Part shown: one piece after another, positions 1 to 64,000 of the stretch
Position numbering within the stretch: the first letter of the stretch is position 1
Layout of the letters: each line of letters begins with the position of its first letter
DNA from: Kiritimatiellia bacterium
GTDB lineage: Bacteria; Verrucomicrobiota; Kiritimatiellia; JAAZAB01
NCBI GenBank assembly: GCA_050944835.1
Contig: JBMNRV010000008.1
Location: forward strand, 7,001 to 71,000
Reading direction: 5' to 3'
Length of the DNA: 64,000 nucleotides
Made by a program: the position numbers and the translations under genes
The notes under the pieces: generated by a model
Databases searched by the model: none
Told to the model about the DNA's origin: nothing
The model's input: only the letters and a program-made list of their open reading frames with translations

Positions 1-72
1 AATCCTCTGGCCCTGGATAAAACCCGTTTTCGTCGGCGCCGTGATGCCGGCGCATTAGTTGCTCTTGGCATG
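1..72 (-). CDS. rplT: 50S ribosomal protein L20, N-terminal part (gene runs off the window edge)
   Basis: Minus-strand translation from ATG at 72..70 gives MPRATNAPASRRRRKRVLSRARGF..., typical L20 N-terminus (MxR..RG...R.R.K.L..AKG.). It lies directly downstream of rpmI, as in the conserved rpmI-rplT operon. Confidence 0.75.
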
Positions 73-126
73 GATACCTCTCCGATTTAATGATCAATTT
101 AATGTCAAATAATTGCCGGCAAAGCG

Positions 127-315
127 TTAAATCAAATTAACGAGGCGCTTGGTCTCCACAGGCGCAAGCGTCCTGCCTTTGCGCATCTTCCGTTTGCGTT
201 TGCTGGTCTTGGATGACAACAAGTGGCTGCGCGCTGCGCCGGTGTGTGTCAGCTTGCCAGTGGCTGTTTTGCGGAACCGCTTGGCCACAGCTTTTTTGGT
301 TTTCATTTTCGGCAT
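127..315 (-). CDS. rpmI: 50S ribosomal protein L35
   Basis: 62 aa, very basic: [24 protein letters not shown]...[10 protein letters not shown]. Classic L35 sequence pattern and size. Confidence 0.9.
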
Positions 316-383
316 AATTTATGCTCCTGATAGTTATCGGTTTGCCAGCCGGCGGCTGGGCTGCCGACAGGAAACAACTCGTC

Positions 384-412
384 CTTATATCTATTTACAG
401 CGCCTATGTCAA
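384..412 (-). promoter_or_regulatory. Putative sigma70-like promoter for rpmI-rplT (-35 TTGACA at 412..407, 17-nt spacer, -10 TATAAG at 389..384)
   Basis: Reverse complement of 384-412 reads TTGACAtaggcgctgtaaatagaTATAAG. It sits ~70 nt upstream of the rpmI start, with no infC between it and the upstream gene. Confidence 0.35.
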
Positions 413-483
413 CGTTTGTTTACGTTTTTGCTCAACATTCTATTTCGTTTCCTGAATTTCAAATGCCGTTTTTAGGCTTGTTA

Positions 484-3400
484 TCAGGGGTTGCCAGCCA
501 GCCAGCGAATGCTGTTGATTAGTATTTTAAATTCGATGTCAGGGCCGACGGCAGTAATAAAATTCAACTTGCCGTCAGCTTGGGTGACTGCCTGACAGCC
601 GAGCTCCAAACCGCAGAGAACCACGCGGCCGGCGCCGACAGCGCCGGCTACGACCACATTTTCCGGCTTGCCAGTACGTCCCGATTGGCTGCGCACCAAC
701 ACCTGGCCGTTTGTACCGGGCAGCAGATTAATGAAATCCGGGAAGGCGCTAGTAAATAGTTTTCCGCTCTGCAAGCCAGGCATGCCGTCTGCCAAGCCCT
801 TTCCGGTCAGAGCTGGATGGTCGGCCACGATTTCCATTTCGGGGTAGGGCACATAGTCCACTCCCCGTCCCAGTTCTGGGAACATAGCGCGGCTGGCCAC
901 GCCATACCCGACTGCATGATGCACGAGGAGCGCTCCGCCACCGCCGGTGACATATTCACGAATATGCCGTTCCCAGCCGTCTGCCGGCGCGGCTTTCCGT
1001 ATGTTGCCGACAACCACCACGTCAAACGAGTTAAGTGTTTCAGGCGTCAGACTATCAATCACGGTCACTATCATATTCGGCGGTGGCGGTTGCAAGGCCT
1101 CGACCAGACCCAGTTGGCCGGAATGTGACGTGTTTCTCTGGATGCCGGGATGGACGAATACTCCCACATTGATTTTACCCGGAATTTTCGGTTGCACCGG
1201 TTCGATTTTACGATTACTCTGACGGTATAGAAATTTCATTCCCGGTTGCCGACAATAAAAGGCCGCAGTCTGCGGCGCTGGTTGCGCAATCGGCAGCACG
1301 GTTTTCGCACTGGGGACAATGGCGAAAAATCCAGCCGATTCCGCCGGCAGATTACAGGTCAGTGAGGCGTTGGTCAGCATACCCTGTGCGCCCGTGCGCA
1401 TGTTGACCCAGGCGGCTGGTTGGTCCAACGGTAGGTTGATGGTAAACTGTGCAGGATATTCGATGAAGGGCGAACGGTTAACGACGTTCAAAAGATAACG
1501 CCGCCCATCGGAATACAATACGGCATCCATGTCGGACGCACCGTCCGATTCGATGGTGACCGGTGGTGGGCCGGCCTCTCCAATGAGCAACGCCATTAAC
1601 TCTGCCTTGGCGGCTGGGTTAAGCGGTAATTTTTCACTGATGAATTCGCCGGTATAAAGCAGTTTGCCGCTATTGATGACGCGGCGGCGGATGGGGTGGC
1701 CGCCCACCATGCCAATGACTTCACCGCCCTGGCAGAGTTTTTGCATGATGGCGTTAGCAGTACAACTGGCGCCTTCGACGTAAGCGCAACCACCCTGTTG
1801 GATAAAGGCTTGGATGACGGCGGCAAATTCTTGGGCGAGGTATTTGTTATCCGGCACTAGTAGGAGGCGGTATTCCCGCAGAGCTTCCAGTGTGAAAAAG
1901 CGGGAGAAGATCATCTCCATCTGGATGCCGTTCAGGTCGGCCAGCGCCAGCAGACCCCGTTCCACCGCCAGGTTGCTCTGCTCTTTCGGCATTTCCAGGT
2001 TGCGGATGGTTTCCACCAGCAGATTCTTGTCACGGAACAAGGCGGCATATTTTACCCGGGTCATCTCATTTAACAGACTGTTCATCCCGGAATATTTGAG
2101 CCAGCGATAATATGGGCCGATGATATCCGTGGTTTTCCAGGGCGCGATCTGGAAATAATCCGATCCGGAAAAGTACTGCATACTGGCGCCATACACCGTG
2201 CAGAGGTCCATTTGTTGCGCCAAGTTGCCTTCATCGGCATAGCCGATACAGTTTTCCACCCGGCTGCAATTGCCGAATGCGCCGCACGCATACATCAGCA
2301 GGCGCCGGTAATATGGGAGCGCTGAGTACAGGTCTATGCCGCCCATGTCGAGGTGTCGTGAATGTTCTTCCAAGTCTGACCAACGGAAAGCGTTGTCCAG
2401 ACCTTTGTAGTTGACCACGCTGGAAATGACAGTTTCCGGGTGGCGAGCGCGGATAGCCTGCGCGGCGTCGCGGGCTAGTTCAGTGATGATTTCGGTCCGA
2501 AACAGCAGAAGATTGGCGTAATCCCGGTCGCCGGGATTGCCCCAGTTGGCGGATTGCGGCAGTGGCATGGCGCCGCCATAACGCTGCTGGAACAGGGACT
2601 GGGCGACAGAGTTGGTGTTGTTCCATGAATACTCGTCCATGATGTGGATGTAATCGCCGCCGCCAAGCTGTGCCGATGCCTCCGCGCCATCGCCGAAAGT
2701 TTTCAGGTAATATATCCGATCTTTGACCGGGCAGGGTCGGGGTGCGTCAAACGCTTGCATCTCCTCTTTTGTGAAGGAGATAGTTGGAGGGAAACCAAAA
2801 ATAGCCAGGCCGTTGGCAGCGGCCAAACGCACGAGTTCCTCCCAGCAGGCCAGGTTGGCTGGATTTTGTCCGCCTTCCACGGCCGGACGGATGATGTTAG
2901 CGCCGTATTTAACAGCGGCGGCGACCAAGCGCCGCGCTTTTTCGCGTCCGGCTTCCGCCGGAGTGTCGGCCGCCAGGGTGGGTTTCATCCAGCGCGACCG
3001 TAAATAGATCACTTGGGTGTTATCGTGGCCCGGTTGAGGAATGGCCGGCGGCTTGAACTCTGCCAGGGATTGCCATGCGCCTAACTGGACTTCCGGTGGA
3101 TTGCGATAGGCGATGTAAGCTGCGCGGGCCTCAGGCCAGCCATTGCGCGTTAAAACGATAAGGGTATGGTGACGAGCCCCTGTCGGTTGCAGCCTCAGGT
3201 GGTTTGACAGACCGACATGTGCCAGGCGTTCCAAAGTGACAACCTGGGCCGATTCATGTTCGAAACAAAGTCCCACTCCTGCGCCTGCGGCATCCTGGAG
3301 GGCATACCAGCCTTCTTGCATAAAAGGTTTTAGATTATCGAAAGCCGCCGACGCCATGTCGCCTTTTTCAAACCGGGCTTCAATCAGACGGATACTCGAT

Positions 3401-4947
3401 GGTGATGCATAAGCCATCGTACAGTTGGCGGATTGTCCGCCCGGCGCCCAGCGGCTGGTAAGGCTAATTTCCCCGCCAGACTTCGGTAGAGTATAATCAT
3501 GGGCTATGGCCGGCAGGTCGCCGGCATATAAGACAAACCGGGCGGACTGCCCGGAAACGGGTTCCTGTTGTTCGATAACCACCCGCACCGGGCCGCGTTC
3601 CACGCACCGGGCCGGTATCCAGCGGTTGAGGTCCGTGTGGGTTGGCGCCAGCGCCATGCCGGTGTCAATATCGCGCCATCCGCTGATAAAATTTTCTGTG
3701 CAACCACTCCGCCAGCGCAATGATGCCAAGCCAGGTTGATCCGGCAGAAAGCAAGCAGTAATGGCATCGTTGGCGATTTCCAGCATGGCGCTGGATTCCG
3801 TCACCACCAGCCCGGGCAAACCATCTACCTCCGCTGGCGGCGTATCCGGTCCATCCGTATAGAGAAAAAAGAGCAAATGCCCGTATGGTAGCAGGTCGGT
3901 CTGAAAGATTATTTCCGTTTGATTGTCGGGTAGGGCGGCAGTCTGTGCAGGGATAACCGTGCCGTAATCGGTCGTAAGGCGGAATCCACCTGACAAGGCC
4001 GCCGTATCCAGAACGATGCCGGCCGGTGCAGCACGCCGCGTCAGCCCCACCGGCTCGGCCACCAGGATCGGTCGGCGTTTTTTATACTCCAGTAGATGCC
4101 AGGTCGCGCGCTGGTTTGCTTCCGCCAGATAAAGTGGATTAACCGATGGGTTGGCCATGGCGAATTCATCCGTGGCGGTGACGGCCATGCCGGGTCCACC
4201 GGCCCGGATATTTTCGCCGAGCAGCAGCGACCAGATATTTTCAAAGACAGCGGAATTTTTTTCGCTCATCAATGCGGCCAACTGGGAAAAATAGATTCGC
4301 CCCCCTCCGGCGGCATTCCGGCATTCCAGCAACACGGCGGCTTGGGGACTGACTTCCATGCGTGCCAGCGTCGTCATGCCTTCCGGCGTCTGTAGCCAGC
4401 CGCCGTACCCGGCGGAAAAGGGCGCTGTCGGCAACACATTCGGCGCGCGTCCGAGGGCGGCCAAGCCGGCCTCAGTCAAAACACCCTTGTAATCGCAATG
4501 AGTGGTTTTATCACAGGCCGGTGGCGGGATTATGCCGATACTCCGCAGGAATGCGGCACCGGGGCCGTCCATGACGGCGGCATAGGTGTTATAGTCGAAA
4601 AAAAGCACACCGTCCCGCGACAGGAACTCACGGATGGCCGCTTGGTAAGCGCCCTTGGCGAAAATATCGCGCGCCGCGTTTTCTCCGTTGCGCATGACGA
4701 TCAGCGCCCGGGCATGCTTCAAAGCATTCTCAAACTCCTCTCCGACGGTTTGGCTGATCTTATGCTGATTATAGACCTCCACCCGTACGCCATATTGTTG
4801 CATCTGGGGCATGGCCTTGTCGTCGGCGGCCAGCGCCAAGATGGATATTTCTGCCGCGCCGACTGTTCTTCCTACCACCAGCAGACTGAGCAGACATAAT
4901 AGCCGGCAATATCTGTAAAGTTTGCCATGCTTGAACTCTTTATTCAT
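484..4947 (-). CDS. Giant secreted multidomain glycoside-hydrolase-like protein (1487 aa). It has a central GH42-like (beta-galactosidase-type) TIM-barrel region plus N- and C-terminal ThuA/class-I glutamine-amidotransferase-like (beta-gal trimerisation-like) domains.
   Basis: N-terminal signal peptide (MNKEF...CLLSLLVVGRTVGAAE). Central region shows GH42-like TIM-barrel features (YIAYRNPPEV..., ...GDYIHIMDEYSW...) followed by an 'LLLVPD' trimerisation-type segment. The C-terminal 'FDVVVVGN...GGGALLVHHAVGY' is ThuA/DJ-1-like. Family assignment is by motif recall only. Confidence 0.5.
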   Translation of the reverse strand: MNKEFKHGKLYRYCRLLCLLSLLVVGRTVGAAEISILALAADDKAMPQMQQYGVRVEVYNQHKISQTVGEEFENALKHARALIVMRNGENAARDIFAKGAYQAAIREFLSRDGVLFFDYNTYAAVMDGPGAAFLRSIGIIPPPACDKTTHCDYKGVLTEAGLAALGRAPNVLPTAPFSAGYGGWLQTPEGMTTLARMEVSPQAAVLLECRNAAGGGRIYFSQLAALMSEKNSAVFENIWSLLLGENIRAGGPGMAVTATDEFAMANPSVNPLYLAEANQRATWHLLEYKKRRPILVAEPVGLTRRAAPAGIVLDTAALSGGFRLTTDYGTVIPAQTAALPDNQTEIIFQTDLLPYGHLLFFLYTDGPDTPPAEVDGLPGLVVTESSAMLEIANDAITACFLPDQPGLASLRWRSGCTENFISGWRDIDTGMALAPTHTDLNRWIPARCVERGPVRVVIEQQEPVSGQSARFVLYAGDLPAIAHDYTLPKSGGEISLTSRWAPGGQSANCTMAYASPSSIRLIEARFEKGDMASAAFDNLKPFMQEGWYALQDAAGAGVGLCFEHESAQVVTLERLAHVGLSNHLRLQPTGARHHTLIVLTRNGWPEARAAYIAYRNPPEVQLGAWQSLAEFKPPAIPQPGHDNTQVIYLRSRWMKPTLAADTPAEAGREKARRLVAAAVKYGANIIRPAVEGGQNPANLACWEELVRLAAANGLAIFGFPPTISFTKEEMQAFDAPRPCPVKDRIYYLKTFGDGAEASAQLGGGDYIHIMDEYSWNNTNSVAQSLFQQRYGGAMPLPQSANWGNPGDRDYANLLLFRTEIITELARDAAQAIRARHPETVISSVVNYKGLDNAFRWSDLEEHSRHLDMGGIDLYSALPYYRRLLMYACGAFGNCSRVENCIGYADEGNLAQQMDLCTVYGASMQYFSGSDYFQIAPWKTTDIIGPYYRWLKYSGMNSLLNEMTRVKYAALFRDKNLLVETIRNLEMPKEQSNLAVERGLLALADLNGIQMEMIFSRFFTLEALREYRLLLVPDNKYLAQEFAAVIQAFIQQGGCAYVEGASCTANAIMQKLCQGGEVIGMVGGHPIRRRVINSGKLLYTGEFISEKLPLNPAAKAELMALLIGEAGPPPVTIESDGASDMDAVLYSDGRRYLLNVVNRSPFIEYPAQFTINLPLDQPAAWVNMRTGAQGMLTNASLTCNLPAESAGFFAIVPSAKTVLPIAQPAPQTAAFYCRQPGMKFLYRQSNRKIEPVQPKIPGKINVGVFVHPGIQRNTSHSGQLGLVEALQPPPPNMIVTVIDSLTPETLNSFDVVVVGNIRKAAPADGWERHIREYVTGGGGALLVHHAVGYGVASRAMFPELGRGVDYVPYPEMEIVADHPALTGKGLADGMPGLQSGKLFTSAFPDFINLLPGTNGQVLVRSQSGRTGKPENVVVAGAVGAGRVVLCGLELGCQAVTQADGKLNFITAVGPDIEFKILINSIRWLAGNP

Positions 4948-5270
4948 CTTGAGCCATGTCCTACTTGGGTGTGGTTAACCGTCCACCATATTACCACATC
5001 ATATAGATGTGACAGCGTTAATATATTCCGAAAGGACGGCAAAAGCAAATATAATTATAATCCTTGTTAAATTTTGGTTGCTGTTAGCATTTGTTTAAAG
5101 TATTGGACTACAATGAGTTAATTGGTGTTATATGGTGTGTCATTAAAGACTTAGGACGCCAAAAAAAACTTTTTGCGCTTGTTTTTTGAGGGGTATAGCC
5201 TATACTTTGTCGCAAGTTTTTTAACTGGCTGTCCACACTGGGCGGACGCCAGAATAGTTACCGTGAATAC

Positions 5271-7724
5271 TTGATGGACACAGCGCTTTTACCTTATCCG
5301 CAAGTGGTGAAAATTTCGCCGACGCTCCGGCCAGACGCGGGTTTCAGCCGGGCGGAGACTTCGCTGGAAATGGGGCGGCGCGTTGCCGCTGCCGCAGTGG
5401 CGCTGGTCGGCGCCAACGGCGAACAGGCGCTGGAGATACGTCCGGATCCTACTATGGTTCGCCCGGATGAGTACCGTCTGGATTTTGCGCCGGAGCGCAT
5501 TCAACTGACGGCCGCCGGACCGGTCGGCGCATTTTATGGCATACAGACTCTTCGTCAGATGATTCGTGGCGTCGGCCTGCCCACCGTCGGCTTTATCTCC
5601 GATTGGGCGGATATTCCTATGCGCATTCAGCATATTGACTTGAAGCGACTGGGATGGAACTATGATTACCTTTGCGCTTTGCCTGCGCGTCTGGCGGAAT
5701 TGAAGATTAATTTTATCCTGCTGGAGTGCGAGGATAAATTCCAATTCGATTTCTATGATCAAATTTCCGTGCCATCGGCCTTTACTCCCGACCAATGGCG
5801 CAATTTCGGTCGTATTGCCCATGAGCATTTCATCGAAGTCATGCCGCTGGTTCAGTGTCTGGGTCACCTCGAATACGTCTTACGGTTGCCGCGCTATGCC
5901 GAATTAAGGGAAAATCCGGAGAATTCCTCCCAAGCTTGTCCACTGCATCCCGGGACCTTGGAGCTTTTTCAGCGCATGGCAGGCGAAATCATGGCGGCCT
6001 TTCCAGGCACCCGGTATTTTCATATCGGCGGCGATGAGCCTTTCCTGCTGGGTACTTGCCCGCGGTGTGCCGCGGTGGCCGCCGCCAACGGCAAGGGTGC
6101 GCTTTACGCGGATTATCTCAACCGGGCGTTGGGCTGGGTTCGGGATAGCTGCGGCAAAATCCCTGTTTTTTGGGCGGATATTGTATTGGCGCATCCCGAA
6201 GCCGCCACCGCTTGCAGCAAGGATGCCGTCGCCGTGGATTGGAATTACAAGCCGCTGGCGCTGCGGGAAAAGAGTGTGCTGACCCGCGCGCTTCCGGGCG
6301 GCAATATTGATGCGGAAAAGTATCGTCAATTGCCCGACGCCACGCGCATCCGAGTGGAAAAGTACCTGGAGTTCGACGCCGAGCGCGGTGATTTTTATTC
6401 CCTGCCGGGCGGCCCGCTGCTGCGTTACCTGGGATTTACGGTATTCAGCGCCAGCCACGTGGCACGGGCCGATAATGTGCTGGCACATTCGGCGTCCGTA
6501 TGCCGCCACGGTTTAGCTGGGCATCTTGCCACTTATTGGGCCTCAGCGGACTCGCTCCGACCGCCTTATACAGTTTTCGAGACGCGCTGGCCTGGTATCG
6601 CCATGTTGGGCGCTTCAGCTTGGAATTGCCAATACGAAACCGGGCATCGCGCTTCCTTTTACCAGCGGCTCAGCGCTGCGGGGGAAAACACTGTGGATTT
6701 AGCCGATGCATACGCGGCGCTGGATCAGGCTAACGCCTTGATCCCGCCCAACGACAATAATCGCAACGGTTCGGAATATTTCAAACTCATCGCGCAGGCA
6801 CGCGCTGCCATTCCGGCTGCTGCCGGACTGCACCAGGAAACCATACTGGGCTTTCTGGATAAAATCATCTTGGAGCGCCGTCTGGAAGAATTCAAGCAGC
6901 ACGAGCTGGCGCAGCCAATATTGCCGGAACACAGGTTCCGGCGGATAAATTTACAACCTTGGGTAAATGAAAAATTTTCCAATACCCCTGCCCAACCGGG
7001 CTGGACTCGGATTCCGAACAACGATCTGCGCGATTTTCCGCAGGGCGATGTGTGTTTTCTGGGCGTGCCTTTCCAGATTCTGGAGGAAGGCGCGGATGGC
7101 AACTCAACCGTGATTATGGCCGGTAATTTCCCGAGCTTGCCGCAATTCCAGCCGGCGGTGCGGGGCATCCGCATTGGATGCCGGGCGGCGGCGCTACATC
7201 TGGTGCACAGCCTGGTGGAGGGCAAAGCGAATCTGGACGGGTATTGCGGGAAATATGTGATCCATTACCATGATGGCACAGTCGAAGAAACGCCCCTCTA
7301 TCTCTACCGGCAGATCGGCGCCTGGTGGCGGATTCTGGATGCTGCCGAGGCGCCGGTGGCTTGGTCGGGCGTCAACCAGCAGCGCGTGAATGTCGGGTTG
7401 CACCTGTTTAACTGGTTTAATAAACGTCCCGATGTGGAAATTGTGGCATTAGATATCATCTGCGAAGCGCCGGCATTGCTGTGCCTGGCCGGGGTGACGG
7501 TATCTCTGCCTGCCGGAGCGGGAGCCGTTGGCCAGGACGCTCCGCACTCGGCCATCGGGAAGGCGCTCGACTGTTTGATACGTGAGGAGCAGGCATTGCA
7601 GCAGCGTATTAATAGTATTTTAAGAGGCTGTTTGTCGGCGGATGGCGCAGATGAGGCTGTCCGTGTTGGTTTTGAACCAGTCATGCATTTTCTTTCCGGT
7701 TTGCAAAAAATATGCAGGTTATAA
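5271..7724 (+). CDS. GH20-family beta-N-acetylhexosaminidase-like protein (817 aa) with extra C-terminal domains
   Basis: Catalytic-domain hallmark motif 'HIGGDE' (H-x-G-G-D-E acid/base pair of GH20), in a (beta/alpha)8-like context (RIQHIDLKR..., EVMPLVQCLGHLEY). Confidence 0.7.
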   Translation: MMDTALLPYPQVVKISPTLRPDAGFSRAETSLEMGRRVAAAAVALVGANGEQALEIRPDPTMVRPDEYRLDFAPERIQLTAAGPVGAFYGIQTLRQMIRGVGLPTVGFISDWADIPMRIQHIDLKRLGWNYDYLCALPARLAELKINFILLECEDKFQFDFYDQISVPSAFTPDQWRNFGRIAHEHFIEVMPLVQCLGHLEYVLRLPRYAELRENPENSSQACPLHPGTLELFQRMAGEIMAAFPGTRYFHIGGDEPFLLGTCPRCAAVAAANGKGALYADYLNRALGWVRDSCGKIPVFWADIVLAHPEAATACSKDAVAVDWNYKPLALREKSVLTRALPGGNIDAEKYRQLPDATRIRVEKYLEFDAERGDFYSLPGGPLLRYLGFTVFSASHVARADNVLAHSASVCRHGLAGHLATYWASADSLRPPYTVFETRWPGIAMLGASAWNCQYETGHRASFYQRLSAAGENTVDLADAYAALDQANALIPPNDNNRNGSEYFKLIAQARAAIPAAAGLHQETILGFLDKIILERRLEEFKQHELAQPILPEHRFRRINLQPWVNEKFSNTPAQPGWTRIPNNDLRDFPQGDVCFLGVPFQILEEGADGNSTVIMAGNFPSLPQFQPAVRGIRIGCRAAALHLVHSLVEGKANLDGYCGKYVIHYHDGTVEETPLYLYRQIGAWWRILDAAEAPVAWSGVNQQRVNVGLHLFNWFNKRPDVEIVALDIICEAPALLCLAGVTVSLPAGAGAVGQDAPHSAIGKALDCLIREEQALQQRINSILRGCLSADGADEAVRVGFEPVMHFLSGLQKICRL

Positions 7725-7741
7725 AAAAAGGAGGTCGTCGG

Positions 7742-8947
7742 ATGAATGTATGGAGAAATTGCAGGCAGTTGGCAGTGGCAGCGCTTTGTGTGATCGCTGT
7801 AGTGGCGGGTGCGCAAACCACTTGGTATGTGGCGATGACCGGCGTGGATTCCAACGATGCGGGGCGTGGGAAAAGTTGGGAATTGCCGTTTCGCACGATC
7901 AGCAACGGTGTAGCAAAGGCGTTGGCGGGCGATACGGTCATGGTCTCCAATGGCGTATATACCAACCTGACGGAACTTATCATTTCCCGGGATATTACCC
8001 TTAAAAGCGCCAATGGCGCCGCGGTCACTGTGATTGACGGCAATCATCCCACAATAACCAACCGTTGTATGAAAATCAGCTCTCTAAACGCTGTGGTAGA
8101 TGGATTCACCATCTACAACGGATATGCGCCCATAGGGCTGGGTGGCGGAGTTTTAATTGACCGGGGCGGCACAGTTGTGAACTGCAACATTGTCAGCAAT
8201 AAAGCCGGTTCCGGCAGTGGTTATGGCGGTGGAGGTGTGGTCATTGATGCCACCGGCTTGGTGGCCAACTGTCTGATTGCCTGGAACACAACGCCGAATC
8301 CTAATACACATGGCGGCGGCGTCACTCTCAAGTCCGGGACTACGAATGCATTGTTGTTGAACTGCATAATTGCGCATAATACCGCCAGCCGCAATGGCGC
8401 CGGCATCTACTTTTTCGGCGGAATTGCACGGTACTGTCTGGTGCAGCATAACCGTACAGGTGGCGGCAGCGGGGGCGGCAGCTTTTTGTTTAATGCCGGC
8501 TTGCTTGAAAACTGTACGATTGTCAGCAATAGCTGTACTAATGGTCATGGCGGCGGGGTTTTTATGTCGTCTTCCAGTTCCGGCACCGGCGCCGTCATAA
8601 ATTGCGTGGTTTATTCAAACGTGGCGAGAAGCGCCGCCACGGCGAATATAGGCATATCCGATGGCGGCGTGGGAGTTTTTTCCAATTCCTGTTATTATCC
8701 GGAGCTGCCGGCAGATTCTCAGGCGGTGTCGGGGAACAATACGACTAATAACCCCTTGTTTGTCGGGTTTGCGGAAGGTAATTACCGGTTGCGGTCGGGA
8801 TCACCTTGCGTTAATACCGCCATGCTGCAGCCGTGGATGCCGTGTTCCGACCAAGATGGGCACACGGTACCCGACCGATTTTCCGGGCTGCCGGATATGG
8901 GTTGCTATGAGCTGCTCCGACAAGGTGTGATGTTCAGGTTGAAATAA
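7742..8947 (+). CDS. Secreted right-handed parallel beta-helix repeat protein (pectate-lyase fold; putative polysaccharide lyase/hydrolase or adhesin)
   Basis: RBS AGGAGG at 7729-7734 then ATG at 7742. Signal peptide (MNVWRNCRQLAVAALCVIAVVAGAQ). Many Gly/Asn-rich beta-helix rungs (NGxxxGGGVxxx, NCxIxxN repeats). The ORF track starts at 7712, but the internal ATG with an SD is more likely. Confidence 0.6.
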   Translation: MNVWRNCRQLAVAALCVIAVVAGAQTTWYVAMTGVDSNDAGRGKSWELPFRTISNGVAKALAGDTVMVSNGVYTNLTELIISRDITLKSANGAAVTVIDGNHPTITNRCMKISSLNAVVDGFTIYNGYAPIGLGGGVLIDRGGTVVNCNIVSNKAGSGSGYGGGGVVIDATGLVANCLIAWNTTPNPNTHGGGVTLKSGTTNALLLNCIIAHNTASRNGAGIYFFGGIARYCLVQHNRTGGGSGGGSFLFNAGLLENCTIVSNSCTNGHGGGVFMSSSSSGTGAVINCVVYSNVARSAATANIGISDGGVGVFSNSCYYPELPADSQAVSGNNTTNNPLFVGFAEGNYRLRSGSPCVNTAMLQPWMPCSDQDGHTVPDRFSGLPDMGCYELLRQGVMFRLK

Positions 8948-9003
8948 ACCTGAATCACACTCTTTTCAAGGGCTTATGATTTTTTTTTGGAAAGTCCACC
9001 AGA

Positions 9004-10170
9004 TTACAGCTTGCCGGCGGCAGCTTCTTTAATCAGGCTCAAGCCGATGACTTCCCGTTGAATCTGATTGGTGCCCTCGTAGATTTGGGTGATCTTGGCG
9101 TCACGCATCATTTTCTCGACGGGGTATTCCTTCATATAGCCATACCCGCCCAGAATCTGTACGGCGTCGGTAGTAACGCGCATGGCGGTGTCGGAAGCGA
9201 AGAGTTTGCACATGGCGGAGATTTTGCTGACATCCTTAGCTCCGGCATCAATAAAACGGGCGGCTTGATAGACCAAGGCACGTGCGGCTTCCACTTGGGT
9301 GGCCATATCGGCGAGCATGAACTGTACGCCCTGGAAGGAGCAGATTGGCTTGCCGAACTGGCGGCGCTGGCGGCTGTAGTGTATGGCTTCTTCCAACGCG
9401 CCGGCGGCAATGCCCAAAGCTTGGGCCGCCACGCCGGGGCGGCTCATGTCAAAGGTTTTCATGGCGACGAGGAAGCCCATGCCTTCCCGTGAAAGCAGGT
9501 TTTCTGCCGGCACACGGCAATCCTGAAAGATCAACTCACGGGTAGCCGATGCGCGAATTCCCATTTTGTTTTCTTTTTTACCGAAGGTAAAGCCCGGTGT
9601 GCCCTTTTCCACAATAAAGGCGCTGGCGCCGCGCGCGCCCTTAGCCTTGTTGGTCTTGGCGACAATGGTGTAAATTTCAGCTTCACCGCCGTTGGTAATC
9701 CATTGCTTGGTGCCGTTCAGCACGTAAAAATCGCCATCGCGCACGGCGGAGGTGGCGATAGCTCCGGCATCGCTGCCGGCATTGGCTTCGGTCAGGCCGA
9801 ACGCGCCCAGCGCCTCGCCCTTGGCAATGCGCGGAAGGTATTTGGCTTTCTGCTGATCATTTCCGAACAGAACAATAGGGAAAATTCCCAAGGCGGTCGC
9901 AGCCAGGCTCAGAGCAATGCCGCTGCAAACCTTAGATAATTCCTCGACGCAGATGGTCAGGTCCATGACGCCGCCGCCCATGCCGCCGTATTTCTCCTCA
10001 ATGTACAGGCCGCACAAGTCGGCTTGCGCAAAGACTTTGAGTATTTCATGAGGGAATTCGTTGGCCTCGTCGTAATGTTCGCGGATGGGCTTGATTTTTT
10101 CGATGGCCACCTGGCGGCATACATCTTTGATCATTTGCTGCTGTTCGGTTAATCCGTAATCCATGACCAT
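9004..10170 (-). CDS. Acyl-CoA dehydrogenase (short/medium-chain, butyryl-CoA dehydrogenase-like)
   Basis: Full-length ACAD architecture: N-terminal helical (MDYGLTEQQQMIKD...), middle beta (GxGLTEANAGSDAGAIATSA...YVLNGTKQWITNG), and C-terminal helical with catalytic Glu region (YEGTNQIQREVIG). Confidence 0.85.
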   Translation of the reverse strand: MVMDYGLTEQQQMIKDVCRQVAIEKIKPIREHYDEANEFPHEILKVFAQADLCGLYIEEKYGGMGGGVMDLTICVEELSKVCSGIALSLAATALGIFPIVLFGNDQQKAKYLPRIAKGEALGAFGLTEANAGSDAGAIATSAVRDGDFYVLNGTKQWITNGGEAEIYTIVAKTNKAKGARGASAFIVEKGTPGFTFGKKENKMGIRASATRELIFQDCRVPAENLLSREGMGFLVAMKTFDMSRPGVAAQALGIAAGALEEAIHYSRQRRQFGKPICSFQGVQFMLADMATQVEAARALVYQAARFIDAGAKDVSKISAMCKLFASDTAMRVTTDAVQILGGYGYMKEYPVEKMMRDAKITQIYEGTNQIQREVIGLSLIKEAAAGKL

Positions 10171-10350
10171 CTCCTATATTCATTCTTGTTTATTTGACCG
10201 TGTATTCATGTGTCAGAATGCGACGGTCGGCTTGTTTACAGACTTTGCGTTGAATCCAGCATTGTATGATTTTGAGTGATAATGTCAAATCTGATTGATG
10301 TTTTTTGTGAGATGCGTAGAATGGGCGATTGAATTTGTTGCAGCTGAGAA

Positions 10351-13300
10351 TTGGACATGCTCCCTTTCACCCGTAAAATGTTGATGGATTGGGCGGGCCC
10401 GATGGTGTTTCATCAGGGGCGGGTGTTGTTTGATAAGGGGCTGGTGATGGAGGCGGAGTATCAGCATCCGCTGGCGCGTGGCACAATCCGTTACGGCCAA
10501 GGGACAATCACCTGCCGCTTTAAGATGCTGCCTAACGGCGCTTCCGAAAATCAATGCCCCTGTTATGACAGCCGTCAACGGTGGATTACCTGTGCGCATG
10601 TAGTGGCCACAGGGCTGGAGTTGTTGAAACAGGATGCCCAGCGCGAGTGGAGCGCCGCTGCGTCGCTTTCCCCCCCTTCGAACGTTCGCCCATATCTATG
10701 CCGGGAGTCGCCGGGGTCGGCGGGCGCCACACCGGCGCGCTTAAAACTCCAATTGCCGGAAGATTGGGTGGAATGTTGGCATCGGGGCGGCCGTGTGCCG
10801 GTGTCCTGCCTGGTGGAGTACGCCGGGCGGATACAGCCGGCGGATATTGTGCCCACCGATATTCCACTGGCCTTCGCCGCTCAGGACGAGGCGATTTTGT
10901 TTGTCTGGGAGGATATTGCCGGCGGGCCGGCGCCGGGCCGTATGGAGTTGGCGCCGGCTGATTTTTTGAATCTGTTGACATTACACGCCGGCCGGCATTT
11001 ATGGTTGGGGCCGGATAACCGTCCGATGCCGGTCAAGACGGTCAGAGTGGCGACGCATGCACATGTGTATCTGGACTGGCATACCGGCGAATTGCATTTA
11101 AGTTTGCGTTGCGATATTCCCGGCGCCGGGCTGGACGCCGGACCGGATGCCGCCGTCTATCTTGCGTCCGGACGGGCAGGGTGGGTTTACCAAGCCGGCG
11201 TATTCTGGCCGCTGGCCGCGGTATTGCCGCCACCGCTGCAGCCGATTTATCACGGCCCCGTGCGGATTGAGCGTCCGGCGGTTCCGCGCTGTCTGCAAGT
11301 GGAGCTGGATATGATAGCTCAGCATATCCCGCTGGATTTGGACTTTGATAAAAATCACTTTTCAATTGTGCCGGCGATGCCGCGATACCGGTTGATTGTG
11401 CGTGGCAGCCTGGCCTCCTTAGCCGTTACCCTGCATGCGGAATATGGTGAAATCTCGCTGGTAGCCTGCAAGCCGGATCCGGCGGGCTATTTTGCATTGC
11501 CGGACCCTGACAATATACTGGGCTATGCCGTGCGCAATATGGAGGATGAAAAGCGCGCGGTGGAGCGGCTGGCGGCGTTTGGTTTGCGCGGTGATTGCGG
11601 CGACGCTCTGGCGCCGCTTTCCGGGTTGCGCGAAGTGCGCAATTTTATGGGCGGTGTGTTGCCGGCATTGCGGCGGATCGGGTGGCGCGTGGATTTCACC
11701 GGCAGTATCGCCAATTTCATCGAACAGGCGGAATTTGCCATGCCGGTGGTGCATATCCATGACGATCCCGGCGCGGATTGGTTCGAGGTCTCGTTGGTTT
11801 ATGAGGATGGCCACGGCAACCGCATTCCACCGGCGGAAATTCAAAGAGCCTTGTTAAAGGGGGATGCAGCGTTGGAATACGCCGGGCGGCTGATCCTGCT
11901 TGATACCGGCGCCATCGAGGCCGTGAACGAGATTTTTCGCGATTGCGCCAGCCGTGACGGAGCCCGTCCTGGCGCTTTCCGGTTGGCCGGAATTTATACC
12001 GCTTATGTCCAAACCGCCTTGGCAGCATTGGATGGCATTGACATTGAAGCCTCCCCGGGTTGGATGGCGCGCGCGGACGTTCAAAATCGCGTGCAACCGC
12101 CGCCACCGCTGAAATTAACTCCGGCGCTGGACGAATTGTTGCGCCCATATCAGAAAGAAGGCGTGAGCTGGTTGCGTTTTTTGGAGCAAAGCTTGTTTGG
12201 CGGAATACTTGCCGACGACATGGGATTGGGTAAGACGCTGCAAGCGCTGGCATGGTTCAGTCTGGTGCGATTGCATCCACAGACACGCGGTAAACCATCG
12301 TTGGTGGTTTGCCCAACCAGTCTGGTGGAGAACTGGGCAGCGGAAGCCCAGCGTTTTACGCCTAATTTACGCACATTGATCATTAATGGCGCTGTCCGGC
12401 ATACGCGTTGGGGCGATGTCAACGCCAGCGACTTGGTGATTACTTCCTACGCCCTGTTGCGGCGCGATGTTGAGCAATATTTGGAGTACGAATTTGCGGT
12501 AATCGCGCTGGACGAAGCGCAACATATCAAAAACCGTTCCACTCAGAATGCCATGGCCGCAAAACGCTTGCGCAGTATGCACCGCCTGGTGCTGACAGGC
12601 ACACCGATTGAAAACAGTATTGCCGATATGTGGTCCATTATGGACTTCCTCATGCCGGGCTATCTAGGTTCGTACGAATCGTTTCGGCGGAATTACGAGT
12701 TGCCCACCGCCCAGCCCGGCCCGGACGCTGAGCAGGCGCGTCTGAGATTGCGCCGCAAACTGCATCCATTCGTCCTGCGCCGCCTGAAACAGACTGTTGC
12801 CCGCGAATTGCCGCCGAAAATCGAACGTCTGGCGTTCTGCACCCTGACAGATGATCAACAGCAGGTTTATAATCAATATCTGGAAAATTCACGCCGCCGC
12901 CTCTACAGCATGGTCTCCGCACAGGGATTCCAGCGTGCGCGGATGGAAATTCTGAAGACGTTGCTCAGATTGCGCCAGATATGTTGCCATCTGGATTTAA
13001 TCAAATTGCCGGACGCGCCCCGTGACAGGCCTTCGGCCAAGCTGGAATTGTTCATGGAGCTGCTGAACGAGGCTGTGGACGGTGGCCATCGCGTCCTGGT
13101 CTTCAGTCAATTTACCTCGATGCTGGCAATTTTACGCCGTCGGCTGGATGAACAACGGATGGGATTCAGTTATCTGGATGGGTTGACCAAAGACCGGCTG
13201 CGCGTGGTGAACGAGTTCAATGCCCGCCGGGATATTCCCATCTTCCTGATGAGTCTGAAGGCCGGTGGAACGGGGCTGAACCTTACGGGCGCCGACATGG

Positions 13301-13539
13301 TAATTCATTTCGATCCCTGGTGGAATCCGGCGGTGGAAGCTCAGGCCACCGACCGGGCGCATCGTATCGGACAGGAACGCACCGTTTATATGGTCAAGTT
13401 GATCACTCGCGGCACAGTGGAGGAAAAAGTTCTGGCCATGCAGAAACGCAAGCAGGCGGTGATAGACGCCACACTGCAGACGGCGGCTGATTTTACCGGG
13501 AAACTAACCTGGGAAGATGTCAGGGAGTTGTTGGACTGA
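10351..13539 (+). CDS. SNF2-family DNA-dependent ATPase/helicase with N-terminal SWIM-type zinc finger
   Basis: SWIM CxC...CxH motif (CPCYDSRQRWITCAHVVA) in the N-terminal part. SNF2 motifs LADDMGLGKT (Walker A), DEAQHIKN (DEAH box), LTGTPIEN, and helicase-C QATDRAHRIGQ. Confidence 0.85.
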   Translation: MDMLPFTRKMLMDWAGPMVFHQGRVLFDKGLVMEAEYQHPLARGTIRYGQGTITCRFKMLPNGASENQCPCYDSRQRWITCAHVVATGLELLKQDAQREWSAAASLSPPSNVRPYLCRESPGSAGATPARLKLQLPEDWVECWHRGGRVPVSCLVEYAGRIQPADIVPTDIPLAFAAQDEAILFVWEDIAGGPAPGRMELAPADFLNLLTLHAGRHLWLGPDNRPMPVKTVRVATHAHVYLDWHTGELHLSLRCDIPGAGLDAGPDAAVYLASGRAGWVYQAGVFWPLAAVLPPPLQPIYHGPVRIERPAVPRCLQVELDMIAQHIPLDLDFDKNHFSIVPAMPRYRLIVRGSLASLAVTLHAEYGEISLVACKPDPAGYFALPDPDNILGYAVRNMEDEKRAVERLAAFGLRGDCGDALAPLSGLREVRNFMGGVLPALRRIGWRVDFTGSIANFIEQAEFAMPVVHIHDDPGADWFEVSLVYEDGHGNRIPPAEIQRALLKGDAALEYAGRLILLDTGAIEAVNEIFRDCASRDGARPGAFRLAGIYTAYVQTALAALDGIDIEASPGWMARADVQNRVQPPPPLKLTPALDELLRPYQKEGVSWLRFLEQSLFGGILADDMGLGKTLQALAWFSLVRLHPQTRGKPSLVVCPTSLVENWAAEAQRFTPNLRTLIINGAVRHTRWGDVNASDLVITSYALLRRDVEQYLEYEFAVIALDEAQHIKNRSTQNAMAAKRLRSMHRLVLTGTPIENSIADMWSIMDFLMPGYLGSYESFRRNYELPTAQPGPDAEQARLRLRRKLHPFVLRRLKQTVARELPPKIERLAFCTLTDDQQQVYNQYLENSRRRLYSMVSAQGFQRARMEILKTLLRLRQICCHLDLIKLPDAPRDRPSAKLELFMELLNEAVDGGHRVLVFSQFTSMLAILRRRLDEQRMGFSYLDGLTKDRLRVVNEFNARRDIPIFLMSLKAGGTGLNLTGADMVIHFDPWWNPAVEAQATDRAHRIGQERTVYMVKLITRGTVEEKVLAMQKRKQAVIDATLQTAADFTGKLTWEDVRELLD

Positions 13540-13800
13540 TGCACTTATAAACGTGCCTTAGATGCGTCCCTGCGCTCAGACTTGCCGGGGCCGGTCATCC
13601 AGGTTCAACAGTGTATGTGTGCAGTGGCGTCTAAAAAAGAGTTGTTTTTTTAACGGGAAGATGGCAGAATTTCCTTGCATTGCAATCCGTTATATTGGAA
13701 AATTTGTGCGTAAATGATATTGGTGTTGATGACTGTTTGAGGATCAACGCGTCAATATTGAGTAAATTAAGTTGTTAGTTCATAGTTTTTGTGATCAGCC

Positions 13801-16320
13801 ATGAAAAACATCATTCCAGATAGATCGGCGCGGGTCGGTCGTTTTCCCGTGTTAATCGCATTGTGCGTCGGTATCCTTGTAAGCTGGCCGGTGGACTTTG
13901 CCCTGTCCGCTCAACCAATAACGCTTCATGTGTCTCCGACTAGTTTGCAGCAAACTATGGATATAGGCGCTACTAGTCCCAGCAATATGGAGTTCCAGGT
14001 GTGGACTAAAGGTGCGCAGCCGAAGCCAGATGTAAATTATACGATTACCGACGATGTCTGGTGGATACAAGATATGGGCAGTGGGATTATCTTAGGCGAT
14101 CAAACGAGTGTAGTGGAAGTGGTTTTCAACGATCTGAGCACTTTCGCCGCCGGCGCTTATACCGGTATAATTACGGTAGTCGGGCAGGATATGGGGACGA
14201 ATTATTCGTGGAATGGCACGCAGACGCAACAAGTTGAGGTGGTAATTTCCATCGTGGCTTTGCCGGCGCCGGCTTGGGTTGCGGCCAGCGCTGGCACGTA
14301 TAATAACAAAGTGGAGGTGAACTGGGCGCCAGTGGCGCCGTTCCCTGGCGGCGTGCGTTTTTACGAAGTCTGGCGCGGCAATACCCGGGATTTTAACGAG
14401 CAATATGTCATGCGCCTTGCCAGTGGCTTGGAAACAAACACCTACACCGACACCTCGGCTTTAGCAGGTGAAATTTATTATTACTGGGTGCGGGCGGTTA
14501 ACGGCTACAGCGGCCCGGGTACGTTAAGCCCATATGACGCCGGCTACTGTGCGTTGAAATGCCCGGAGGGCATCTGGGCGTCGCAAGGGGATTACGTTAA
14601 TAAGGTGAACGTGTATTGGGTGGGAGTGGACGGCGCGCAGTTATATGAAATCTGGCGAGCCGACCCGGAATGGAAGTTGCTGCAAACCACGGATGTTCGG
14701 GAATACAATGATTTTGCCGTGACCGAAGGTCGGCGCTATAAGTATAAGGTCCGTGCCATGAAAAATGGTTCACTTATTCCGCCGAGCGCATACAGTCAAG
14801 TAGTTGAAGGTTCCGTGTTGAGCCGTCCGTCAGGATTGTCGGCTACGCAGGGCAGTATGGTGGGGTGCGTTCGATTGAGCTGGTCGGAAGGTTGGGGGGC
14901 GACTGAGTATGAAATCTGGCGGCTGAAAGGCGCGGTTTATGAGATGATCGGCACTGCGTCCGGATTGACTTATATTGACAGAAGTATCGTCTATGGCGAG
15001 CGATATATGTACAAAATCAGAGGGCGCAACGCTTCCGGTGTGACTGAATTCATCGGCCCGGCCAGTGGTTATGCCGGGTCTGTGAGTGGGGATATTAGAA
15101 TCTGGCACCCCGTCTTCCTGCCGCATAAACTCTATGTAGGAGACTCGCCGCGTGTGCTTTCCATGCGGGTAGGGCACTCCGGCGGCGCGCCGGCGACTGG
15201 AATCAACGGTAAATTCTCATTGAATTATTATGCCCGTAGGCTTTCCGATGACAAAATGACTTATATTGGCGGCACGACAGTTAATTTGGCGTTGCGCGCC
15301 GGCGAATCGCAAGTATTGAGTATGCCGGGCAATTTTGTAAAGATGAACTTGCCGGAGGACGAGTATTCCATTGTGGTGAAACTTCTGCCGGCTTGGCCGT
15401 CGCAGTTTGCCGATAACAATATGTTTAACAATTCTGCGACTGTGAATGGGTCGGTTAATGTGAATTTCCTGTCATCGGCGAATTGGTGGAGCTTTAACGA
15501 TTACGATGGCGACGGTATCAGCGATATGGCGGTGAATATTGACGGCGCTTGGTATGTGCGCACAGTAGATGGGCGACACTTGGGCTGGGCGGTCCGTTTC
15601 GGCAACGGCATGCCGGCAGTGTATGGCTTAGATATGGATGGTGATAATCGCGCTGAGCCGATGGTGTTCCGTGATGGCAACTGGCAAGGCATGCTTTCAT
15701 CCTTGGGCTATACACACTACGGGGTTAATGTGGATGCTCCCGGCGCTTTCGCATTGCCGGGCGACTTTACCGGTAACGGCCGCGGCAATCTGGCTGCGTA
15801 TTTCCCAGCGGATTCACGTTGGTGTATAGTGGATGACGCCTTCCGTACGTTGGTCTGGAACGAAGTATTTGGTTGGCCGGGGGTGAAGCCGGTGCCTGGC
15901 GATTACGACGGCGACGGTGTATGGGATTTAGCCATTTATGATGAAGCGAAGAAGTCGTGGTACATCCGCCGGTTGGACGGAAGTTTGATTCTATGGGAAC
16001 ACATGTGGGGCGGCAAGAATTACCGTCCGGTCATGGGTGACTACGATGGTGACGGAATATTTGATATAGCGGCTTACCATGAAACCAGAGGCACTTGGAT
16101 CATTCAGACTGTGGACGGAGTTGACATAGTCCTTAATGTGCAATGGGGCGGCCCAGATATGATACCGGTGCCTGGTGATTACGACGGCGATGGTATATGG
16201 GATTTGGCTGTTTATGATCGCACCACAGGTGAATGGAAGGTGCGTTCCCTGACGCGCGGCATCATCTTGCCCAAAACTTTGTGGGGGGCGCCTGGATATT
16301 TGCCGGTCGGAGTGTTCTAA
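13801..16320 (+). CDS. Secreted protein with three fibronectin-III-like repeats followed by ~5 FG-GAP/VCBS-like repeats (integrin-alpha-like beta-propeller blades)
   Basis: Signal peptide. Three repeats share a Y(E/Y)VWR...YxYxVRA pattern (FN3-like). C-terminal units of ~45 aa carry WGGxxxxPVxGDYDGDGxxDxAxY...W (a Ca-binding DxDxDG FG-GAP signature) repeated about 5 times. Confidence 0.55.
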   Translation: MKNIIPDRSARVGRFPVLIALCVGILVSWPVDFALSAQPITLHVSPTSLQQTMDIGATSPSNMEFQVWTKGAQPKPDVNYTITDDVWWIQDMGSGIILGDQTSVVEVVFNDLSTFAAGAYTGIITVVGQDMGTNYSWNGTQTQQVEVVISIVALPAPAWVAASAGTYNNKVEVNWAPVAPFPGGVRFYEVWRGNTRDFNEQYVMRLASGLETNTYTDTSALAGEIYYYWVRAVNGYSGPGTLSPYDAGYCALKCPEGIWASQGDYVNKVNVYWVGVDGAQLYEIWRADPEWKLLQTTDVREYNDFAVTEGRRYKYKVRAMKNGSLIPPSAYSQVVEGSVLSRPSGLSATQGSMVGCVRLSWSEGWGATEYEIWRLKGAVYEMIGTASGLTYIDRSIVYGERYMYKIRGRNASGVTEFIGPASGYAGSVSGDIRIWHPVFLPHKLYVGDSPRVLSMRVGHSGGAPATGINGKFSLNYYARRLSDDKMTYIGGTTVNLALRAGESQVLSMPGNFVKMNLPEDEYSIVVKLLPAWPSQFADNNMFNNSATVNGSVNVNFLSSANWWSFNDYDGDGISDMAVNIDGAWYVRTVDGRHLGWAVRFGNGMPAVYGLDMDGDNRAEPMVFRDGNWQGMLSSLGYTHYGVNVDAPGAFALPGDFTGNGRGNLAAYFPADSRWCIVDDAFRTLVWNEVFGWPGVKPVPGDYDGDGVWDLAIYDEAKKSWYIRRLDGSLILWEHMWGGKNYRPVMGDYDGDGIFDIAAYHETRGTWIIQTVDGVDIVLNVQWGGPDMIPVPGDYDGDGIWDLAVYDRTTGEWKVRSLTRGIILPKTLWGAPGYLPVGVF

Positions 16321-16456
16321 TTTGTTATAACGCAGCTCGTCCGGAGTCCGCGGCTGTTGCCCCGCGGGGTTTGGCTGCCGATGTTCAATGGGGGCAATAC
16401 CGCTCGGAATGCGGCTGGCTTTGACTTCTGCAGCGCGCTAATCCTAAAATCAGTCT

Positions 16457-17803
16457 ATGACCCGGTTTATTTTTCGTCGCGTATTGCAGATGATTCCAAC
16501 CGTATTGGGTGTAATCATCATCACTTTCATCCTCTTCAATGTCGTCGGCGGCAGTCCCGCCGCCATGACATTGGGCAAAAATGTTTCACCTAAGGCGCTG
16601 GAAGATTTTGACGAGCAACGCGGCTTTAACAAACCTTTGCTGTGCGGGCGCTGGTCCGGCACACGCGCTTATACCGTGTCGGATTTCCGGCAACATGCCG
16701 GCGTCTGGCGCGCTGTGCCGGGGGTGGAATATCAGCCGCCGGTGGACAATACACCGGGTCTGATCCGTCTGATGCCGGGAGAGGCCGTCACCATCCCTAT
16801 GAATTTCGCCCCGCCGGCCGATGGAGCGCTGCGATGGCGCTTGCGTTACCGTTTGGCGGAAGGCCATGCGACGCTGCAGGCGGCGACTTCAGGAGACTCG
16901 TCACATCCTGTGATATTGGGCGCCTTGCCATCCGCGCGGGACTGGAAATCGTATGCGTTGGTGTTTACCAATCCCGCGCCGCCGGCGACGCTGCTGCTGC
17001 ATGCGGAAGCCGCGCCCTTGGAAATCGCCGCCTTGCGCCTTGAGCGCGCCAACCGCGGATTGCTGGATTCGCAGTTCTTTTTTTACCTGCGGCAATTGGC
17101 CCGGCTTGATTTCGGCGTCTCCAATTATTCCAATCAGCGGGTGTCGCAGATGTTGCGCGAAGGCATCCTGCCTTCACTTACACTGACCGTGCCGATTTTT
17201 TTCGGCAGCTTACTGGTTTCAATCATTACCGCGCTGCTCTGCGCGTTCTTCCGCGATACTTGGTTGGACCGCGGCATTGTCGTGGTGACGGTTATGCTGA
17301 TGAGCCTGAACTATCTGGTCTGGATTATTTTCGGTCAGTACCTTTTGGCTTACCGTGCCGGTTGGTTTCCCGTTTGGGGGTATGAATCATGGTATTACCT
17401 TGTGCTGCCGGTGATTATCGGTATCGTCAGCGGACTGGGCGAAAACATCCGCTTTTACCGGACGATCATGTTGGATGAGCTCTATCGTGATTATGTGCGC
17501 ACGGCCTTCGCTAAAGGCGTCAGTCGGCGCGGTGTGCTATTGCGGCATGTCTTAAAAAACGCCATGATTCCTATCCTGACTAATGTTGTGATAGCCATAC
17601 CCTTTCTTTACACCGGCAGCCTGCTGCTGGAGGGGTTCTTCGGGATTCCCGGTTTAGGAGGGATGAGCATCAACGCCTTGAATTATTCTGATGTGGATGT
17701 GGTGCGCGCGGTGGTTTTCATCGGCGCAGTGTTGTATGTCTTTGCAAATCTGTTGACGGATATCGCCTATGCTTTGGTGGATCCGCGCGTCAAATTGAGT
17801 TAG
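16457..17803 (+). CDS. Opp/Dpp-type ABC transporter permease (OppB-like) with an unusually large (~170 aa) periplasmic insertion between TM1 and TM2
   Basis: Canonical OppB/DppB N-terminus (MTRFIFRRVLQMIPTVLGVIIITFILF) and EAA-loop region (FYRTIMLDELYRDYVRTAFAKGVSRRGVLLRHVLKNA). At 448 aa it is far longer than the typical ~310. Confidence 0.8.
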   Translation: MTRFIFRRVLQMIPTVLGVIIITFILFNVVGGSPAAMTLGKNVSPKALEDFDEQRGFNKPLLCGRWSGTRAYTVSDFRQHAGVWRAVPGVEYQPPVDNTPGLIRLMPGEAVTIPMNFAPPADGALRWRLRYRLAEGHATLQAATSGDSSHPVILGALPSARDWKSYALVFTNPAPPATLLLHAEAAPLEIAALRLERANRGLLDSQFFFYLRQLARLDFGVSNYSNQRVSQMLREGILPSLTLTVPIFFGSLLVSIITALLCAFFRDTWLDRGIVVVTVMLMSLNYLVWIIFGQYLLAYRAGWFPVWGYESWYYLVLPVIIGIVSGLGENIRFYRTIMLDELYRDYVRTAFAKGVSRRGVLLRHVLKNAMIPILTNVVIAIPFLYTGSLLLEGFFGIPGLGGMSINALNYSDVDVVRAVVFIGAVLYVFANLLTDIAYALVDPRVKLS

Positions 17804-17824
17804 GGGATTGGAGGAAAGCGGCGT

Positions 17825-18805
17825 ATGGATGCCGACTCGCAATTTACAGAGGCCCCATTGTCGCTCTGGAGCGATGCTTGGCGACGGTTGCGCCGTCGGC
17901 GGTTGGCGCGCTGGTCGTTGGCGGTGATTGTGGTTTATACGGCGCTGGCGATTTATGGCGAGGTGGTGTATCGCTTTTATCGCCACTGTGATCGCACGCC
18001 ACCCTACCGGATTGTGGCGCTGGAACAGGCTTACATGCCGCCCAGTTTCTGCCGGCCGCTGATGGCGCCGTCTGAGCCCGACGCGCCGGTTTGGCATGCG
18101 CCGCTCCGGGTGGCGCGGAATCTGTTGCAACATCCGCTGGGCACAGATAATCTGGGGCGCGATGTTTTGCAGCGCATCATCCAGGGCGCACGCATCGCTT
18201 TCCTGGTGGGGATTATCACTTCTTGCATTGCCATACCTATCGGTGTTGTGCTTGGCAGCCTGGCTGGGTATTTTGGTGGGCGGGTGGATGATTGCATTGT
18301 CTGGATTTATTCAACTTTTGCTTCCATTCCCGGTTTGCTGTTCATTCTGGCGATAGCCATGGTGGTGGGACGCGGTCTGACCGGAGTCTATCTCGGTATT
18401 GGTCTGACCACCTGGGTGGGTTTATCCCGCCTGATTCGCGGCGAAGTGCTCAAGCATAAACGCCGGCCATATGTGTTGGCGGCGCAAGCCTTAGGCATGA
18501 GCCATGCGCGGATCATATTCCGCCATATTCTGCCCAACATTTTACATGTGGTAATTATTACTTTTTCTTTGCGTTTTCCCGCCGCTATCTCTACTGAGGT
18601 GTTCATGAGTTTTCTGGGTATCGGTGTTCAAGGCGAGCCGTCCTGGGGAATCATGATCAGTAATGCGCGCCTGCGATTGTGGCAGGGTATGTGGTGGGAA
18701 CTGACGTTTGTCACACTGGCGATTTTTTTAATTGTGCTGGCTTTTAACCTGTTAGGCGACGCCCTGCGCGATGCACTCGATCCGCGTCTGCGTTCGGCGG
18801 AATGA
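17825..18805 (+). CDS. Opp/Dpp-type ABC transporter permease (OppC-like)
   Basis: OppC-like N-terminus (...SLWSDAWRRLRRRRLARWSLAVIVVY), binding-protein-dependent transport signature (YVLAAQALGMSHARIIFRHILPN), 6 predicted TM segments. Confidence 0.8.
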   Translation: MDADSQFTEAPLSLWSDAWRRLRRRRLARWSLAVIVVYTALAIYGEVVYRFYRHCDRTPPYRIVALEQAYMPPSFCRPLMAPSEPDAPVWHAPLRVARNLLQHPLGTDNLGRDVLQRIIQGARIAFLVGIITSCIAIPIGVVLGSLAGYFGGRVDDCIVWIYSTFASIPGLLFILAIAMVVGRGLTGVYLGIGLTTWVGLSRLIRGEVLKHKRRPYVLAAQALGMSHARIIFRHILPNILHVVIITFSLRFPAAISTEVFMSFLGIGVQGEPSWGIMISNARLRLWQGMWWELTFVTLAIFLIVLAFNLLGDALRDALDPRLRSAE

Positions 18806-18834
18806 CGGGTTTTTCATGGAAGGAGTGAGAAGCT

Positions 18835-19449
18835 GTGGCCGAATACTTGAAAACCGGCATTGCCGCTGTGCTGTTTGATTTTGATGGGACGTTGACGCGT
18901 CCCAACAGCATAGATTTTGCCGGTATCAAGCGCGATATTGGCTGTCCGCCGTCGAGCTCCATCCTGGAGTTTCTCGAAAGTTTGTCGGATGCGCCTCGTC
19001 GGGAGGCGGAAGCCATACTGGAACGTTATGAGGCGCTTGCGGCTTCCGCATCTCAGCCCAATGAAGGCGCCGAGGATTTGATTGTATGGCTGCGCGCGCG
19101 GGGTATGCCCGTAGGGGTGCTGACTCGCAATAGCTATACTTCGGTCCTGACGGCGCTGGCTAATTTTGTCCGTGTGGCGCCGGATGATTTTGCGGTGATT
19201 ATTACACGCGCCGACGTTGTACGTCCGAAACCACATCCGGAAGGTGTGTATTTGGCCGCGTCGCGCCTGGGTGTGGCTGCGACCGCGTTGGCGGTAGTGG
19301 GGGACTACCGCTATGATATTGAAGCCGGCAATCGCGCCGGCGCCGTAACTTTTTTTCTGACTAACGGGCAGCCGCCACCACCCGACTTGACAGCGGATGT
19401 GTTTTTGCAATCTCTAAATGAATTGCCCGCGCTCTTGGCGCCGGAGTAG
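18835..19449 (+). CDS. HAD-superfamily hydrolase/phosphatase embedded in the opp operon
   Basis: Motif I DxDGT (VLFDFDGTLT). Motif III/IV region (VGDYRYDIEAGNRAG). 204 aa. Confidence 0.65.
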   Translation: MAEYLKTGIAAVLFDFDGTLTRPNSIDFAGIKRDIGCPPSSSILEFLESLSDAPRREAEAILERYEALAASASQPNEGAEDLIVWLRARGMPVGVLTRNSYTSVLTALANFVRVAPDDFAVIITRADVVRPKPHPEGVYLAASRLGVAATALAVVGDYRYDIEAGNRAGAVTFFLTNGQPPPPDLTADVFLQSLNELPALLAPE

Positions 19450-20476
19450 AGAATCTAATTGGAAAATCAATAAATTGCGCGAAAAAGATACAACGATATT
19501 GAATTCACCGGAATCAGTTGCCGCGCCACTGCTGTCTGTGGAAGATTTGCGGGTTTACTTTCGTACGGAGCATGATCCGATCCGGGCGGCGGATGGTGTT
19601 TCGTTTAACGTGGCTGCCGGTGAAACTGTGGCGTTGGTCGGCGAAAGCGGATCCGGCAAAAGCGTTACCGCCCTTGCCTTGACGCAGTTGATGGGCAGCG
19701 CCGGGTATATTGCGGGCGGGCGGATATTATTCGATGGGCGCGACCTGCTCCGGTTGCCGCCGGATGAATTGCGGCGCTTGCGTGGTGCGGCGATATCGTA
19801 TGTATTTCAGGACCCATCTTCCTCGCTCAATCCGGTGTTCCGCGCCGGGTGGCAGGTGGCGGAGGCATTGCGATTGCACCGGCGCGACTTGGATGCGCGT
19901 GAAGAAACGCTGCGATTGTTTAAGATGGTGGGATTGGCGGACCCGGCGCGTTGTCTGAGCGCTTATCCGCATGAGATGAGCGGTGGCATGCAGCAGCGTG
20001 TTATGATCGCAATGGCTTTGGCTTGCCGTCCGCGGCTGCTGGTGGCCGATGAACCGACTACGGCCTTAGATGTCACTGTGCAGGCCCAGATTTTGGATTT
20101 ACTTGTGCGGTTGCAGGCGGAACTTGGCATGGCGGTGTTATTGATTACACATAACCTGACCCTGGTTGCGGGGATAGCCGCCAGAGTCAATGTCATGTAT
20201 GCCGGCCGCGTCGTGGAATCCGGAGCGACGGCCTCCATTTTGCGCGCGCCGGCTCACCCTTATACCCGCGGATTGCTACAAGCGGTACCGCGTCTGGGCG
20301 CTGCCGGCGTTGAATTGACTGGCATACCCGGCTCCGTCCCGCACCCGGCGCGCCTGCCGCCCGGATGCAAGTTCCATCCACGTTGCCCGCAGGCGCGGCC
20401 GGAGTGTCGGCGCAGCGAACCGGAGTTAACCGCAACGGAAGAAGGACGTTTTGTACGATGCCCCTATTGGAAGTAA
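19418..20476 (+). CDS. Oligopeptide/dipeptide ABC transporter ATP-binding protein (OppD-like)
   Basis: Walker A GESGSGKS, ABC signature MSGGMQQRV, Walker B LLVADEPTTALD, and C-terminal oligopeptide-ABC extension with Cys cluster (CKFHPRCPQARPECR). The start is uncertain (32-nt overlap with the HAD gene; an alternative TTG lies near 19500). Confidence 0.8.
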   Translation: MNCPRSWRRSRESNWKINKLREKDTTILNSPESVAAPLLSVEDLRVYFRTEHDPIRAADGVSFNVAAGETVALVGESGSGKSVTALALTQLMGSAGYIAGGRILFDGRDLLRLPPDELRRLRGAAISYVFQDPSSSLNPVFRAGWQVAEALRLHRRDLDAREETLRLFKMVGLADPARCLSAYPHEMSGGMQQRVMIAMALACRPRLLVADEPTTALDVTVQAQILDLLVRLQAELGMAVLLITHNLTLVAGIAARVNVMYAGRVVESGATASILRAPAHPYTRGLLQAVPRLGAAGVELTGIPGSVPHPARLPPGCKFHPRCPQARPECRRSEPELTATEEGRFVRCPYWK

Positions 20477-21429
20477 ATGATTTGCAGGTGCGTTATCCGG
20501 TCGGACGCCGCCGCTGGATCACAGCGGTGGACGGAGTATCCTTGACGGTGGCGGCTGGTGAAAGCGTCGGCCTGGTAGGCGAAAGCGGTTGCGGTAAAAG
20601 TACTTTAGGCAATGCTATTTTGCGCCTGACACCGATCAGCGGCGGTGGCGTACGCTTTGATGGCCGTTCCACTGCGGATTTGCGTGGGCGCGCATTACAA
20701 TCGTTCCGTCGGCGCGTACAGATGGTTTTTCAGGACCCATACGGCTCTTTAAATCCGCGCTTGACTATCGGCGCGGCGCTGGAAGAGGTCTTGGCGGTGC
20801 ATCGTCTCGGCAATCGCGCCGCCCGCATGGTGCGGGTGGCCGAATTATTACGGCAGACCGGTTTGGATCCGGATTATGCCCGGCGCTATCCGCATGAATT
20901 AAGCGGTGGCCAGCGGCAACGGGTCGGTATTGCCCGGGCCTTGGCGTTAAACCCGGTATTGATCATCGCTGACGAGCCGGTTTCGGCTTTGGATGTTTCC
21001 GTGCAAGCCCAGATTCTGCGCCTGATGCGCGATTTGCAGCGCGCCGCCGGCTTGGCATGGCTGTTCATTGCGCATGATTTGGCAGTGGTCAATTATATGT
21101 GTCAACGGGTATATGTCATGTATTTCGGCCGGATTATGGAGTCCGGACCTGCCAATGATATATTCAACCATCCGGCGCATCCATATACCAAAGCCTTATT
21201 GGCAGCCGTGCCGACACTGGATGCCGCCGCCGGGGGCAAATATTTGCAAAGCCGTGTGCTGCATGGGGAAACTCCTGCCGCAGGGAGCGCTATTGCCGGT
21301 TGCCCGTTTCATCCGCGCTGCGCGCATGCCAGGGATGTCTGTCGTGCGCAGATACCGCCGTTGACGGAAGAGGCGCCGGGTCGTTGGTGCCGCTGCCACC
21401 TGACATCTGATGTCAAGGTGGCCATCTGA
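20458..21429 (+). CDS. Oligopeptide/dipeptide ABC transporter ATP-binding protein (OppF-like)
   Basis: Start MPLLEVNDLQVRYP at 20458. Walker A GESGCGKST, signature LSGGQRQRV, Walker B LIIADEPVSALD, and C-terminal Cys/His cluster (CPFHPRCAHARDVC). Confidence 0.85.
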   Translation: MPLLEVNDLQVRYPVGRRRWITAVDGVSLTVAAGESVGLVGESGCGKSTLGNAILRLTPISGGGVRFDGRSTADLRGRALQSFRRRVQMVFQDPYGSLNPRLTIGAALEEVLAVHRLGNRAARMVRVAELLRQTGLDPDYARRYPHELSGGQRQRVGIARALALNPVLIIADEPVSALDVSVQAQILRLMRDLQRAAGLAWLFIAHDLAVVNYMCQRVYVMYFGRIMESGPANDIFNHPAHPYTKALLAAVPTLDAAAGGKYLQSRVLHGETPAAGSAIAGCPFHPRCAHARDVCRAQIPPLTEEAPGRWCRCHLTSDVKVAI

Positions 21430-21499
21430 TTGACATATGCAGGACAAATTGCTATTTTAACCCGTAACCATGAGCATTCCTCAGAAATGATTTTTATTT

Positions 21500-22945
21500 A
21501 TGCTCTTCCCTACCATTGATTTTGCTCTGTTTTTCCTGATAGCCTTTGCTTTATGTTGGCTGCTGCGCCAATACTCGACGCTTTGGAAGTGGAGCATGCT
21601 TGCCGCCAGTTACTTCTTTTATGGCTATTGGGATTGGCGGTTTGTCGGATTGCTGATCGGATCAAGCGTAGTTAATCACCTTTTGGCATTATGGATTGAT
21701 CGCTCGGACCGCGTGAGTATGCGCCGCTTGGCGTTGACTTTAGCGTTGGTAATTAATTTGGGCGTGCTGGTGTTTTTTAAGTATGCCGCTTTTTTCGCGG
21801 AACAGGCCTTTTGGATACAACATCACTTTGCGGCTTCCGATGCCGCAGTTGCGGAACGATGGATACCATTGTTAAATTACTTGGGCACCATCATTCTGCC
21901 GGTAGGCATTTCCTTTTTTACCTTCCAGGCTCTGAGCTATGTCGCCGATGTCTATCGGCGGCAAATGAAGCCCGCTGACTGCTGGGTGGATGTGGCGCTC
22001 TTCCTGGCGTTTTTCCCGCAATTGGTAGCCGGCCCGATTGTGCGGGCGCGCGCTTTGATCGGCCAGTTAGCCGGACCGTTGACACCGCGGCGTCTGGACA
22101 TCGGCCGTGCCGCGCCGATGATTATGGGCGGGTTATTCAAGAAAATCGTTGTGGCCAATTATCTGGCGGAAAAAATAGTGGATCCGGTATTTGCGCGGCC
22201 GGACCTATACGGCACGTGGGATGCGCTCGTGGCAGTATATGCCTACGCCATCCAGATATACTGTGATTTTTCAGCCTACTCGGATATGGCCATCGGTTTT
22301 TGCCTGCTGTTGGGGTTCCATATTCCTTTGAATTTCGATGCCCCATACCTGGCCGGCTCTATCCGGAATTTCTGGCGTCGCTGGCATATGTCACTCTCTT
22401 TTTTCCTGCGGGATTACCTCTACATCCCATTGGGTGGGTCGCGTCGCGGTGAAGTCCGTACTTACGTCAACGTGATGGTGACATTCCTACTGGGCGGACT
22501 CTGGCACGGCGCGGGCTGGACTTTCATCATCTGGGGCGGATTGCACGGGGCTTATCAGATAGTGGAGCGCTTGATCGGCAAGTGGATTGGGAACCGTGTT
22601 CCAGATGGATTTGTCACCGACATCATACGCGGGTTGCTTGTCTGGCATTTTGTCTGTTTCGCTTGGCTGTTTTTCCGCTGCCAGACTTTTGGCGGCGCGG
22701 CGGCTATGTTGCAGGCGTTGATGCGTCTGGACCAACCGGTGCAATGCGCCGGCGGCATGGTGTTGGCGGTGATTGTAGTAGGGTATTTGACCCAACTGCT
22801 TGATGGTCGCCGCTGCGAGCGCTTCTGGGACATTTTCGGGCGCTGGCATCCGGTTTGGCAGGGGGTGGCGGTTGCAGTGGTGTTAACTTTGATTCTAGCG
22901 TTGGGCCCTAAGGGCGTTGCGCCATTTATTTATTTCCAATTTTAA
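21500..22945 (+). CDS. MBOAT-family membrane-bound O-acyltransferase (AlgI/DltB/PatA-like polysaccharide O-acetyltransferase)
   Basis: 481 aa, ~10 TM segments. AlgI-like N-terminus (MLFPTIDFALFFLIAFALCWLL). Conserved MBOAT His region (GGLWHGAGWTFIIWGGLHG). Confidence 0.8.
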   Translation: MLFPTIDFALFFLIAFALCWLLRQYSTLWKWSMLAASYFFYGYWDWRFVGLLIGSSVVNHLLALWIDRSDRVSMRRLALTLALVINLGVLVFFKYAAFFAEQAFWIQHHFAASDAAVAERWIPLLNYLGTIILPVGISFFTFQALSYVADVYRRQMKPADCWVDVALFLAFFPQLVAGPIVRARALIGQLAGPLTPRRLDIGRAAPMIMGGLFKKIVVANYLAEKIVDPVFARPDLYGTWDALVAVYAYAIQIYCDFSAYSDMAIGFCLLLGFHIPLNFDAPYLAGSIRNFWRRWHMSLSFFLRDYLYIPLGGSRRGEVRTYVNVMVTFLLGGLWHGAGWTFIIWGGLHGAYQIVERLIGKWIGNRVPDGFVTDIIRGLLVWHFVCFAWLFFRCQTFGGAAAMLQALMRLDQPVQCAGGMVLAVIVVGYLTQLLDGRRCERFWDIFGRWHPVWQGVAVAVVLTLILALGPKGVAPFIYFQF

Positions 22946-23001
22946 CTTCAATATGTTAAGTTTATCCACATCCGGAATGCGGGCGGCATAACGGTCTCTC
23001 G

Positions 23002-23316
23002 TTGCATGGAAGCAGCGGAAGGGTGAACGCAATGCGGGACAGTCATACAAAAGATCGGCGGGATATCGGCGAGCTGCGCGCGGAAAAACAGGCCGGTGTA
23101 TCGCTGCGCCACTTGGTTACGGCATTGCTGGTTTTTTATTTAGTTGCCGCTATTTTGAATGGGCGGCACTTGTACGAGGCGGCCGAACGCCGTCCATACG
23201 GGCCTGTCCGGAGCGTCTGGTTGGCGGCGCTGACGCCGGCGCGCGCCGTTTCGACAGCGCTTGGCGCAGATCGGTTGCGCGCGTCAGTGGAGGATCTGTT
23301 AATTCGGGATCATTAA
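23002..23316 (+). CDS. Hypothetical small membrane protein (104 aa, one TM) between the MBOAT and SGNH genes
   Basis: ORF with a single hydrophobic segment (LVTALLVFYLVAAIL). Its position mirrors the small accessory proteins in acetylation modules (AlgF/WssG-like), but there is no recognisable motif. Confidence 0.3.
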   Translation: MHGSSGRVNAMRDSHTKDRRDIGELRAEKQAGVSLRHLVTALLVFYLVAAILNGRHLYEAAERRPYGPVRSVWLAALTPARAVSTALGADRLRASVEDLLIRDH

Positions 23317-23317
23317 A

Positions 23318-24073
23318 ATGAAAATCAAAATTGTAAAACGAGGACTGATGTGTTTGGCGGTCTGGGCCGCTGTGGTGGCGGTTGGGCGGCCCGGGCCGGA
23401 TTCGGCTGCGACGCAGGCTGTTCCGGCGCGCGTTTTGATTATTGGTGACTCCATGATGTGTTTGCCGTCGCATGCGCTGGAGCTGGCATTGGCCGGGCGC
23501 ACTGGTGTGACCACACGCGCTTACGCTTCCATCGGCACCGGATTGGCCCGCTTGGATTCGTTTGACTGGATGGAGAAAACCCGCTCATTGCTGCAAGAAT
23601 TCAATCCCGACATGACGTTGGTTTGGTTCGGCACCAACGATCGCCAGCCTATGCAGACTACCAACCGCATTGTCAAACTGGAAGAGCCGGAGTGGGAGGT
23701 GGAATATGCCGGACGCGTGAATGCCTTGATGACCTTGCTTCTTTCCGCCAACCCAACGGCGCGCGTGATGTGGCTGGAATTGCCCGATATGCGCGATGAA
23801 AAAATTCAGGCGGATGTGTTGTTGATCAATCGTTTGGTTCAAGCTGAGGCCGAGAAACACCAGCGGGTGGAATTCTTCGGTACGCGCGGGATATTGGGTT
23901 TTCGCGCCGGCAAGTTTACACCGTATGTCATCGGTTCCAAAGGATTGCCGGTTCAGGTGCGTGACCCGGATGGGATACACCTGAATCGCGCCGGAGCCGA
24001 CCGCTTGGCTGAATATATAGTTAAAGCAATCTATGAAACACCATCGGATGCGGAAACAAGTCAGGATCGTTAA
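23318..24073 (+). CDS. SGNH/GDSL-family hydrolase or acetyltransferase partner of the MBOAT (AlgJ/AlgX/PatB-like)
   Basis: Signal peptide. Block I GDS motif (VLIIGDSMM). Block III GTND-like (WFGTNDR). C-terminal DxxH-type catalytic region (DGIHLNRAGADR). Confidence 0.65.
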   Translation: MKIKIVKRGLMCLAVWAAVVAVGRPGPDSAATQAVPARVLIIGDSMMCLPSHALELALAGRTGVTTRAYASIGTGLARLDSFDWMEKTRSLLQEFNPDMTLVWFGTNDRQPMQTTNRIVKLEEPEWEVEYAGRVNALMTLLLSANPTARVMWLELPDMRDEKIQADVLLINRLVQAEAEKHQRVEFFGTRGILGFRAGKFTPYVIGSKGLPVQVRDPDGIHLNRAGADRLAEYIVKAIYETPSDAETSQDR

Positions 24074-27000
24074 TCGGGGATTGGCCTGGATCTGCTCGAT
24101 CTGGCTTGGAATTACGGCAGCGCCGACGGTATGGGCGCAAGATGCCTTAGAGTTATCCACGAATTTCTCATCGGCACAAGCTGTTGACGATGCCACAACC
24201 GCGGCAGTCGTTGCTCCGACCAATCTGGCGGCTGCCAAGCCCCTTGAAGTTGACCAAACAGTGCGCGCCCTGATGTATGAGGCCATGCTCAATGTGCAGG
24301 ATAAGCAATATGAAATAGCCATTCCCAAACTGGAGTCGGTGATTAAAGATGACCCGACTTTACTGGAAGCATGGTCAACACTGGGATGGGCATACTGGGC
24401 TTTGGATCGAAAACAAGATGCGGCAGAGCTCTGGCAGCGCCTGTTGAATATCGCCCCTAACGAACCGATGGGCTATAACCTGATGGCCCAGGTTGCTGTG
24501 TATGATGGCGATTTGACGCGCGCCGAAGAGCTTTTTGAGAAAAGCCTCACGTTAAATCCCGACCAATACGAAATGCGTATCTCATTGGCGCGCGTCCTGC
24601 TCTGGAATGGGAAAACCGAGCAGGCCGCCAAGGATTTGCGCCGGTTGCTGCAGGAGGATCGCGACCGGTTGGACGTGGAAATAGATTTGGCTTGGGCGAT
24701 GTATGCCAATGAGGAGTACGAGGATGTGCTGGAAGTCTGGAACCATATCAATGATGTGATTCCAGACCAGCCCGGTTATATGATGGCGCGCGCACAAGTC
24801 CTGTTGCTGATCGGCTCATTGACGGAGGCGGAAGCCGAAGCGCGCCGTATTCTGGAGATTGACCCTGGCAACCGGGATGCTTTCAACCTTTTGGCCAACC
24901 TGGCCATGCGTGCGCGCCGTCCTGAAGAAGCGATTGATGCTTTGCGCATAGTGTATGATATGGCGAAAACGGATGCCGTTCGGGCTGCGGTGGCGCTGCA
25001 AATCGCTTCCTACATGAAATCCGTGTATGATACCGATAAGACTGTTTTCACACTGTCGCAATGCTTGGATGCCGCTCATGATGCATATAAGTTGGACGAG
25101 GAAAATATTTCCTGCAAACTGTTTTATGGCGAGCTTCTGACTTCTGCCCGCCACTTCGATCGCGCTGAAGATGTTTTCCAATCGGTTATCAAAGAAAACA
25201 ATCCCTTCAACCTGCGCGCGCACATGGGGTTGGTGCACATCCTGTTGGCGAGCATGCAGCTTGATGAGGCGGAGAAGAAAATAAACGAAACCTTTCGCTT
25301 ATTTAATGTCGCTAATCCCTATCGTCACCTGTTATGGGCTCGGTTGCATTTTGCACGCGGCAATATTCCAGAGGCTATGGATGCCCTGGACCGCCTGGAG
25401 CGTGAAGGGGCTGCGGGCGCGGTCTTTACCCTGCTGTATCACGGGATCTCGCCCAGCGAATGGAGCGATGTGCCGTCGGTGCGCCAGTTCCGTGAGCACT
25501 TGATGGTGCTTCGGCGCGCTGGCTTTAAGTTTATTACACCATCGCAATTCAATGATTACTTTGCAAAACATGACAAGCCGCCGGCGGTGGAGGAGAAACG
25601 GTCGTTGCTTAGTCGCGCTCTGCAGGGGGTGCGTGCTTCTTGGAGCGGCCGACGGGTAGAGCAGGCGCAGCGTCTGTCAGATTATACTCCGGATATGACG
25701 GTGTGTGTGACGATGGACGATGCACTCCGCAATTCCTTGCGCTACGGCAATGTGGTGGCGGAAGAATTACAGGTGCCGATAACCATGTTTTTACCAGTCG
25801 GCAACATTTTGAAGCACGACACCTACACGGCTTCATTCAAGGAAATCCGTGACTATAATGCCTCCGGTTTATGGGAGATGCAAAGTCATCTCATGCAGGC
25901 AAGTTATCTCGCGATGACCAACCAGAACGGGCGTGAGGTCAACCCATTGCCGAATCTCGTCTGGTTGCCGGAAAAAAACCGTCAGGAGTCATTGCGCGAA
26001 TACCATGCCCGGCTGCGATATGAGTTTCGCGATTCGCGGCGGATTCTGGCGCGTGAGCTGGGGTTGGGAGAGTCGGAAATCAATGCTGTGGCATATCCCA
26101 TAGGTGACATCGGCCAGGAAACCACCTGCAATATTGATTTCTTCAATGTGCCGGAAGTGATTCTGAACGAAGCCGAGATCACCTACGCTCTGGGATTTAT
26201 CCAAGACGAATTCGGTTATTCCATGCCTTCCGACAACCCCATGCTTTACAAGCGTTATGAGCCCAAACGTTTTACTACCGGGCGTGAGGTGTATCGCGCG
26301 GCCATGCGCAACCATCCGGTATTCGCTGCGCGCCGCATGCGGGCTGAAATCGCGGCTCTGAGCGGTGAGCTGCATTTGGCCCAAGAAATGGTGCGCTTGT
26401 TGAAGCGCGATGGGTATCCCGAGGAAGATTTAGAGGAAATCAACACCATGGTTCATAAACATGTTGCCCGCCTGATGCATGTGCCGGAAACCGCCCCGGA
26501 TGATATTTCTATCAAAAAGGAAGTGTTGTTTGAGCCGCAAAAACCATTCTTGGCGGTCGAAGGCGATTTTACTAAGGCGAATGTAATGATCGAATCGTGG
26601 CATGGCGGCGCCGCCGCCGGGCTTAATCTGAATCCACGCTTGAGCCTGAACGTACGCGCCGGCATCGGCGGCATTAAGCAAACTGTGTTCTCCAACACAG
26701 TGGTTGAAGTTGAACAAACCAGCCGCTCTTCGTCTCGTTCCGATGTCACCATCATAACCGATGGGGAGACGATGCATCAGACTGAATACAGAACCACGGT
26801 TTCCACAGTGATGCTGCAATCCAACCGGGTTGATGAATATAAATACAAGGCCGACGAGCAGATGGTCGGCGCCGCTCTGAACTACATTCATACCCATGGC
26901 GCATACACCATGCTGGACCTGCGTTATCGCTCTTTCACCGGCGATGAATTGGATGAGGATGCCGGTGTCCTGGTCGGTTCCTTAGAACATCAATGGCGGC

Positions 27001-27614
27001 CGGTGCCGGCATTTGACACTTCTGTGCGTTACCAGCATGATCTTGTGCCGTCGGCGCGCAAGTTGCTGGAATACAATGGCTTTGCCCTGCGTGCCATCTG
27101 GCGGGTTAAGGATTGGTGGCACGCATCCACGTTTGGCGCGTTCTCCGTCTTTGATGACGATAATTCCCATTTGCATGCGAATGTCGAAAACTTGTGGCGG
27201 ATGTCAACCCGACACAATGTCTGGCTGGGTTTGCATGACTCGGTTGATACGGTGGATCGCGACAGCGATTTGTATTGGACGCCTTACTGGGATCAACGGC
27301 ATTATCTGGTGCTCCGGATCAGCCAGAGTTACCCGAATTATACTGCTGCGGCAAGGTTCCACTTGGGCTTGCAAAAAGAAAAGGCGCGTCAGGAGGACTT
27401 GGATGCATACAATACCGCCAAAGCCGCCGCCGAGGGAAAAGGTTGGTACCCAGGCAGCAATCCGCAGCAGGGTTGGAACTCATTATTGGGATTAGGGGTG
27501 ACGCTATCACGTCGCTGGCAAAGCGGCTGGGAGTTCAGTGGAGAATTTGTCGTCAATGCCATCCGCGACTATACCGAGCATACAATCAGCGGTCGCTTAA
27601 TGTATCGTTTTTAA
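24033..27614 (+). CDS. Exopolysaccharide export/modification protein. It has N-terminal TPR repeats, a central CE4 (NodB/PgaB-like) polysaccharide deacetylase-like domain, and a C-terminal outer-membrane beta-barrel (PgaA/BcsC/PelB-like porin).
   Basis: 1193 aa with signal peptide. Many TPR-like helices (AWSTLGWAYWALDRKQDAAELWQRLLNIAPNEP... and following). Central CE4-like motifs (VTMDDA ~ TFDDG; AYPIGDIGQ ~ RxPYG). The C-terminal ~450 aa are rich in amphipathic beta strands and end in ...RLMYRF (terminal aromatic OMP signature). Confidence 0.55.
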   Translation: MKHHRMRKQVRIVNRGLAWICSIWLGITAAPTVWAQDALELSTNFSSAQAVDDATTAAVVAPTNLAAAKPLEVDQTVRALMYEAMLNVQDKQYEIAIPKLESVIKDDPTLLEAWSTLGWAYWALDRKQDAAELWQRLLNIAPNEPMGYNLMAQVAVYDGDLTRAEELFEKSLTLNPDQYEMRISLARVLLWNGKTEQAAKDLRRLLQEDRDRLDVEIDLAWAMYANEEYEDVLEVWNHINDVIPDQPGYMMARAQVLLLIGSLTEAEAEARRILEIDPGNRDAFNLLANLAMRARRPEEAIDALRIVYDMAKTDAVRAAVALQIASYMKSVYDTDKTVFTLSQCLDAAHDAYKLDEENISCKLFYGELLTSARHFDRAEDVFQSVIKENNPFNLRAHMGLVHILLASMQLDEAEKKINETFRLFNVANPYRHLLWARLHFARGNIPEAMDALDRLEREGAAGAVFTLLYHGISPSEWSDVPSVRQFREHLMVLRRAGFKFITPSQFNDYFAKHDKPPAVEEKRSLLSRALQGVRASWSGRRVEQAQRLSDYTPDMTVCVTMDDALRNSLRYGNVVAEELQVPITMFLPVGNILKHDTYTASFKEIRDYNASGLWEMQSHLMQASYLAMTNQNGREVNPLPNLVWLPEKNRQESLREYHARLRYEFRDSRRILARELGLGESEINAVAYPIGDIGQETTCNIDFFNVPEVILNEAEITYALGFIQDEFGYSMPSDNPMLYKRYEPKRFTTGREVYRAAMRNHPVFAARRMRAEIAALSGELHLAQEMVRLLKRDGYPEEDLEEINTMVHKHVARLMHVPETAPDDISIKKEVLFEPQKPFLAVEGDFTKANVMIESWHGGAAAGLNLNPRLSLNVRAGIGGIKQTVFSNTVVEVEQTSRSSSRSDVTIITDGETMHQTEYRTTVSTVMLQSNRVDEYKYKADEQMVGAALNYIHTHGAYTMLDLRYRSFTGDELDEDAGVLVGSLEHQWRPVPAFDTSVRYQHDLVPSARKLLEYNGFALRAIWRVKDWWHASTFGAFSVFDDDNSHLHANVENLWRMSTRHNVWLGLHDSVDTVDRDSDLYWTPYWDQRHYLVLRISQSYPNYTAAARFHLGLQKEKARQEDLDAYNTAKAAAEGKGWYPGSNPQQGWNSLLGLGVTLSRRWQSGWEFSGEFVVNAIRDYTEHTISGRLMYRF

Positions 27615-27701
27615 ATTGCGTTTCGCTCTGTTCGCCCCGGCGACCGAGCGCCTGCATGCCTTGTTTTCCTGATGCGGCTATGCGGCTGATCGCCTGTCGT
27701 C

Positions 27702-30700
27702 CTACTCGAACAGCACGATGGCGTCTTGGGCATTGTCGGATTTGACGTCTGCGGCGGAGTCAGTCGGTGTGAGCAGCGGCATGGTGTGCGCGCGGCGCGG
27801 CCCGGCAAATATGCCGTTGAACGGGCAGAATTCACGGACTTCGACTATGCGCCGATCCTTATCGGTGCGCATAACCATGACGGTCTTGTTTGTGCCCAGC
27901 AAGCTGCGTTCTAGTTGCTCGCACCATTCCGCGCTTGGCATTCGATTGACCAACAAGGTCAACCCGTTCAGGTCTAATCCTTGTATCAATGCGAGCATCT
28001 CTGGTATTTTTAAAGTACGCAACGTGGCGGCGCGCACACATGGCAGGAGGCGGATTTGGTAATAGCGGCAGAGGATGCGTAAGTCGGTGAAGTCTTCATT
28101 CGTTTCACGCCGGAGCGTGCCGTCATCTTCTTGCATGAACCAGGGTGGGGCAATCGCGCTCAAGGTGCGCGTCCATGGTTGCAACATCTGAACATAATCG
28201 TCATCGGCCCATGATTCTGCGCGTGGTTTAAACACCCCGATGCGGACGGGCAACGGGCCGCCGCTGACTTCCCGCAGATGAACTTGCGCTACACCGAATT
28301 GCGGCGACCATGGCGCCAGTCCCCACCAACCCAATCCGATTTCGGGCGGGATCGGCAACGGAGCGCCGAAGGCCGGTTTGTCGTTGATGTAACACGACGC
28401 GCCGCAGCCGCGTAACTCCAGACGCAGGCGCACGTTTCCAGGCGGCTTGTTCCAGGCGCGAGTCTGGTTGGCGACAGTCTCGCCATTGTGCCAGACTTGC
28501 AGATAAAGCTGTCCAGTCTGCTCAAACCCGAATCGAATCATGTTCCCTTCACCGCGGCGGGCGTAGAGCCAGAAAAATCCGCGTGTGTCTTCCAACAGGG
28601 CTTCAATGAAACCGCTATGCATCGTGTCGGAACCGGTCAGTCGCAGCACTGCTTCCGTTTGAGCCGGCGCAGCGGTAAGGAGTGGAATTTCATCATCCTG
28701 GTCGGCGGGATCGCCGTAAATATTCCAGTTGGTTGAAATTTGGCCGACGGTGAATTCTTCACGCACGGGCACAGTACGCGGCAGCATTGCAGCGGCCATT
28801 GCGCGTTGCGTGGCGTTGGACGATTGTCGCGCCACATCATCCAGATAATTTATGAGCGGCCATGATTCCGGATGGCTCAGTAGATTCCAGCGCTCAATAA
28901 CCTGAAGCATTTGGCTTTCCATGGCCGGGTCGGCGGCGATTTTCATGATTTCCATGAGGTTGTTGAAGCGGTCGGCTGGTTTCTGGAGTAAGCGATGCAT
29001 CAGAGCGCGCGCGTCCAGATCGCTCGGGTTTTCCTGTATGAGTCGTTGAATTTTCGCCGCTGCGGCCTGCGGCTGTTTTTGAAACAGCAGGAGCTCCGCC
29101 TGCGCCAGTATGATGTCCGGGTTGTTGGGGAAGAGACGCTCATAGACATCCAGCAGGTTTCCGGCATCGTCGCCGCGCTGTGCTTTGGAATACATCAGGC
29201 GCGCACAGCGTACCACAAGGTCAATTTGTCCGGGGTCTTGTTCCAGACTGGCTTGATAGGCGCCAATGGCCGCCCCGATTTCATTCTGTTGCAGATAGGC
29301 ATCGGCGATCAGAGTCATCGGCTCGGCATTGCGTGGGTCCAGTACAGCCCATTGCCGCCAGATTTTAACTGCGTTGTCGAAGTCGCCGCGCTGCAAAGCG
29401 GCGTGGCCCTCTGTGCGCAAGATGTTAGGGCTGGCATCTTGCACCGCGTATGGATCGGCATCGCCGCCGGCCAGCTCATAGAAGGTGATTGGATGCTCAC
29501 TCTGTTCAGGCGTGGCCTTTACTACCGCGATCAAACGGTTAGCGCCGTTGGTTTGGCTCGATTTCAGGAGCGGTGAGTCTGGCGCCACGGCCACGGTTAA
29601 ATTGCTTATGCCTTGGAAGAGCGATGCCAGCGCGGGCACCTGTTCCCAGATTGGCGGTAGGCGCGCAATGATGGAGAGGTTGTGCTTGTTCAAATCCCGG
29701 CTGAACAACTGCAGCCATGTAGTGATCTGGGAAAGCGGCACGGATTGATCCATCTGACTCAGGTTAAGCAGCACGCCCTGCGCCGATAAGGCGGCCGCGT
29801 TGGCGGCAATTTCGCCGGACATGCCGTCTTTAATGCCATCCAGGTTTTCCAGAAAAATTTCCGGCTGAAACATAAGGCGATGAATTCGGGCGACGGCGCT
29901 GTAAAATTCGGCGTTCCAGCCGAATTGTTCGGCATGTCCACCGGCGAAAACCCGCATCCACGGCGGCGAAAAGTGCGTGTAGCGGAAGGCGTTGCGGCTG
30001 ATCCAGTATGCCATGTCGGCGTCGCGGTGGTCGGTCGGTGTAAATGTGATTAACGCCGGTTCGGCGGGCATAAGGTCCAGCGCGGTGATTTCCACGCTGG
30101 CATATCCACGCCGCGGATGCCAAAGGCTGCATCCTATCATACCGGGCCGGATTTCGCCGCGGGTGGAAATAATTTCCTTAAAAATAGGGTGGCCACCAGC
30201 CATGGCGAAAAACAAGCGATCGCGCAAGTAAATATCCAATTGCGCTTCACCGTCCGGTGTGGTGGTGTAACGTCCGGCGCTTAAAGTGAAAGGTTCCATA
30301 CCAGTGTGTTTCTGGCGGAGCCAGGCTTCGCCTTCCGGCGTCAGCACAAGATACAGGTAAGATTCGCCGTCGGGCGAGGCCCGCAAAAAGATGCCGAACT
30401 GTCCAGATTTGATCCGCGCCTGTAAGCGCAGGTGAAAAGCATTGTAAAGGTCGCTGCCGTTCAGCCAGACTTTGGCGCCGGTTGCATCCGGCTGGGCTTG
30501 CAGGATAGCGGAGCGCCCGGTGAGTTTGAATTCGCCCCAGTCCGGCAGCCATGCGAGCGGGGTGTTCATAATTTTCGGGCTGGTATATCCTTTCCGTTTA
30601 GGCCAGGCGTGTTCCAAGCGCTGCATCAGATCATCCGCTGTCCAATCCGATTGCACTAGCAATCGGTTCAGGCGGCGCGGATCAGTATGTCGGGTGTTCA

Positions 30701-31607
30701 GGGCGGTATTGCCATGGATAAAACCCAGATCATAGAAGTGGGAGACCAGGTGCATATTCAGGCGCCGGGTAAATAGCGCGCGTTCATCGTATTGCCCAAA
30801 ATCTCCGTATGGGAAAGCGTATGCGGTAGGAGGCTGGCCGAGTTCATCGGAGATGATTTTACGGCAGTATTCGTGGTCATCAATCAGGCGTTGGCGGAAG
30901 GCATCCGGTGTTTCATAACGCATTTCTCGCGGAAACCAGCGTGGAGTAGTCATGTAATTTCGTTTTTCGCCGGTGTTGTTGGCCAGAACTGTTTCAAATC
31001 CATGATGGCTCTGGGCGCCGGCTTCCCATGCGCCGCTGCGCACCATAGTGCGCACATACGGCCAACGCAACGCTGAAGGGTCTTCATCCATGATCGGTTT
31101 GGTCCAGAGAAACATGACGGCCTGCCACCCGGCGCGTTGCAGGACACGCCGCGCGTCGAAATACGAGGATTTGCGGGAGTGGTCAAAAGTCATCAGGATG
31201 GCTTTGCGCGGCAGCGGGCGGTTTTCACGGTAAAACGCTGTGATGTCGCGTAGAGTAATCGGATGGTATCCGGCCGCCCGTAATGCCTCAAATTGCGCGC
31301 GGAAACGTTCAGGGGTGAGTTCGCCGGGATTAGCGGAAATGCCTTGGTAAGCCAACGCCACAAATTCATAGGCATCGCGTGGGCCGACATCCGTCGGTCG
31401 GAACATAAAGACGCGCGTGACAGCGTAACGGATCGGTGTCCACCAAGCCGCTATCAGGCAGATGATAAGCATGAAGTAAAGCCAAGCTTGCCGATAGCTG
31501 GTCTTCAATGCCTGAACACGCGCCGGCACAATTGGCAGCTTGTCGGCGAGTCTTGACGGACGAGTTGCATCCGTCTGTTTGCCGTGCTGTTCGTTTTCAA
31601 ATTTCAT
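27702..31607 (-). CDS. Inner-membrane-anchored multidomain EPS-modifying protein. It has an N-terminal TM, a CE4 deacetylase-like domain (variant TFDH motif), TPR repeats, and a conserved ~330-aa C-terminal module of unknown function shared with the 33085..35415 product.
   Basis: 1301 aa. N-terminal TM (AWLYFMLIICLIAAWWTPI). CE4-like (ILMTFDHSRKSSY..., AFPYGDFGQ). TPR segment (FDNAVKIWRQWAVLDPRNAEP...AYLQQNEIGAAIGAYQASLEQDPGQ). C-terminal block GFIEALLEDTRGFFWLYARRGEGNMIRFGF...GLGWWGLAPW...GGPLPVRIG is almost colinear with the paralog. ATGA overlap with the upstream GT2 gene suggests translational coupling. Confidence 0.5.
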   Translation of the reverse strand: MKFENEQHGKQTDATRPSRLADKLPIVPARVQALKTSYRQAWLYFMLIICLIAAWWTPIRYAVTRVFMFRPTDVGPRDAYEFVALAYQGISANPGELTPERFRAQFEALRAAGYHPITLRDITAFYRENRPLPRKAILMTFDHSRKSSYFDARRVLQRAGWQAVMFLWTKPIMDEDPSALRWPYVRTMVRSGAWEAGAQSHHGFETVLANNTGEKRNYMTTPRWFPREMRYETPDAFRQRLIDDHEYCRKIISDELGQPPTAYAFPYGDFGQYDERALFTRRLNMHLVSHFYDLGFIHGNTALNTRHTDPRRLNRLLVQSDWTADDLMQRLEHAWPKRKGYTSPKIMNTPLAWLPDWGEFKLTGRSAILQAQPDATGAKVWLNGSDLYNAFHLRLQARIKSGQFGIFLRASPDGESYLYLVLTPEGEAWLRQKHTGMEPFTLSAGRYTTTPDGEAQLDIYLRDRLFFAMAGGHPIFKEIISTRGEIRPGMIGCSLWHPRRGYASVEITALDLMPAEPALITFTPTDHRDADMAYWISRNAFRYTHFSPPWMRVFAGGHAEQFGWNAEFYSAVARIHRLMFQPEIFLENLDGIKDGMSGEIAANAAALSAQGVLLNLSQMDQSVPLSQITTWLQLFSRDLNKHNLSIIARLPPIWEQVPALASLFQGISNLTVAVAPDSPLLKSSQTNGANRLIAVVKATPEQSEHPITFYELAGGDADPYAVQDASPNILRTEGHAALQRGDFDNAVKIWRQWAVLDPRNAEPMTLIADAYLQQNEIGAAIGAYQASLEQDPGQIDLVVRCARLMYSKAQRGDDAGNLLDVYERLFPNNPDIILAQAELLLFQKQPQAAAAKIQRLIQENPSDLDARALMHRLLQKPADRFNNLMEIMKIAADPAMESQMLQVIERWNLLSHPESWPLINYLDDVARQSSNATQRAMAAAMLPRTVPVREEFTVGQISTNWNIYGDPADQDDEIPLLTAAPAQTEAVLRLTGSDTMHSGFIEALLEDTRGFFWLYARRGEGNMIRFGFEQTGQLYLQVWHNGETVANQTRAWNKPPGNVRLRLELRGCGASCYINDKPAFGAPLPIPPEIGLGWWGLAPWSPQFGVAQVHLREVSGGPLPVRIGVFKPRAESWADDDYVQMLQPWTRTLSAIAPPWFMQEDDGTLRRETNEDFTDLRILCRYYQIRLLPCVRAATLRTLKIPEMLALIQGLDLNGLTLLVNRMPSAEWCEQLERSLLGTNKTVMVMRTDKDRRIVEVREFCPFNGIFAGPRRAHTMPLLTPTDSAADVKSDNAQDAIVLFE

Positions 31608-33088
31608 CCGCTACCCCGTGTTCCCCATTTGCCGTGTGAAAGGGTGGCTAAGGCATAATAAATTTGCCAACTGAAAAACACGACATATGTGAATGTAAAC
31701 ACAAATCCCGCCCACCAATGTTTGCGGCCGGTTTTTTGCAGGTGGAAGATTGACCAGATCAACGTCATGGCCAATACGCCGACAGCGTATGAAAGTGTAA
31801 TACCGCCAGTTAGAAGCGGCGCTAAAACGAGCGCCTGCAGGATGATGAACGGCTCAATAACCGGCAAAAACATCATGGCGTACCAAGACAGCGCGGGCAC
31901 AGGATGTTTGCGCCAGATGAATGTGGTTGCGCCGATCATCCCGTGCAGGGAGGAGCGCATCCAGCGCGCCTGTTGCCGGATATATTGCCGCCAGTTTTCC
32001 GGCACAATGGTTGTCGCCAACGCGTCGTCATCATACAGAATGCGGTAGTCGCGCAATACCAGGTTGGTCAGACTGCGATCGTCACCGTAGCGTCCTTCCA
32101 CCCCGAAGACTTTTTCGTTCATCCATTCTTCCATGACATGTAGGATGCAAACCCGACGGTAAGCGGAGAAACAGCCCGGCAGGCAACTGACCATTCCGAA
32201 GATGCTTTCCGATGCCTTCATGATCTTATACGAAAAGAAATAGCGCACATCCTGCATCTTGGTCAACACATTGACGCGGGAGTTTTCCACGTCCGTGTGG
32301 CCGGCAATTCCCCCCACCATCGGATCAATGAATCCCTGTACCAGCTTGCTGACGGCGCCTGGCATCAGGAATGTGTCGGAATCAACGAAAACAATTATAT
32401 CACTGCGCGCCAACAGGGCAGCGCAGGACATCCCATAGGAAAGGCCGCGGTTGAATTCAAAATCCACCACTATCAGACTTCGGAACCGTGCTTGAGCGCG
32501 CATCATTTCCGCCAGAGTATTGTCAGTGGAGCCGTCGTTGACGACGATGACTTCGAGCAACTCATGCGGGTAGCCTTCGGCATACACCCGCGCGATTGAG
32601 CGCGCAATAGCTTTATCTTCATTCATACAGGGTATAGCCACAGTTGTCGGCGGCCTAAATCCTACATCGGGCGGCGGTGCGTAAAAAGCTGCGAAAATGA
32701 AGCGTGAAATAATAAAAATACCGACCACTAAACTGTAAATATTGACGACGGGGGCATACCAGTAATGCTCCATATTGATTACTTGAAAATACACTGCCGT
32801 GGTCAGCAACAAGATGCCTAAGGTGCCGAGCAGTATTATCCCCCAGATCGGCAGTTTGTTATAAAGAAATTTACGGCGCTCTTCCGCGTCTATTTCATGC
32901 GGCAATTCGGCGGGGGGTGGCGGGGTAAACGATGAAAGCGTCAGCGCGCCGCGGCAAAATGGACAAACAGACGGCGTCGGCGCTTCAATGACACTGATTG
33001 AAAGGCGGCAGGCAGGGCATCGGGCCTTAGTGCCGCCGGTTGCGGAAGACGCGGAATTATTGGTAGATGGATGTGTAGAAGAAGTCAT
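31604..33088 (-). CDS. Processive family-2 glycosyltransferase (HasA/NodC/chitin-synthase-like N-acetylglucosaminyl-type synthase) with N-terminal C4 zinc-ribbon and multiple TM helices
   Basis: GT2 catalytic motifs: VIVVNDGSTDNT (DxD-region), FVDSDT, GDDRSLTNLVL (compare HasA GDDRCLTNYA), and QQARW (the QxxRW motif of processive beta-glycan synthases). N-terminal CPACR...CPFCRG zinc ribbon. About 6 TM segments flank the catalytic domain. Confidence 0.85.
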   Translation of the reverse strand: MTSSTHPSTNNSASSATGGTKARCPACRLSISVIEAPTPSVCPFCRGALTLSSFTPPPPAELPHEIDAEERRKFLYNKLPIWGIILLGTLGILLLTTAVYFQVINMEHYWYAPVVNIYSLVVGIFIISRFIFAAFYAPPPDVGFRPPTTVAIPCMNEDKAIARSIARVYAEGYPHELLEVIVVNDGSTDNTLAEMMRAQARFRSLIVVDFEFNRGLSYGMSCAALLARSDIIVFVDSDTFLMPGAVSKLVQGFIDPMVGGIAGHTDVENSRVNVLTKMQDVRYFFSYKIMKASESIFGMVSCLPGCFSAYRRVCILHVMEEWMNEKVFGVEGRYGDDRSLTNLVLRDYRILYDDDALATTIVPENWRQYIRQQARWMRSSLHGMIGATTFIWRKHPVPALSWYAMMFLPVIEPFIILQALVLAPLLTGGITLSYAVGVLAMTLIWSIFHLQKTGRKHWWAGFVFTFTYVVFFSWQIYYALATLSHGKWGTRGSG

Positions 33089-35415
33089 AAAAGCAATATG
33101 GCGTTTGGCGCCTCATGGTCAATCGGCGCAAATTCTTCCGCCATGGCTGGCAGCTCAGGCGGGAGGATTACAGGCAGTATATGTGTGCGCCGCGGCGCGG
33201 GAAACAAGCCGACATGCGCACAGATTTCACGCACCTGCGCGGACGGTTTATTTTCATCCTGCATGACGATCATCAGCGTCAGCGTAGTGTGCAACAGCGC
33301 TTGTTCAGCGGCGGCCAGCCATTCCGGGTTCGGCATCTTGTGCACCAGGATTGTCAAGCCATCGGTGCGGTCGGTGCGCGCCAGTTCGATCAACTCATCA
33401 AAATTCAAGCGATTCGGATGCTCAGTTGCCACCGATGGCAGCAGGCGTACACGATAATAACGGCACAGGAGACGACAATCCATGTCGTCGTCTGTTTTGA
33501 TTGTGGCGATGGCGCCATTCGTGTTTTGGCGATACCAGGCTGGGGCCAGTGCGCTGAGCTCGTGCATACGACTTTTCAGTTGCCGGATTTTTTCCGCCGA
33601 CAATTTACCCTGACAATCCTCATCCTGGGAGGTGGGTGGGATTCCGATACGCACCGGGAGCGGACCTCCTTTCAATCCACGGATGACAGCTCCCGCGCCG
33701 CCGGGCTGCTGACTCCATGGCGCAAATCCCCACCAGCCTAAGCCCATGTCATTCGGTATCGAGAGGGGTGAGCTAAAGGCAGGCGCGTCATCCACGAAAG
33801 CGACGGCGCCATCGCCGCGCAGGTCCAGACGCATTCGCACCGCGCCTTGTCGGCACTGCCGGACACGGTTGTAATTTACGAGCAATTGGCCGTTAAGCCA
33901 GTTTTGCAGGTAAATCCGGTTGTTTTCGTCAAATCCGAACCGAATCATATTGCCTGAGCCGCGGCGGGCATACATCCAGAAAAATCCTCGACTGCTTTCA
34001 ACTACGGCCTCGATAAAACCGTTGGGCATGGATTCCGAACGAGTCAGACGCAGGGATACTTCCGATTGTTTGGCTGCGGTGTCCAGGATCAGGCGGCCGT
34101 GTTGGAATAGGTTGCCATCCTTTGACGCCGCCCAGTCTTGCGACATGCGACCGTGCCGAAATTCTTCTATTGCCGGAGTCTGGCGCGGGAGGAAGTCGGT
34201 GAAAAAGCAGCGTTGTTCGGGTGTGGTTGCCCGCTCCGCCTCCTGTGCGATGAAATTCAGCAACATCCATGATTCCGGGTGGCTCAATAGGTCATGTTCA
34301 CGGATATTGGACGCCAAGGCCGACGCCATGCCGGGACGTTCCGCCGTCGCCAACATAGCGCGCAAGTTATCGAAGCGTTCGCGCATGCTGGGCAATAGGT
34401 CATGCAGCAGGGCCAGCGCCTGCATCTTGTCGGCATCGGATTTGTCCATGCCGCCGTCAATCACTTGTTTGGCAAGGGCACGGGCTTCATCGTGTCGGTG
34501 CCGGCGCACAAGCCAAGCAGCCTGAGCGAGCGCCACCATGGAGTTGTTCGGGAAAATCCGGGCGTAAAAATTCAACAGATCGCGTGCCGCTTCAGGTTTT
34601 CCAGCGGCTGTATCCAGCAGGCGCGCCTTGCGCATGGCCAGCTCAATCTGGCCGGGATAAACTTGCAAGCTGCGGCGGTAATATTGCATGGCTTGTTCTA
34701 TATCGTCAGTAAAAAGATAGACGTCGCCGATGAGCGAAAGAGGTTCAAAGTTTTCCGGCTCCAGCTCGTGCCATTGGGTCCAGATTTTAACCGCATTGGT
34801 GAAGTTGCCGGCATTGAAAGCGTTCCATCCTTCTTGACGCAAGGCATGCGCCCGTAGCTCGGATGTCCAGCGCTCTTCGCGGGTGGGCAAGTCGGATAAT
34901 TCATAATACAAAGCCAATTCCATATCATGGGGCAGATCGGCATAATTGCGTTCGGGCGGCGGCAGGAGCGGCGTCATGGAAGCGCTGAGGGTGACGCCGG
35001 TATAGCTTTCGTAGCCGTGAATCAACAGGTGGTAAACACCCTCTGGTGGCTGTTCGATTTTGATGTCCTCAGTATTGCCCAGTACGAACGGCCGATAGTC
35101 ATATTCGCGCAGGGACGGTTGGTTGGTTTGGGATAGATACAAATCGGCGTCGCCGTCGCCGCCATCCATTGTGATTATCAGGTTTACTTGTCCGGTCTGC
35201 ACGGCAATTGTGAAATACAGAAGTGAGCCCTTCTCGCCGGACAGGTTGGAGATCGTCTGTCCGGCTTGCAGAACGTGCGGTGCGGCAATGTTTTCAATTT
35301 GCGTGGGCGGCGCCGCGACGGCGTCCGGATCGGCGCCTTCCGCCAGGCGTATGATCGGTCCGATGCAGAGCATCAAGATGGCCGTGCGTATAAATATGGA
35401 TTTATTTTTGTGCAT
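33085..35415 (-). CDS. Secreted TPR-repeat protein with N-terminal PPC/pre-peptidase-C-terminal-like beta-sandwich. Paralog of the 27702..31607 C-terminal two-thirds (shared TPR block plus conserved ~330-aa C-terminal module).
   Basis: Signal peptide (MHKNKSIFIRTAILMLCIGPIIRLAEG). PPC-like segment (LYFTIAVQTGQVNLIITMDGGDGDADLYL...). TPR (FTNAVKIWTQWHELEPENFEP...). C-terminal block GFIEAVVESSRGFFWMYARRGSGNMIRFGF...GLGWWGFAPW...GGPLPVRIG. ATGA overlap with the GT2 start. Confidence 0.5.
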   Translation of the reverse strand: MHKNKSIFIRTAILMLCIGPIIRLAEGADPDAVAAPPTQIENIAAPHVLQAGQTISNLSGEKGSLLYFTIAVQTGQVNLIITMDGGDGDADLYLSQTNQPSLREYDYRPFVLGNTEDIKIEQPPEGVYHLLIHGYESYTGVTLSASMTPLLPPPERNYADLPHDMELALYYELSDLPTREERWTSELRAHALRQEGWNAFNAGNFTNAVKIWTQWHELEPENFEPLSLIGDVYLFTDDIEQAMQYYRRSLQVYPGQIELAMRKARLLDTAAGKPEAARDLLNFYARIFPNNSMVALAQAAWLVRRHRHDEARALAKQVIDGGMDKSDADKMQALALLHDLLPSMRERFDNLRAMLATAERPGMASALASNIREHDLLSHPESWMLLNFIAQEAERATTPEQRCFFTDFLPRQTPAIEEFRHGRMSQDWAASKDGNLFQHGRLILDTAAKQSEVSLRLTRSESMPNGFIEAVVESSRGFFWMYARRGSGNMIRFGFDENNRIYLQNWLNGQLLVNYNRVRQCRQGAVRMRLDLRGDGAVAFVDDAPAFSSPLSIPNDMGLGWWGFAPWSQQPGGAGAVIRGLKGGPLPVRIGIPPTSQDEDCQGKLSAEKIRQLKSRMHELSALAPAWYRQNTNGAIATIKTDDDMDCRLLCRYYRVRLLPSVATEHPNRLNFDELIELARTDRTDGLTILVHKMPNPEWLAAAEQALLHTTLTLMIVMQDENKPSAQVREICAHVGLFPAPRRTHILPVILPPELPAMAEEFAPIDHEAPNAILLL

Positions 35416-37798
35416 TCTTGGTGGCCGCAGGCTCTTTGTTTTGGGCTGAACGCGGTTGATTTGCCGGTGTTAAAATTTCCGGCAAATCACGGAGCAAACC
35501 GTGGTTGAGCGCGTAAATCGCATAACCGTCAGCGCCGGCGCTCAGAGCGTCCTGAATTTGACTCAACATTTCCGGCGGCGTCAGCCTGGCAGCGCTGGAA
35601 GCGACACCGATTCCCGGAAGTACGCGTCCGGCAGCGCCGGGTAATGCGATTTGCGCGGTTGTCCATGCGGCAAACTCACCCGGGTTGGCAGTGTAGTTCA
35701 TGGGGCAAACAAAATCAAGAGCATCTTCCCGCAACCATTCTCCCCAGTTTTGGCCTTCCGTTCCGACGCATTCCGGGTAATGCGGGTAAACCGCGGCGGA
35801 TATTATAATGCCGGGTCGGCGCTGACGGAGGCGTTTCGAACAGGCGTTGACGAACTCGCTGATTTGCTGTGCCCGCCATTTGCGGTATTGTTCCCCCAAT
35901 GCGCCGGTCTGAGCCGCCAAGGGCCAAGCGGTTGTTTCCGGCGCATTGACGGCTGCGAAAAACTCTTTCCGGCAAGCCAAACAGCAACAATGCTGGCTGT
36001 CGGGGTAGCGTATGTAATCCAAGTGCAGCCCGTCCGTTGTCACGGCATCGGCCAATTCTTCCAGGCGTGCCAGTTCTAATTCGCGGTTCCGGGTTTGAGA
36101 GGGACAGAGCCAAGCGGTTGTTTGGAATCCAAAGGATTGTTGCAGGCGACCGTCTTGTTCCATTTTTTTGATTTGTGTTGCCGCCAGGCCATCCAGATTC
36201 CAGCAGATATACCAGATATGCGTTTTCAGTCCATTACGGCGGCAGGCTTCAAAAACATCCCGATTCGGATCGGTGTCGCGTGGCACGTGAAGAAAGACAT
36301 CGGTCAATCCGGCAGCAGCCAATTTGGGCGCCACTCGATCCCAGTTTTCTGCCTGCATGGGTGTGCCTACCCAGATGCAGCGCCGTCCCTGGCCCAACTT
36401 CGGCATATTCGCGGCGGCGCGGGCATTCAGCGCTGCTGATAGTTTGTCCGTTAGCCGCCAAGCGGCGGCTGGGTCGCCGGCGTTCAGGACGGCGCGGGCT
36501 TGGTCGCGTAAACTGCGCAGGTCATCAACATCAACGGCATGTTCCCATTCCATAGGGATAGGGCTTGCAGCCAGAACATCGTCCAGTGTGTGCCGTGCGG
36601 CGGCAGCCAGAGTTCCCGGTAGAAATTGATCGAGCAGGGCGGCCAACATGTGCCGCTGCGCTGCGGCATCATCCGCCTGCGGAACATGTGGCATCCAGAT
36701 GCCTTTCGGGGAAGATAAACAGGCGGCTTCGGATTGCCGACGCCCTTGAGCATCGAGCCACCATGCCAGGGTTTTAGTTTCCTTGCTGGCTGCGGATGCC
36801 GTAATCAGGTAGGTGGCGCCGGCTTGAAACACCTGCGGCGGTCCCTGCCAGCTGGGCGCCGTCGCGAAACTCATGGCATGCCAACGGCCTGGACGTTCAG
36901 CGGCGGTGTAGCCGCCGGGTTGCACTCCCATAAGGTTGCCTAGTTTGGCATCGCCACTGTAGCAGACGAATAGGTATCCCTGGCGTTCCAAGTGGCGTTG
37001 AATGTTTTTTAACATTGCGGGTGTAAGATGCGGGTGGCACGGCAGAATCAGCATCCGGTAACGCTGTGGCAAGCTCCGTGAGGCCAGGTCCTCGTCGGAG
37101 ATCATGGCGTAAGGCAGTCCCATTTCCGATAATTGCATACCGATCCAATTAGCGATGCTAGCGCCGAAAGCGCGCTCGGCGGCATTGGCAAACACCTCCG
37201 CCCCGGGCCTGGCGATTGCAATTGCCGCCGATTTGTGGCGCGCCGCATGCAGAATCAGGCGCCCAGCCCCGCGTTTTGCCGACCACGGTGATACGCGATA
37301 GCCTGATGTTGCGCTCCACCCGTCCGGGACGCCCTGGTCTTCAAAATCTGATTTGGGAATCCAATGCCGGGTACGTCCCTGACGCACAGGCAAGGCCGCT
37401 GCGCGCCAGCCTTTGCCAGCGCGCCAGTACCAAGTAATGGATTGAAAAGCGCCCGGATTATCGCAGGTGTATTCCACTTCCAAGCCGTCGGACGCGCTCA
37501 AATCAACTTGGAGGTCGCAATCCCAATAATGCCGGATAGCGTCAGGCATGAACGGGCAAAAGAAGTCTTGTCCATTCGGGGCGTCTCTCACCAGTGGCGT
37601 AAGCGGGCCAGGCTGCCATGCGGAAACTGCATCCGGCAATAAAGACTGGTCGGAATATGCTGGCGGGATGCAAACCGCGCAAAAAAACAATCCTAAAAAC
37701 AACAGTTGGCAAGTTTGCCGTAGATATGCGGCAGCACACTGGCGAATACGGATGGACACAGATGTCACAATTCCATTTCGGGGCATCAGGTATCTCAT
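35402..37798 (-). CDS. GHL10-family glycosyl hydrolase-like protein (YddW/DigH, YngK-like; DUF187) with N-terminal additional domain; putative GlcNAc-glycan hydrolase of the EPS operon
   Basis: 798 aa with signal/TM N-terminus. C-terminal half carries GHL10 hallmarks (TIM-barrel segment ...GLTDVFLHV..., LHLDYIRYP motif, Cys-rich CCCLAC). First gene of a 4-gene overlapping operon (14-nt overlap with the 33085..35415 gene). Confidence 0.55.
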   Translation of the reverse strand: MRYLMPRNGIVTSVSIRIRQCAAAYLRQTCQLLFLGLFFCAVCIPPAYSDQSLLPDAVSAWQPGPLTPLVRDAPNGQDFFCPFMPDAIRHYWDCDLQVDLSASDGLEVEYTCDNPGAFQSITWYWRAGKGWRAAALPVRQGRTRHWIPKSDFEDQGVPDGWSATSGYRVSPWSAKRGAGRLILHAARHKSAAIAIARPGAEVFANAAERAFGASIANWIGMQLSEMGLPYAMISDEDLASRSLPQRYRMLILPCHPHLTPAMLKNIQRHLERQGYLFVCYSGDAKLGNLMGVQPGGYTAAERPGRWHAMSFATAPSWQGPPQVFQAGATYLITASAASKETKTLAWWLDAQGRRQSEAACLSSPKGIWMPHVPQADDAAAQRHMLAALLDQFLPGTLAAAARHTLDDVLAASPIPMEWEHAVDVDDLRSLRDQARAVLNAGDPAAAWRLTDKLSAALNARAAANMPKLGQGRRCIWVGTPMQAENWDRVAPKLAAAGLTDVFLHVPRDTDPNRDVFEACRRNGLKTHIWYICWNLDGLAATQIKKMEQDGRLQQSFGFQTTAWLCPSQTRNRELELARLEELADAVTTDGLHLDYIRYPDSQHCCCLACRKEFFAAVNAPETTAWPLAAQTGALGEQYRKWRAQQISEFVNACSKRLRQRRPGIIISAAVYPHYPECVGTEGQNWGEWLREDALDFVCPMNYTANPGEFAAWTTAQIALPGAAGRVLPGIGVASSAARLTPPEMLSQIQDALSAGADGYAIYALNHGLLRDLPEILTPANQPRSAQNKEPAATKNAQK

Positions 37799-37840
37799 CC
37801 TTCATCCCTCATCCTTCACTCCGCCCTCATCCTTAAGGAT
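37794..37840 (-). repeat. Tandem direct repeats (minus-strand AAGGATGAG x4, plus-strand CTCATCCTT) overlapping the RBS/start codon of the GHL10 gene, followed by a perfect 12-bp palindrome ATCCTTAAGGAT (37829..37840)
   Basis: Read directly in the sequence: tcatccttcatccctcatccttcactccgccctcatccttaaggat. Each unit contains an SD-like AAGGA plus ATG, so several out-of-frame ATGs precede the annotated start. Confidence 0.6.
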
Positions 37841-37867
37841 AATGACAACACCGGGTGGGCGCCGACA

Positions 37868-38203
37868 TTATTCCCAAACATAAGGGTTATCCTTCTTTGG
37901 GGCGCTGTCAGTGTCAAGATTCGTTCCGGTCGGAATGATTCTGCGGAATATGGGCAACTGCGTTTGCGCCGGCGCTGACTCCGGTGCGGGCACAGGCACG
38001 GGCTCCGGTGCGGGTGCAGGCGGCGGTGGATTATCAATCGGCACTACGAATCTTTCGGCGCGGGAAGACGTTTCCGGCTTTTTTTCAGATATCGCTCCCT
38101 CTAGATGTTTTCGCCGGACGCGGGAATTCCAAATGGTGGCGACGGCAAAAACCAAGCTGAGAATGGAGGCAATAATGGTTGTTGCGGTCAGGCTGTCGTT
38201 CAT
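37868..38203 (-). CDS. Small proline-rich single-pass membrane protein (111 aa), first gene upstream of the EPS operon
   Basis: N-terminal TM (TTIIASILSLVFAVATIW) then PPPPAPAPEPVPVPAPESAPAQ low-complexity linker and a short C-terminal tail. Shares the divergent AT-rich promoter region with the response-regulator gene. Confidence 0.35.
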   Translation of the reverse strand: MNDSLTATTIIASILSLVFAVATIWNSRVRRKHLEGAISEKKPETSSRAERFVVPIDNPPPPAPAPEPVPVPAPESAPAQTQLPIFRRIIPTGTNLDTDSAPKKDNPYVWE

Positions 38204-38440
38204 TTCTTTACCTCATATACGGGTAAAGAATAGGATAAAACAACAATGGGTCAAGCTAATTTTCAGCTAATTTTTCATGTTTCATACGAGCTGTTATGGG
38301 CTTTTCTTGGAAATATGAATTGACTTCTAGTAAACATGCAGGTAAATTTGGCTACTGTTATCGGTTATCTGTTTGTTTGCTTTGGACGGCGCCGGACTGA
38401 TAATCGTTGTGCTTTTGTTTAATGTACTAGAATTGGTGTC
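38204..38440. promoter_or_regulatory. AT-rich divergent intergenic/promoter region between the EPS operon (minus) and the RR-KaiC-like-ExeA-like genes (plus)
   Basis: 237-nt non-coding stretch with markedly lower GC than the flanking genes. Genes diverge from it on both strands. Confidence 0.4.
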
Positions 38441-38812
38441 ATGGCTAAAATTTTAATTATAGACGACGATCAGATGATTCTGGGATACTTCAAACGCATC
38501 CAAGATAAGCTGAAAAAAGAAATCGTCACTGCATCTGACGGGATGGAAGGTTGTCAGATGGCGCAGGATCCCGATGTTAAACTCATAGTTATGGATTTCT
38601 GTATTCCCGGTGGTTTAGAAAAGACATCTTTATTGCAAAAATTGAAAAGCCTACGTCCGGAATTGCCGATAATTGTCATTTCTGGCTTTTCCTCAAAGGA
38701 GATTGTTGAGGAGTGCCACAAATTGGGCGCCAGCGAGTTTTTGTCTAAGCCCTTCGAGTTGTCGTTTTTGCCGACGATTATCCGGCGCTTGTTGGATACC
38801 ACACCGGAGTGA
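38441..38812 (+). CDS. Stand-alone response-regulator receiver domain protein (CheY-like, no output domain)
   Basis: 123 aa. Acidic pocket DDD (ILIIDDDQ), phospho-acceptor Asp in LIVMDF, conserved T/S and Lys (FLSKPF). Confidence 0.85.
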   Translation: MAKILIIDDDQMILGYFKRIQDKLKKEIVTASDGMEGCQMAQDPDVKLIVMDFCIPGGLEKTSLLQKLKSLRPELPIIVISGFSSKEIVEECHKLGASEFLSKPFELSFLPTIIRRLLDTTPE

Positions 38813-38879
38813 TAAATCCATAATGAGGCCTTGTTTCATGTGGTAATTGCTAAAATTACATTAAGAACAATTACTAAGT

Positions 38880-40118
38880 ATGATTACTAAGACATTATTT
38901 GGAATTGATTTCTTTGATGCGCATTACGGCGGCGTTTACCGTGGCCGCCCAGTATTGCTTTCAGGGCGCAAGGGGCTGGGTAAAACAACTATCGCGATGC
39001 AGTTTCTGTGCAAAGGATTACAACAAGACGAAACCTGTCTTATGCTCAATACTTTGCCTAACTATAATCTTGATATTTACGCCGATATGTTAGGTTTCTC
39101 GCTGGCGAACCATGTAAATGACGGACGCTTGATTTTGCTGGAAAGCAGTAATTTTAGCGGTGTTTGCGGAACAAAGATGCTGCCGCCGGAATGTTTTGAG
39201 CAACTGCGTCAAATTATAGATACCCACATGATTCAACGGATGGTGATTGACACGATTGTGCCGCTTGTGGCAGTTAATCCGCCAGAGCGCATAAATGAAC
39301 ACATTTATTCTTTTATGCGTTCTTTTGACCGCTTGGGTGTTACCACCTTGATGACGCTCCCTAAGCCGGTGTCGCCTATGGCTGTCCGGTTGAAAAATGC
39401 TTTGGAAGCCGCCCTGCCGATTTCAATTTTACTGAATTCAACTGATGATCCATCAACCTATACATTTCAGGTGGTGAAGTATATGGGGGCGCCGAAGTTG
39501 GCGGCGCCGGTGAATTATAAATTCAAGACGGGCGCAGGGGTTGTCAGTTGCGCCTCCCTATATGCCGAATCAGTTCAGCCGCCGGCGCAGGCGGTGTCAG
39601 GGCCTCCACCGGCGGAAACTAAATCGTCAGTGTCAGCGCCATCAGAGTCTCCACCGGCAGAAACTAAACCGGCAGTGCCCGCACAGACATGGTTTCCTTT
39701 GGTGCAGGCGGCATCAAGGCTGGCATCAGCGGATGCGCCACGAGCAGAGGCGGCATCACGGCCGACACCAGCGGAGGCGCCACGAGCGGAGGCGGCATCA
39801 AGGCTGACACCAGCGGAGGCGCCACGAGCAGAGGCGGCATCTAGGCCGACACCGGCAGGGTCTTCACCGACGGCGCTTTCATCGGCACCGGTTACATCGG
39901 GATTAAGAATGTCCTCTGTATCTGTGCCAACACTGCTTTATGATGATTCTGGCAATGGGCGCAATGGGCGCAATGGACGCAATAAAGTTATTGAAGAGAC
40001 AAAACCTATGCCGAAAGATGCTGAAAAACCGCCAGCGCTGCCGCCCAGCAATGGGAAATTACGGCTTTCGAACTACACACCCAAAAAAATGCCGCTTGAT
40101 AGGAAGGATGAAGGATGA
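38880..40118 (+). CDS. KaiC/RAD55-like RecA-fold ATPase (single RecA-like domain, ~240 aa) with ~170-aa low-complexity Ala/Pro/Arg/Glu-rich C-terminal tail containing tandem repeats
   Basis: Walker A GRKGLGKTT within a KaiC-like N-terminus (FGIDFFDAHYGGVYRGRPVLLSGRKGLGKTTIAMQFL). Tail has 14-aa repeats AASR(L/P)TPAEAPRAE x3.5 and GNGRNGRNGRN. Confidence 0.6.
   Translation: MITKTLFGIDFFDAHYGGVYRGRPVLLSGRKGLGKTTIAMQFLCKGLQQDETCLMLNTLPNYNLDIYADMLGFSLANHVNDGRLILLESSNFSGVCGTKMLPPECFEQLRQIIDTHMIQRMVIDTIVPLVAVNPPERINEHIYSFMRSFDRLGVTTLMTLPKPVSPMAVRLKNALEAALPISILLNSTDDPSTYTFQVVKYMGAPKLAAPVNYKFKTGAGVVSCASLYAESVQPPAQAVSGPPPAETKSSVSAPSESPPAETKPAVPAQTWFPLVQAASRLASADAPRAEAASRPTPAEAPRAEAASRLTPAEAPRAEAASRPTPAGSSPTALSSAPVTSGLRMSSVSVPTLLYDDSGNGRNGRNGRNKVIEETKPMPKDAEKPPALPPSNGKLRLSNYTPKKMPLDRKDEG
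39708..39860 (+). repeat. In-frame 42-nt tandem repeat (x~3.5) inside the KaiC-like gene tail; a second 9-nt microrepeat (GGCAATGGG-like x3.5) at 39951..39984
   Basis: Units gcggcatca(a/c)ggc(t/c)g(g/a)ca(t/c)cagcgga(t/g)gcgccacgagc(a/g)gag are directly visible at 39708, 39750 and 39792, with a partial copy at 39834. Confidence 0.8.
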
Positions 40119-40187
40119 AGTCGAAGACTGAAGGCAGGGTGAAGGCGGGAGTCGGCGATACCGCCTGCCCTTATTCCACTTGTCCAA

Positions 40188-40220
40188 ATCCGTGTTTATC
40201 CGTGCTTCTTCCCATCTGTT
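40188..40220 (+). promoter_or_regulatory. Phased 10-bp direct repeats ATCCGTG(T/C)TT x2 followed by TTCTTCCCATCTG, ~65 nt upstream of the ExeA-like gene; candidate transcription-factor (response-regulator-type) binding site
   Basis: Sequence aaATCCGTGtttATCCGTGcttcttcccatctg. The same 17-mer ATCCGTGTTTATCCGTG recurs at 61306 (3 phased copies), and a related copy on the minus strand lies at ~63879-63898. Confidence 0.4.
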
Positions 40221-40277
40221 CAGCTTAAGCGCATCTGTGACAAACTTGCCAACGGTCGTTTTTAAGGTTAAATTAAC

Positions 40278-41120
40278 ATGTATTCAGCATTTTGGAATCT
40301 GCGTGAAGCGCCCTTTCGAAATGTGGCCGATCCACGTTTTGCGTATTTGTGTGAACAGCATCATGAAGGTTTAGTCCGACTGATTTATATGGCGCGGACT
40401 CGTAAACTCGGCGGCGTTTTGACTGGGCCATACGGCATCGGCAAATCTATGCTGCTGGAATTGCTGGCGCAGGATCTTCGTCGCGATAATGCGTCGCAAT
40501 TCATCAGCATGGATTGTATGCCGGGGAAACCAATTACGGCTGTGCGCCATATTCTGACGTTAATGAATTATGCTGAGCAGGCACAGACCTTTCAGGATCC
40601 GTTCGAGGCTATTGCCTTTTTGCGCCGGAAAGGCACACTGCTCAAGCATACCGTCCTGGCGATTGATGAAGCTCAATCAATCAATGACCCGGATTTTTAC
40701 AACTTTTTGCTGTTGCTTACAAATATAACCTTCACCGACCGCCAACATGGCTTGTTGCCGGCTTTTACCATAATTCTGGTCGGCACTGGCGAATTGCATC
40801 AGGCGGTGATGAGTCGGGAGTTCATGAGCCAACGCTTGCCATTTACCTGGAATCTGGAGCCGCTCAACCAAAAACAAGTTGTGGAATATGTCCAGCACCG
40901 CATCCGCGTCGTAGGCGGCGATATTTGGATTTTCGACACCGCTGCGTTGGATGCGCTGTCGGTGGCTCAAGGCACCCCGCGATTAATCAATAACATTTGC
41001 GATGTAGCGCTGATGTTGGGGTATGCCGCTAATCTCCGGCAAATAAATCTTGAAATCATGCAGCAAGCGGTACAAGAAATCCATGGGCAGCACCCCAAAA
41101 GTCCGGCGCCAAAGGCGTGA
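40278..41120 (+). CDS. ExeA/GspA/MshM-like AAA+ ATPase (N-terminal ATPase domain only; no peptidoglycan-binding C-terminal domain)
   Basis: ExeA-like start (…FWNLREAPFRNVADPRFAY...), Walker A GPYGIGKS, Walker B/DEAQ (LAIDEAQSIND), sensor region (RLINNICDVALMLGY). 280 aa. Confidence 0.6.
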   Translation: MYSAFWNLREAPFRNVADPRFAYLCEQHHEGLVRLIYMARTRKLGGVLTGPYGIGKSMLLELLAQDLRRDNASQFISMDCMPGKPITAVRHILTLMNYAEQAQTFQDPFEAIAFLRRKGTLLKHTVLAIDEAQSINDPDFYNFLLLLTNITFTDRQHGLLPAFTIILVGTGELHQAVMSREFMSQRLPFTWNLEPLNQKQVVEYVQHRIRVVGGDIWIFDTAALDALSVAQGTPRLINNICDVALMLGYAANLRQINLEIMQQAVQEIHGQHPKSPAPKA

Positions 41121-41234
41121 ACCGCCGGATTTGCATTTGGCAAGCTCTTTGGGTTGACATGCCGTAAAAATATGCTAGTTTAAGACGGTTTTCACGCAGG
41201 GCGTTGTTATGAGGCATCTGCGTTATGTCAAACT

Positions 41235-41309
41235 GGGCCGTTAACTCAGCGGGAGAGTGCTATCCTCACACGGTAGAAGTCACAGGTTCAAATCCTGTAC
41301 GGCCCACCA
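41235..41309 (+). tRNA. tRNA-Val (anticodon CAC)
   Basis: Cloverleaf by hand: acceptor GGGCCGT/ACGGCCC, D-stem ACTC/GAGT, anticodon stem CTATC/GGTAG with loop CTCACAC (anticodon CAC), T-arm ACAGG-TTCAAAT-CCTGT, discriminator A, encoded CCA. A TTGACA -35-like hexamer sits at 41154. Confidence 0.9.
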
Positions 41310-41324
41310 TACACCCCCGCCAGC

Positions 41325-42200
41325 TTGTGTCATGCTATGACTGACGCCACTTCGCTTTTGTCACAAGATCCCGGATCTTTATGGTTCGCCTTTGGGTTAA
41401 CCATGCTGGCTGGACTAGCTACCGGTATCGGAAGTCTGCTGGCTTTTTTTACCGATCAGACCAATCGTAAATTTCTGGCGGTTGCCTTGGGCTTCTCCGC
41501 GGGCGTCATGATTTACGTTTCAATGGTGGAAATTTATTGCAAGGGACGTGAGGCGCTGATAGAGGCTTTGGGGACGCGCTCCGGAAGTTGGGCTGCGGTC
41601 GGCGCTTTTTTCGGAGGGATTCTGCTGATCGCATTGATAGACAAGCTCATCCCCGATCACGAAAATCCGCATGAAATACACGGGGTGGAGGAGCTTGATA
41701 CATCTGGGGACGACTGTGCGCCACACTGCCGGGACCCATCCATGTCAAAGCGCATGTTGCGTATGGGCATACTGACGGCTGCGGCGATTACCATCCATAA
41801 TTTCCCGGAAGGTTTGGCGACTTTCGTAGTAGCGCTGCGCGACCCCACCTTAGGCGTTACCATCGCTGTGGCGATTGCCTTGCACAATATCCCGGAAGGG
41901 ATTGCCGTTTCAATTCCAATCTATTACGCCACCGGCAATCGTCGGCGCGCACTGATTTATTCCTTGTTGTCCGGCCTTTCAGAACCGTTAGGCGCGCTTA
42001 TCGGTATGGCATTACTAATGCCTTTTATGTCAACAGCCGTGTTCGGGGTGTTGTTTTCTGCGGTTGCCGGCATCATGGTCTTTATATCGCTGGACCAGCT
42101 GCTGCCTGCCGCGCAAAAATATGGCGAGCACCATCTGTCAATCTATGGATTGGTTGCGGGCATGGCCGTTATGGCGTTGAGCCTGTTGTTGTTTATTTGA
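41325..42200 (+). CDS. zupT: ZIP-family zinc transporter ZupT
   Basis: 8 TM helices. ZIP signature HNFPEGLA in TM4 and HNIPEGIAV in TM5. Size and topology match ZupT (the true start may be the second Met at 41337). Confidence 0.85.
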   Translation: MCHAMTDATSLLSQDPGSLWFAFGLTMLAGLATGIGSLLAFFTDQTNRKFLAVALGFSAGVMIYVSMVEIYCKGREALIEALGTRSGSWAAVGAFFGGILLIALIDKLIPDHENPHEIHGVEELDTSGDDCAPHCRDPSMSKRMLRMGILTAAAITIHNFPEGLATFVVALRDPTLGVTIAVAIALHNIPEGIAVSIPIYYATGNRRRALIYSLLSGLSEPLGALIGMALLMPFMSTAVFGVLFSAVAGIMVFISLDQLLPAAQKYGEHHLSIYGLVAGMAVMALSLLLFI

Positions 42201-42290
42201 AGGCTGGAGATGCCGGACTGCGTGGCGCGCAGTATTTGGCAGTTGAGGCCAAAGTGTGCCGCACGGCATAAAGCAGAACCGGATTAAACG

Positions 42291-42983
42291 TCAGTCGCGG
42301 CGTCCACCAAACAGTCCAGAACGCACCAGATAGTAGAGCAGCGTCATCAGTGAAGTGATCACAGCGGCAACGTAAGTCAAAAATGCCGCGTTCAAAACCT
42401 TGCCGGCATCCGCTTGCTCAGATGGCGTAACAATTCCAGCGGTCACCATTAATTGTTTTGCGCGGGCACTGGCATTCCATTCCACCGGCAGTGTGACCAG
42501 GGAAAAAAGCACTACCAAACCGAACAGGGCGATCCCCAGCATCATCAGCGCGGAGAAATTGAATAGTAGGCCCAAGATGAAAATAATGTAGGATGCATGG
42601 CTGCCGAACTGGGTTGCCGGCACCAGCGCCGAGCGCAGATGAAGCGGCGCATAATGCGACGCATGCTGGATGGCATGGCCGGCTTCGTGGCAGGCAACAC
42701 CCACCGCCGCAAGCGAGGGTGAGTCATATACTTTGGATGAGAGGCGTAATGTGCGCGAAATCGGGTCGTAATGGTCGCTCAGAAAGCCATCCACCCGCTC
42801 AATGCGCACATTGGTGATGCTTTGGCTTGCCAGCAGACGGTGTGCCGCCTCCGCCCCGGTAATGCCGGAAGCCGCGCCTATGCGTGAGTATTTCTTAAAA
42901 GTGCTTTGCGTGTACCAGGAAGCCAACCCTGCCAACACCATGGCCGGCAGCAGCATTATCAAATATAATGGATCGTAAAACAT
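42291..42983 (-). CDS. YugP-family putative membrane-associated zinc metallopeptidase
   Basis: HExxH motif (HEAGHAIQH). YugP-like N-terminus (MFYDPLYLIMLLPAMVLAGLASWYTQSTFKKY). TM segments at both ends. Confidence 0.8.
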   Translation of the reverse strand: MFYDPLYLIMLLPAMVLAGLASWYTQSTFKKYSRIGAASGITGAEAAHRLLASQSITNVRIERVDGFLSDHYDPISRTLRLSSKVYDSPSLAAVGVACHEAGHAIQHASHYAPLHLRSALVPATQFGSHASYIIFILGLLFNFSALMMLGIALFGLVVLFSLVTLPVEWNASARAKQLMVTAGIVTPSEQADAGKVLNAAFLTYVAAVITSLMTLLYYLVRSGLFGGRRD

Positions 42984-43191
42984 TGCCTGTTTACTCCGGT
43001 AGGGGTCAATTATAGATTCCCATGCAGCCTTAAGGCTGGTTTTGACTGGTTATTGTAGCAGGATGGGCTTGAATTTCAAGGCCAAACCGGCTCCCCTGAA
43101 ACTGCGGCAGATTATGTTGTTTTTTGATTAGTTTATTGTTTGCATTAAATTTGCTGGCATTTTTTATGCAAACGAATTACATTATCCCACT

Positions 43192-44760
43192 ATGAATACC
43201 CAATCTTTACCGGCATTGCTGCGGAAAACGGCAACGAATAACCCGCATTTGACTGCAATCGAATTCTTTGAACGCACCTTGAATTTCAAGGAGTTCAACC
43301 AACAAAGCGACAGATTGGCTGCATGGCTGACAAGTCGTGGCATCGTCAAAGGGGACCGAGTAGGGCTGTATTGTATTAATTCGGACTTCTTTGTGGTTGC
43401 ATACTTTGGCATCTTGAAGGCCGGCGCTGTGGTTGTGCCGCTCAACCTGCTGCTCAACCCAAAGGAAATATCCTATATCCTGCAGGATGCCGGCGCTCGG
43501 GGTTTGATTTACTTAGATGCATTTGCGCAATCGGTGGCGGATGTGCGCCAGACAACGCCTTGTCTGGAAGTATTTTTATGCATCGGTGATAATAAGAGCG
43601 CACCGTCAGACGCCGCTTTCACGGAGGCCATCGCCTGTCAGGATGCCGCGCCGGACATTGCCTTGGAACCGGCCGTGGATTTGGCTGCTATTCTTTACAC
43701 TGCCGGCACCACTGGGCATCCAAAAGGCGCCATGTTGTCGCACCGCAATTTGGCCTCCAATGTCGCCAGCGCGGCGCAGGCGCTGCAAATCAAGCCCGGC
43801 CATGAAAAATTTCTTTTGGTTTTGCCGATGTTTCACGCATTTGCAGCTACCGCCGGCATGTTGCTGCCGCTGCTGAACGGATGTTGCGTTGTGCCGTTGT
43901 CGAAGTTTGAGCCTGTGCAGGTGGCTGCGGCGGCGGAGCGAAGCAAGTCAACGATCTTCCTGGCGGTGCCGAGTATGTTTGTTGCGCTTTTGCGCCTGCC
44001 GGAAACCGCCCGCGACCAATTTGCATCGTTGCGCTTCTGCATTTCCGGCGGCGCGTCGCTGCCGAAGGCGGTGTTGCATCAATTCGAAGATAAATTCGGC
44101 AAATTGATTTACGAAGGTGACGGACCGACCGAATGCTCGCCGGTGACTTGCGTTAACCCTATTGATGGCAAACGTAAAGTCGGCACAGTGGGATTAGCGC
44201 TGCCGGATGTCGAAATGCGGATCATGGATGAAGCCGGACAGGAAAAACCGCGTGGTGAAGTAGGGGAGATATGCGTGCGCGGACCGAATGTAATGCGCGG
44301 GTATTGGAAACGCCCCGATGATACACGCGCTTCGTTTTTCGGTGAATGGTTCCGGACGGGTGATTTGGGGCATGTTGATGACGAAGGATATTTCACCATC
44401 GTTGACCGTAAAAAAGACCTGATCATCGTTAACGGTATGAATGTGTATCCGCGGGTGGTTGAGGAAGTGTTGATGCACCACCCCGCGGTGCGCGAGGTGG
44501 CTGTGGTCGGCGAGCCGCATAAACTGCATGGCGAAATTCCTGTGGTTTATATGTCGTTAAAATCAGGATTTAAAGTCACAGGCGTTGACATCCGTACATA
44601 TTGCCGCGATCACTTGGGACGGCATGAAGTGCCGCGTAAGGTTTATTTCATGGATGATCTCCCTAAAAGCGCTGCCGGCAAGATACTGAAACGTGAATTG
44701 CGCCGACATGGTGAATTAGAACGCGGTATTGATCTGCCTAACGGCAAGACTCCGGCTTAA
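43192..44760 (+). CDS. Long-chain-fatty-acid--CoA ligase / AMP-dependent synthetase
   Basis: AMP-binding signature YTAGTTGHPKGAMLSHRNL. Motif II-like segment (TECSPVTC). Also GEICVRGPNVMRGYW and a C-terminal domain with invariant Lys (AAGKILKREL). Confidence 0.85.
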   Translation: MNTQSLPALLRKTATNNPHLTAIEFFERTLNFKEFNQQSDRLAAWLTSRGIVKGDRVGLYCINSDFFVVAYFGILKAGAVVVPLNLLLNPKEISYILQDAGARGLIYLDAFAQSVADVRQTTPCLEVFLCIGDNKSAPSDAAFTEAIACQDAAPDIALEPAVDLAAILYTAGTTGHPKGAMLSHRNLASNVASAAQALQIKPGHEKFLLVLPMFHAFAATAGMLLPLLNGCCVVPLSKFEPVQVAAAAERSKSTIFLAVPSMFVALLRLPETARDQFASLRFCISGGASLPKAVLHQFEDKFGKLIYEGDGPTECSPVTCVNPIDGKRKVGTVGLALPDVEMRIMDEAGQEKPRGEVGEICVRGPNVMRGYWKRPDDTRASFFGEWFRTGDLGHVDDEGYFTIVDRKKDLIIVNGMNVYPRVVEEVLMHHPAVREVAVVGEPHKLHGEIPVVYMSLKSGFKVTGVDIRTYCRDHLGRHEVPRKVYFMDDLPKSAAGKILKRELRRHGELERGIDLPNGKTPA

Positions 44761-44893
44761 CCTTAATGCCTCGGCGGTTCATTGTTCCCGCTCTCCCTGT
44801 GTTAGTCTGTGTCTCCATCCGGAAATATGATTGACTCAGCCGGACTTTTCTGCCAACTTAACCGATAGCTAGAGCGCATCGCTGAACGATTTT

Positions 44894-44968
44894 GCGGGAG
44901 TAATTCAGTGGTAGAATGTCAGCTTCCCAAGCTGAACGTCGCCGGTTCGATCCCGGTCTCCCGCTCCA
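44894..44968 (+). tRNA. tRNA-Gly (anticodon CCC)
   Basis: Acceptor GCGGGAG/CTCCCGC, D-arm ATTC-AGTGGTA-GAAT, anticodon stem TCAGC/GCTGA with loop TTCCCAA (anticodon CCC), T-arm GCCGG-TTCGATC-CCGGT, discriminator U, encoded CCA. Confidence 0.9.
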
Positions 44969-45010
44969 TTCTGCATATCCTTAATGCCGCCTTGATCATG
45001 GAGATACGGG

Positions 45011-46315
45011 ATGCTAAATCAGGAAACCGCAATAAGCACATTAGGCACGCCGATATATCCTTCGCCGCTCTGCCTGGCAGGCGTTCCTGATGAATGCACG
45101 TGCAACTTCGTGCTGGATACCACCCGGGTGCGTTTTCAGGCTGAAATTAATACTGGCAATGACGTTCCAGACTACTTGTTTGAAAAGGCCGGCCCACGCG
45201 CTAAAATATTTTTTGAGCCGCAACGCACACGCGCGGCGATTGTCACTTGTGGCGGGTTGTGTCCAGGCCTGAATAACGTGATCCGTTCGGCGTTTCTGGA
45301 GTTGCATCACAATTACGGCGTGCCGGAGGTGTTTGGTATCCGTTACGGATATCAGGGGCTGAATCCTGAAGTTGCGCTGCCGCCGATCAGGTTGACGACG
45401 GATTTTGTGGAGGATATCCACTTTGATGGCGGCACGGCGCTAGGCTCTTCACGCGGACAACAGCCGGTGGAAAACATGGTGGACTATCTGCAACAGGAAA
45501 AGATAAATATTTTGCTGTGTGTGGGCGGCGATGGCACGCAACGTGGCGCGCATGCCATCGCGCTTGAGGCGCGCCGCCGCAAATTGCCGTTGGCGGTAGT
45601 TGGCGTGCCCAAAACGATAGATAACGATATCTGCTATGTCCGTCAGAGTTTCGGCTATTTCACGGCGATAGAAAAGGCCAGCGAAGTCCTGTCTTGCGCC
45701 CATAACGAGGCCAAAGGCGCGCCGAATGGCATCGGCCTGGTCAAACTGATGGGGCGGGATGCCGGTTTTATTGCCGCTGGCGCCGCATTAGCCAGTCAGG
45801 AAGTTAATTTTGTCATCATTCCCGAAGTGCCCTTCCGCCTGGAAGGCGAGAGAGGGTTCTTAAACGTGCTGCGGCGCCGTATTCTGGATCGCAGGCATGC
45901 CTTGATTGTAGTGGCGGAAGGCGCCGGACAGGATTTGATGTCTGGCGACGCGACTGCCTTTGATGCCTCCGGTAACCGATTACATCAGGATGTAGGAATC
46001 TTTTTGCGCGATCGGATTCTGAAATATTTCCGGGAGCAGAACATCCCGGTCAATCTGAAATATATGGAGCCAGGGTATTTCATCCGCAGTGTGCCGGCAG
46101 ACGCCGAGGATAGTCTGTTGTGCGACCAATTTGCGCGCCGTGCGGTGCATGCTGCCATGGCCGGCAAGACCGACATGCTGGTTGGCCACTGGTCTGGATA
46201 TTTCATCCATGTGCCGATTGCCATGGCGACCGTTAACAAACGCTACCTTAATCCCCGTGGGGGCATGTGGAGCAGCGTAATTGCCGCCACCGGTCAGCCA
46301 CGGCAATGGGAGTGA
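45011..46315 (+). CDS. 6-phosphofructokinase (long, PPi-dependent-type/PFK group III-like)
   Basis: PFK motifs TCGGLCPGLNNVIRS (GGxxPGxN), GGDGTQRGA, PKTIDNDI, MGRDAGFIA. 434 aa. Confidence 0.85.
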   Translation: MLNQETAISTLGTPIYPSPLCLAGVPDECTCNFVLDTTRVRFQAEINTGNDVPDYLFEKAGPRAKIFFEPQRTRAAIVTCGGLCPGLNNVIRSAFLELHHNYGVPEVFGIRYGYQGLNPEVALPPIRLTTDFVEDIHFDGGTALGSSRGQQPVENMVDYLQQEKINILLCVGGDGTQRGAHAIALEARRRKLPLAVVGVPKTIDNDICYVRQSFGYFTAIEKASEVLSCAHNEAKGAPNGIGLVKLMGRDAGFIAAGAALASQEVNFVIIPEVPFRLEGERGFLNVLRRRILDRRHALIVVAEGAGQDLMSGDATAFDASGNRLHQDVGIFLRDRILKYFREQNIPVNLKYMEPGYFIRSVPADAEDSLLCDQFARRAVHAAMAGKTDMLVGHWSGYFIHVPIAMATVNKRYLNPRGGMWSSVIAATGQPRQWE

Positions 46316-46374
46316 TTGCTGGTAAAGTGTTGTCGTCGCATCAGAATATATTTTTCAATTTCTGAAAAACAGCC

Positions 46375-47106
46375 ATGACACATGGGAGTAAACAACACAT
46401 AGTTTGCTCGGGCACACTGACTCGAAGAAAAATGTTGGGCGTGATGATTTTGGCTGGTACGGCTTTAATATTGCCGGGCATATTGTTTTCCCAACCCCCG
46501 TCTGCAAGCTCCACGCAGCATCAAAATACTGAATCGGTATATTCTGTAACCACGGAAACCAAGGACGGAATATTAATTCATGCCACTGCGGAGCCCTACA
46601 AACTATCCTTCAGTGTCAAAGGTCCGATTAAGTGGGGGCAGCCCGTTCCTCTGCTTGTCACTCGCGATGTGATTGCAGAATGGATGAAAGACCCTCAGCG
46701 GGCAATGAGCGTAGCGGATAAATTAATGGTTTTTTCAAAGTCATTTGTCAAACCAAACTTCGTTGAAATTAGAGATATAAGTTTTGATATGGTTAGCTTG
46801 CGCTTTATGTTTCTTGGCGCAGAAGATCCGAAGAGGAGAATTAAGGTAACTGTTACGTTAAAGGATGCAGATAATCGAGCGCTTTACAGCGCATCGAAAG
46901 CATGTTCGGACCAACGCATTTATGCAAAAACTCATAAGGGATGGCTTTCAAGAGTGCAAAATGTGTTGAGTATGGAAAATTACGTAATGATAGAATTTGA
47001 TCCTGCCTTGCTGAAATCAATAAATGGCATAGATGTGATATTTGAAGAGGTCAGACAAACCCAATGCGCTGGGCATCGAGTTTATCCGGGGGAATTTCAG
47101 ATATGA
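46375..47106 (+). CDS. Hypothetical secreted protein (243 aa) encoded in a locally low-GC stretch
   Basis: Signal peptide (MLGVMILAGTALILPGILFSQ; likely true start ~46432). AT-rich codon usage, unlike its neighbours. The 3' end overlaps the convergent uvrD-like gene by ~56 nt. Confidence 0.4.
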   Translation: MTHGSKQHIVCSGTLTRRKMLGVMILAGTALILPGILFSQPPSASSTQHQNTESVYSVTTETKDGILIHATAEPYKLSFSVKGPIKWGQPVPLLVTRDVIAEWMKDPQRAMSVADKLMVFSKSFVKPNFVEIRDISFDMVSLRFMFLGAEDPKRRIKVTVTLKDADNRALYSASKACSDQRIYAKTHKGWLSRVQNVLSMENYVMIEFDPALLKSINGIDVIFEEVRQTQCAGHRVYPGEFQI

Positions 47107-48991
47107 ACCGCGAAGGCATGAAGAAGTTTACACTACCGTCGAAGCCCCTACGCGTTTCCGGTACACACAATGTCAGGTTGTCCTTCGCGCGTGTGACGGC
47201 TACATAAAACAGGCGGCGCTCTTCCTCCTCACCTTCAAAATCTTCCATTGAGCGGGCCGAAGGAAACATGCCATCGGCGGCCCAGATGATGAAGACAGTT
47301 TCCCATTCCAAACCCTTGGCTTGATGCACCGTGCTCAAACGCAGACAATCGCGATCATGATTGCGAGCGATGTCGTTTTCGGCATCCACGTTGGTCACCA
47401 GCGCCACTTCATTTAAGAAATCAGCGGTGGATTCAAATTCGGCGGTGAAGAGAATCATCTCGCATATATCTTCAATGCGACGCTTGGAATCTTCGTAAGT
47501 GTCCAAGGCATATTTTTCGTAAAACGCCTTGATGAATAACGCGATTGCCTCACCTGGATCGTCGGCAAGTTGTTCGTCGAAATATTTTTCCACTATCGGT
47601 TGCACGGCCAGCCAAAGTGGCTGGGCAGAGGCTGGCAAGGATTTGAGCAGTGTAGCGCGGGCCTCCGGCGCATTGGCTTCAAAGCGGTTGCCGAGTTTGA
47701 GCCACAAACGCTCACAGGTTTTGGGCCCGACGCCGGGTAACATGCTAAACAGACGTTTGAAGGCCAGAATATCTTCGGGGTTGTGCAGTACCCGCAGGAA
47801 GGCGCAGACGTCTTTGATGTGCGCTTGTTCAAAAAAACGCACACCGGAAGTTACTATGTATGGAATATGTTCGCGCGCCAGCGCCATCTGTAGTTCCATG
47901 GCGTGGTGGTGGGCGCGGTAGAGCACTGCCATACTGCGCCAGGCTGCGCCGGCGCGGTGGCGTTGGTGCAATTGGTCAATAATGTAGCGAGCCTGATGAT
48001 CGCCATCGCGCAACCGTGCCAGTACCGGCTTGCGATGCGTCGGACGGATCGGCCGCAACACCTTGCTGAATTGGCGTGGATTGCCGGCGATACAGCAGTT
48101 GGCAACCTCCAGAATTTCCGGGACGCTGCGATAATTGGTTTCCAGTTTATACATCCTGGCATCAGGGTAGCGTTTTGGAAACGACATGATGTTGCGGTAA
48201 TCGGCCCCGCGCCAGGCATAGATGCTCTGGAAGTCGTCGCCTACTACCAGCAGGTTGCGGTGTTTGGAGGCCAATAGGTCCACCAGATCGGCCTGAATGG
48301 AGTTAGTGTCCTGATATTCATCCACCATGATATAAAGGAAATGCTCGCGGTAATACTCCAAGACTGACTCCTGTTCATGGAAGAGCTGGAGCGCGTTGAG
48401 TAGCAAATCGTCGAAGTCCATCAGATTTTGTTCAGCCTTCTTGGATATATAACGCTGGTAAACCCGCATAACGTCGGCTTCGTCCACCGGGTAGTATTCA
48501 AAACGTGCCCGGACGACTTCCTCAATTTCCAGCCGCCGGTTGTTAGCTGTGCTGAAAAGCGCCAGCAACACTTCCGGCTTAGGAAACTCGCGGCTTTTTA
48601 ATTTCAATTCAGTCAGACATTCACGCATGAGTGTCCGGCTGTCATCGGCGTCCAGGATGGTAAAGTCATTGCTGTAGCCGATCAGATGGGCGGTACGGCG
48701 CAGGATGCGGTTAGCCATATGATGGAAAGTGCCGCCCCACATGCCGCCGACACCTTGATTGACCAGCGCTTCAGCACGGGTTAGCATTTCCTTGGCGGCG
48801 CGATTTGTGAAAGTCAGTAGCAGCAGGCGGCGCGGGTCAACGCCACGGCTGAGCAAGTAGGCCACCCGATAGACCAGGGTGCGGGTTTTACCGGTGCCGG
48901 CGGCGGCAAGGACGAATAACGGGCCATCCGGCGCTGTCACCGCGGCCAATTGCTCCGGGTTTAATTCACGCTTGAAATCAATTTGGACCAT
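47051..48991 (-). CDS. UvrD/PcrA/Rep-family ATP-dependent DNA helicase
   Basis: Walker A AAGTGKTRT, Q-motif region, DEYQDTN (motif II), and the characteristic 1A/1B/2A/2B layout (...VGDDFQSIYAWRGAD..., ...QAKGLEWETVFI..., ...FYVAVTRAKDNL). Confidence 0.85.
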   Translation of the reverse strand: MVQIDFKRELNPEQLAAVTAPDGPLFVLAAAGTGKTRTLVYRVAYLLSRGVDPRRLLLLTFTNRAAKEMLTRAEALVNQGVGGMWGGTFHHMANRILRRTAHLIGYSNDFTILDADDSRTLMRECLTELKLKSREFPKPEVLLALFSTANNRRLEIEEVVRARFEYYPVDEADVMRVYQRYISKKAEQNLMDFDDLLLNALQLFHEQESVLEYYREHFLYIMVDEYQDTNSIQADLVDLLASKHRNLLVVGDDFQSIYAWRGADYRNIMSFPKRYPDARMYKLETNYRSVPEILEVANCCIAGNPRQFSKVLRPIRPTHRKPVLARLRDGDHQARYIIDQLHQRHRAGAAWRSMAVLYRAHHHAMELQMALAREHIPYIVTSGVRFFEQAHIKDVCAFLRVLHNPEDILAFKRLFSMLPGVGPKTCERLWLKLGNRFEANAPEARATLLKSLPASAQPLWLAVQPIVEKYFDEQLADDPGEAIALFIKAFYEKYALDTYEDSKRRIEDICEMILFTAEFESTADFLNEVALVTNVDAENDIARNHDRDCLRLSTVHQAKGLEWETVFIIWAADGMFPSARSMEDFEGEEEERRLFYVAVTRAKDNLTLCVPETRRGFDGSVNFFMPSRFISEIPPDKLDAQRIGFV

Positions 48992-49841
48992 GATCCACCG
49001 TCACAGCTATCATGGTCAGATTTATCCTGTCCGCTGCCCGAATAACCTGCTCGCGTTCCAATAAAATCGTGCGACCGGCCTCTACGGCCAACGCGGACGC
49101 GCCGGCTCGCTTAAGGACGGCTATGGTCTTTGTTCCAATAATCGGAATATCAAAACGCATGTCATGTCCCTGTTTAGCGACTTTCACCGCCACCATGCCC
49201 GGTCCGCCAAGTTTACCGGCGCGCAGCAATGCGGCATCGGTGCCCTCAAATCCTTCAACCGCTAATATGACGCCGTCCTTGACGGCCACAGTCTGGCCAA
49301 TGTCAAGTCCGCTGATGGCTTTTGCAGTGCGCAAACCCAATTCGATGTCGCTTCGCTCGCGCTCGGTTGGCTCGCGTGTGCTTAAGCGGCCTGGCGTCGG
49401 CATGGCATTCTCCATGAAGCGCCAAGCCGGCAATAAGGTCACACCGATGTTTTGCAGCTCTGCACAGACGGCGCCGAAAATCGTATGGGCATTGCGTGCC
49501 CGCAGACCGGAGAGAATCTGCAGCGAACGGCGGTCCGGGCGCAACCGGAAAAGACTGGTTGGAGTAATTTGCCCGGCCATCACTGCCTGTTTGATGTCGG
49601 CGTTGCGTAAGGTTTCCAGCATGATTTCCAGTTGCCCGAATTTCAGCCAGTGGACTTCATCTGCCAGACGGTTAATCGCCGGGTTGGTTTCTCTCCGGAA
49701 GGCTACGGCCATCAGATGGCGGACACCTTGACGTTTAGCCGATTCCGCCAGCAGCAATGGGTAGGCGCCGCGACCGGCAATCAGACCCAACCGGTCGGGC
49801 AGGGGAATGTCGGGGTTGAGTTTGCTGAACGGTATAGACAT
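48978..49841 (-). CDS. lpxI: LpxI-family (DUF1009) UDP-2,3-diacylglucosamine hydrolase-like protein
   Basis: 287 aa. N-terminal LGLIAGRGAYPLL...GVRHLMAVAF... followed by ...VMAGQITP..., matching the LpxI two-domain pattern (LGLIAGxGxLP / AGxVxRP) as recalled from Caulobacter LpxI. Confidence 0.5.
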   Translation of the reverse strand: MSIPFSKLNPDIPLPDRLGLIAGRGAYPLLLAESAKRQGVRHLMAVAFRRETNPAINRLADEVHWLKFGQLEIMLETLRNADIKQAVMAGQITPTSLFRLRPDRRSLQILSGLRARNAHTIFGAVCAELQNIGVTLLPAWRFMENAMPTPGRLSTREPTERERSDIELGLRTAKAISGLDIGQTVAVKDGVILAVEGFEGTDAALLRAGKLGGPGMVAVKVAKQGHDMRFDIPIIGTKTIAVLKRAGASALAVEAGRTILLEREQVIRAADRINLTMIAVTVDHGPN

Positions 49842-49887
49842 AGTGCAGAGAGTTTAACCTTATTCCTCTGCCGCTATGGAATGTAGC

Positions 49888-51312
49888 TCAGATATCGTAA
49901 TAGAGAGCGAATTCCCAAGGGTGGGGGCGCAAATCCAACGCGGCAACCTCATTTTTCATTTTGTAATTGATCCAGGCGTTTATCACGTCCGGCGTAAACA
50001 CGTCGCCCTTCAGCAGGTAATCATGGTCGGCATTCAGCGCCATCAGCGCTTCGCGCAGTGAGCCGGGCGTCTGAGGAACTTGGGCGGCTTCCGCTGGCGG
50101 CAAATCGTAGAGGTCTTTATCCAGCGGCGGGCCGGGATCAATTTTATTCAGAATGCCATCTAAAGCCGCCATCAGGATTGCCGACATGGCCAGATAGGGA
50201 TTGCAACTGGGATCAGGGCAGCGGAATTCGATGCGCTTGTCCTTGTCCGATGGTGAATACATCGGCAGGCGCACGGCTGCGCTGCGGTTGCGGCGCGAAT
50301 AGGCCAGATTGATCGGCGCCTCGTATCCCGGCGCCAATCGTTTGTAACTGTTAGTGGTCGGGCTGACAAAAGCCAGAAGCGACGGCGCATGCTTCAGAAT
50401 GCCGCCGATGGCGAACATAGCCATTTCCGACATGCCGGCGTAACCATCGCCGGCAAACAGGTTGCGCCCATTTTTCCAGAGTGACAGATGCACATGCATA
50501 CCGCTACCGTTGTCATTGAAGAGCGGTTTAGGCATGAAGGTCGCTGTTTTATTGTGGGCCAGGGCGACATTTTTAATTACATACTTATATTTCAGCATGT
50601 TATCGGCAATATGCACCAAGGTGTTGTAACGCATGTCAATTTCGCATTGGCCACCGGTGGCGACTTCATGGTGATGGGCTTCAACCGGTACGCCGATGCG
50701 CTCCAACGTCAGCATCATTTCGTTGCGGATGTCCTGAAGTGTGTCGCTCGGCGGCACAGGGAAATAGCCTTCCTTGTAGCGTGTCTTGTAACCCAGATTG
50801 GGATTTTCCACACGTCCGCTGTTCCATTGTCCCTCCACGGAATCCAAGTGGTAATAGCCTTCGTGAGAATTCTGATCGAACCGGACATCGTCAAAAATGA
50901 AAAATTCCGCCTCCGGACCGAAGTACCCCGTATCGGCCAGGCCGGTCCGCTGCAAGTACGCTTCCGCTTTACGGGCGATATTGCGCGGGTCCCGGGTGTA
51001 GTCTTCACCGGTGATGGGATCGCAGATGTTGCATATCATCACCAGTGTTTTGGCCTTGAAGAATGGGTCAATAAATGCCGTCTCGGATTGCGGCTTGACC
51101 AGCATATCGGATTCATTAATGGTCTGCCAGCCGCGGATGCTGGAGCCGTCAAAGCCCAGCCCGCGCTCAAAAACTTCTTCCTTCAATGCTGATGCCGGCA
51201 CGGAAAAATGCTGCCACAGACCGGGGAAATCCATGAAGCGGAAATCCACTACTTCGATCTGTTCGCGTTTAATAAAGTTGATTACATCCACGGGGGTTTT
51301 AATATTGTCCAT
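49888..51312 (-). CDS. glnA: Glutamine synthetase type I
   Basis: 474 aa. GS beta-grasp N-domain ([17 protein letters not shown]), ATP-binding [18 protein letters not shown], Glu/Mn sites ([13 protein letters not shown]), NPY adenylylation-loop-like region. Confidence 0.9.
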
Positions 51313-51363
51313 TGCAGCTCCTTCCTGCCAGCATTCCCTGATATACCGAACATTGTCCGGACA

Positions 51364-52623
51364 TTATTGGCGTGTCAGGCGGGCAAATCCCCGTTTGCCC
51401 ACCTGTAAAATACAGCCCGGCGCAACTTCCACATCGGCGCTCGGATCAGTTATCTTCTGATTGCCCAGGCGGACGGCGCCCTGTTGTACCAGGCGCCGGG
51501 CAGCGGCGTTGCTGTCCGCCAAGCCGGCGGCTACGATGAGGGCGGCTATCCAGATACGGTTATTCTTGAATTGATCGCTTGGCAATGTTACTTCGGGAAT
51601 ATCTTTTGGCAATTGATGCTCGGTAAAAATGCGTTTGAATTCATCGGCGGCTGCGGCTGCGGCTGCCGCGCCGTGAAACTTGCCGACTACAGCTTGCGCG
51701 AGCTCGTCCTTGATGTTGCGGGGATGCAATTTCCCCGCATCCAGTGCGCGGCGTTTAGCAGCGATTTCATCGGCTGGACGACAAAGCGCCAGCTCGAAAT
51801 AACGCCACATCAATTCGTCCGGAATGGACATTAATTTGCCGTACATTTCGCCGGGTGGCTCGGTCACTCCGACATAATTACCCAGACTTTTGCTCATTTT
51901 GCGGTTGCCGTCCAAGCCTTCCAGCAATGGCAGTGTCAGAACAACCTGCGGTTCTTTGCCGAATGCCTTTTGCAGATCGCGTCCGACTAACAGGTTGAAC
52001 AGCTGGTCGGTGCCGCCGATTTCAATATCGGCGTCAACCATCACCGAGTCGTATCCCTGCGTCATTGGGTATAGGAGCTCCACCATTGACACTGGGGTGT
52101 TGGCCTGCATCCTTTTTTGAAAATCCTCACGCGCCAGCATACGGGCGACGGTCATTTTGGCGGTCAGGCGCAAAATATCGTCGAATTTCAGCGGTGAGCA
52201 CCATTCCGAGTTAAACCGGACTTCCGTGCGGTGTGGGTCCAGGATTTTAAATACCTGTTCCTGATAGGTGCGGGCGTTGGCCAGAACCTGTTCGCGTGTC
52301 AGGGGCGGGCGGGTTTCGGAGCGTCCGGACGGGTCGCCGATCATGCCGGTGAAGTCGCCGATGATAAAGACCACCAGATGCCCCAAATCCTGAAATTCGC
52401 GAAGCTTGTTAAGCGGTACGACATGGCCTAAGTGAATATCCGGCGCGGATGGGTCGGCGCCGTACTTAACGCGCAAGGGCCGTCCGGCGGCTTTGGCCTG
52501 CTCAAGTTTGCGGCGCAACTCATCACGGGAGACCAAGTCCACCGTCCGGGCTGTGATAACATCCAGTTGTTTGTCTATTTCCATGAAACAGCGCGCATGG
52601 ATAATGCCATCAAACATGCGCAA
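51364..52623 (-). CDS. tyrS: Tyrosyl-tRNA synthetase (with C-terminal S4-like domain)
   Basis: Class I HIGH motif as HLGH (APDIHLGHVVPL), KMSKS motif (KMSKSLGN), C-terminal S4-like (LVQQGAVRLGNQKITDP). Confidence 0.9.
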   Translation of the reverse strand: MRMFDGIIHARCFMEIDKQLDVITARTVDLVSRDELRRKLEQAKAAGRPLRVKYGADPSAPDIHLGHVVPLNKLREFQDLGHLVVFIIGDFTGMIGDPSGRSETRPPLTREQVLANARTYQEQVFKILDPHRTEVRFNSEWCSPLKFDDILRLTAKMTVARMLAREDFQKRMQANTPVSMVELLYPMTQGYDSVMVDADIEIGGTDQLFNLLVGRDLQKAFGKEPQVVLTLPLLEGLDGNRKMSKSLGNYVGVTEPPGEMYGKLMSIPDELMWRYFELALCRPADEIAAKRRALDAGKLHPRNIKDELAQAVVGKFHGAAAAAAAADEFKRIFTEHQLPKDIPEVTLPSDQFKNNRIWIAALIVAAGLADSNAAARRLVQQGAVRLGNQKITDPSADVEVAPGCILQVGKRGFARLTRQ

Positions 52624-52673
52624 AAATCAGCCAGTAATGAGCCGACGGTTCGATGACACATTCCATGTTGATA

Positions 52674-54524
52674 TTACTGCTTGTCTGCGTCTTCATCCGC
52701 AGGCTCGTTGTCTGTGTCTTCCTTCGCCGGCTTGGATGTGTCGTCCTGTTCGGAGGTATTCTTTCCTTCGCCCGGCCGCCATTCTTCGCCGGGAGCCAGT
52801 CCAAAGGCTTCGTTGAAGGCGCCGGCCAGGTCCACCAGGTCTTCCCCAGGGCGCAGGCCTGTCAGCATTTCGTCTTGCACCACGAAGTCTTCGTCCGGCA
52901 GAGAGGCAGCTTTGATGCTCAAGCCAAGGCGGCGTTCCGCCTGATCAATTTTTACGACGCGCGCAGTGATTTCCTGGCCGATCTTCAGGACATCGCGGAC
53001 TTTTTCCACGTGCTCTTCGCCGATTTGCGAGATGTGGACTAACCCGTCAATGCCCTCTTCCAGCCCGATGAAGGCGCCGAAAGACGCCAGTTTGGTGACT
53101 TTGCCGGTGACCACTTGGCCAATGGTGTATTTTGTGGCGATGGACGCCCAAGGGTCTTCCTGAGCTTGTTTCAAACCAAGACTGATGCGTTGGTTTTCGG
53201 GTGAGACTTCAAGAATCACCACATCCACCTTGTCGCCCTTCTTGAGCACGTCGGAAGGATGGTTGACCTTGCGCGTCCAGGACATATCGGAAACGTGAAT
53301 CATGCCGTCAATGCCCTCTTCCAATTCCACGAATGCGCCGTAGGACGTGAAGTTGCGCACTGTGCCGGAAACGCGTGTGCCGACAGGGTAGCGGTCGCGC
53401 ACCAGTTCCCAGGGGTTCTGGGTGGTTTGACGGATGCCCAAAGAGATTTTCTGATCCGTAGCGTTGATGTTCAGCACCACCGCCTCCACTTCCTGCCCGA
53501 GGCTGAGCGCGTCCGAAGCGCGGTTGACACGCTGGACCCAGGAGATTTCGGACACATGCACCAACCCTTCGACACCTGCTTCGATTTCAATAAAGGCGCC
53601 GTAAGGCACGAGATTGACAACCTTGCCCTGTACGCGGGAGCCGACGGAGTATTTCTCTTCAATGTTATCCCAAGGATTCGCAAATTTCTGTTTCAATCCC
53701 AAGGAGACCCGCTCTTTGTCAAAATCAATATCCAGAATCATCACTTCAATGTTATCGCCGACCTTCACCACTTTGGAGGGGTGGCTGACGCGTCCCCAAC
53801 TCATGTCGGTAATGTGCAGCAGGCCGTCTAACCCGCCCAAATCAATGAACGCGCCGAAATCAGTGATGTTCTTGACAACGCCCGAACGCAATTGCCCGAT
53901 TTTGATCTCGGACATCAGTTGGCGTTTTTTCTCGCGGCGGCGCTGCTCGATCAGTTCCCGGCGCGACAGGACGATATTGCGCCGATCCCGGTCAATTTTC
54001 ATGACCTTGAATTCAAAGCGCTTACCCATGTAATCATCCATGTTGCGCACAGGCATGACATCAATTTGTGATCCAGGCAGGAATCCTTTCACACCGCCGA
54101 TGTCAACAATCATGCCGCCCTTAATCCGGCTTTTGACTTCGCCTTCCAACACGCTGCCTTCACTGCTGGAGGAGAGGACGTTATCCCACATGCGTTGCTG
54201 TTCGGCTTTGGTCTTGCTGAGCACTACCTTGCCGTCTTCGTCTTCCAATTGCTCCAGCAACACTTCCACTTCGTCGCCCGGTTTGACTTCGGGCATATCC
54301 TGGAATTCTTCGCGGCTGATGGCGCCTTCAGATTTGTAGCCGATATCAACCAACACCTCATTGGAACGGACTTCCACCACACGGCCGGGGACAATGGCGC
54401 CAGTGGTAAAGTTCTTCAGGGTGTCTTCGTAAAGCTTAGCCAGAGCTTCATGTTTGTCGCTGCTGAATTGATCGAGATCGAGAGTAATGCGGGTTTTTGT
54501 GTTGGTTGCGGTTGCCGATTCCAT
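52674..54524 (-). CDS. rpsA: 30S ribosomal protein S1 (six S1 domains) with acidic/Lys-rich C-terminal extension
   Basis: 616 aa. Repeated S1 OB-fold units (GxVxGxVxxIxxFGAFVxL...GLxHISE), and typical N-terminus MESATATNTKT...FSSDKHEALAKLYEDTLK. Confidence 0.9.
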   Translation of the reverse strand: MESATATNTKTRITLDLDQFSSDKHEALAKLYEDTLKNFTTGAIVPGRVVEVRSNEVLVDIGYKSEGAISREEFQDMPEVKPGDEVEVLLEQLEDEDGKVVLSKTKAEQQRMWDNVLSSSSEGSVLEGEVKSRIKGGMIVDIGGVKGFLPGSQIDVMPVRNMDDYMGKRFEFKVMKIDRDRRNIVLSRRELIEQRRREKKRQLMSEIKIGQLRSGVVKNITDFGAFIDLGGLDGLLHITDMSWGRVSHPSKVVKVGDNIEVMILDIDFDKERVSLGLKQKFANPWDNIEEKYSVGSRVQGKVVNLVPYGAFIEIEAGVEGLVHVSEISWVQRVNRASDALSLGQEVEAVVLNINATDQKISLGIRQTTQNPWELVRDRYPVGTRVSGTVRNFTSYGAFVELEEGIDGMIHVSDMSWTRKVNHPSDVLKKGDKVDVVILEVSPENQRISLGLKQAQEDPWASIATKYTIGQVVTGKVTKLASFGAFIGLEEGIDGLVHISQIGEEHVEKVRDVLKIGQEITARVVKIDQAERRLGLSIKAASLPDEDFVVQDEMLTGLRPGEDLVDLAGAFNEAFGLAPGEEWRPGEGKNTSEQDDTSKPAKEDTDNEPADEDADKQ

Positions 54525-54752
54525 GTTTACTTACTTTTGTTTGGTTCGCGGGCTTGGTTAATAATTTAAATTCATAGACGGAAACAGCCCAATAATTTCC
54601 GGCTAAATCACGTACAGTGGCATTTTTAGGTATAAATGGCAAGCATAAAAACATTCTGGTTTTCCCAAAAAAATCCGGTTATTACTCAAAGACCAGCCCA
54701 AGTAGGTTTGATCGGGGGCTGACGGAGCCCCAACGGGGTGTTACATACCCTG

Positions 54753-54844
54753 CCAGTGCGGCTCGCACCGCCAGTGCGGCTCGCACCGCCAGTGCGGCCC
54801 CGCACCGCCAGTGCGGCCCCGCACCGCCAGTGCGGCCCGCACCC
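54753..54844. repeat. Tandem array of 5 copies of an 18-19 nt unit CCAGTGCGG(C/CC)(T/C)CGCACCG, each able to form a GC hairpin (GTGCGG..CCGCAC); followed by a 9-nt microrepeat (T)GTCCCTxC x4 at 54846..54879
   Basis: Directly visible. Located in the divergent region between rpsA (start 54524, minus) and the LarA-like gene (start 54994, plus). Confidence 0.85.
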
Positions 54845-54934
54845 TGCCGTCCCTTCTGTCCCTGCTGTCCCTTCCGTCCAAATCATACTTGACAAGCAAT
54901 CACAGGTGTGCAACATTCTGTTATACCGGGTGGC

Positions 54935-54987
54935 ATGGAAGATGCCGCATTACGTCTGATGTATAATCCTAAATTCCGGAAAGGAGC
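54935..54987 (+). promoter_or_regulatory. Putative promoter (-10 TATAAT at 54962..54967, preceded by TG) and strong RBS AAGGAG (54981..54986) for the LarA-like gene
   Basis: tgTATAAT is 27 nt upstream of the ATG at 54994. SD AGGAG lies 7 nt upstream of the ATG. No convincing -35. Confidence 0.35.
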
Positions 54988-54993
54988 GAAATT

Positions 54994-56283
54994 ATGCCGT
55001 GGTTTGTCGTTGAAAAGGAATCTGTATCCAAAGCCGAAATGATGGAGTTAGTGGAGCGGGCGGCTGCGGAAGCGCTGCGCCGGATTTGTCCCGCCCCGAA
55101 ACGTGTTTTGCTGCTTCCGCCGGATATTACCCGTGCGCATTGCGGCGCCGGCTGGATAACCAATAAGTTTTATCATGTTTTCTCCAAAACGGCGGAAGTG
55201 CATTTGATTCCGACTCTAGGCCAACATGTGCCGCATACACCGGAGCAAAATACCTGGATGTTCGGCGATGTTCCGGAGGAGCGCATTCACGCTCACGATT
55301 GGCGCGATGGCTCGAAGCGCATAGGCGAAATTTCAGCCGATTATGTCAAAGATATTTCCAAAGGCAAGGCCGATTGGTCAATTCCGATTGCGTTGAACCG
55401 GATGCTTTTGGAAGACAAATGGGACCTGATCATCAATGTTGGGCACATTGTTCCGCATGAGGTGCTGGGATTTGCCAACCACAATAAAAACTATTTTATC
55501 GGGTTAGGCGGCAAAGACACGATCTGCGCCTCGCATATGATGGCGGCCTGCTGCGGCATTGAAAACAATCTGGGACGCTTAATAACTCCCTTGCGTGCTT
55601 GCTACAACAAGGCGGAAGAGGATTATCTCGGCCATTTGCCGGATATGTTTTTCCAAGTGGTTATGGCCTATGATGAAGCAGGCCGCCTGAACCACACCGG
55701 CGTTTATGTTGGTGACGATCTGGAAACCTACTTGCAAGGCGCTAAAACGTCACAAAAACAAAATATCACTATAACGCCGCCACTGAAAAAAGTGGTGGCA
55801 GTCATGCAAGGGGATGAATTCCACAGCACTTGGGTTGCTAATAAAGCGATTTATCGCACCCGCATGGCTATGGCCGATGGCGGCGAGTTGCTGATTATAG
55901 CGCCGGGTCTGAAACGCTTCGGCGAACAGCCGGATGTGGACAAGCTGATCCGCCGGTATGGTTATTCCGGTACGCCAAAGATTATGCAGCTCTGGAAGAC
56001 TCAGCCGGAAATGCAGGATTTGACGCATGGCACAGCCCACCTGATTCACGGTTCGTCTGAAGGCCGCTTTAATATCACCTATGCGCCGGGGCACATGACT
56101 GCTGAAGACATCCGCGGCGTTGGTTACGAGTATATGGACATCGCCGAGGCGCAGAAACGTTATAACCCTGACAAAATGCAGTATGGGTTTAACACCATGC
56201 CGGATGGCGAAGTTGTGTATTATATCGCCACACCTTCGGCTGGGTTGTGGAGCACACGCGAACGCCTTGACGCTGACGCATAA
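54994..56283 (+). CDS. LarA-like (DUF2088) nickel-pincer-cofactor-dependent racemase/epimerase family protein
   Basis: 429 aa. N-terminal DITR(A) segment resembles the LarA (S/N)D(V/I)TRP motif; HVPHT resembles the LarA His-containing loop; HIVPHEVLGFANHNKNYFIGLGGK resembles the LarA VxHH..GFSGG.K block. By motif recall only. Confidence 0.4.
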   Translation: MPWFVVEKESVSKAEMMELVERAAAEALRRICPAPKRVLLLPPDITRAHCGAGWITNKFYHVFSKTAEVHLIPTLGQHVPHTPEQNTWMFGDVPEERIHAHDWRDGSKRIGEISADYVKDISKGKADWSIPIALNRMLLEDKWDLIINVGHIVPHEVLGFANHNKNYFIGLGGKDTICASHMMAACCGIENNLGRLITPLRACYNKAEEDYLGHLPDMFFQVVMAYDEAGRLNHTGVYVGDDLETYLQGAKTSQKQNITITPPLKKVVAVMQGDEFHSTWVANKAIYRTRMAMADGGELLIIAPGLKRFGEQPDVDKLIRRYGYSGTPKIMQLWKTQPEMQDLTHGTAHLIHGSSEGRFNITYAPGHMTAEDIRGVGYEYMDIAEAQKRYNPDKMQYGFNTMPDGEVVYYIATPSAGLWSTRERLDADA

Positions 56284-56362
56284 GGAAGGCTGCTGTAGTT
56301 GCGCCGCCGCCGACAGCCTGCATCCGTCGGAATACCGGCTTTAACCGGCGGGCGCCTGAAAT

Positions 56363-57306
56363 TCCGGCATGGATTCGGGAGAATGATTACAAGCACCGGA
56401 AAGTGCAGGCTGGGATGCCTGGCCGTGGCGCTCTGGTCGCTCGTTTTTGTCGGCTGCCACCAACCGTCGGCGTCGCAAGCGCCGGCGGTTGGCCCGCCGC
56501 AGCGGATTGTATCACTTTCGCCCGCCATTACGGAAATCTTGTTTGCCATTGGTTGCGGTGATCGCGTTGTCGGCGTCACTTCGTTTTGTAAATATCCGCC
56601 GGCGGCCGCGTTGTTGCCGAAAGTCGGCGGGTTTTACGATACGAACTACGAGTTGGTGCTGTCGCTGCAGCCGGACTTGGTGCTGCACACCATCGAACAT
56701 GATGTGGCGGCGCAAAACCTTCAGGCGCTGCATCTGGCGCATCAGGCGTTGTCATGTTTAACATTGCCTGATATTATGGAGTCCATCCGTCGGACCGGCA
56801 CACTGTGCCATACCGCCGCCGCGGCTGATGCCGTGGTGGATGGAATTCAAACACGGATGAAGGCCATCCGCTCCCGGATTCCCGCCGATGCGTCGGCGCC
56901 GGCTGTCTTGGTTACTATCGGTCGCGATCCGAACGACGGCGACTTGGGCAGTGTGTTTCTGGCCGGCCCGAGCACGATTTACGGTGAAATGTTGCAATTG
57001 CTTAGGGCACGTAATGTTTATCAAGGGCAATTGACTTACGCGCAAGTGGGGCGGGAGGGCATTGTGCGGATGAATCCGGACGTGATTATTGACCTGGCGC
57101 CGGATTTGAATGCGGCCGATGTGGATGCCCAGTCACGATTGCGAGCGGATTGGGAAGAGTTGCCCACCGTTACCGCCGTCAAACAGCGCCGTGTACATGT
57201 ATTGACCGGCGATTACGTCTGCATTCCCGGCCCGCGTATTGCCCAGACTATGGCGGATATAGCGCTGGCTATCTATCCCGACCTTGTGTTAGAGGAGGCG
57301 CCTTGA
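56363..57306 (+). CDS. ABC transporter periplasmic substrate-binding lipoprotein, BtuF/FecB-like (cobalamin/iron-siderophore class)
   Basis: Lipoprotein signal (…LAVALWSLVFVGC). Class III SBP pattern (RIVSLSPAITEILFAIGCGDRVVGVTSFCKYP; …VIIDLAPDLN…). The ORF track starts upstream at 56299; the internal ATG at 56363 is preferred. Confidence 0.7.
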
Positions 57307-57308
57307 CT

Positions 57309-58088
57309 GTGCCATTGCTGCAAATGCGTGGGTTGAGTCTGCGGATTGGCGATAAAGACATTCTGCAGGGGATCACCCTTGATGTCCAGCCGGGCGAGTT
57401 CCTCGCGCTGGTCGGACCGAATGGCGCCGGCAAGACTACTTTAATAAAATGCATGGCCGGATTATATCGTAATTGGCAAGGCGAAATTCTGCTGGCAGGG
57501 CAAGATTTACGCAAATTCAGCCGCCGTGCGACGGCATGCCGGATCAGCTACGTGTCACAAACCGAAGAGGCTGATATTCCTTTCACCTGCTTGGAATTTG
57601 TTTTAATGTCGCGCTATCCGCACTTGTCGCCGTTCACCACCTTGCGCCGGGCTGACCGTGAAGCGGCGGAGCAAGCTCTGGTTTTGACCGGTATGCAACA
57701 CTTGAGCGACCGCCGAATGGATACGCTCAGTGGCGGCGAGCGCCGGATGGTGATGATTGCCGCTGCATTGGCGCAAGGCGCGGATTTGATGCTCTTGGAT
57801 GAGCCTACGGCCTTTCTGGACTATCGGCATCAGCGTCAGGTATTGCAATTGCTGGGCGATTTGAACCGGCGGCGCGGTTTAACAGTGGTCGCCGCGTTGC
57901 ATGACATCAATACCGCTTGCCGCTGGAGTGTGCGGGTAGCCGCATTGCGGGATGGCCGATTAGTGTCTTGTACGCCGCCGGCCGACTTGTTGCGGCTGGA
58001 GGCATTGCGCGCGGTTTATAATACCTCATTTGATTTTGTCCGGTTGCCGTCCGGCCGCTCTCTGGCTGTGTTGGAGGATGTCTGGTGA
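57309..58088 (+). CDS. ABC transporter ATP-binding protein, FecE/BtuD-like
   Basis: Walker A GPNGAGKTT, signature LSGGERRMV, Walker B LMLLDEPTAFLD, H-loop LHDIN. The start is uncertain (GTG 57309 or ATG 57336). Confidence 0.85.
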   Translation: MPLLQMRGLSLRIGDKDILQGITLDVQPGEFLALVGPNGAGKTTLIKCMAGLYRNWQGEILLAGQDLRKFSRRATACRISYVSQTEEADIPFTCLEFVLMSRYPHLSPFTTLRRADREAAEQALVLTGMQHLSDRRMDTLSGGERRMVMIAAALAQGADLMLLDEPTAFLDYRHQRQVLQLLGDLNRRRGLTVVAALHDINTACRWSVRVAALRDGRLVSCTPPADLLRLEALRAVYNTSFDFVRLPSGRSLAVLEDVW

Positions 58089-59083
58089 AGCCGCTGCCTC
58101 GTTTATGGATGCTGATGTTATTGGTGGTGACGGCGGTGGTCGTCATCTTAGTGGCGCCGATGCTGGGGCCGGAGTTCATTCCGCTGCATACATTGGTGAC
58201 AGCGCCGGAAAGCCTGGCGGCCTCACTGCTTCGTGAAATACGTATCTCGCGTGTCTTGATCGCTTTCTGTGCCGGCAGCGCTCTGGCGTTGAGTGGGGCG
58301 GCATTTCAAAGTATGTTCCGCAACCCATTGGCTACCCCGTTTACGCTGGGGGTGGCCTCCGGCGCGGCCTTCGGTAGCGCCATGTATATTCGGTTCGGGG
58401 CAAATTTGCTTCCATCCTGTGTCAACGGTGTTGCCTCAGCCGCATTCCTTGGAAGCTTGCTGGCGATTGGTTTGGTTTATGGACTGACCCGGCTGCGGAG
58501 TGGATTTTCAACAGCTACCTTGTTGCTGGCGGGGGTTGCGGTGAGTTTTTTCTTTTCCAGTCTGATAGTTTTTATCCAATACATCAGCGGTGTAGGGCAT
58601 TCCTTTCGGATTATGCATTGGATGATGGGGGCGGTCACGGCAGTCGGCATTGCGCCGGTGCTGCGTTTGTTGCCGTTTATTCTGCCGGGCGCGGCCATCC
58701 TGTTCCTGCTTTGCCGCGAATTGAATTTAATGGAGTTGGGCGATGATTTGGCCGCCAGCCGCGGCGTGAATGTCAAACGGGTGAAACAGATGGTGTTTTT
58801 TGCCGCTTCGCTGATGGTCGGTGGGGTGGTGGCCGTATGTGGCCCGATCGGGTTTGTTGGAATGATGGCGCCGCATTTCTGCCGTTTGCTGTTGGGGCAT
58901 GATCACCGGTTCCTGTTGCCGGGCGCCTTGCTGGCCGGTGGAATATTCCTGGTGATATGCGACACACTGGCGCGCACTATGGTGGCGCCGTTGGAAATTC
59001 CGGTAGGGGTGATTACTGCTTTGCTTGGCGGCCCGTTCTTCCTGTGGATCATGTTGACTCGTCCCGACCGCACAGTGCGGTAG
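58085..59083 (+). CDS. FecCD/BtuC-family ABC transporter permease
   Basis: 332 aa, ~9-10 TM helices. FecCD-family pattern (…RISRVLIAFCAGSALALSGAAFQSMFRNPLATPFTLGVASGAAFG… and …GPIGFVGMMAPH…). 4-nt overlap with the ATPase gene. Confidence 0.85.
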   Translation: MKPLPRLWMLMLLVVTAVVVILVAPMLGPEFIPLHTLVTAPESLAASLLREIRISRVLIAFCAGSALALSGAAFQSMFRNPLATPFTLGVASGAAFGSAMYIRFGANLLPSCVNGVASAAFLGSLLAIGLVYGLTRLRSGFSTATLLLAGVAVSFFFSSLIVFIQYISGVGHSFRIMHWMMGAVTAVGIAPVLRLLPFILPGAAILFLLCRELNLMELGDDLAASRGVNVKRVKQMVFFAASLMVGGVVAVCGPIGFVGMMAPHFCRLLLGHDHRFLLPGALLAGGIFLVICDTLARTMVAPLEIPVGVITALLGGPFFLWIMLTRPDRTVR

Positions 59084-59144
59084 TCTTGCCGCTTGAACCG
59101 CCGGAGCGGCGTTGCCGCTCCGGCGGTCAATTGTACGGTCTTAT

Positions 59145-60776
59145 TTAATCTGCTCCATAAATAATAATCTCCAAGCCAACCAGCGCTAGTCCTGGAGCTG
59201 CGTTGAAGACTAAGCGTGGGCCGACCATATTGTATTGGTCATCCAATTCCATGACAATGGTCATGCCACCGTGACCGGCCTGTGCCAACAGTAAGTTTTC
59301 GTTCATCTTGCGGGCAATCCAGCCCGGGACGGTATCGGCTATAACTTTATAACCGGTTATCTGGTGGCGTTCGTTCAATTTAGCGACGATAACCGCGCCG
59401 CCGTCGCCGGCTTGAGCAAGAATACGATTGCCATCCAAGCTCCGCGCAATCCATCCAGGGATCGCTCCGCACACAACTGTGAATTTGCTCGGCTGATAGC
59501 TGCGGTCTAATTCCTGAATGCCTACCATGCCACCGTCGCCGGCCTGCGCCAGAATGCAATTGCCGTCCAGTGAACGGGCTGTCCAACCCGGCGCGGAATC
59601 AGCCACTACAATAATATTGGTGGGCATACCGGCATCGTCCAACTCGGCAATGGCGACTGCCCCGCCGTGACCGGCCTGAGCCAGCAGCCGATCCTCGTTA
59701 ATGTCGCGGACGACCCAACCGGGCGCGCCGCCAAATATATTTGCTAAACGTAAATTTTGATCTTCATCGTTAAGTCCGATCAGCGTCACTGGCCCATCCT
59801 GCCCGGCTTGAGCAATCAAACGCAAAGTCTTGTCGGCCTCGATGGTGAATATTGCGCGGCCGGTGTTTAGATAAATCTTGTCATTAAGCATCCGCAACGT
59901 TTCAAAGCGGCTATTTGAACGGGCCACTACTTCGTAGCCGACATAAGCGCCGTTCAGCATCAGCAGACGTTGCAATTCGCTGGGCGCGGCGAATGAAGTT
60001 GCAGTGATCAGCACGTGTCCTTCTGGATCAATCTGAAGGCCGGTGCTGCCATCGCCGGTTTGCAACACGGCAAAGCTGTGCCCACTGGGCCGCAATGGCG
60101 CTCGGTTTGGATCGGCTATGGCGGCGGCGACTTCCGCCGCGCTCCAACGATAAACCGTTGAACCGGCAGTGTTATATCCTTCAGCGTAATAGAGGTCACC
60201 GGCGGCGTTGAAAGCCAATGGGCCGCTGGCGTTGCCGATTGTTCCGAGGTTGATAGGAGGGGTGTTGATCAGGTCGCCGTCTGCATCCAGCTCGCTGTAA
60301 TAAATTGAGCCATTAGCCCCGCCTGAAGCCCAGAAGTCGTTCTCATTTCGTGTATCCAAGCCCCAGAGGTTGGTGGAGACGAAGAGATTGGTAGGCGCTT
60401 CGGCAGATGCCGGATTGTACCGGAAATAATTGAAATCAAAGACATTGTAGTTGCCACCATCGTTGAAGTAGATCATATCACCGATAGCGGTCACTCTGGA
60501 GCCGGCAAAGCAGTTGGTGTCATAATACAAACATTGTGATGTGGTGCCGTCGAAACGGTAAACCCCAAAGCCTAAGTCCCAGAACGGGCTGCCGGTTGAG
60601 TAATAGAGATTGCCGTTTGTATCCCAATCGAAAGATACAAGTGCGGCATTCTCGTCTTCGAGATCATAATAAATTTCAGTCTTGTAGCCTGTAGCGCCAA
60701 GCTGTTGGCCGTATGTTAGACCGGCCTGCGCGGCCAGCAGAATACAACCAAATAATTTAATTGCTGCGTGTTTCAT
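59145..60776 (-). CDS. Secreted repeat protein (543 aa). N-terminal domain is rich in aromatic/Gly/Asn residues; C-terminal has 4-5 tandem ~41-aa repeats (LAQAG(D/H)GG…EL(D/N)…PGW(I/T)AR…N…L).
   Basis: Signal peptide MKHAAIKLFGCILLAAQAGLTYGQQ. Repeat units are clearly visible in the translation from about residue 330 onward. Confidence 0.5.
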   Translation of the reverse strand: MKHAAIKLFGCILLAAQAGLTYGQQLGATGYKTEIYYDLEDENAALVSFDWDTNGNLYYSTGSPFWDLGFGVYRFDGTTSQCLYYDTNCFAGSRVTAIGDMIYFNDGGNYNVFDFNYFRYNPASAEAPTNLFVSTNLWGLDTRNENDFWASGGANGSIYYSELDADGDLINTPPINLGTIGNASGPLAFNAAGDLYYAEGYNTAGSTVYRWSAAEVAAAIADPNRAPLRPSGHSFAVLQTGDGSTGLQIDPEGHVLITATSFAAPSELQRLLMLNGAYVGYEVVARSNSRFETLRMLNDKIYLNTGRAIFTIEADKTLRLIAQAGQDGPVTLIGLNDEDQNLRLANIFGGAPGWVVRDINEDRLLAQAGHGGAVAIAELDDAGMPTNIIVVADSAPGWTARSLDGNCILAQAGDGGMVGIQELDRSYQPSKFTVVCGAIPGWIARSLDGNRILAQAGDGGAVIVAKLNERHQITGYKVIADTVPGWIARKMNENLLLAQAGHGGMTIVMELDDQYNMVGPRLVFNAAPGLALVGLEIIIYGAD

Positions 60777-60917
60777 GTGTGCGGACTCCTTGTTTATGCG
60801 ATTTAGAAAAATTTTTACGAAAATTGATGTTTTAAATCAACCTCTTATTCGTGTTGTTTGCTCGTGTGTCACCTCCTTTAATCTTAAAACGGTAGTTAGT
60901 AAACAGAGATTTAGCTA

Positions 60918-61285
60918 TAAAAACACAAGAAGGAGGAATTGAACCGCCAAGGCGCCAAGAACGCCAAGAAAGAAACAGATGAATGAAACCGCAGGTGCAA
61001 GCCGCACTGGCACCACAGATTGACGCAGATACCGGATAATTGGCCACAAAGATGCACAAGAAGCACAAGATTTTTCAGAACACGAACGCATGCTGCGCTG
61101 ACCGGCATCTGCCGGTCTGGCGGATCGGCTGACACCCTGATACGCGAATTAATTCGTGTATTCGGGTGTCCACCGATCCATGTCCGCATAGCGGACAGTG
61201 CGGCATGCGTCCGTGGCAAATCCTCTTCTGCCACCTTGGCGTCTTGGCGGTTCAATCCTATCCCTTTGTGCCTTGTGTGCATTTT
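60918..61285. repeat. Nested inverted-repeat element (~370 bp, MITE-like or structured RNA). Imperfect ~40-bp terminal inverted repeats (60918..60960 vs 61235..61285) enclose three consecutive hairpins: 61100..61117, a 58-nt near-perfect palindrome at 61122..61179, and 61181..61197.
   Basis: GGAATTGAACCGCCAAGGCGCCAAG (60936..60960) is the reverse complement, with 2 differences, of CTTGGCGTCTTGGCGGTTCAATCC (61235..61258). Internal palindrome: GGATCGGCTGACACCCtgatacgCGAATTAATTCGtgtattcGGGTGTCCACCGATCC. Also GACCGGCAtcTGCCGGTC and TGTCCGCataGCGGACA. Confidence 0.6.
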
Positions 61286-61305
61286 TGTTGCTAATTTCTT
61301 TCCTA

Positions 61306-61335
61306 TCCGTGTTTATCCGTGTTCATCCGTGGTTC
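61306..61335 (+). promoter_or_regulatory. Three phased 10-bp direct repeats ATCCGTG(TTT/TTC/GTT) followed by CTTCCTAATCTG; same motif as at 40188
   Basis: ctATCCGTGtttATCCGTGttcATCCGTGgttcttcctaatctg. The 17-mer is identical to 40188-40204. Confidence 0.4.
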
Positions 61336-61338
61336 TTC

Positions 61339-63618
61339 CTAATCTGCGGTTATCCGGTCAGACCAGATCGCCGCTGCGGCATCCAGATCAAAACCGGATT
61401 TTATATCACTGCGCGTAGCAGCTGATGTCTTTTCAATGTGATAAATCAAGTCGCCGTCGGAGTCCGTCAGCCAACGGCTGCCAGTGGATTGAATACGCAC
61501 GAAGCGAATCCAATCCAATCCAAGCGTCCCGATGTCGAAAGAATCGCCGCCGGAGACAGCTGGGTCTGTCGGGTCCGGATCCAGCCCGTTGCTCATAACC
61601 GGATTAACGCCGGCGAAGCCGGTGCGGTAGCAATAGGGATGGTGGAGATTGAGTTTCCCGCTGACCGGGTCATATCGCGGCGAGAAATCGGTTGGAAACT
61701 GATGCCAAGTCACGCCGTCCTGACTGACTGACACTACAGCCGGTTCCATAAACCTAGTCGTTGGGTCCGGTCTGCCGTTCGCGTCATAAATATAGAACAC
61801 ATTTTCAAAAATGGTGAAATCATCGCCCGGCCCGTTCCAAATGGCATTGTCAACGAATTCCAGCGTAATGGCGCCGCCATACGGCGCTGAAGCGCCATTG
61901 TCGTCATTGACGGCGGCGCCGAGTGAAACAACATCAGCCGAACCGTATGCCAGCCCTGCGCCGCGCGGAGGGCCCAGAACGATGCCGGGGAGTTCGGCGG
62001 AACGGAAGGCGTTAGGATGGAGCAATTGCTTTGCCACCACGCGGTCGGCGAATGGTTCGAGCTTTGGCGGCATACGGACTTGCAAGACCGGCGGTGGCGT
62101 GTTGGTGACGGTTACGCCGGATTCTTCCAGAAAAGCGGCGTAATAATAAGCGCCAGGGGCAATGTTTTCATCCAGATATTCCGTGTTGCCGCCATGATAT
62201 ATGGTTTCTCCGTCGGTCGCCTGCGATGGCGGCGTTCCGAGGGTTTTGACGATCCGGACGGTGGCTAGTGGATTGTCCGGAAACTCCCATGTCAGCGCAA
62301 CCCGGGTGCGGCCCAAAAAAGCTGTTAAATTGGATATTCGGCCTGGATCGGACGGCAAAACTGTCAAAGTGAATTGTTTCGTATCGGATTGCTGTGCGGC
62401 ATCTTGCAGCATAACGATTATTTCATATTTACCGGCAACATCCGGTGTGCCCGAGACAATGCCGTCTGGTGCGCAATGGAGTCCCGGCGGCAGTGCAGCC
62501 ATGCTCCAGGTATAAGGCGGGATGCCGCCGGCCGCCTGGAAGGCATAGTTAAAGGGGTGGCCCTGGCGGATGGGCGCCGTTGGGGTTGCGATGATATCCG
62601 GTGTGGTGCGGATATGCAGCATAAATTGACGGGTAATGCTTTGCTGGGCGTCGTGCAGCCAGACAGTAATCGGTATGTCAGAAGGCGGAGCGTTGCTGTT
62701 GATTTCACCGGCAATTTCACCGGTCAATTGGTTCAAGGTTAAGACGCCTAATGTCAACAAATCGCTCTCGGCGCTCCAGAGATAGGGCGGGACGCCACCG
62801 GTTGCTTCGAGTTGGCAGGAATAATAATCACCGGGTGTGGCCGCCGGCAGGTTGGCGGTCAGGATTTCAAGCGGGGTTTCCGGTGTAATGGTCAGGAGAT
62901 ACTCCGCTACATCTTCAGCGCCACGGCTGTCAGTTACCGTCAGGCGGAAAATCGTTGATGAGGGCGTATCGGCGCTTCCGGTTAATTCACCGTTGGTATC
63001 AAGCGTCAATCCCGGCGGTAACATGCCGTCGGTTATGCGCCAGGAGTAAGGCGGCTGACCACTTTCCGCTGCGAATTGGATGGAGTAGGGGGTGTTCACC
63101 CTGCCTGCGGGCAGGGCGCCGGTGGTAATATAAACAAGATTTGTGCTGTCGCCGGTAATCGGTATCCACTTGCCGCCCCGGCGGATTGCGCCGAAGCGTT
63201 CGCGGATGGCAGCTTCTTTGATTTGCGTCGGAGACAGGCTTCCGCCGCCTTCCACCTGTAGTTGCATTGCCGGAATGTTTGACTCTTCCGCCTGAGATGA
63301 AGCCGCATCGCCGTTATAATTTTCCGATGGTGTTTTCGAGGCGGTTAAATGCTGCGCAGGCTGGTCGCTCCCGGCATCGGCCGCTGTCGGCGCACACTCG
63401 GCCGCCGTGGCGCTCTCCGGCAAGATGACACTGCCGGGTGGTGGATTGTCCGGCAACATCCGTTGGGATTCGGCATTGCGATTATTCGTGCCGGAGCACA
63501 GCCAGAGGCAGGCGATAATCGCGAAGATGCCCGCCAAGCAAATTATGATTGCCCGTTTTAGCGCGACGCGCATAAAAAAACCTCCAGGCTCCTGAAAAAG
63601 AGTCTGAAGGCATTGCAT
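61339..63618 (-). CDS. Secreted/membrane-anchored surface protein with several 'putative Ig' (He_PIG/cadherin-like) repeats and fibronectin-III-like domains
   Basis: N-terminal TM/signal (MRVALKRAIIICLAGIFAIIACLWLCSG; likely true start ~63573). Repeats carry GxPPYxW…LPPGL(T/H)… (GQPPYSWRITDGMLPPGLTLD, GGVPPYLWSAESD, GGIPPYTWSMAALPPGLHCA). 759 aa. Confidence 0.5.
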   Translation of the reverse strand: MQCLQTLFQEPGGFFMRVALKRAIIICLAGIFAIIACLWLCSGTNNRNAESQRMLPDNPPPGSVILPESATAAECAPTAADAGSDQPAQHLTASKTPSENYNGDAASSQAEESNIPAMQLQVEGGGSLSPTQIKEAAIRERFGAIRRGGKWIPITGDSTNLVYITTGALPAGRVNTPYSIQFAAESGQPPYSWRITDGMLPPGLTLDTNGELTGSADTPSSTIFRLTVTDSRGAEDVAEYLLTITPETPLEILTANLPAATPGDYYSCQLEATGGVPPYLWSAESDLLTLGVLTLNQLTGEIAGEINSNAPPSDIPITVWLHDAQQSITRQFMLHIRTTPDIIATPTAPIRQGHPFNYAFQAAGGIPPYTWSMAALPPGLHCAPDGIVSGTPDVAGKYEIIVMLQDAAQQSDTKQFTLTVLPSDPGRISNLTAFLGRTRVALTWEFPDNPLATVRIVKTLGTPPSQATDGETIYHGGNTEYLDENIAPGAYYYAAFLEESGVTVTNTPPPVLQVRMPPKLEPFADRVVAKQLLHPNAFRSAELPGIVLGPPRGAGLAYGSADVVSLGAAVNDDNGASAPYGGAITLEFVDNAIWNGPGDDFTIFENVFYIYDANGRPDPTTRFMEPAVVSVSQDGVTWHQFPTDFSPRYDPVSGKLNLHHPYCYRTGFAGVNPVMSNGLDPDPTDPAVSGGDSFDIGTLGLDWIRFVRIQSTGSRWLTDSDGDLIYHIEKTSAATRSDIKSGFDLDAAAAIWSDRITAD

Positions 63619-64000
63619 ACTATGCGCCTGTCATTCCCCTTTCATGCGAAGGAGCCGTGGCGCCACCAGGCGCCGACCAATAACAGCGTGTTAACAACGT
63701 CTCCTGACTTCCGGCTTCCAACCTAATCCTTCGCCTTCCCCTGCCATTTTGAACAGGGTGGCTGATGAAGTTTCGCCGCACCATCCCGACTTGGGATAAG
63801 CGGTCACTAGGCCCGAAAGCTTAAAGGCATCGGGCTTGCGTGATAGCCGGTCACAGTGGCGCGACCGTATCCGATTTACACGGATTTCCGTTTGTTTGCA
63901 CTAAATAAAACTAATTGTTAACCAAAGAACTAATATAGAGCTGCATATAATCAAACCTGTACGATTTGTCAAGTGGAAGTTCCATAAAAAAAGTGTTGAC

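Follow-up and report, generated by a model that had tools for sequence, protein, structure and literature searches.

A TPR, deacetylase-fold and β-barrel fusion protein as the probable outer-membrane end of a synthase-dependent exopolysaccharide pathway in Kiritimatiellia

Among the closest described counterparts of the protein reported here is PgaA, the poly-β-1,6-GlcNAc export porin of E. coli (PDB 4Y25), with its relatives HmsH/BpsA. Two further TPR-porins are BcsC (cellulose) and PelB (Pel) (PDB 6TZK, 9B8H and 9H80); both differ from our protein in their polymers, and PelB works with a lipoprotein, PelC. In the PNAG and Pel systems studied, the deacetylase works well only when docked on the TPR arm of the porin, and to our knowledge the passage of polymer from enzyme to pore has so far been modelled rather than seen. 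PgaA binds and stimulates the deacetylase domain of PgaB through its porin-proximal TPR region, residues 221-515 (PMC9384988). The original prediction that prompted this analysis held that in known systems the modifying enzyme and the TPR-porin are different proteins. The characterised exopolysaccharide secretion systems do distribute the parts joined here over several proteins, but the Zymomonas BcsZ-BcsC protein is a published enzyme-porin fusion (PMC7112194). BcsZC fuses a glycoside hydrolase, whose position relative to the TPRs is not stated in PMC7112194, whereas our protein carries a CE4 domain between TPRs and barrel. As a new architecture for exopolysaccharide (EPS) secretion, the CE4-porin fusion is indeed undescribed; the joining of an enzyme to a porin, as such, is not.

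We analysed a 64,000-nucleotide stretch of Kiritimatiellia DNA (the window), in which the following features make up the target gene:

24033-27614, + strand: target gene, one open frame without internal stop, encoding a 1193-residue protein
24033..24137, + strand: start codon and signal peptide, residues 1-35 (ending PTVWA, then QD), read from the sequence
24138..24251, + strand: N-terminal linker of low confidence, probably disordered, residues 36-73 (AF2)
24252..25412, + strand: TPR superhelix, residues 74-460 (Pfam, AF2, Foldseek)
25422..26267, + strand: predicted α/β domain with CE4 deacetylase fold, PgaB/IcaB type, residues 464-745
26280..26465, + strand: four-helix linker from CE4 domain to barrel, residues 750-811 (AF2)
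26538..27611, + strand: predicted 16-stranded outer-membrane β-barrel with C-terminal Phe, residues 836-1193
26640..26888, + strand: very long Thr/Ser-rich β-hairpin, barrel strands 3 and 4, residues 870-952 (DSSP)

The single 1193-aa frame that had been proposed does read through without a stop, and it contains every motif quoted for it: VTMDDA (residues 559-564), AYPIGDIGQ (687-695) and MYRF at the C-terminus. Of the three outcomes that would have told against the proposal, namely split orthologs, a missing barrel and a middle domain without the CE4 fold, none was observed. The order is signal peptide, TPR, α/β domain, helical linker, β-barrel and terminal Phe, and the full-length AF2 model has a pLDDT of 84.7 and a pTM of 0.75. 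The description of the protein as PgaA and PgaB in one chain survives for PgaA and the N-terminal deacetylase half of PgaB, and fails for the GH153-like hydrolase domain. PgaB is a two-domain lipoprotein with a C-terminal GH153 hydrolase, whereas here the CE4 domain forms part of a predicted outer-membrane protein and GH153 is absent; no hydrolase-like domain appears in the AF2 model, and the 1193-aa protein has no lipobox. The protein represents a genuine variant of synthase-dependent EPS export that has not been described before, and it probably forms the outer-membrane end of such a pathway, where CE4 domain and barrel would act on the exported chain.

The first 41 nt of the target gene overlap the 3' end of the DUF459 gene that precedes it. 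By inspection of the translation, the N-terminus (MRKQVRIVNRGLAWICSIWLGITAAPTVWA, followed by QD) has a positively charged n-region, a hydrophobic core and an AxA-like site, and reads as a Sec-type signal peptide; a signal peptide had been claimed. Model confidence is low across residues 21-73 (pLDDT <50) and rises to about 90 in the TPR region, where 22 helices form ~11 repeat pairs between residues 74 and 460. Strong Pfam matches to this region (TPR_19, E 8e-34; TPR_16, E 2e-27; and others) bear out the proposed N-terminal TPR array, and Foldseek matches it to the TPR regions of OGT, SPY and BcsC.

At the other end of the chain, the 16-stranded barrel that follows the periplasmic TPRs is predicted with high confidence and specifically as one of the PgaA/BcsC/PelB class. 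The C-terminal β region is predicted to be a barrel, as had been suggested, of ~360 aa (836-1193) rather than ~450. The signal-like N-terminus and the C-terminal aromatic residue (...RLMYRF) are those of a BAM substrate, which makes the outer-membrane localisation a predicted one; at least 90% of 51 homologs share F1193. Strands 3 and 4 of the long hairpin have ~40 residues each by DSSP (pLDDT ~70), and compared with distant members of the family the hairpin is an insertion of ~34 residues (57 vs 23-26 residues). A helix at residues 1120-1136 lies in the loop joining strands 13 and 14, and a crude strand-phase count on the barrel gave 19 acidic vs 19 basic residues. The barrel matches no Pfam or NCBIfam model and has no sequence-level similarity to PgaA (hhalign probability vs the E. 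coli PgaA barrel, 0.3%); the NCBIfam PgaA model TIGR03939 (PGA_TPR_OMP) reaches 31.7 bits vs a cutoff of 366.65, and matches only TPR residues 150-246.

Between CE4 domain and β region lies a helical linker of 60 residues (750-811) that the earlier description lacked. It is strongly conserved (HPVF.ARRMRAE...LLKRDGYPEED), with invariant columns at P762, A766, R767, R770, E772, R792, D793 and P796.

The CE4 fold that had been assigned to the middle domain is borne out by a NodB-homology (β/α) barrel in the predicted structure, and both profile and structural matches place the domain in the PgaB/IcaB subgroup. Its profile matches PgaB, IcaB and BpsB at E 2e-12 to 2e-8, other CE4s at >1e-4. Most structural matches are to the same PNAG N-deacetylases (N-terminal CE4 domain, PDB 4F9D, 3VUS, 4WCJ and 5BU6). 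The isolated middle region scores 15.2 bits against the PF01522 (Polysacc_deac_1) gathering threshold of 23.1, and precomputed PF01522 matches are present in many homologs. With the NCBIfam PgaB model TIGR03938 the target reaches 26.2 bits vs a cutoff of 321.9, over residues 600-693 only. Differences from the known enzymes include a ~35-residue insertion (residues 510-545) that PgaB lacks, and the setting: IcaB is secreted, whereas our CE4 domain is part of an outer-membrane protein.

Little et al. 2012 reportedly assigned to PgaB a metal triad of D115/H184/H189, D114 as base and H55 as catalytic acid. Four of these five residues are kept in the target (H470, D562, D563 and H619); the fifth position, the second metal-binding histidine (PgaB H189), is Ser624, and for this reason deacetylase activity is not assured. 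Because only two of the three canonical metal ligands are present, this copy may catalyse weakly, differently or not at all and still keep a guiding role. In PgaB, D115A is an inactivating mutation (PMC9384988). Across 73 family members the pentad is complete in 15 (HDDHH), reads HDDHG in 20 and HDDHS in 13, and is degenerate in ~20, where two to four catalytic residues are gone. Loss of catalysis therefore does not entail loss of the domain, and, judged by these residues, one family includes fully canonical as well as clearly dead versions of it. Among 51 aligned homologs, D562 is kept in all 51, as is R566, D563 in 45/51, and H470 and H619 in 41/51 each. The target has Q622 where most relatives have Asp.

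The genes surrounding the target are as follows:

21500..22945, + strand: MBOAT acyltransferase, PatA/AlgI/DltB-like, first gene of the module (Pfam MBOAT E 6e-28)
23032..23316, + strand: small single-pass membrane protein, 94 aa from the first Met (translation)
23318..24073, + strand: periplasmic SGNH protein of the DUF459/PatB family (Pfam DUF459 E 6e-51)
27702..31607, - strand: convergent gene for a 1301-aa inner-membrane-anchored protein with PgaB-like CE4 domain, TPRs and unassigned regions (NCBIfam, Pfam)
31604..33088, - strand: processive family-2 glycosyltransferase (GT2), putative polymer synthase (Pfam Glycos_transf_2, Chitin_synth_2)
33085..35415, - strand: 776-aa protein with PPC domain and TPRs, a conserved member of the cluster (Pfam, co-occurrence)
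35402..37798, - strand: GHL10/DUF4015-type glycoside-hydrolase-like protein, 798 aa (Pfam GHL10 E 2e-6)

The target gene is the last of a conserved four-gene module of MBOAT, small membrane protein, PatB-type SGNH protein and target. Where a locus had enough flank, MBOAT lay upstream in 25 of 31 and MBOAT and DUF459 together directly upstream in 23. The small protein has no Pfam match; an 80-96-aa conserved ORF occupies the same place in L001 and L003, and tblastn finds matches in many loci. The SGNH protein carries a separate signal peptide as well as a GDS motif. Both acylation proteins score below the equivalog cutoffs of their NCBIfam models (PatB, E 3e-20; DltB, E 3e-46). The module resembles PatA/PatB of peptidoglycan O-acetylation and AlgI/AlgJ/AlgX and WssH/WssI of EPS O-acetylation, and shares with alginate the placing of acylation genes beside the TPR/porin export step; it differs in having the PatB-like protein divided between two ORFs, one small with a TM segment and one for an SGNH protein with a signal peptide. 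The peptidoglycan O-acetyltransferase PatB belongs to the family DUF459 and accepts chitooligosaccharides in vitro (PMC9487903).

On the opposite strand, the 1301-aa protein matches NCBIfam PgaB at E 6e-30 and PF01522 at E 4e-9, and its pentad reads Q-D-H-Q-F. This site is degenerate in 22/22 orthologs checked, which leaves the porin-borne domain as the only candidate deacetylase. The GT2 is closer to hyaluronan synthase, chitin synthase and NodC than to PgaC (PDB hyaluronan synthases, E 2e-22, and chitin synthases, E 5e-10; below the NCBIfam cutoffs, NodC at E 4e-43 and PgaC at E 4e-32). It occurs in 20 of 62 related loci even though the contigs are short, and is colinear with the target gene in L003/L004 and L040-L046; in the most distant clade the order is GT2, CE4-TPR protein, MBOAT, small ORF, DUF459, target. 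The 776-aa PPC/TPR protein shows no similarity to the barrel profile. The GHL10 score (27.6 bits) is slightly below the 27.9-bit cutoff, and a GHL10/DUF4015 gene also lies near the target homolog in L004.

These proteins probably work together as follows. The hyaluronan/chitin/NodC-like GT2 would make a GlcNAc-containing polymer and translocate it across the inner membrane, and the MBOAT and PatB-type SGNH pair would O-acylate it in the periplasm. The TPR arm of the target would receive the chain, and the CE4 domain, between the porin-proximal TPR end and the barrel, would bind it and, where the active site is intact, de-N-acetylate it just before it is threaded into the barrel. The fusion would then be a covalent form of the contact between PgaA TPRs and PgaB deacetylase in E. 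coli.

The strongest alternative, to which we give a substantial chance a little short of even, is that the target CE4 domain is a pseudoenzyme that binds or guides polysaccharide or buttresses the TPR-barrel junction, in which case the target would function as a porin of the PgaA kind to which a lectin-like module has been added. The replacement of the second metal-binding His by S624 points this way, as do the target's own subclade (P0002-P0005), which also lacks the Asp622 typical of HDDHG/HDDHS relatives, and the persistence of the domain in the ~20 relatives with degenerate pentads. The degenerate second CE4 fold likewise suggests that non-catalytic CE4 domains are tolerated in the system. 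However, base, acid and two ligands are present in the target and kept in ~80% of the 51 homologs, 15 relatives have the complete pentad, and without the target's CE4 domain the cluster would have no plausible deacetylase.

We consider it unlikely that the domain is instead an O-acetyl esterase trimming the O-acyl groups added by the MBOAT/PatB-type pair. Family CE4 of CAZy also includes acetylxylan O-esterases, Ape1 acts beside PatA/PatB in O-acetyl-peptidoglycan clusters, and the target gene almost always ends the MBOAT, small ORF, DUF459 module. Its nearest sequence relatives and most of its structural matches, however, are the N-deacetylases PgaB, IcaB and BpsB. A distant sister family in Elusimicrobiota has the same architecture (hhalign probability 100%, E 6e-76, 982 columns; barrel alone, E 2e-5, probability 76%) and a GT2 ~3.4 kb upstream of the homolog. 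It argues against esterase activity as well: its CE4 domain is canonical, and neither an MBOAT nor a DUF459 gene lies nearby.

Very improbable, to our minds, is a barrel with a role other than polysaccharide export, such as a general porin or a protein translocon of the Slam or Omp85 kind, with TPRs and CE4 domain acting on peptidoglycan; a weak Pfam TPR_Slam match (32.4 bits vs a cutoff of 35.2) and the PatA/PatB peptidoglycan O-acetylation families upstream would fit it, and the barrel itself is predicted to be of the PgaA/BcsC/PelB class.

More than 70 relatives, 24-89% identical and found in Kiritimatiellia, Lentisphaerae and further PVC MAGs, keep the same ~1100-1290-aa architecture, and public records name them only 'tetratricopeptide repeat protein'. 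The three regions share one frame in 51 full-length homologs of 1111-1262 aa, in the long matches of an exhaustive HMM search and in 20 of 23 GTDB loci checked, down to 24% identity. Orthologs are thus not split, and on this comparison the 1193-aa ORF is not a frameshift artefact. That an assembly or sequencing frameshift joined separate TPR, deacetylase and porin genes can be dismissed almost entirely. Nothing was found in its favour: the three exceptions are MAG loci with a single frame change each, inside a domain in L050 and L064 and leaving a barrel piece that would lack a signal peptide in L062. Against it stand a continuous frame in >70 independent assemblies from many environments, at 24-100% identity, and conserved interdomain linkers.

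Returning to the export reading, we suggest tentatively, and with rather less than even confidence, that the family and its Elusimicrobiota sister constitute a fifth, unrecognised type of synthase-dependent EPS system, in which the sole competent deacetylase sits in the porin, the GT2 and PatA/PatB-type pair give an O-acylated GlcNAc polymer, and the dead CE4 domain of the inner-membrane protein is a polymer hand-off module. With the only competent deacetylase built into the porin, modification would be obligatorily coupled to outer-membrane export. In a natural single chain the deacetylase-porin complex has a set stoichiometry and geometry, and such a chain is therefore attractive for cryo-EM and for tests of mechanical coupling between modification and export. 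Because a single family spans canonical and dead active sites, it offers a natural experiment on when enzyme function can be lost. Guts, rumen, sediments and anaerobic digesters are rich in PVC-group bacteria and Elusimicrobiota, and the fusion points to a dedicated, so far unannotated matrix-polysaccharide pathway in both.

The open reading frame at 24033-27614 (+) runs for 1193 codons, uninterrupted and in a single frame, and its ATG lies inside the upstream DUF459 gene, whose last 41 nt it overlaps. Three motifs named in the original prediction (VTMDDA, AYPIGDIGQ and the C-terminal MYRF) are all found in the translation, and the N-terminus, by inspection, is Sec-like in form, in agreement with the signal peptide proposed there. 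When the whole protein was compared with Pfam, TPR families alone were matched. Searched separately, the middle region gave a sub-threshold match to PF01522 (15.2 bits; cutoff 23.1), and the last 377 residues matched no Pfam family.

We modelled the protein with AlphaFold2, using 51 homologs as the alignment basis. The model (mean pLDDT 84.7, pTM 0.75) contains four regions:

Residues 74-460: 22 TPR-type helices
Residues 464-745: alpha/beta domain
Residues 750-811: four linker helices
Residues 836-1192: 16 beta-strands, whose two ends lie on one side

In the PDB, a profile built from the middle domain matched PgaB, IcaB and BpsB (E 2e-12 to 2e-8), and the remaining CE4 enzymes there were weaker by at least four orders of magnitude. 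Both the CE4 fold and the barrel that had been predicted are present, each within the PNAG-machinery subgroup of its own class. The barrel was recognised by structure comparison alone. By sequence, Pfam assigned it no family, PDB profile matches stayed at noise level (E > 0.3), and its hhalign comparison with the barrel of E. coli PgaA returned a probability of 0.3%. At full length, TPR proteins dominated the Foldseek comparison of the model, with PgaB at rank 47, and an HMM of the whole protein matched only TPR proteins in the PDB. A reading of the barrel as a Slam/Omp85-type translocon was rejected.

A crude charge estimate from strand phasing, with 19 acidic and 19 basic residues in the barrel lumen, was uninformative. 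Strands 3 and 4 (residues 870-952, window 26640-26888) are Thr/Ser-rich, about 40 residues each, and the hairpin they form far exceeds what is needed to cross a membrane; counting of the strands predicts an extracellular position for it. This hairpin is an insertion of ~34 residues that most of the family has and that the homologous proteins P0043 and P0051-P0056 are without. Strands 13 and 14 are joined by a loop with an amphipathic helix (residues 1120-1136, window 27390-27440), which may act as a gate or plug; the helix is extra relative to PgaA, since PgaA was aligned over 265 residues only.

Conservation of the fusion bears directly on whether it could be an artefact. Residues 459-1193, used as query, returned 57 clusters (29-100% identity). 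All but a few are 1111-1262 aa long and fully covered; the clusters derive from MAGs of Kiritimatiellia or Verrucomicrobia and are annotated solely as 'tetratricopeptide repeat protein'. A GTDB scan (one genome per species) found 60 loci, every one in a Kiritimatiellia, Lentisphaerae or PVC-group assembly; one is from a cultured isolate, strain B1221. Comparison with orthologs, proposed in the original prediction as a check for frameshifts, found the frame kept in 20 of the 23 GTDB loci checked, where an open frame of ~1000-1500 codons ends in the barrel (L036, a locus counted among the 20, has a frame that runs past the contig end). In each of the other three the frame changes once, and two of these changes lie within domains. 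The third, in a Lentisphaerales MAG (L062, 9857-10001), is the sole hint of a split gene among the 23: the frame switches exactly at the boundary between CE4 linker and barrel (residues 810/838). Judged from the sequence, it is probably a frameshift error, because a separate barrel piece would be without a signal peptide. Given single-frame homologs down to 24% identity, we rejected a frameshift origin for the fusion.

We also searched 1.84 billion representative proteins exhaustively with an HMM of the barrel profile, which matched 91 proteins in total. In the long matches (at least ~900 aa), the barrel starts at ~530-1230 and is C-terminal without exception, so this barrel family forms the C-terminus of multidomain proteins. 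The shorter matches look like contig fragments, and no clear example of a stand-alone barrel of this type occurs among the 91.

The genes around the fusion are arranged as follows:

21500-22945 (+): MBOAT, upstream of the fusion gene
23032-23316 (+): single-pass membrane protein, 94 aa, upstream
23318-24073 (+): DUF459 SGNH protein, directly upstream, with a GDS motif and a separate signal peptide
27702-31607 (-): membrane-anchored protein, 1301 aa, with PgaB-like CE4 domain and TPRs, convergent with the fusion gene
Opposite strand: GT2, whose nearest relatives are NodC (E 4e-43), PgaC (E 4e-32) and hyaluronan synthases (E 2e-22)
Opposite strand: PPC-TPR protein
Opposite strand: GHL10-type hydrolase-like protein

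MBOAT and DUF459 genes both lie immediately upstream of the fusion homolog in 23 of 31 loci with sufficient upstream sequence, and in the most distant clade the order is colinear: GT2, CE4-TPR protein, MBOAT, small ORF, DUF459 and the fusion. DUF459 corresponds to the PatB family, peptidoglycan O-acetyltransferases whose partner is the MBOAT protein PatA; PatB accepts chitooligosaccharides in vitro (PMC9487903). The small membrane protein and the DUF459 protein, encoded 1 base apart, resemble a PatB divided into membrane anchor and catalytic domain, and this split is kept in the distant loci L001 and L003. The sequence between the convergent genes has no terminator-like site, and the GHL10 protein has no relative in the PDB. 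A second barrel within the PPC-TPR protein was considered and rejected; it had no hhalign match.

Directly upstream of the MBOAT gene is an oligopeptide-type ABC transporter (16457-21429, +; two permeases and two ATPases), whose permease genes are separated from its ATPase genes by a HAD-family hydrolase gene (18835-19449); a HAD gene is also upstream in a related locus, L007. Some 16 kb upstream of the cluster is the gene for a protein of 817 aa (5271-7724, +) that has GH20 hexosaminidase domains and could be a matrix-turnover enzyme; GH20 also includes PNAG-degrading dispersin B. On the 3' side of the porin gene, the distant relatives L001 (13379-15631) and L003 (13953-15560) encode a KaiC/RecA-type ATPase (PF06745) together with a response regulator, to which an AAA_22 protein is sometimes added; these genes may form a conserved module that regulates the system.

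Elusimicrobiota proteins of 1020-1198 aa, reached through P0057, the weakest match of the search with residues 459-1193, form a group with the same order of parts: TPRs, CE4 with canonical motifs, and a beta-rich C-terminus with a final Phe. Profile-profile comparison with the PVC family gave a probability of 100% and E 6e-76 over 982 columns (residues 72-1190); the barrel profile alone matched the Elusimicrobiota C-terminus at E 2e-5 (probability 76%, 192 columns). In one complete Elusimicrobiota genome, the homolog lies ~3.4 kb downstream of a 636-aa GT2, with no MBOAT or DUF459 nearby.

In an alignment with E. coli PgaB (numbering verified), the catalytic residues of PgaB, H55/D114/D115/H184/H189, line up with H470/D562/D563/H619/S624 of the fusion, and the second metal-binding His (H189) is absent from the fusion. 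Among 73 family members, the pentads are distributed as follows:

HDDHH, fully canonical: 15, plus 2 partial sequences
HDDHG: 20
HDDHS, as in the protein studied here: 13
At least two residues lost (e.g. TDGQY, GDGRG): about 20

Position 622 is Asp in most HDDHG and HDDHS members and Gln in our protein. From these residues, catalysis by its CE4 domain is uncertain. The CE4 domain of the 1301-aa neighbour fits the PgaB model (E 6e-30), yet in 22 of 22 orthologs checked the catalytic acid, one metal Asp and the two metal His are gone; by this pattern it is a conserved pseudo-deacetylase. Its residues ~300-720 and 900-1301 had no Pfam match. Since the neighbour's domain is degenerate throughout the orthologs examined, the cluster's only plausible deacetylase is the CE4 domain of the fusion.

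Beyond the architecture, fold classes, conservation and gene linkage of the fusion shown here, we propose a pathway. A GlcNAc-containing chain would be made by the GT2, O-acylated by the MBOAT/PatB-type pair, captured by the TPR arm, handled by the CE4 domain at the barrel mouth and exported through the barrel. In E. coli, the deacetylase domain of PgaB (22-309) is bound by the porin-proximal TPRs of PgaA (221-515), which make it more active (PMC9384988), and the place of the CE4 domain in the fusion agrees with this contact.

A systematic survey of EPS operons reported GT-PgaB fusions and a BcsZ-BcsC fusion, with no PgaA-PgaB-type fusion (PMC7112194), and our literature search found no paper tying 'synthase-dependent' to the PVC or Elusimicrobiota phyla. 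The suggestion of a new architecture holds insofar as the combination is undescribed in the literature searched; its parts are all of known kinds, and it introduces no new principle. The fusion is nevertheless of clear interest for specialists in polysaccharide secretion.

Follow-up and report, generated by a model that had tools for sequence, protein, structure and literature searches.

To our knowledge, the synthase-dependent secretion of exopolysaccharides is known from a handful of models (cellulose, alginate, PNAG and Pel), all of them from Proteobacteria or Firmicutes. Inactive CE4 "pseudo-deacetylases", such as BA0330 and BA0331 of Bacillus anthracis, keep the CE4 fold and have lost metal-binding and catalytic residues. 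For PgaB, we take H184 to be a metal ligand and H55 to be the catalytic acid. Residues H55, D114 and D115 of this protein belong to the active site for deacetylation and H189 to its Ni pocket (PMC7112194), and its C-terminal barrel, which binds the polymer, resembles GH18 and GH20 but lacks their catalytic motifs (PMC5933820). In PgaA, the TPR domain is reported to bind both PNAG and PgaB (PMC9384988). Bacterial chitin-synthase loci described earlier carry DUF1501/DUF1800 (PMC5122149).

The locus reported here lies in the window, that is, the whole 64,000-nt stretch of Kiritimatiellia DNA that was analysed. Neither its operon nor its characteristic module is described in the literature on Kiritimatiellota/Kiritimatiellia exopolysaccharide or biofilm, on synthase-dependent PgaB/GH18 systems or on bacterial chitin synthase. 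On balance we lean slightly towards reading the locus as an undescribed variant of synthase-dependent exopolysaccharide systems, in which TPR scaffolds would carry pseudo-enzyme modules that bind the polymer and guide it. It comprises an overlapping minus-strand trio, encoding B, the GT2 synthase and A, together with a gene for a protein termed U798:

27702..31607, minus strand: protein A, 1301 aa, with a cytoplasmic N-terminus, one TM helix, a CE4 domain, module copy 1, a TPR block and module copy 2
31419..31487, minus strand: transmembrane anchor of A, residues 41-63, from the hydropathy scan
31604..33088, minus strand: GT2 processive synthase, 494 aa
33085..35415, minus strand: protein B, 776 aa, with a signal peptide, a PPC domain, a TPR block, a helical linker and the C-terminal module
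35402..37798, minus strand: U798, 798 aa, secreted; first gene of the packed operon

The coordinates that the first-pass annotation had given for the trio proved exact, and the ATGA start/stop overlaps that it had reported were found at both junctions, reading ttttATGActt between B and GT2 and gcggATGAaat between GT2 and A. The stop of U798 overlaps the start of B by 14 nt, so that four genes are packed together. The ATGA overlap was conserved at the GT2/A junction in 14 of 15 loci and at the B/GT2 junction in 10 of 14. As judged from the sequence, these overlaps support co-transcription and a possible translational coupling, but they fall short of demonstrating the stoichiometric complex of the synthase with A and B that the first-pass annotation had drawn from them. 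A scan of positions 27400..38900 for promoters and terminators returned sites at background frequency only, and was uninformative for the operon boundaries. The hydropathy scan located the previously proposed membrane anchor of A in a single hydrophobic segment, and signal peptides on B, U798 and the convergently encoded protein T1193 (see below).

The GT2 gave Pfam matches to Glycos_transf_2 (2.5e-26) and, above cutoff, to Chitin_synth_2 (1.9e-25). Its NCBIfam matches to NodC (4e-43; 147.8 bits against 550) and PgaC_IcaA (4e-32; 111.7 bits against 422.3) stayed below the respective equivalog cutoffs, and among PDB sequences it matched hyaluronan synthases (1.7e-22) and chitin synthases (about 1e-10). 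The protein carries the motifs DGSTD, DSD, PGCFSAYR, GDDRSLT and QQARW, flanked on either side by TM segments, and thus displays the D, DxD and QxxRW signature of processive inner-membrane GT2 enzymes. It also bears an N-terminal zinc-ribbon motif:

32954..33019, minus strand: zinc ribbon of the GT2, CxxC-x16-CxxC

The zinc ribbon, PGCFSAYR and Q-Q-x-R-W were found in all 17 GT2 orthologues, and GDDRSLT in 16 of the 17. We assign the GT2 to the processive inner-membrane synthases of the NodC, hyaluronan-synthase or chitin-synthase type; its product would most likely be a GlcNAc-containing polymer, with chitin-, PNAG- and hyaluronan-like chains all in play. The invariant zinc ribbon is a candidate for a regulatory role; in the operon proteins, Pfam detected no PilZ or GGDEF-type domain.

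Three further genes lie next to the operon on the opposite strand:

21500..22945, plus strand: MBOAT acyltransferase (Pfam MBOAT, 6e-28)
23318..24073, plus strand: DUF459/SGNH protein (Pfam DUF459, 5.6e-51)
24033..27614, plus strand: T1193, 1193 aa, convergent with the operon, with a signal peptide, a long TPR array, a CE4 domain and a C-terminal region of ~400 aa ending in ...MYRF

The CE4 domain of T1193 retains the equivalents of H55, D114, D115 and H184, while its C-terminal region, used as a single sequence or as a 4-sequence profile, had no match among PDB sequences, nor did it have one in Pfam. Orthologues of T1193 adjoin the operon in loci L011, L014, L015, L017, L020 and L028, and the protein probably takes part in the same system as an outer-membrane scaffold or porin and as the real deacetylase. 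The MBOAT and DUF459/SGNH genes share a strand block with T1193 (21500..24073, plus strand) and are co-located with the operon in L011, L015 and L017, with MBOAT directly upstream of B in L001; we regard them as a candidate O-acylation pair for the polymer. For its part, U798 shows an N-terminal hydrophobic segment and a weak GHL10/DUF4015-type, TIM-barrel glycosidase-like region (Pfam GHL10 at 2e-06 and 27.6 bits, just under the 27.9 cutoff; DUF4015 at 2.6e-4). It had no match among PDB sequences and no similarity in BLASTP to the GH18 of the related locus L025; of the 18 genome loci, 10 have an orthologue of it upstream of B. U798 is the candidate polymer hydrolase. At the level of annotation, polymer-modifying or polymer-cleaving enzymes are represented at the locus by MBOAT, DUF459/SGNH, the T1193 CE4 domain and U798, and in L025 by the GH18. 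Periplasmic TPR scaffolds are represented by A, B and T1193, in which TPRs go together with a signal peptide or a TM anchor.

A and B had been proposed to be paralogues sharing colinear TPR blocks and a C-terminal part of ~330 aa. The regions concerned are as follows, the module copies being named A-mid, A-C and B-C according to their place in A and B:

28977..29426, minus strand: TPR block of A, residues ~728-877 (Pfam TPR_19, TPR_16, TPR_14)
34396..34842, minus strand: TPR block of B, residues ~192-340 (Pfam TPR_14, TPR_19; BLASTP)
35017..35217, minus strand: PPC (pre-peptidase C-terminal) beta-sandwich domain of B, residues 67-133 (Pfam PF04151, 9.6e-12, above cutoff)
33091..34188, minus strand: module copy B-C, B residues 410-775 (hmmsearch with profile A1, 520 bits)
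29712..30512, minus strand: module copy A-mid, A residues 366-632, divergent

BLASTP paired A730-1281 with B192-752, at 41% identity over 561 aligned residues (E = 1e-141) and with only 9 gaps. The TPR blocks were colinear in this alignment, and the GFIEA, RGFFW, GNMIRFGF, GLGWWG, GGPLPVRIG and CRYY..RLLP motifs were all found. The shared C-terminal part is real, but the full shared block is larger than had been stated, since it spans about 560 aa made up of the TPR block, a helical linker and the module. That the similarity is a low-complexity artefact of TPR helices, and the module no real domain, is refuted and has in our view practically no chance of being true: TPR repeats do form part of the aligned block, and nothing else spoke for such an artefact after testing. 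The module profile gave matches of 520-548 bits over 359 positions, outside the TPR region; HMMER, run on 1.84 billion proteins, returned 178 cluster representatives, of which 80 had E below 1e-30, i.e. about 180 clusters at 50% identity for a module that has no Pfam or NCBIfam model; the AF2 models of the module were confident; and its alignment contains invariant Trp, Gly and Pro columns.

Using a profile built from C-terminal copies only, a further match was obtained within A itself (A-mid; 31 bits, E = 3e-11, profile positions 32-294), and nearly all homologues of ~1300 aa likewise contain a second match. A-mid is a third copy of the module, which the first-pass annotation had missed. Each of the three copies, A-mid, A-C and B-C, forms a clean clade of orthologues, and the separation of the A and B orthologues into clades of their own indicates that the duplication is old. 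B is a secreted paralogue and goes back to a duplication of the TPR and module half of A, to which the PPC domain was added; most B orthologues have this domain, whereas the short forms in L001 and L013 lack it.

The fold of the module was assessed from AF2 models, with reference to the following features:

28248..28781, minus strand: sandwich half of A-C, A residues 943-1120, ConA-like lectin/glucanase fold
28320..28337, minus strand: GLGWWG loop of A-C
27738..28247, minus strand: alpha/beta half of A-C, A residues 1121-1290, truncated GH18-like, without D-x-E
27945..27968, minus strand: beta4 motif of A-C, NGLTLLVN
33340..33363, minus strand: beta4 motif of B-C, DGLTILVH
29757..29780, minus strand: beta4 motif of A-mid, QGVLLNLS

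The whole A-C module was modelled with a pLDDT of 86 and a pTM of 0.85, the sandwich region having a pLDDT of ~90, while the alpha/beta half alone (pLDDT 87.6, pTM 0.83) showed four beta-alpha units. In B-C, the boundary between the beta-sandwich and the GH18-like alpha/beta domain falls at about residues 588/589. Foldseek matched the sandwich of the AF2 model to CBM66, GH16, galectins and VIP36 at E ~1e-6, with target TM values of 0.55-0.68 to CBM66 4b1m, GH16 lichenases and galectins, which identifies it as a ConA-like beta-sandwich. For the alpha/beta half, three independent comparisons led to GH18: (i) the top Foldseek matches were all GH18, with 5jh8 at 2.3e-4 and a TM of 0.53 over about 150 columns, and 4ac1, SleL and ChiB among the others, (ii) the top four PDB sequences matched by the alpha/beta profile HMM were the GH18 proteins 5jh8 (2.5e-4), 4wiw, 4q6t and YdhD, and (iii) hhalign against the operon-linked true GH18 of L025 gave P 9e-4. 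In both sequence-based comparisons, the DG-x-x-L-x-x strand of the module aligned with the GH18 catalytic strand. Of 214 domain instances, only 2 have the complete D-x-E pair, Asp as well as Glu, and none of the three window copies carries DxxDxDxE at the GH18 beta4 site. A direct homology of the alpha/beta half to GH153 was rejected, as hhalign against the C-terminus of E. coli PgaB gave a probability of 0.1.

According to these models, the module is a rigid two-domain unit without a catalytic D-x-E, consisting of a ConA-like beta-sandwich packed on a four-unit alpha/beta domain probably derived from GH18 chitinase-type barrels. Searches of Pfam at E<=10 with 10 module sequences found no family, GH18 PF00704 included; NCBIfam yielded TPR and PgaB matches and none for the module, and single-sequence phmmer against the PDB gave nothing meaningful (best match eIF2-alpha, E 0.6). 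The absence of the module from curated libraries, as first suspected, is thus borne out, but the view that it could not be assigned is not, given the ConA-like sandwich and the truncated GH18-derived domain. A sugar-binding groove on the four-unit "half barrel" is putative.

The N-terminal part of A was compared with PgaB:

30606..31319, minus strand: PgaB-like CE4 domain of A, residues ~97-334, degenerate active site
31335..31355, minus strand: CE4 motif LAYQGIS
31179..31190, minus strand: CE4 motif TFDH, A residues 140-143, aligned to TFDD of E. coli PgaB
30996..31016, minus strand: CE4 motif AQSHHGF

Residues 131-271 of A matched PF01522 at 36.9 bits, above the gathering cutoff of 23.1, whereas the match to TIGR03938 (PgaB; 5.7e-30, 104.2 bits) fell below the equivalog cutoff of 321.9 and covered only profile positions 26-266 of 621. 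Among PDB sequences, A matched PgaB 3vus and 4f9d at about 1e-13. The alignment with PgaB confirmed the TFDH in place of TFDD that had been noticed earlier; the change of Asp to His is real, but the degeneracy is wider than this one motif, four of the five PgaB active-site residues being replaced in A of the window (H55 by Q, D115 by H, H184 by Q and H189 by F) and D114 alone being kept. Across 18 orthologues, H55 is replaced by E, Q, A or T, D115 by H or Q, H184 by Q and H189 by F or Y, again with only D114 kept. The CE4 Asp-His-His metal triad, the positions of which read H/Q, Q and F/Y, and the catalytic Asp/His are missing, and this non-canonical domain is probably no metal-dependent deacetylase, as had been suspected.

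At the same time, conservation within A is highest in the CE4-like domain, which is 61% identical to that of the L001 orthologue, versus about 44% for the module. Such conservation could mean a catalytic role at a rearranged site, the His of TFDH and that of "QSH" being frequent. We nevertheless think it unlikely that A and/or the module are active enzymes with non-canonical sites, be it through deacetylation or other chemistry by the CE4-like domain, with the TFDH and "QSH" His residues replacing Asp-His-His, or through cleavage or transglycosylation of the polymer by the sandwich or the GH18-like half. Wherever the 18 orthologues cover the D114 position, this Asp is invariant, but the H55 equivalent varies as given above; the D115 position is His in 13 of the 18, and most have the "QSH" His, but the substituted positions vary (H or Q at 115; Q or D for the "QSH" His in some), and this loose conservation argues against a new metal site. 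A few mid-copies elsewhere retain a GH18-like D-x-E (DGIFLDLE, DGVFVDAE), the distant member P0153 retains the canonical DD/H/H, and the sandwich fold is common to GH16 glucanases, yet neither D nor E stands at the GH18 catalytic positions of any of the three window copies, and a more intact CE4 domain and a glycosidase-like barrel are already available on T1193 and U798.

The order GHL10-like/B/GT2/A recurs across 18 genomes of the PVC group. A minimal pair occurs in Elusimicrobiota, where the GT2 is directly followed by a (CE4-like + module) protein, in one case with a true GH18 following in turn (L025); these minimal systems, with relatives of ~600 aa, contain a single module copy. Homologues with a source name are all annotated as "hypothetical protein" or with the generic "TPR repeat protein". 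Module genes always lie directly downstream of the GT2, often overlapping it, and this constant link to the synthase bears on the question of whether the module binds peptidoglycan instead of exopolysaccharide, anchoring or spacing a trans-envelope apparatus at the cell wall. The near GH18 relatives YdhD (3cz8) and SleL (4s3j) are spore-cortex peptidoglycan enzymes with which 5jh8, 4wiw and 4q6t group in these searches, GlcNAc also occurs in peptidoglycan, and synthase-dependent systems must cross the wall. However, besides the link to GT2, the module in its minimal form stands where PgaB-like proteins have their polymer-binding C-terminal domain, and Pfam detected no accompanying LysM, SPOR or OmpA-like domain, so that we consider binding to peptidoglycan quite improbable. 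We rate as lower still the chance that the module serves chiefly in protein-protein assembly, with the A-mid, A-C and B-C half-barrels pairing into barrels or rings and sugar binding being secondary. The compact and confident monomer model without a partner (pTM 0.85) and the single copy of the minimal systems tell against such pairing, for which one may cite the four beta-alpha units of the alpha/beta half, the three copies per operon, the conserved tight ATGA junctions and the old retention of the paralogue.

In the reading that we prefer, polymer handling by pseudo-enzyme modules, the locus would encode the core machinery of synthase-dependent exopolysaccharide secretion, in a form typical of Kiritimatiellia and their PVC relatives. 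A would be held in the inner membrane and expose to the periplasm a dead PgaB-derived CE4 domain, a module, a TPR block and a second module. The dead CE4 and the three dead-GH18/sandwich modules may act as lectin-like sites gripping the nascent chain in the periplasm during export, and the TPR blocks may serve to dock A onto B and both onto T1193, a possible TPR-CE4-porin. The chain could be trimmed and modified by the GHL10-like U798, by the MBOAT and SGNH proteins and by the CE4 domain of T1193, which is more intact. Much more tentatively, the PVC group and Elusimicrobiota may share an unrecognised pathway for a chitin-like (GlcNAc-based) exopolysaccharide, the chain being handled by a dead CE4 and up to three sandwich-fused dead GH18 half-barrels, those of A and B perhaps forming composite conduit barrels; we hold this wider proposal to be doubtful.

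The locus would extend the synthase-dependent scheme to Kiritimatiellia, Verrucomicrobiota, Lentisphaerae and Elusimicrobiota, which are mostly uncultured. It adds a concrete uncatalogued domain family and a worked example of CE4 and GH18 enzyme domains apparently turned into binding modules and then duplicated. It also connects, in a way open to testing, a NodC/HAS/chitin-synthase-like GT2 with partners of GH18 type, a connection pertinent to whether chitin-like polymers are secreted by bacteria.

Among known systems, PgaB of the pgaABCD PNAG system of E. coli and Bordetella (CE4 + GH153) resembles A in being periplasmic and encoded beside a GT2, and in having a detectably homologous N-terminal CE4 followed by a barrel-derived domain resembling GH18/GH20, a two-part layout shared by the ~600-aa "CE4-like + module" relatives. 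The second part of A differs from PgaB in that it is a sandwich with a four-unit GH18-like domain and not a full GH153 barrel; moreover, PgaB is a lipoprotein, whereas A is membrane-anchored and adds TPRs, a second module and a secreted paralogue. As with PgaA, PelB, BcsC and AlgK, periplasmic TPR arrays are encoded together with the synthase, but A and B have short TPR blocks (~150 aa), followed by the sandwich/GH18-like module instead of a beta-barrel porin, and the long TPR array is found on a separate protein, T1193. With GH18 chitinases and chi-lectins (YdhD/SleL/5JH8 subgroup), the module shares fold and profile similarity across barrel strands beta1-beta5 and, as in chi-lectins, the absence of the catalytic Glu; it differs in being about half a barrel, in missing D-x-E in 212 of 214 instances and in its fusion to a ConA-like sandwich. 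The GT2 is like NodC, hyaluronan and chitin synthases in its GDDRSLT, PGCFSAYR and QQARW motifs, its best NCBIfam match being NodC, and unlike them in its invariant N-terminal zinc ribbon, while the operon partners differ from those of the bacterial chitin-synthase loci. The likeness of the CE4 domain of A to the inactive CE4 of BA0330/BA0331 suggests a binding or structural role, although subfamily, architecture and genetic context are different. Overall, the locus involves no new principle, and its architecture is a recognisable variation on PgaB/PgaA-type machinery.

The polysaccharide operon comprises four closely packed ORFs on the minus strand, and a further group of genes lies convergent to it:

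35402..37798, minus strand: ORF of U798, a GHL10-like protein of 798 aa, first gene of the operon
33085..35415, minus strand: ORF of B, the 776-aa TPR protein
31604..33088, minus strand: ORF of GT2, the 494-aa synthase
32954..33019, minus strand: CxxC-x16-CxxC zinc-ribbon-like motif, GT2 residues 24-45, in the cytoplasmic N-terminus
27702..31607, minus strand: ORF of A, the 1301-aa TPR protein
24033..27614, plus strand: T1193, a secreted protein of 1193 aa with a long TPR array and a CE4 domain
21500..24073, plus strand: MBOAT gene and DUF459/SGNH gene, upstream of T1193

ATGA stop/start overlaps were confirmed at both GT2 junctions (B/GT2, ...ttttATGActt...; GT2/A, ...gcggATGAaat...), and the U798 stop overlaps the start of B by 14 nt. 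The ATGA overlaps, from which the first-pass annotation had derived a stoichiometric complex, show tight co-expression, not a complex. A has a single hydrophobic anchor (residues 41-63), and signal-like segments are found at the N-termini of B, U798 and T1193. The proposed paralogy of A and B was borne out by BLASTP, which aligned A730-1281 with B192-752 (41% identity, 561 residues, 9 gaps, E 1e-141), so that the shared block consists of TPR, helical linker and the C-terminal module common to both proteins; mere likeness among repeat helices was thereby ruled out as the whole of the similarity.

The module went unrecognised by Pfam and NCBIfam, whose matches in A and B are confined to the TPR, CE4 and PPC regions; ten module sequences searched against Pfam at E<=10 gave no match, nor did a single module sequence against the PDB. 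The earlier statement that the module could not be assigned holds for Pfam and NCBIfam, but not for its fold. An AlphaFold2 model of the whole module, built from a 10-sequence alignment (pLDDT 86, pTM 0.85), has two halves: a beta-sandwich (residues 1-178), which Foldseek places in the ConA-like lectin/glucanase fold (CBM66, GH16 lichenases, galectins and VIP36, E ~1e-6), and an alpha/beta domain (residues ~180-340). Modelled alone from 19 sequences (pLDDT 87.6, pTM 0.83), the latter forms four beta-alpha units, then a hairpin and an additional strand, and in Foldseek only GH18 enzymes rank among its best matches (5jh8, E 2.3e-4, TM 0.53; 4ac1; SleL; ChiB), spanning ~150 columns, or about half a barrel. 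Independently of Foldseek, a sequence profile built from 35 diverse examples of the alpha/beta domain, run against PDB sequences, returned GH18 enzymes as its top four chains (5jh8, 2.5e-4; 4wiw; 4q6t; YdhD), and hhalign against a genuine GH18 encoded beside a related system gave P 9e-4. In both sequence-based comparisons, the module strand 'DG-hydrophobic-x-L' was aligned on the GH18 catalytic strand 'DG-x-D-x-D-x-E'. Sequence and model comparisons alike point to a remote relationship of the alpha/beta half with GH18.

Asp and Glu are both present at the GH18 catalytic positions in only 2 of 214 module-family instances, and the beta4 motif reads NGLTLLVN in the C-terminal copy of A, DGLTILVH in B and QGVLLNLS in the internal copy of A. 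The internal copies of two homologues (P0023 and P0021) retain a GH18-like D-x-E on this strand (DGIFLDLE and DGVFVDAE), and given these motifs some internal copies might be hydrolases. Residual or novel catalysis, in the module or in the CE4-like domain of A, is one alternative to capture of a polymer. The module might instead bind peptidoglycan, as YdhD and SleL, among its nearest GH18 relatives, are cortex-lytic; the pairing of half-barrels, for its part, might be an assembly device.

A profile made from C-terminal copies only also matched A residues 366-632 (31 bits, E 3e-11; profile positions 32-294), and such a second match is present in nearly all ~1300-aa homologues. A therefore reads TM - CE4-like - module - TPR - module, and the operon, as judged by sequence profile, holds three module copies. 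When 50 copies, taken from 18 genomes, were placed in a neighbour-joining tree, they fell into three clean clades (A internal, A C-terminal and B C-terminal), each broadly repeating the genome order, which indicates that both duplications are old and that all copies have been retained.

The CE4 domain of A is PgaB-like (PDB 3vus/4f9d at ~1e-13); it scores above the cutoff of Pfam PF01522 and, at 5.7e-30, far under the equivalog cutoff of TIGR03938. Alignment with E. coli PgaB upheld the TFDD-to-TFDH change noted in the first-pass annotation, but the substitutions extend well past it, four of the five PgaB active-site positions being replaced, which agrees with the idea of an altered or inactive domain:

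PgaB active-site positions in A and in 18 orthologues
H55: Q in A; E, Q, A or T in the orthologues
D114: D in A; invariant D in the orthologues
D115: H in A; H in 13 and Q in 5 orthologues
H184: Q in A; invariant Q in the orthologues
H189: F in A; F or Y in the orthologues

H184 of PgaB is a metal ligand. These substitutions make a canonical metal-dependent deacetylase very unlikely. No part of A is better conserved than its CE4-like domain (61% identity with the L001 orthologue), which counts against simple decay; the domain may have an essential role other than catalysis, or a rearranged site. The CE4 domain of T1193 retains the equivalents of H55, D114, D115 and H184 (LLYHGIS, TMDDA, QSHLMQ) and is a better candidate for a real deacetylase than that of A. 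A canonical CE4 site (TFDDG, GTHTDNGHEY) is found in P0153 (675 aa, locus L026), a distant 'CE4 + module' protein, on which ground the module probably arose beside an active PgaB-like deacetylase.

GT2 carries the motifs DSD, PGCFSAYR, GDDRSLT and QQARW; all 17 orthologues retain the zinc ribbon, PGCFSAYR and Q-Q-x-R-W, and 16 of them retain GDDRSLT. The zinc ribbon may have a regulatory function; neither PilZ nor any other c-di-GMP domain was seen. Among NCBIfam models NodC scored best (4e-43), followed by PgaC (4e-32), both under cutoff; in the PDB, hyaluronan synthases came first (1.7e-22) and chitin synthases next, while Pfam Chitin_synth_2 was matched above cutoff. For the product, a GlcNAc-containing polymer is the simplest guess, and one in keeping with the CE4 and GH18-type partners.

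When 1.84 billion cluster representatives were searched by HMMER using the module profile, 178 proteins were found (80 below 1e-30), mainly of ~1300 aa and ~550-850 aa, and 18 loci were found in 185,579 species genomes. Compilation of these loci revealed that (i) 17 are labelled Kiritimatiellia, Verrucomicrobiota, Lentisphaerae or 'PVC group', the exception being 'Candidatus Neomarinimicrobiota', and one is from an isolate, Kiritimatiellaeota bacterium B1221, (ii) 13 have the order B-GT2-A, with U798 upstream of B in 10 of these, 4 have A with or without GT2 and lack B, and in 1 the contig ends within B, (iii) the ATGA overlap is found at GT2/A in 14 of 15 loci and at B/GT2 in 10 of 14, and (iv) the best matches (72-73% identical) come from Kiritimatiellia and 'uncultured Verrucomicrobiota' MAGs, the closest relatives having, like the window, T1193, the DUF459/SGNH protein and MBOAT convergently downstream. 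A 10-kb contig (L024, ENA ERZ2648042) holds a 99% identical fragment of A with DUF459 and TPR genes nearby; its fragmented gene calls would fit an assembly of the same species at low coverage. More distant proteins of ~600-750 aa, made up of a mostly degenerate CE4-like domain and one module, are encoded directly downstream of an orthologous GT2 (46% identity) wherever context is available. At three such loci of other uncultured bacteria (L025, 1..4530; L027; L028, 1..6473) a 'CE4-like + module' protein of ~600-650 aa comes directly after GT2. Next in line is a gene for a true GH18 in L025, and for a TPR-CE4 protein resembling T1193 in L028; the P0123/L028 group is labelled Elusimicrobiota, its members all being annotated as hypothetical. 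The invariant core is thus GT2 plus a 'CE4-like + module' protein.

The ~400-aa C-terminal region of T1193, ending in ...GRLMYRF, has no match in Pfam or the PDB; T1193 may combine scaffold, deacetylase and porin in one protein serving the same system. Its start is overlapped by ~40 nt by the DUF459 gene, and the MBOAT and DUF459/SGNH arrangement resembles polysaccharide O-acetylation pairs such as AlgI/AlgJ-X or PatA/PatB. Elsewhere in the window, 13801..21429 (plus strand) encodes an 839-aa FG-GAP/fn3 protein and then an Opp-type ABC transporter operon, in which a HAD-family hydrolase gene separates the permease genes from those of the ATPases; 38880..41120 (plus strand), divergent from the polysaccharide operon, carries KaiC-like and AAA_22 ATPase genes, followed by tRNA-Val; and a 1487-aa ORF (484..4947, minus strand) has no Pfam match at E<=1e-5.

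These data establish the topology, the identities of the domains, the loss of catalytic residues and the conservation of both gene order and overlaps; as to function, we infer from sequence, models and gene neighbourhood that polymer leaving the synthase would be captured by the membrane-proximal dead CE4 domain and first module copy of A, passed along the second copy and B, and delivered to T1193 as a TPR-CE4 protein and putative porin. En route it would be trimmed and modified by the GHL10-like barrel of U798, the MBOAT/SGNH pair and the T1193 CE4 domain, the TPR blocks supplying protein-protein contacts. There are precedents for such roles: the C-terminal barrel of PgaB, which resembles GH18/GH20, was initially characterised as binding PNAG (PMC5933820), and the TPR domain of PgaA binds PNAG and PgaB, according to PMC9384988.

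Literature searches found no description of the operon, the module or exopolysaccharide machinery in Kiritimatiellia, and bacterial chitin-synthase loci described earlier have partners that differ from those of this operon (PMC5122149). The core of GT2 with 'CE4-like + module' has the same layout as PgaC with PgaB, and overall the system belongs to the synthase-dependent kind already known, as a variant that brings in an uncatalogued domain family, rather than to a new category.

Follow-up and report, generated by a model that had tools for sequence, protein, structure and literature searches.

We propose that, in a clade of exopolysaccharide synthases from the PVC bacteria, an N-terminal zinc ribbon has replaced the PilZ domain of related enzymes and that an adjacent module of a receiver, a KaiC-like ATPase, and an ExeA-like ATPase controls the synthase through this ribbon, a reading to which we give about even weight. 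The synthase gene lies in a 64,000-nucleotide stretch of a Kiritimatiellia bacterium contig (JBMNRV010000008.1; the window, table 1), and it is best explained, with moderate confidence, as encoding the catalytic and translocating subunit of a PVC-specific synthase-dependent exopolysaccharide system. We extend the proposal only tentatively to the phylum scale, at which c-di-GMP/PilZ gating would have been replaced in the PVC clade and the receiver and both ATPases would act directly via the ribbon. Synthase-dependent secretion of GlcNAc polymers is itself a known type of system; what appears to be new is the variant with the ribbon, for which the mechanism is proposed from sequence comparison.

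Table 1. Features of the synthase locus and its surroundings (positions in the window).
Feature	Position	Strand	Remarks
MBOAT	21500..22945	+	PF03062; DltB-like NCBIfam match below cutoff
94-aa ORF	23032..23316	+	Within putative O-acetylation module 21500..24073
DUF459/SGNH PatB-like protein	23318..24073	+	PF04311; PatB-like NCBIfam match below cutoff
TPR protein, 1193 aa, weak CE4-like segment	24033..27614	+	TPR families; weak PgaA and PgaB similarity
Membrane-anchored periplasmic protein, 1301 aa: PgaB-like CE4 deacetylase domain, TPR, C-terminal module	27702..31607	-	
Processive membrane GT2 synthase, hyaluronan/chitin/NodC class, N-terminal zinc ribbon	31604..33088	-	494 aa
Two-helix membrane hairpin of synthase, residues 81-134, between ribbon and catalytic domain	32687..32848	-	AF2
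Cys4 zinc ribbon of synthase, residues 19-54 (C24, C27, C42, C45)	32927..33034	-	Conservation, AF2
PPC-TPR exported protein	33085..35415	-	Pfam PPC and TPR; gene callers place start at 35373
GHL10-like putative glycoside hydrolase, 798 aa	35402..37798	-	PF02638, 27.6 bits, slightly below cutoff
Small single-TM protein, 111 aa, first gene of synthase operon	37868..38203	-	
Stand-alone response-regulator receiver, 123 aa, divergent from synthase operon	38441..38812	+	PF00072, 69.8 bits
Single-domain KaiC-like RecA-type ATPase, residues 1-231, disordered P/A-rich repeat tail	38880..40118	+	
ExeA/GspA-like AAA ATPase, 280 aa, related to XrtA/PEP-CTERM-associated ATPase	40278..41120	+	PF13401

The open reading frame that the initial annotation had called an exopolysaccharide synthase proved genuine, and its product is a processive glycosyltransferase of family 2 (GT2) of the hyaluronan/chitin/NodC class. 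Its GT-A domain matched PF00535 (93 bits, cutoff 23.3), PF03142 (90 bits, cutoff 27), and PF13641 (81 bits). The D, DxD, (G)DD(R), QxxRW, and C-terminal WGT(R/K) motifs were all found (DGS185, DSD236, GDDR335, QQARW372, and WGTR488) and were invariant in an alignment of 35 homologues. The closest PDB sequence match was Chlorella virus HAS (7sp7, E 1.7e-22), whose WGTRG lines up with that of the synthase; in the AF2 model (pTM 0.85) a transmembrane channel is fused to the glycosyltransferase domain, and HAS structures ranked top in a Foldseek search (E about 1e-20, TM 0.62-0.67). Thus, the best matches in both sequence and fold are class I HAS (Chlorella virus HAS and vertebrate HAS1), NodC, and the chitin synthases, which share the motifs and in which one polypeptide polymerises and translocates; however, identity to HAS is only ~20%, below what would name the enzyme a hyaluronan synthase, and these enzymes have no zinc ribbon, no deacetylase/TPR export partner, and no ATPase module. 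The equivalog models for NodC (TIGR04242, 147.8 bits vs a cutoff of 550) and PgaC/IcaA (TIGR03937, 111.7 vs 422.3) were not reached either, and the WGTR motif places the synthase in the HAS/CHS/NodC branch, away from Pga/Ica. The label "hyaluronan synthase" that the protein carries at JGI is an automatic name only.

A zinc ribbon before the first transmembrane helix had been noted previously, and we found its two motifs, CPAC at residues 24-27 and CPFC at residues 42-45, in a CxxC-x14-CPxC layout upstream of the membrane hairpin, with the family consensus G-x-[RK]-x-[RH]-C-x-x-C-x-[LI]-S-[VI]-x-V-x3-P-x-P-x-V-C-P-[FY]-C. Because non-coding frames of the window, which is G+C-rich, contain three such CxxC..CxxC strings as well, the motif alone is weak evidence, and the ribbon was judged real from its invariance across the family. 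Both CxxC pairs were kept in 109 of 120 homologues in a fixed 18-residue register, at identities down to about 52-53%; the other 11 comprised 10 N-terminally truncated ORF calls and one sequence with a C-to-R change at the first Cys. The four Cys together with V33, P39, and P43 were invariant in an alignment of 35 sequences, and CxxC-x14-CxxC was retained in 79/79 loci from GTDB species-representative genomes, all of which belong to Kiritimatiellia, Lentisphaerae, or Verrucomicrobiota. Absence of the Cys4 motif from orthologues, which the initial annotation had named as evidence against its reading, was therefore not seen. In the AF2 model the ribbon forms a three-stranded mini-domain (strands 19-24, 29-33, and 50-54; pLDDT about 96) with its two knuckles on beta-hairpins at conserved spacing, followed by helices 81-111 and 113-134 and then the GT-A domain. 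These data refute the view that the CxxC pairs arose by chance in a G+C-rich N-terminus or reflect a mis-called start, to which we attach practically no probability. As the number of helices between them is even (two), the ribbon would lie on the cytoplasmic side with the GT-A domain, and its Cys4 site is predicted to bind metal.

Matches of the ribbon to curated families were all sub-threshold and to generic Zn-ribbon families, the best being Zn_ribbon_19 (14/27 members, best E 0.001), with HypA, DUF7501, and rubredoxin-like families also appearing; a PDB profile search with the ribbon returned nothing below E 0.1. The ribbon is thus too small and too generic for a function to be assigned by sequence, which counts against the proposed switch role. 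Alternatively, the four Cys could form a sensor of redox state or of metal, either as a rubredoxin-like Fe centre or as a Zn-thiolate switch that responds to oxidation; polymer synthesis would then follow oxygen or oxidative stress in bacteria that are mostly anaerobes. CP[FY]C, the second knuckle, does resemble the CPxC knuckle of rubredoxin, an extra fifth Cys precedes the first knuckle in 55/108 homologues, and the weak Pfam matches include the rubredoxin-like and HypA metal sites; moreover, dimerisation of the zinc domain of plant CesA has been reported to depend on oxidation (Kurek 2002, as cited in PMC12077881). However, every one of these family matches is sub-threshold, the Gly found after rubredoxin knuckles is absent here, and a sensor of this kind would leave the co-occurring receiver/ATPase module (see below) unexplained; we consider it very unlikely.

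The initial annotation had started from the premise that synthase-dependent exopolysaccharide systems are normally gated by c-di-GMP. This applies to PgaCD, which is gated post-translationally by c-di-GMP, but is over-general, as such gating is not known for hyaluronan synthases, NodC, chitin synthases, or staphylococcal Ica. Its observation that the locus lacks a c-di-GMP receptor held at the sensitivity of Pfam, a custom PilZ HMM, and a GGDEF probe. Pfam scans of every locus protein revealed no PilZ, GGDEF, EAL, GIL, or T2SSE_N domain and matched no GGDEF I-site, PelD-like, or MshEN domain; neither the synthase nor any of its partners gave a PilZ match (PF07238) with RxxxR and D/NxSxxG. When the window and the 79 related loci were translated in six frames, an HMM made from the PilZ domains of the sister enzymes described below found no match at E<=1. 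The GGDEF consensus probe, validated by its matches in outgroup loci, gave 8 matches in 0.97 Mb of PilZ-type loci vs 0 in 1.22 Mb of ribbon loci. A cryptic PilZ or I-site domain was also looked for in the synthase C-terminus and in the paralogous TPR proteins, and none (PilZ, GGDEF) was found; the synthase terminates 3 residues past WGTR, which leaves no room for a C-terminal PilZ.

The locus may still hold a non-canonical site of the PgaC/PgaD type, since PgaCD has no recognisable domain for the c-di-GMP that it binds, and in FleQ the ligand is bound by the AAA+ domain. With these precedents, gating by c-di-GMP could persist in a form invisible to domain searches, for example at a PgaC/PgaD-type interface, at an RxxD site, at an ATPase's Walker A region, as is the case in FleQ, or on the receiver, and the small single-TM protein encoded first in the synthase operon would be a candidate partner. 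However, this protein, which matched no Pfam family, was conserved only in 10 close relatives; PilZ and GGDEF were absent at any threshold from the ribbon loci, whereas the PilZ-type loci have both; and losing a dedicated PilZ while retaining its ligand would be less parsimonious. We therefore regard the persistence of c-di-GMP gating as improbable.

The nearest relatives outside the ribbon clade, at 30-45% identity, are PilZ-fused HAS/NodC-like GT2 enzymes from metagenomes (e.g., P0127 in locus L086). In 62 of the 87 out-clade loci a PilZ occupied the same N-terminal position, directly at the GT2 N-terminus; PF07238 scored above cutoff at the N-terminus of P0127, P0128, P0131, P0132, P0135, and P0140, and PilZ was found in 19 of 34 long N-terminal extensions of sister enzymes. 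R6, R10, S39, and G42 of the RxxxR and DxSxxG motifs were invariant in 12 of them, so that the motifs are intact. These sisters and the ribbon synthase have the same arrangement of TM hairpin and GT-A domain, and in both types genes for a CE4 deacetylase and TPR proteins follow downstream; this common gene core indicates that the ribbon and PilZ types are homologous systems. In contrast, the sisters have neither the zinc ribbon nor the receiver/KaiC-like/AAA operon, and GGDEF genes sometimes lie nearby. A neighbour-joining (NJ) tree built from 114 catalytic cores showed the ribbon clade to be monophyletic, and its first five successive sister groups held 19/20 PilZ-bearing sequences. Because this tree was midpoint-rooted, a swap from PilZ to ribbon is only the parsimonious direction. 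The ribbon takes the position that the c-di-GMP-binding PilZ holds in its nearest relatives.

The divergent operon reported beside the synthase genes, with a receiver and a KaiC-like ATPase, was confirmed in both members. The receiver has the acidic pocket (D8-D10), the phospho-acceptor D52, S81, and K103; among 50 orthologues, D52 and K103 were conserved in at least 90% and S81 in at least 60%. The KaiC-like ATPase is a member of PF06745 (75.7 bits) and its top Foldseek match was the KaiC CI domain (TM 0.8), with G29, G34, E88, and D124 invariant and K35 conserved in at least 90%. It is not a circadian KaiC, which has two tandem RecA-like domains that assemble into a double hexamer, with CII autophosphorylation sites, as it has one domain only and scored 52/408 and 42/546 bits vs cutoff with the KaiC equivalogs. 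Its weak ArlH and FlaH matches and CI-like fold recall archaeal ArlH/FlaH, KaiC-family proteins that modulate a machine. The AAA ATPase (AAA22) has conserved Walker A and B motifs and aligned end-to-end with the XrtA/PEP-CTERM-associated ATPase family (TIGR03015), at 111 bits against a cutoff of 324.5; all scores to this family and to ArlH/FlaH were below the family cutoffs, and no XrtA or PEP-CTERM genes were among the conserved neighbours of the ribbon loci. Catalytic and phospho-acceptor residues were thus conserved in all three proteins.

Among the 79 ribbon and 87 out-clade loci, this module was linked exclusively to the ribbon form. The KaiC-like gene was present in 51/79 ribbon vs 0/87 PilZ-type loci, which overstates the independent support because the association is a single phylogenetic event in one clade; AAA22 was present in 47/79 ribbon loci and the receiver in 49/79, and profile HMMs likewise found neither the KaiC-like nor the AAA22 gene in the out-clade loci. 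The KaiC-like subfamily has 80 detectable members, and the few with a source label are from Verrucomicrobia or Kiritimatiellae. Where at least 4 kb upstream was available, at least two of the three genes were found in 40 of 50 ribbon loci, and the linkage survived rearrangement of other genes; in the remaining 10 the module was not nearby, so it is either non-obligatory or encoded elsewhere. No DNA-binding domain was detected in the three proteins by Pfam/profile scans, which favours post-translational action. No histidine kinase was conserved in the locus, which counts against the proposed switch.

Thus, we proposed that in the ribbon clade c-di-GMP gating may have been swapped for a protein-based switch: the ribbon would serve as a docking or regulatory surface for the receiver, which is phosphorylatable at D52, and for both the KaiC-like and the ExeA-like ATPase, and these three would control synthase activity or assembly through it. 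Physical contact between ribbon and module is inferred here. BcsA and Alg44 offer a parallel in that a cytoplasmic accessory domain on or beside the synthase decides GT2 activity, and the ribbon is proposed for this slot; their PilZ domains bind c-di-GMP, whereas the proposed input here is the receiver/ATPase module. The initial annotation had suggested that regulation might go through phosphorylation or the ribbon rather than c-di-GMP, and the evolutionary pattern, with PilZ at the same position in relatives and the module found only with the ribbon form, lends this reading added support.

A possible but rather unlikely alternative is that the ribbon is a structural or oligomerisation element and not a signal input, as proposed for the RING-like N-terminus of plant CesA, while the module assembles or energises the export apparatus (as ExeA does for secretins) or has an unrelated neighbouring function. 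Plant CesA, likewise a processive membrane GT2, also begins with a Cys-rich Zn module in the cytosol, before the first TM helices; this RING-like domain forms dimers and trimers in vitro, and no regulatory role has been established for it (PMC12077881), which counts against the proposed switch. It differs in being a two-zinc region of ~50 residues followed by a long helical stalk, whereas the ribbon is a single Cys4 unit of ~35 residues with no sequence relationship to it. The full-length alignment of the AAA protein with an ExeA-like ATPase family of exopolysaccharide loci and the 10/50 ribbon loci without a nearby module are also consistent with a structural role. However, the ribbon sits exactly where the sister enzymes hold a regulatory PilZ, the module occurs in the ribbon clade alone and remains beside the synthase through rearrangements, and the AAA protein lacks any membrane or peptidoglycan-binding segment. 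Our results, read as control through the ribbon, suggest an undescribed c-di-GMP-independent way of turning on slime production. We found no description of this ribbon/module mechanism in the searchable literature, and no link there between KaiC-family or ExeA-like ATPases and a synthase-dependent exopolysaccharide system. If true, it would be a regulatory principle new to synthase-dependent exopolysaccharide secretion and would give this KaiC-like subfamily its first assigned function.

The neighbouring genes bear on the polymer. As in PgaABCD/IcaADBC, the GT2 synthase has a CE4 de-N-acetylase and an export component with TPR as partners, but the PgaC, PgaB (TIGR03938, 104 bits vs 321.9 for the 1301-aa protein), and PgaA (24-32 bits vs 366.7) models all scored far below their cutoffs, and no PgaD/IcaD family match was found among the small ORFs of the locus by Pfam/profile searches. 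Although the protein is not a PgaB/IcaB by these models, its CE4 domain is present (PF01522, residues 131-271); the gene lay directly downstream of GT2 in 78/79 related loci, and here 4 nt are shared between its start and the GT2 stop. The PPC-TPR protein is a paralogue of its residues 730-1281 (41% identity over 561 aa), and the gene was found between GT2 and the regulator operon only in nearer relatives. With a signal peptide or a membrane anchor, the TPR proteins are periplasmic; the 1193-aa TPR protein, present in 53/79 loci, is a candidate periplasmic scaffold or outer-membrane export component. The GHL10-like gene was present in 28/79 loci, and the MBOAT and DUF459/SGNH genes of the putative O-acetylation module were conserved in 31 and 26 of 79, respectively. 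The polymer very probably contains GlcNAc and is very probably partly N-deacetylated by the CE4 partner, and it is probably O-acetylated by the MBOAT/SGNH pair.

The locus couples a synthase of the HAS/NodC class with TPR proteins for export, a CE4 deacetylase and two putative acetylation proteins. The synthase ORF was confirmed as real, and its product is a family-2 glycosyltransferase (GT2; Pfam PF00535, 93 bits; Chitin_synth_2, 90 bits; Glyco_tranf_2_3, 81 bits) in which the motifs D, DxD, GDDR, QxxRW and the C-terminal WGTR are all present and, in an alignment of homologues, all invariant. The closest solved structures were the Chlorella-virus and Xenopus hyaluronan synthases (sequence E ~1e-22; Foldseek TM 0.62-0.67), and chitin synthases and BcsA ranked next. 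Classification of the system as PNAG (Pga/Ica) or NodC/HAS was considered and rejected, every equivalog model remaining far under its cutoff (148 bits vs 550 for NodC, and 112 bits vs 422 for PgaC). Because these curated models were not reached, we place the synthase in the HAS/chitin-synthase/NodC branch and leave its product unnamed. Database labels assign the protein to a Kiritimatiellia MAG. The system resembles Pga/Ica in the synthase-dependent secretion of a probable GlcNAc polymer and has a HAS/chitin-synthase-type catalytic subunit; it fell outside the Pga, Ica, NodC and HAS equivalogs, and likewise outside every c-di-GMP receptor family tested.

The synthase operon is translationally coupled, with 4-nt ATGA overlaps at both ends of the GT2 gene. 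Two of its products are paralogous, residues 730-1281 of the CE4-TPR protein aligning with residues 192-752 of the PPC-TPR protein at 41% identity over 561 aa, and the TPR and C-terminal module common to both gave no Pfam match beyond the TPRs. The PPC-TPR copy is confined to nearer relatives, and conservation of the small TM protein, which recalls the synthase partners PgaD and IcaD, does not extend beyond 10 close relatives. Among the convergent genes, the large TPR protein could be an outer-membrane export component, and the MBOAT, 94-aa ORF and SGNH trio suggests, by analogy with AlgI/J/X or PatA/B, that O-acetylation of the polymer is plausible. The locus is flanked by Opp ABC-transporter genes (left) and a ZIP transporter (right), which were taken as its boundaries. 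The Opp/Dpp operon, of which two permeases and two ATPases were confirmed in a scan covering the ORFs other than the 839-aa ORF at 13801..16320, is not conserved alongside the EPS locus. On the short contigs encoding locus proteins, Pfam identified nothing beyond housekeeping genes on the right side and an acyl-CoA dehydrogenase on the left.

Features of the EPS locus and its surroundings in the window
Feature	Coordinates	Strand	Length (aa)	Remarks
Opp/Dpp-type ABC peptide transporter operon	13801..21429	+		directly adjoins EPS locus on left
MBOAT (DltB-like), 94-aa ORF, DUF459/SGNH (PatB-like) protein	21500..24073	+		conserved trio, convergent with synthase operon
TPR protein	24033..27614	+	1193	convergent with synthase operon; weak PgaB-like CE4 segment, residues 600-693
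CE4-TPR protein	27702..31607	-	1301	membrane-anchored; PgaB-like CE4 deacetylase domain, TPRs, C-terminal module
GT2 synthase	31604..33088	-	494	N-terminal zinc ribbon
Fifth-Cys position of GT2	33020..33025	-		Ala in window protein (ARCPAC), residues 22-23
PPC-TPR exported protein	33085..35415	-	776	synthase operon
GHL10-like hydrolase				synthase operon
Small protein, one N-terminal TM helix	37868..38203	-	111	operon head; no family match
Stand-alone receiver	38441..38812	+	123	divergent from synthase operon; D52, S81, K103 intact
KaiC-like protein	38880..40118	+	412	one RecA-type domain, Walker A GRKGLGKTT, disordered P/A-rich tail
KaiC-like tail repeats	39706..39853 and 39952..39983	+		42-bp tandem (3.5 copies) and 9-bp (3.6 copies)
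ExeA-like AAA ATPase	40278..41120	+	280	third divergent gene; end-to-end alignment to XrtA/PEP-CTERM-associated ATPase model, sub-cutoff

As noted in the initial annotation, the synthase carries an N-terminal zinc-ribbon motif, the knuckles of which, CPAC and CPFC, occupy residues 24-27 and 42-45. By itself, a CxxC..CxxC string is weak evidence, because three such strings occur in non-coding frames of the G+C-rich window, and it is conservation that decides. Both knuckles stood at a fixed 18-residue register in 109 of the 120 best homologues (down to 53% identity), and of the other 11, ten were N-terminally truncated ORF calls and one had Arg in place of its first Cys (C->R). A scan of 185,579 species-representative genomes returned 151 loci, from which the best 80 matches, representing 79 distinct loci, were kept, and CxxC-x14-CxxC was present in 79/79 of these. 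In a 35-sequence alignment, C24, C27, C42, C45, V33, P39 and P43 were invariant, within the consensus G-x-[RK]-x-[RH]-C-x-x-C-x-[LI]-S-[VI]-x-V-x3-P-x-P-x-V-C-P-[FY]-C. The four Cys are thus conserved in orthologues, and the probability that the CxxC pairs arose by chance is practically negligible. Assignment of the ribbon to a curated family was attempted and rejected, neither Pfam scans of 27 ribbon fragments nor a profile search of the PDB giving more than sub-threshold generic matches. A fifth Cys, two residues ahead of the first knuckle (CRCxxC), is present in 55 of 108 homologues.

The AlphaFold2 model of the synthase (mean pLDDT 84.7, pTM 0.85) folds residues 19-54 as a three-stranded mini-domain (pLDDT ~96), followed by long helices 81-111 and 113-134 and then by the GT-A domain. 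With two membrane helices lying between it and the cytosolic catalytic domain in this model, the ribbon is predicted to be cytoplasmic as well.

What is understood of the post-translational control of synthase-dependent exopolysaccharides concerns c-di-GMP almost exclusively. Pfam scans, part run here and part precomputed, found no PilZ, GGDEF, EAL, GIL or T2SSE_N domain in any locus protein. A PilZ HMM built from Pfam-confirmed domains of the sister enzymes (the next relatives, with PilZ at the N-terminus) and run on six-frame translations returned nothing at E<=1 in the window and the 79 ribbon loci (best 80 of 151 matches). A GGDEF consensus probe, with its matches in outgroup loci as positive control, had 8 matches in PilZ-type loci, of which some lay no more than 3 kb from the synthase operon, and 0 in 1.22 Mb of ribbon loci. 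At the sensitivity of these searches, the proposal that the locus lacks a c-di-GMP receptor was upheld by all three approaches. The alternative of a cryptic c-di-GMP site, which would leave the usual nucleotide in control, seems quite improbable. Every segment of the synthase is assigned, to the ribbon, the TM hairpin, the GT-A domain or the C-terminal helices, and no space is left for a hidden PilZ; the chain ends 3 residues past WGTR. The large TPR proteins, judged from their sequences, have a signal peptide or N-terminal membrane anchor; they are periplasmic and would be unable to sense a cytoplasmic nucleotide. Two sets of regex matches were discarded: 'PilZ' matches in the window, which had no HMM support and were located either in non-coding frames or within a 1487-aa protein unrelated to the system, and, in one locus (L033), a 'GGDEF' string a short way upstream of the GT2 gene, which was no neighbouring cyclase but a spurious match antisense to an acetate-kinase-like ORF.

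A HMMER search, exhaustive over 1.84 billion cluster representatives, revealed a sharp break between the ribbon clade, a handful of representatives with at least 51% identity, and the next relatives, which have 30-45% identity and longer N-termini. PF07238 was above cutoff at the N-terminus of P0127, P0128, P0131, P0132, P0135 and P0140, the domain was present in 19 of the 34 long N-terminal extensions, and the c-di-GMP-binding residues RxxxR and DxSxxG were invariant in a 12-sequence alignment of these sister domains. After the contigs of P0124, P0128 and P0131 proved too short for context, a metagenome scan provided 80 further PilZ-type loci; in 62 of the 87 out-clade loci the PilZ HMM placed a PilZ domain immediately at the N-terminus of the GT2, and the PilZ-type loci share the gene core of the ribbon loci, in the order PilZ-GT2, CE4 deacetylase, TPR/CE4 protein. 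The invariant Cys4 ribbon stands exactly where homologous synthases have PilZ. In a rough, midpoint-rooted neighbour-joining tree of 114 catalytic cores, the ribbon clade was monophyletic, and the five groups that come first as its successive sisters held 19 of the 20 PilZ-bearing sequences. Parsimony suggests that the ribbon took over from PilZ in an ancestral enzyme that carried PilZ, and we regard this domain replacement itself as likely.

Several PilZ-type loci showed further features. GGDEF-domain ORFs, possibly dedicated cyclases, follow the PilZ-GT2/CE4 genes within ~3-5 kb on the downstream side in L149, L158 and L168, and another locus (L087/L088) has a tandem pair of PilZ-GT2 paralogues. 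In L086 (8750..9823), a GH18 (chitinase-family) gene and an acyltransferase adjoin the GT2-CE4-TPR genes, and the GH18 gene of this one locus points to a polymer that may contain GlcNAc. The out-clade protein P0129 (912 aa) has several zinc-ribbon-like CxxC pairs, then a PilZ-like segment without RxxxR (no Pfam PilZ call at E<=0.01) and then the GT2 core, a hint that a synthase N-terminus of this family may carry Zn ribbons together with PilZ-like modules.

The receiver, KaiC-like and AAA genes form a regulator module with a distinct distribution. Among the best 80 of the 151 matches, labelled loci belonged to Kiritimatiellia, Lentisphaerae/Victivallales, Verrucomicrobiota or 'PVC group', and a cultured carrier was Kiritimatiellaeota bacterium B1221 (locus L012). 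Within the same best 80, the receiver was divergently upstream of GT2 in 49, the KaiC-like gene in 51 and the AAA gene in 47 of the 79 loci. Of the 50 loci with 4 kb or more of upstream sequence, 40 had two or all three of these genes. The module directly adjoins GT2 in most lineages, with GHL10 and PPC-TPR genes intervening in the window's sub-lineage, and its position is fixed while the TPR, SGNH and MBOAT genes switch side and orientation. Searched with profile HMMs for the KaiC-like protein and the AAA protein, the 87 out-clade loci (0.97 Mb) gave no match. The receiver and the two ATPases are genomically tied to the ribbon form only. Together with the PilZ domains of the sister enzymes, this evolutionary pattern argues for a control other than c-di-GMP, as the initial annotation had suggested.

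That annotation had also described the divergent receiver and KaiC-like ATPase correctly, and the AlphaFold2 model of the latter matched the KaiC CI domain (TM ~0.8). The residues conserved in orthologues comprise D52 and K103 of the receiver, G29/G34/K35/E88/D124 of the KaiC-like protein and the Walker motifs of the AAA protein; because these catalytic and phospho-acceptor residues are conserved, all three proteins look active. No DNA-binding domain was found in any of the three. A database-wide search with the KaiC-like domain retrieved 80 proteins only, all with at least 39% identity and the few labelled ones from Verrucomicrobia or Kiritimatiellae, which looks like a dedicated subfamily.

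We propose that the ribbon may be the surface through which the receiver/ATPase module switches or assembles the synthase, and that the action of this protein module at the ribbon would take the place of c-di-GMP; we put forward the ribbon-module coupling tentatively, as not quite an even call. Alternatively, the ribbon might be purely structural or oligomerising and the module act elsewhere. The same role has been discussed for the RING-like region of plant CesA (PMC12077881), which is the nearest analogue for a Zn module at the N-terminus of a processive GT2 and has no sequence kinship with the ribbon; with the module restricted to ribbon loci, we consider this alternative unlikely. A redox or metal sensor built on the same four invariant Cys appears very improbable.

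The literature covered, with most subscription journals outside it, contained no description of a zinc-ribbon GT2 of this type, of the present Kiritimatiellota system, of the PilZ-fused sister enzymes or of a KaiC-like ATPase tied to exopolysaccharide synthesis. The two system types constitute a natural experiment, in which homologous systems differ in one synthase slot, filled by PilZ or the zinc ribbon, and in whether they have the three-gene module. Guts, sediments and anaerobic digesters harbour Kiritimatiellia, Lentisphaerae and Verrucomicrobiota in abundance, and to our knowledge almost nothing is known of the matrix biology of these lineages. If the module gates the synthase via the ribbon, this would explain biofilm-matrix control in these groups and provide a function for an orphan subfamily of KaiC-like ATPases.

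The orthologues of the KaiC-like protein are mostly 264-348 aa long, and one with an identical N-domain has 307 aa vs 412 in the window; the length of the tail is therefore polymorphic. In the locus L018 (6010..16939) of a Verrucomicrobia MAG, a duplicated cassette (CE4-TPR, ribbon GT2, CE4-TPR, ribbon GT2) lies downstream of a single receiver/KaiC-like/AAA operon.
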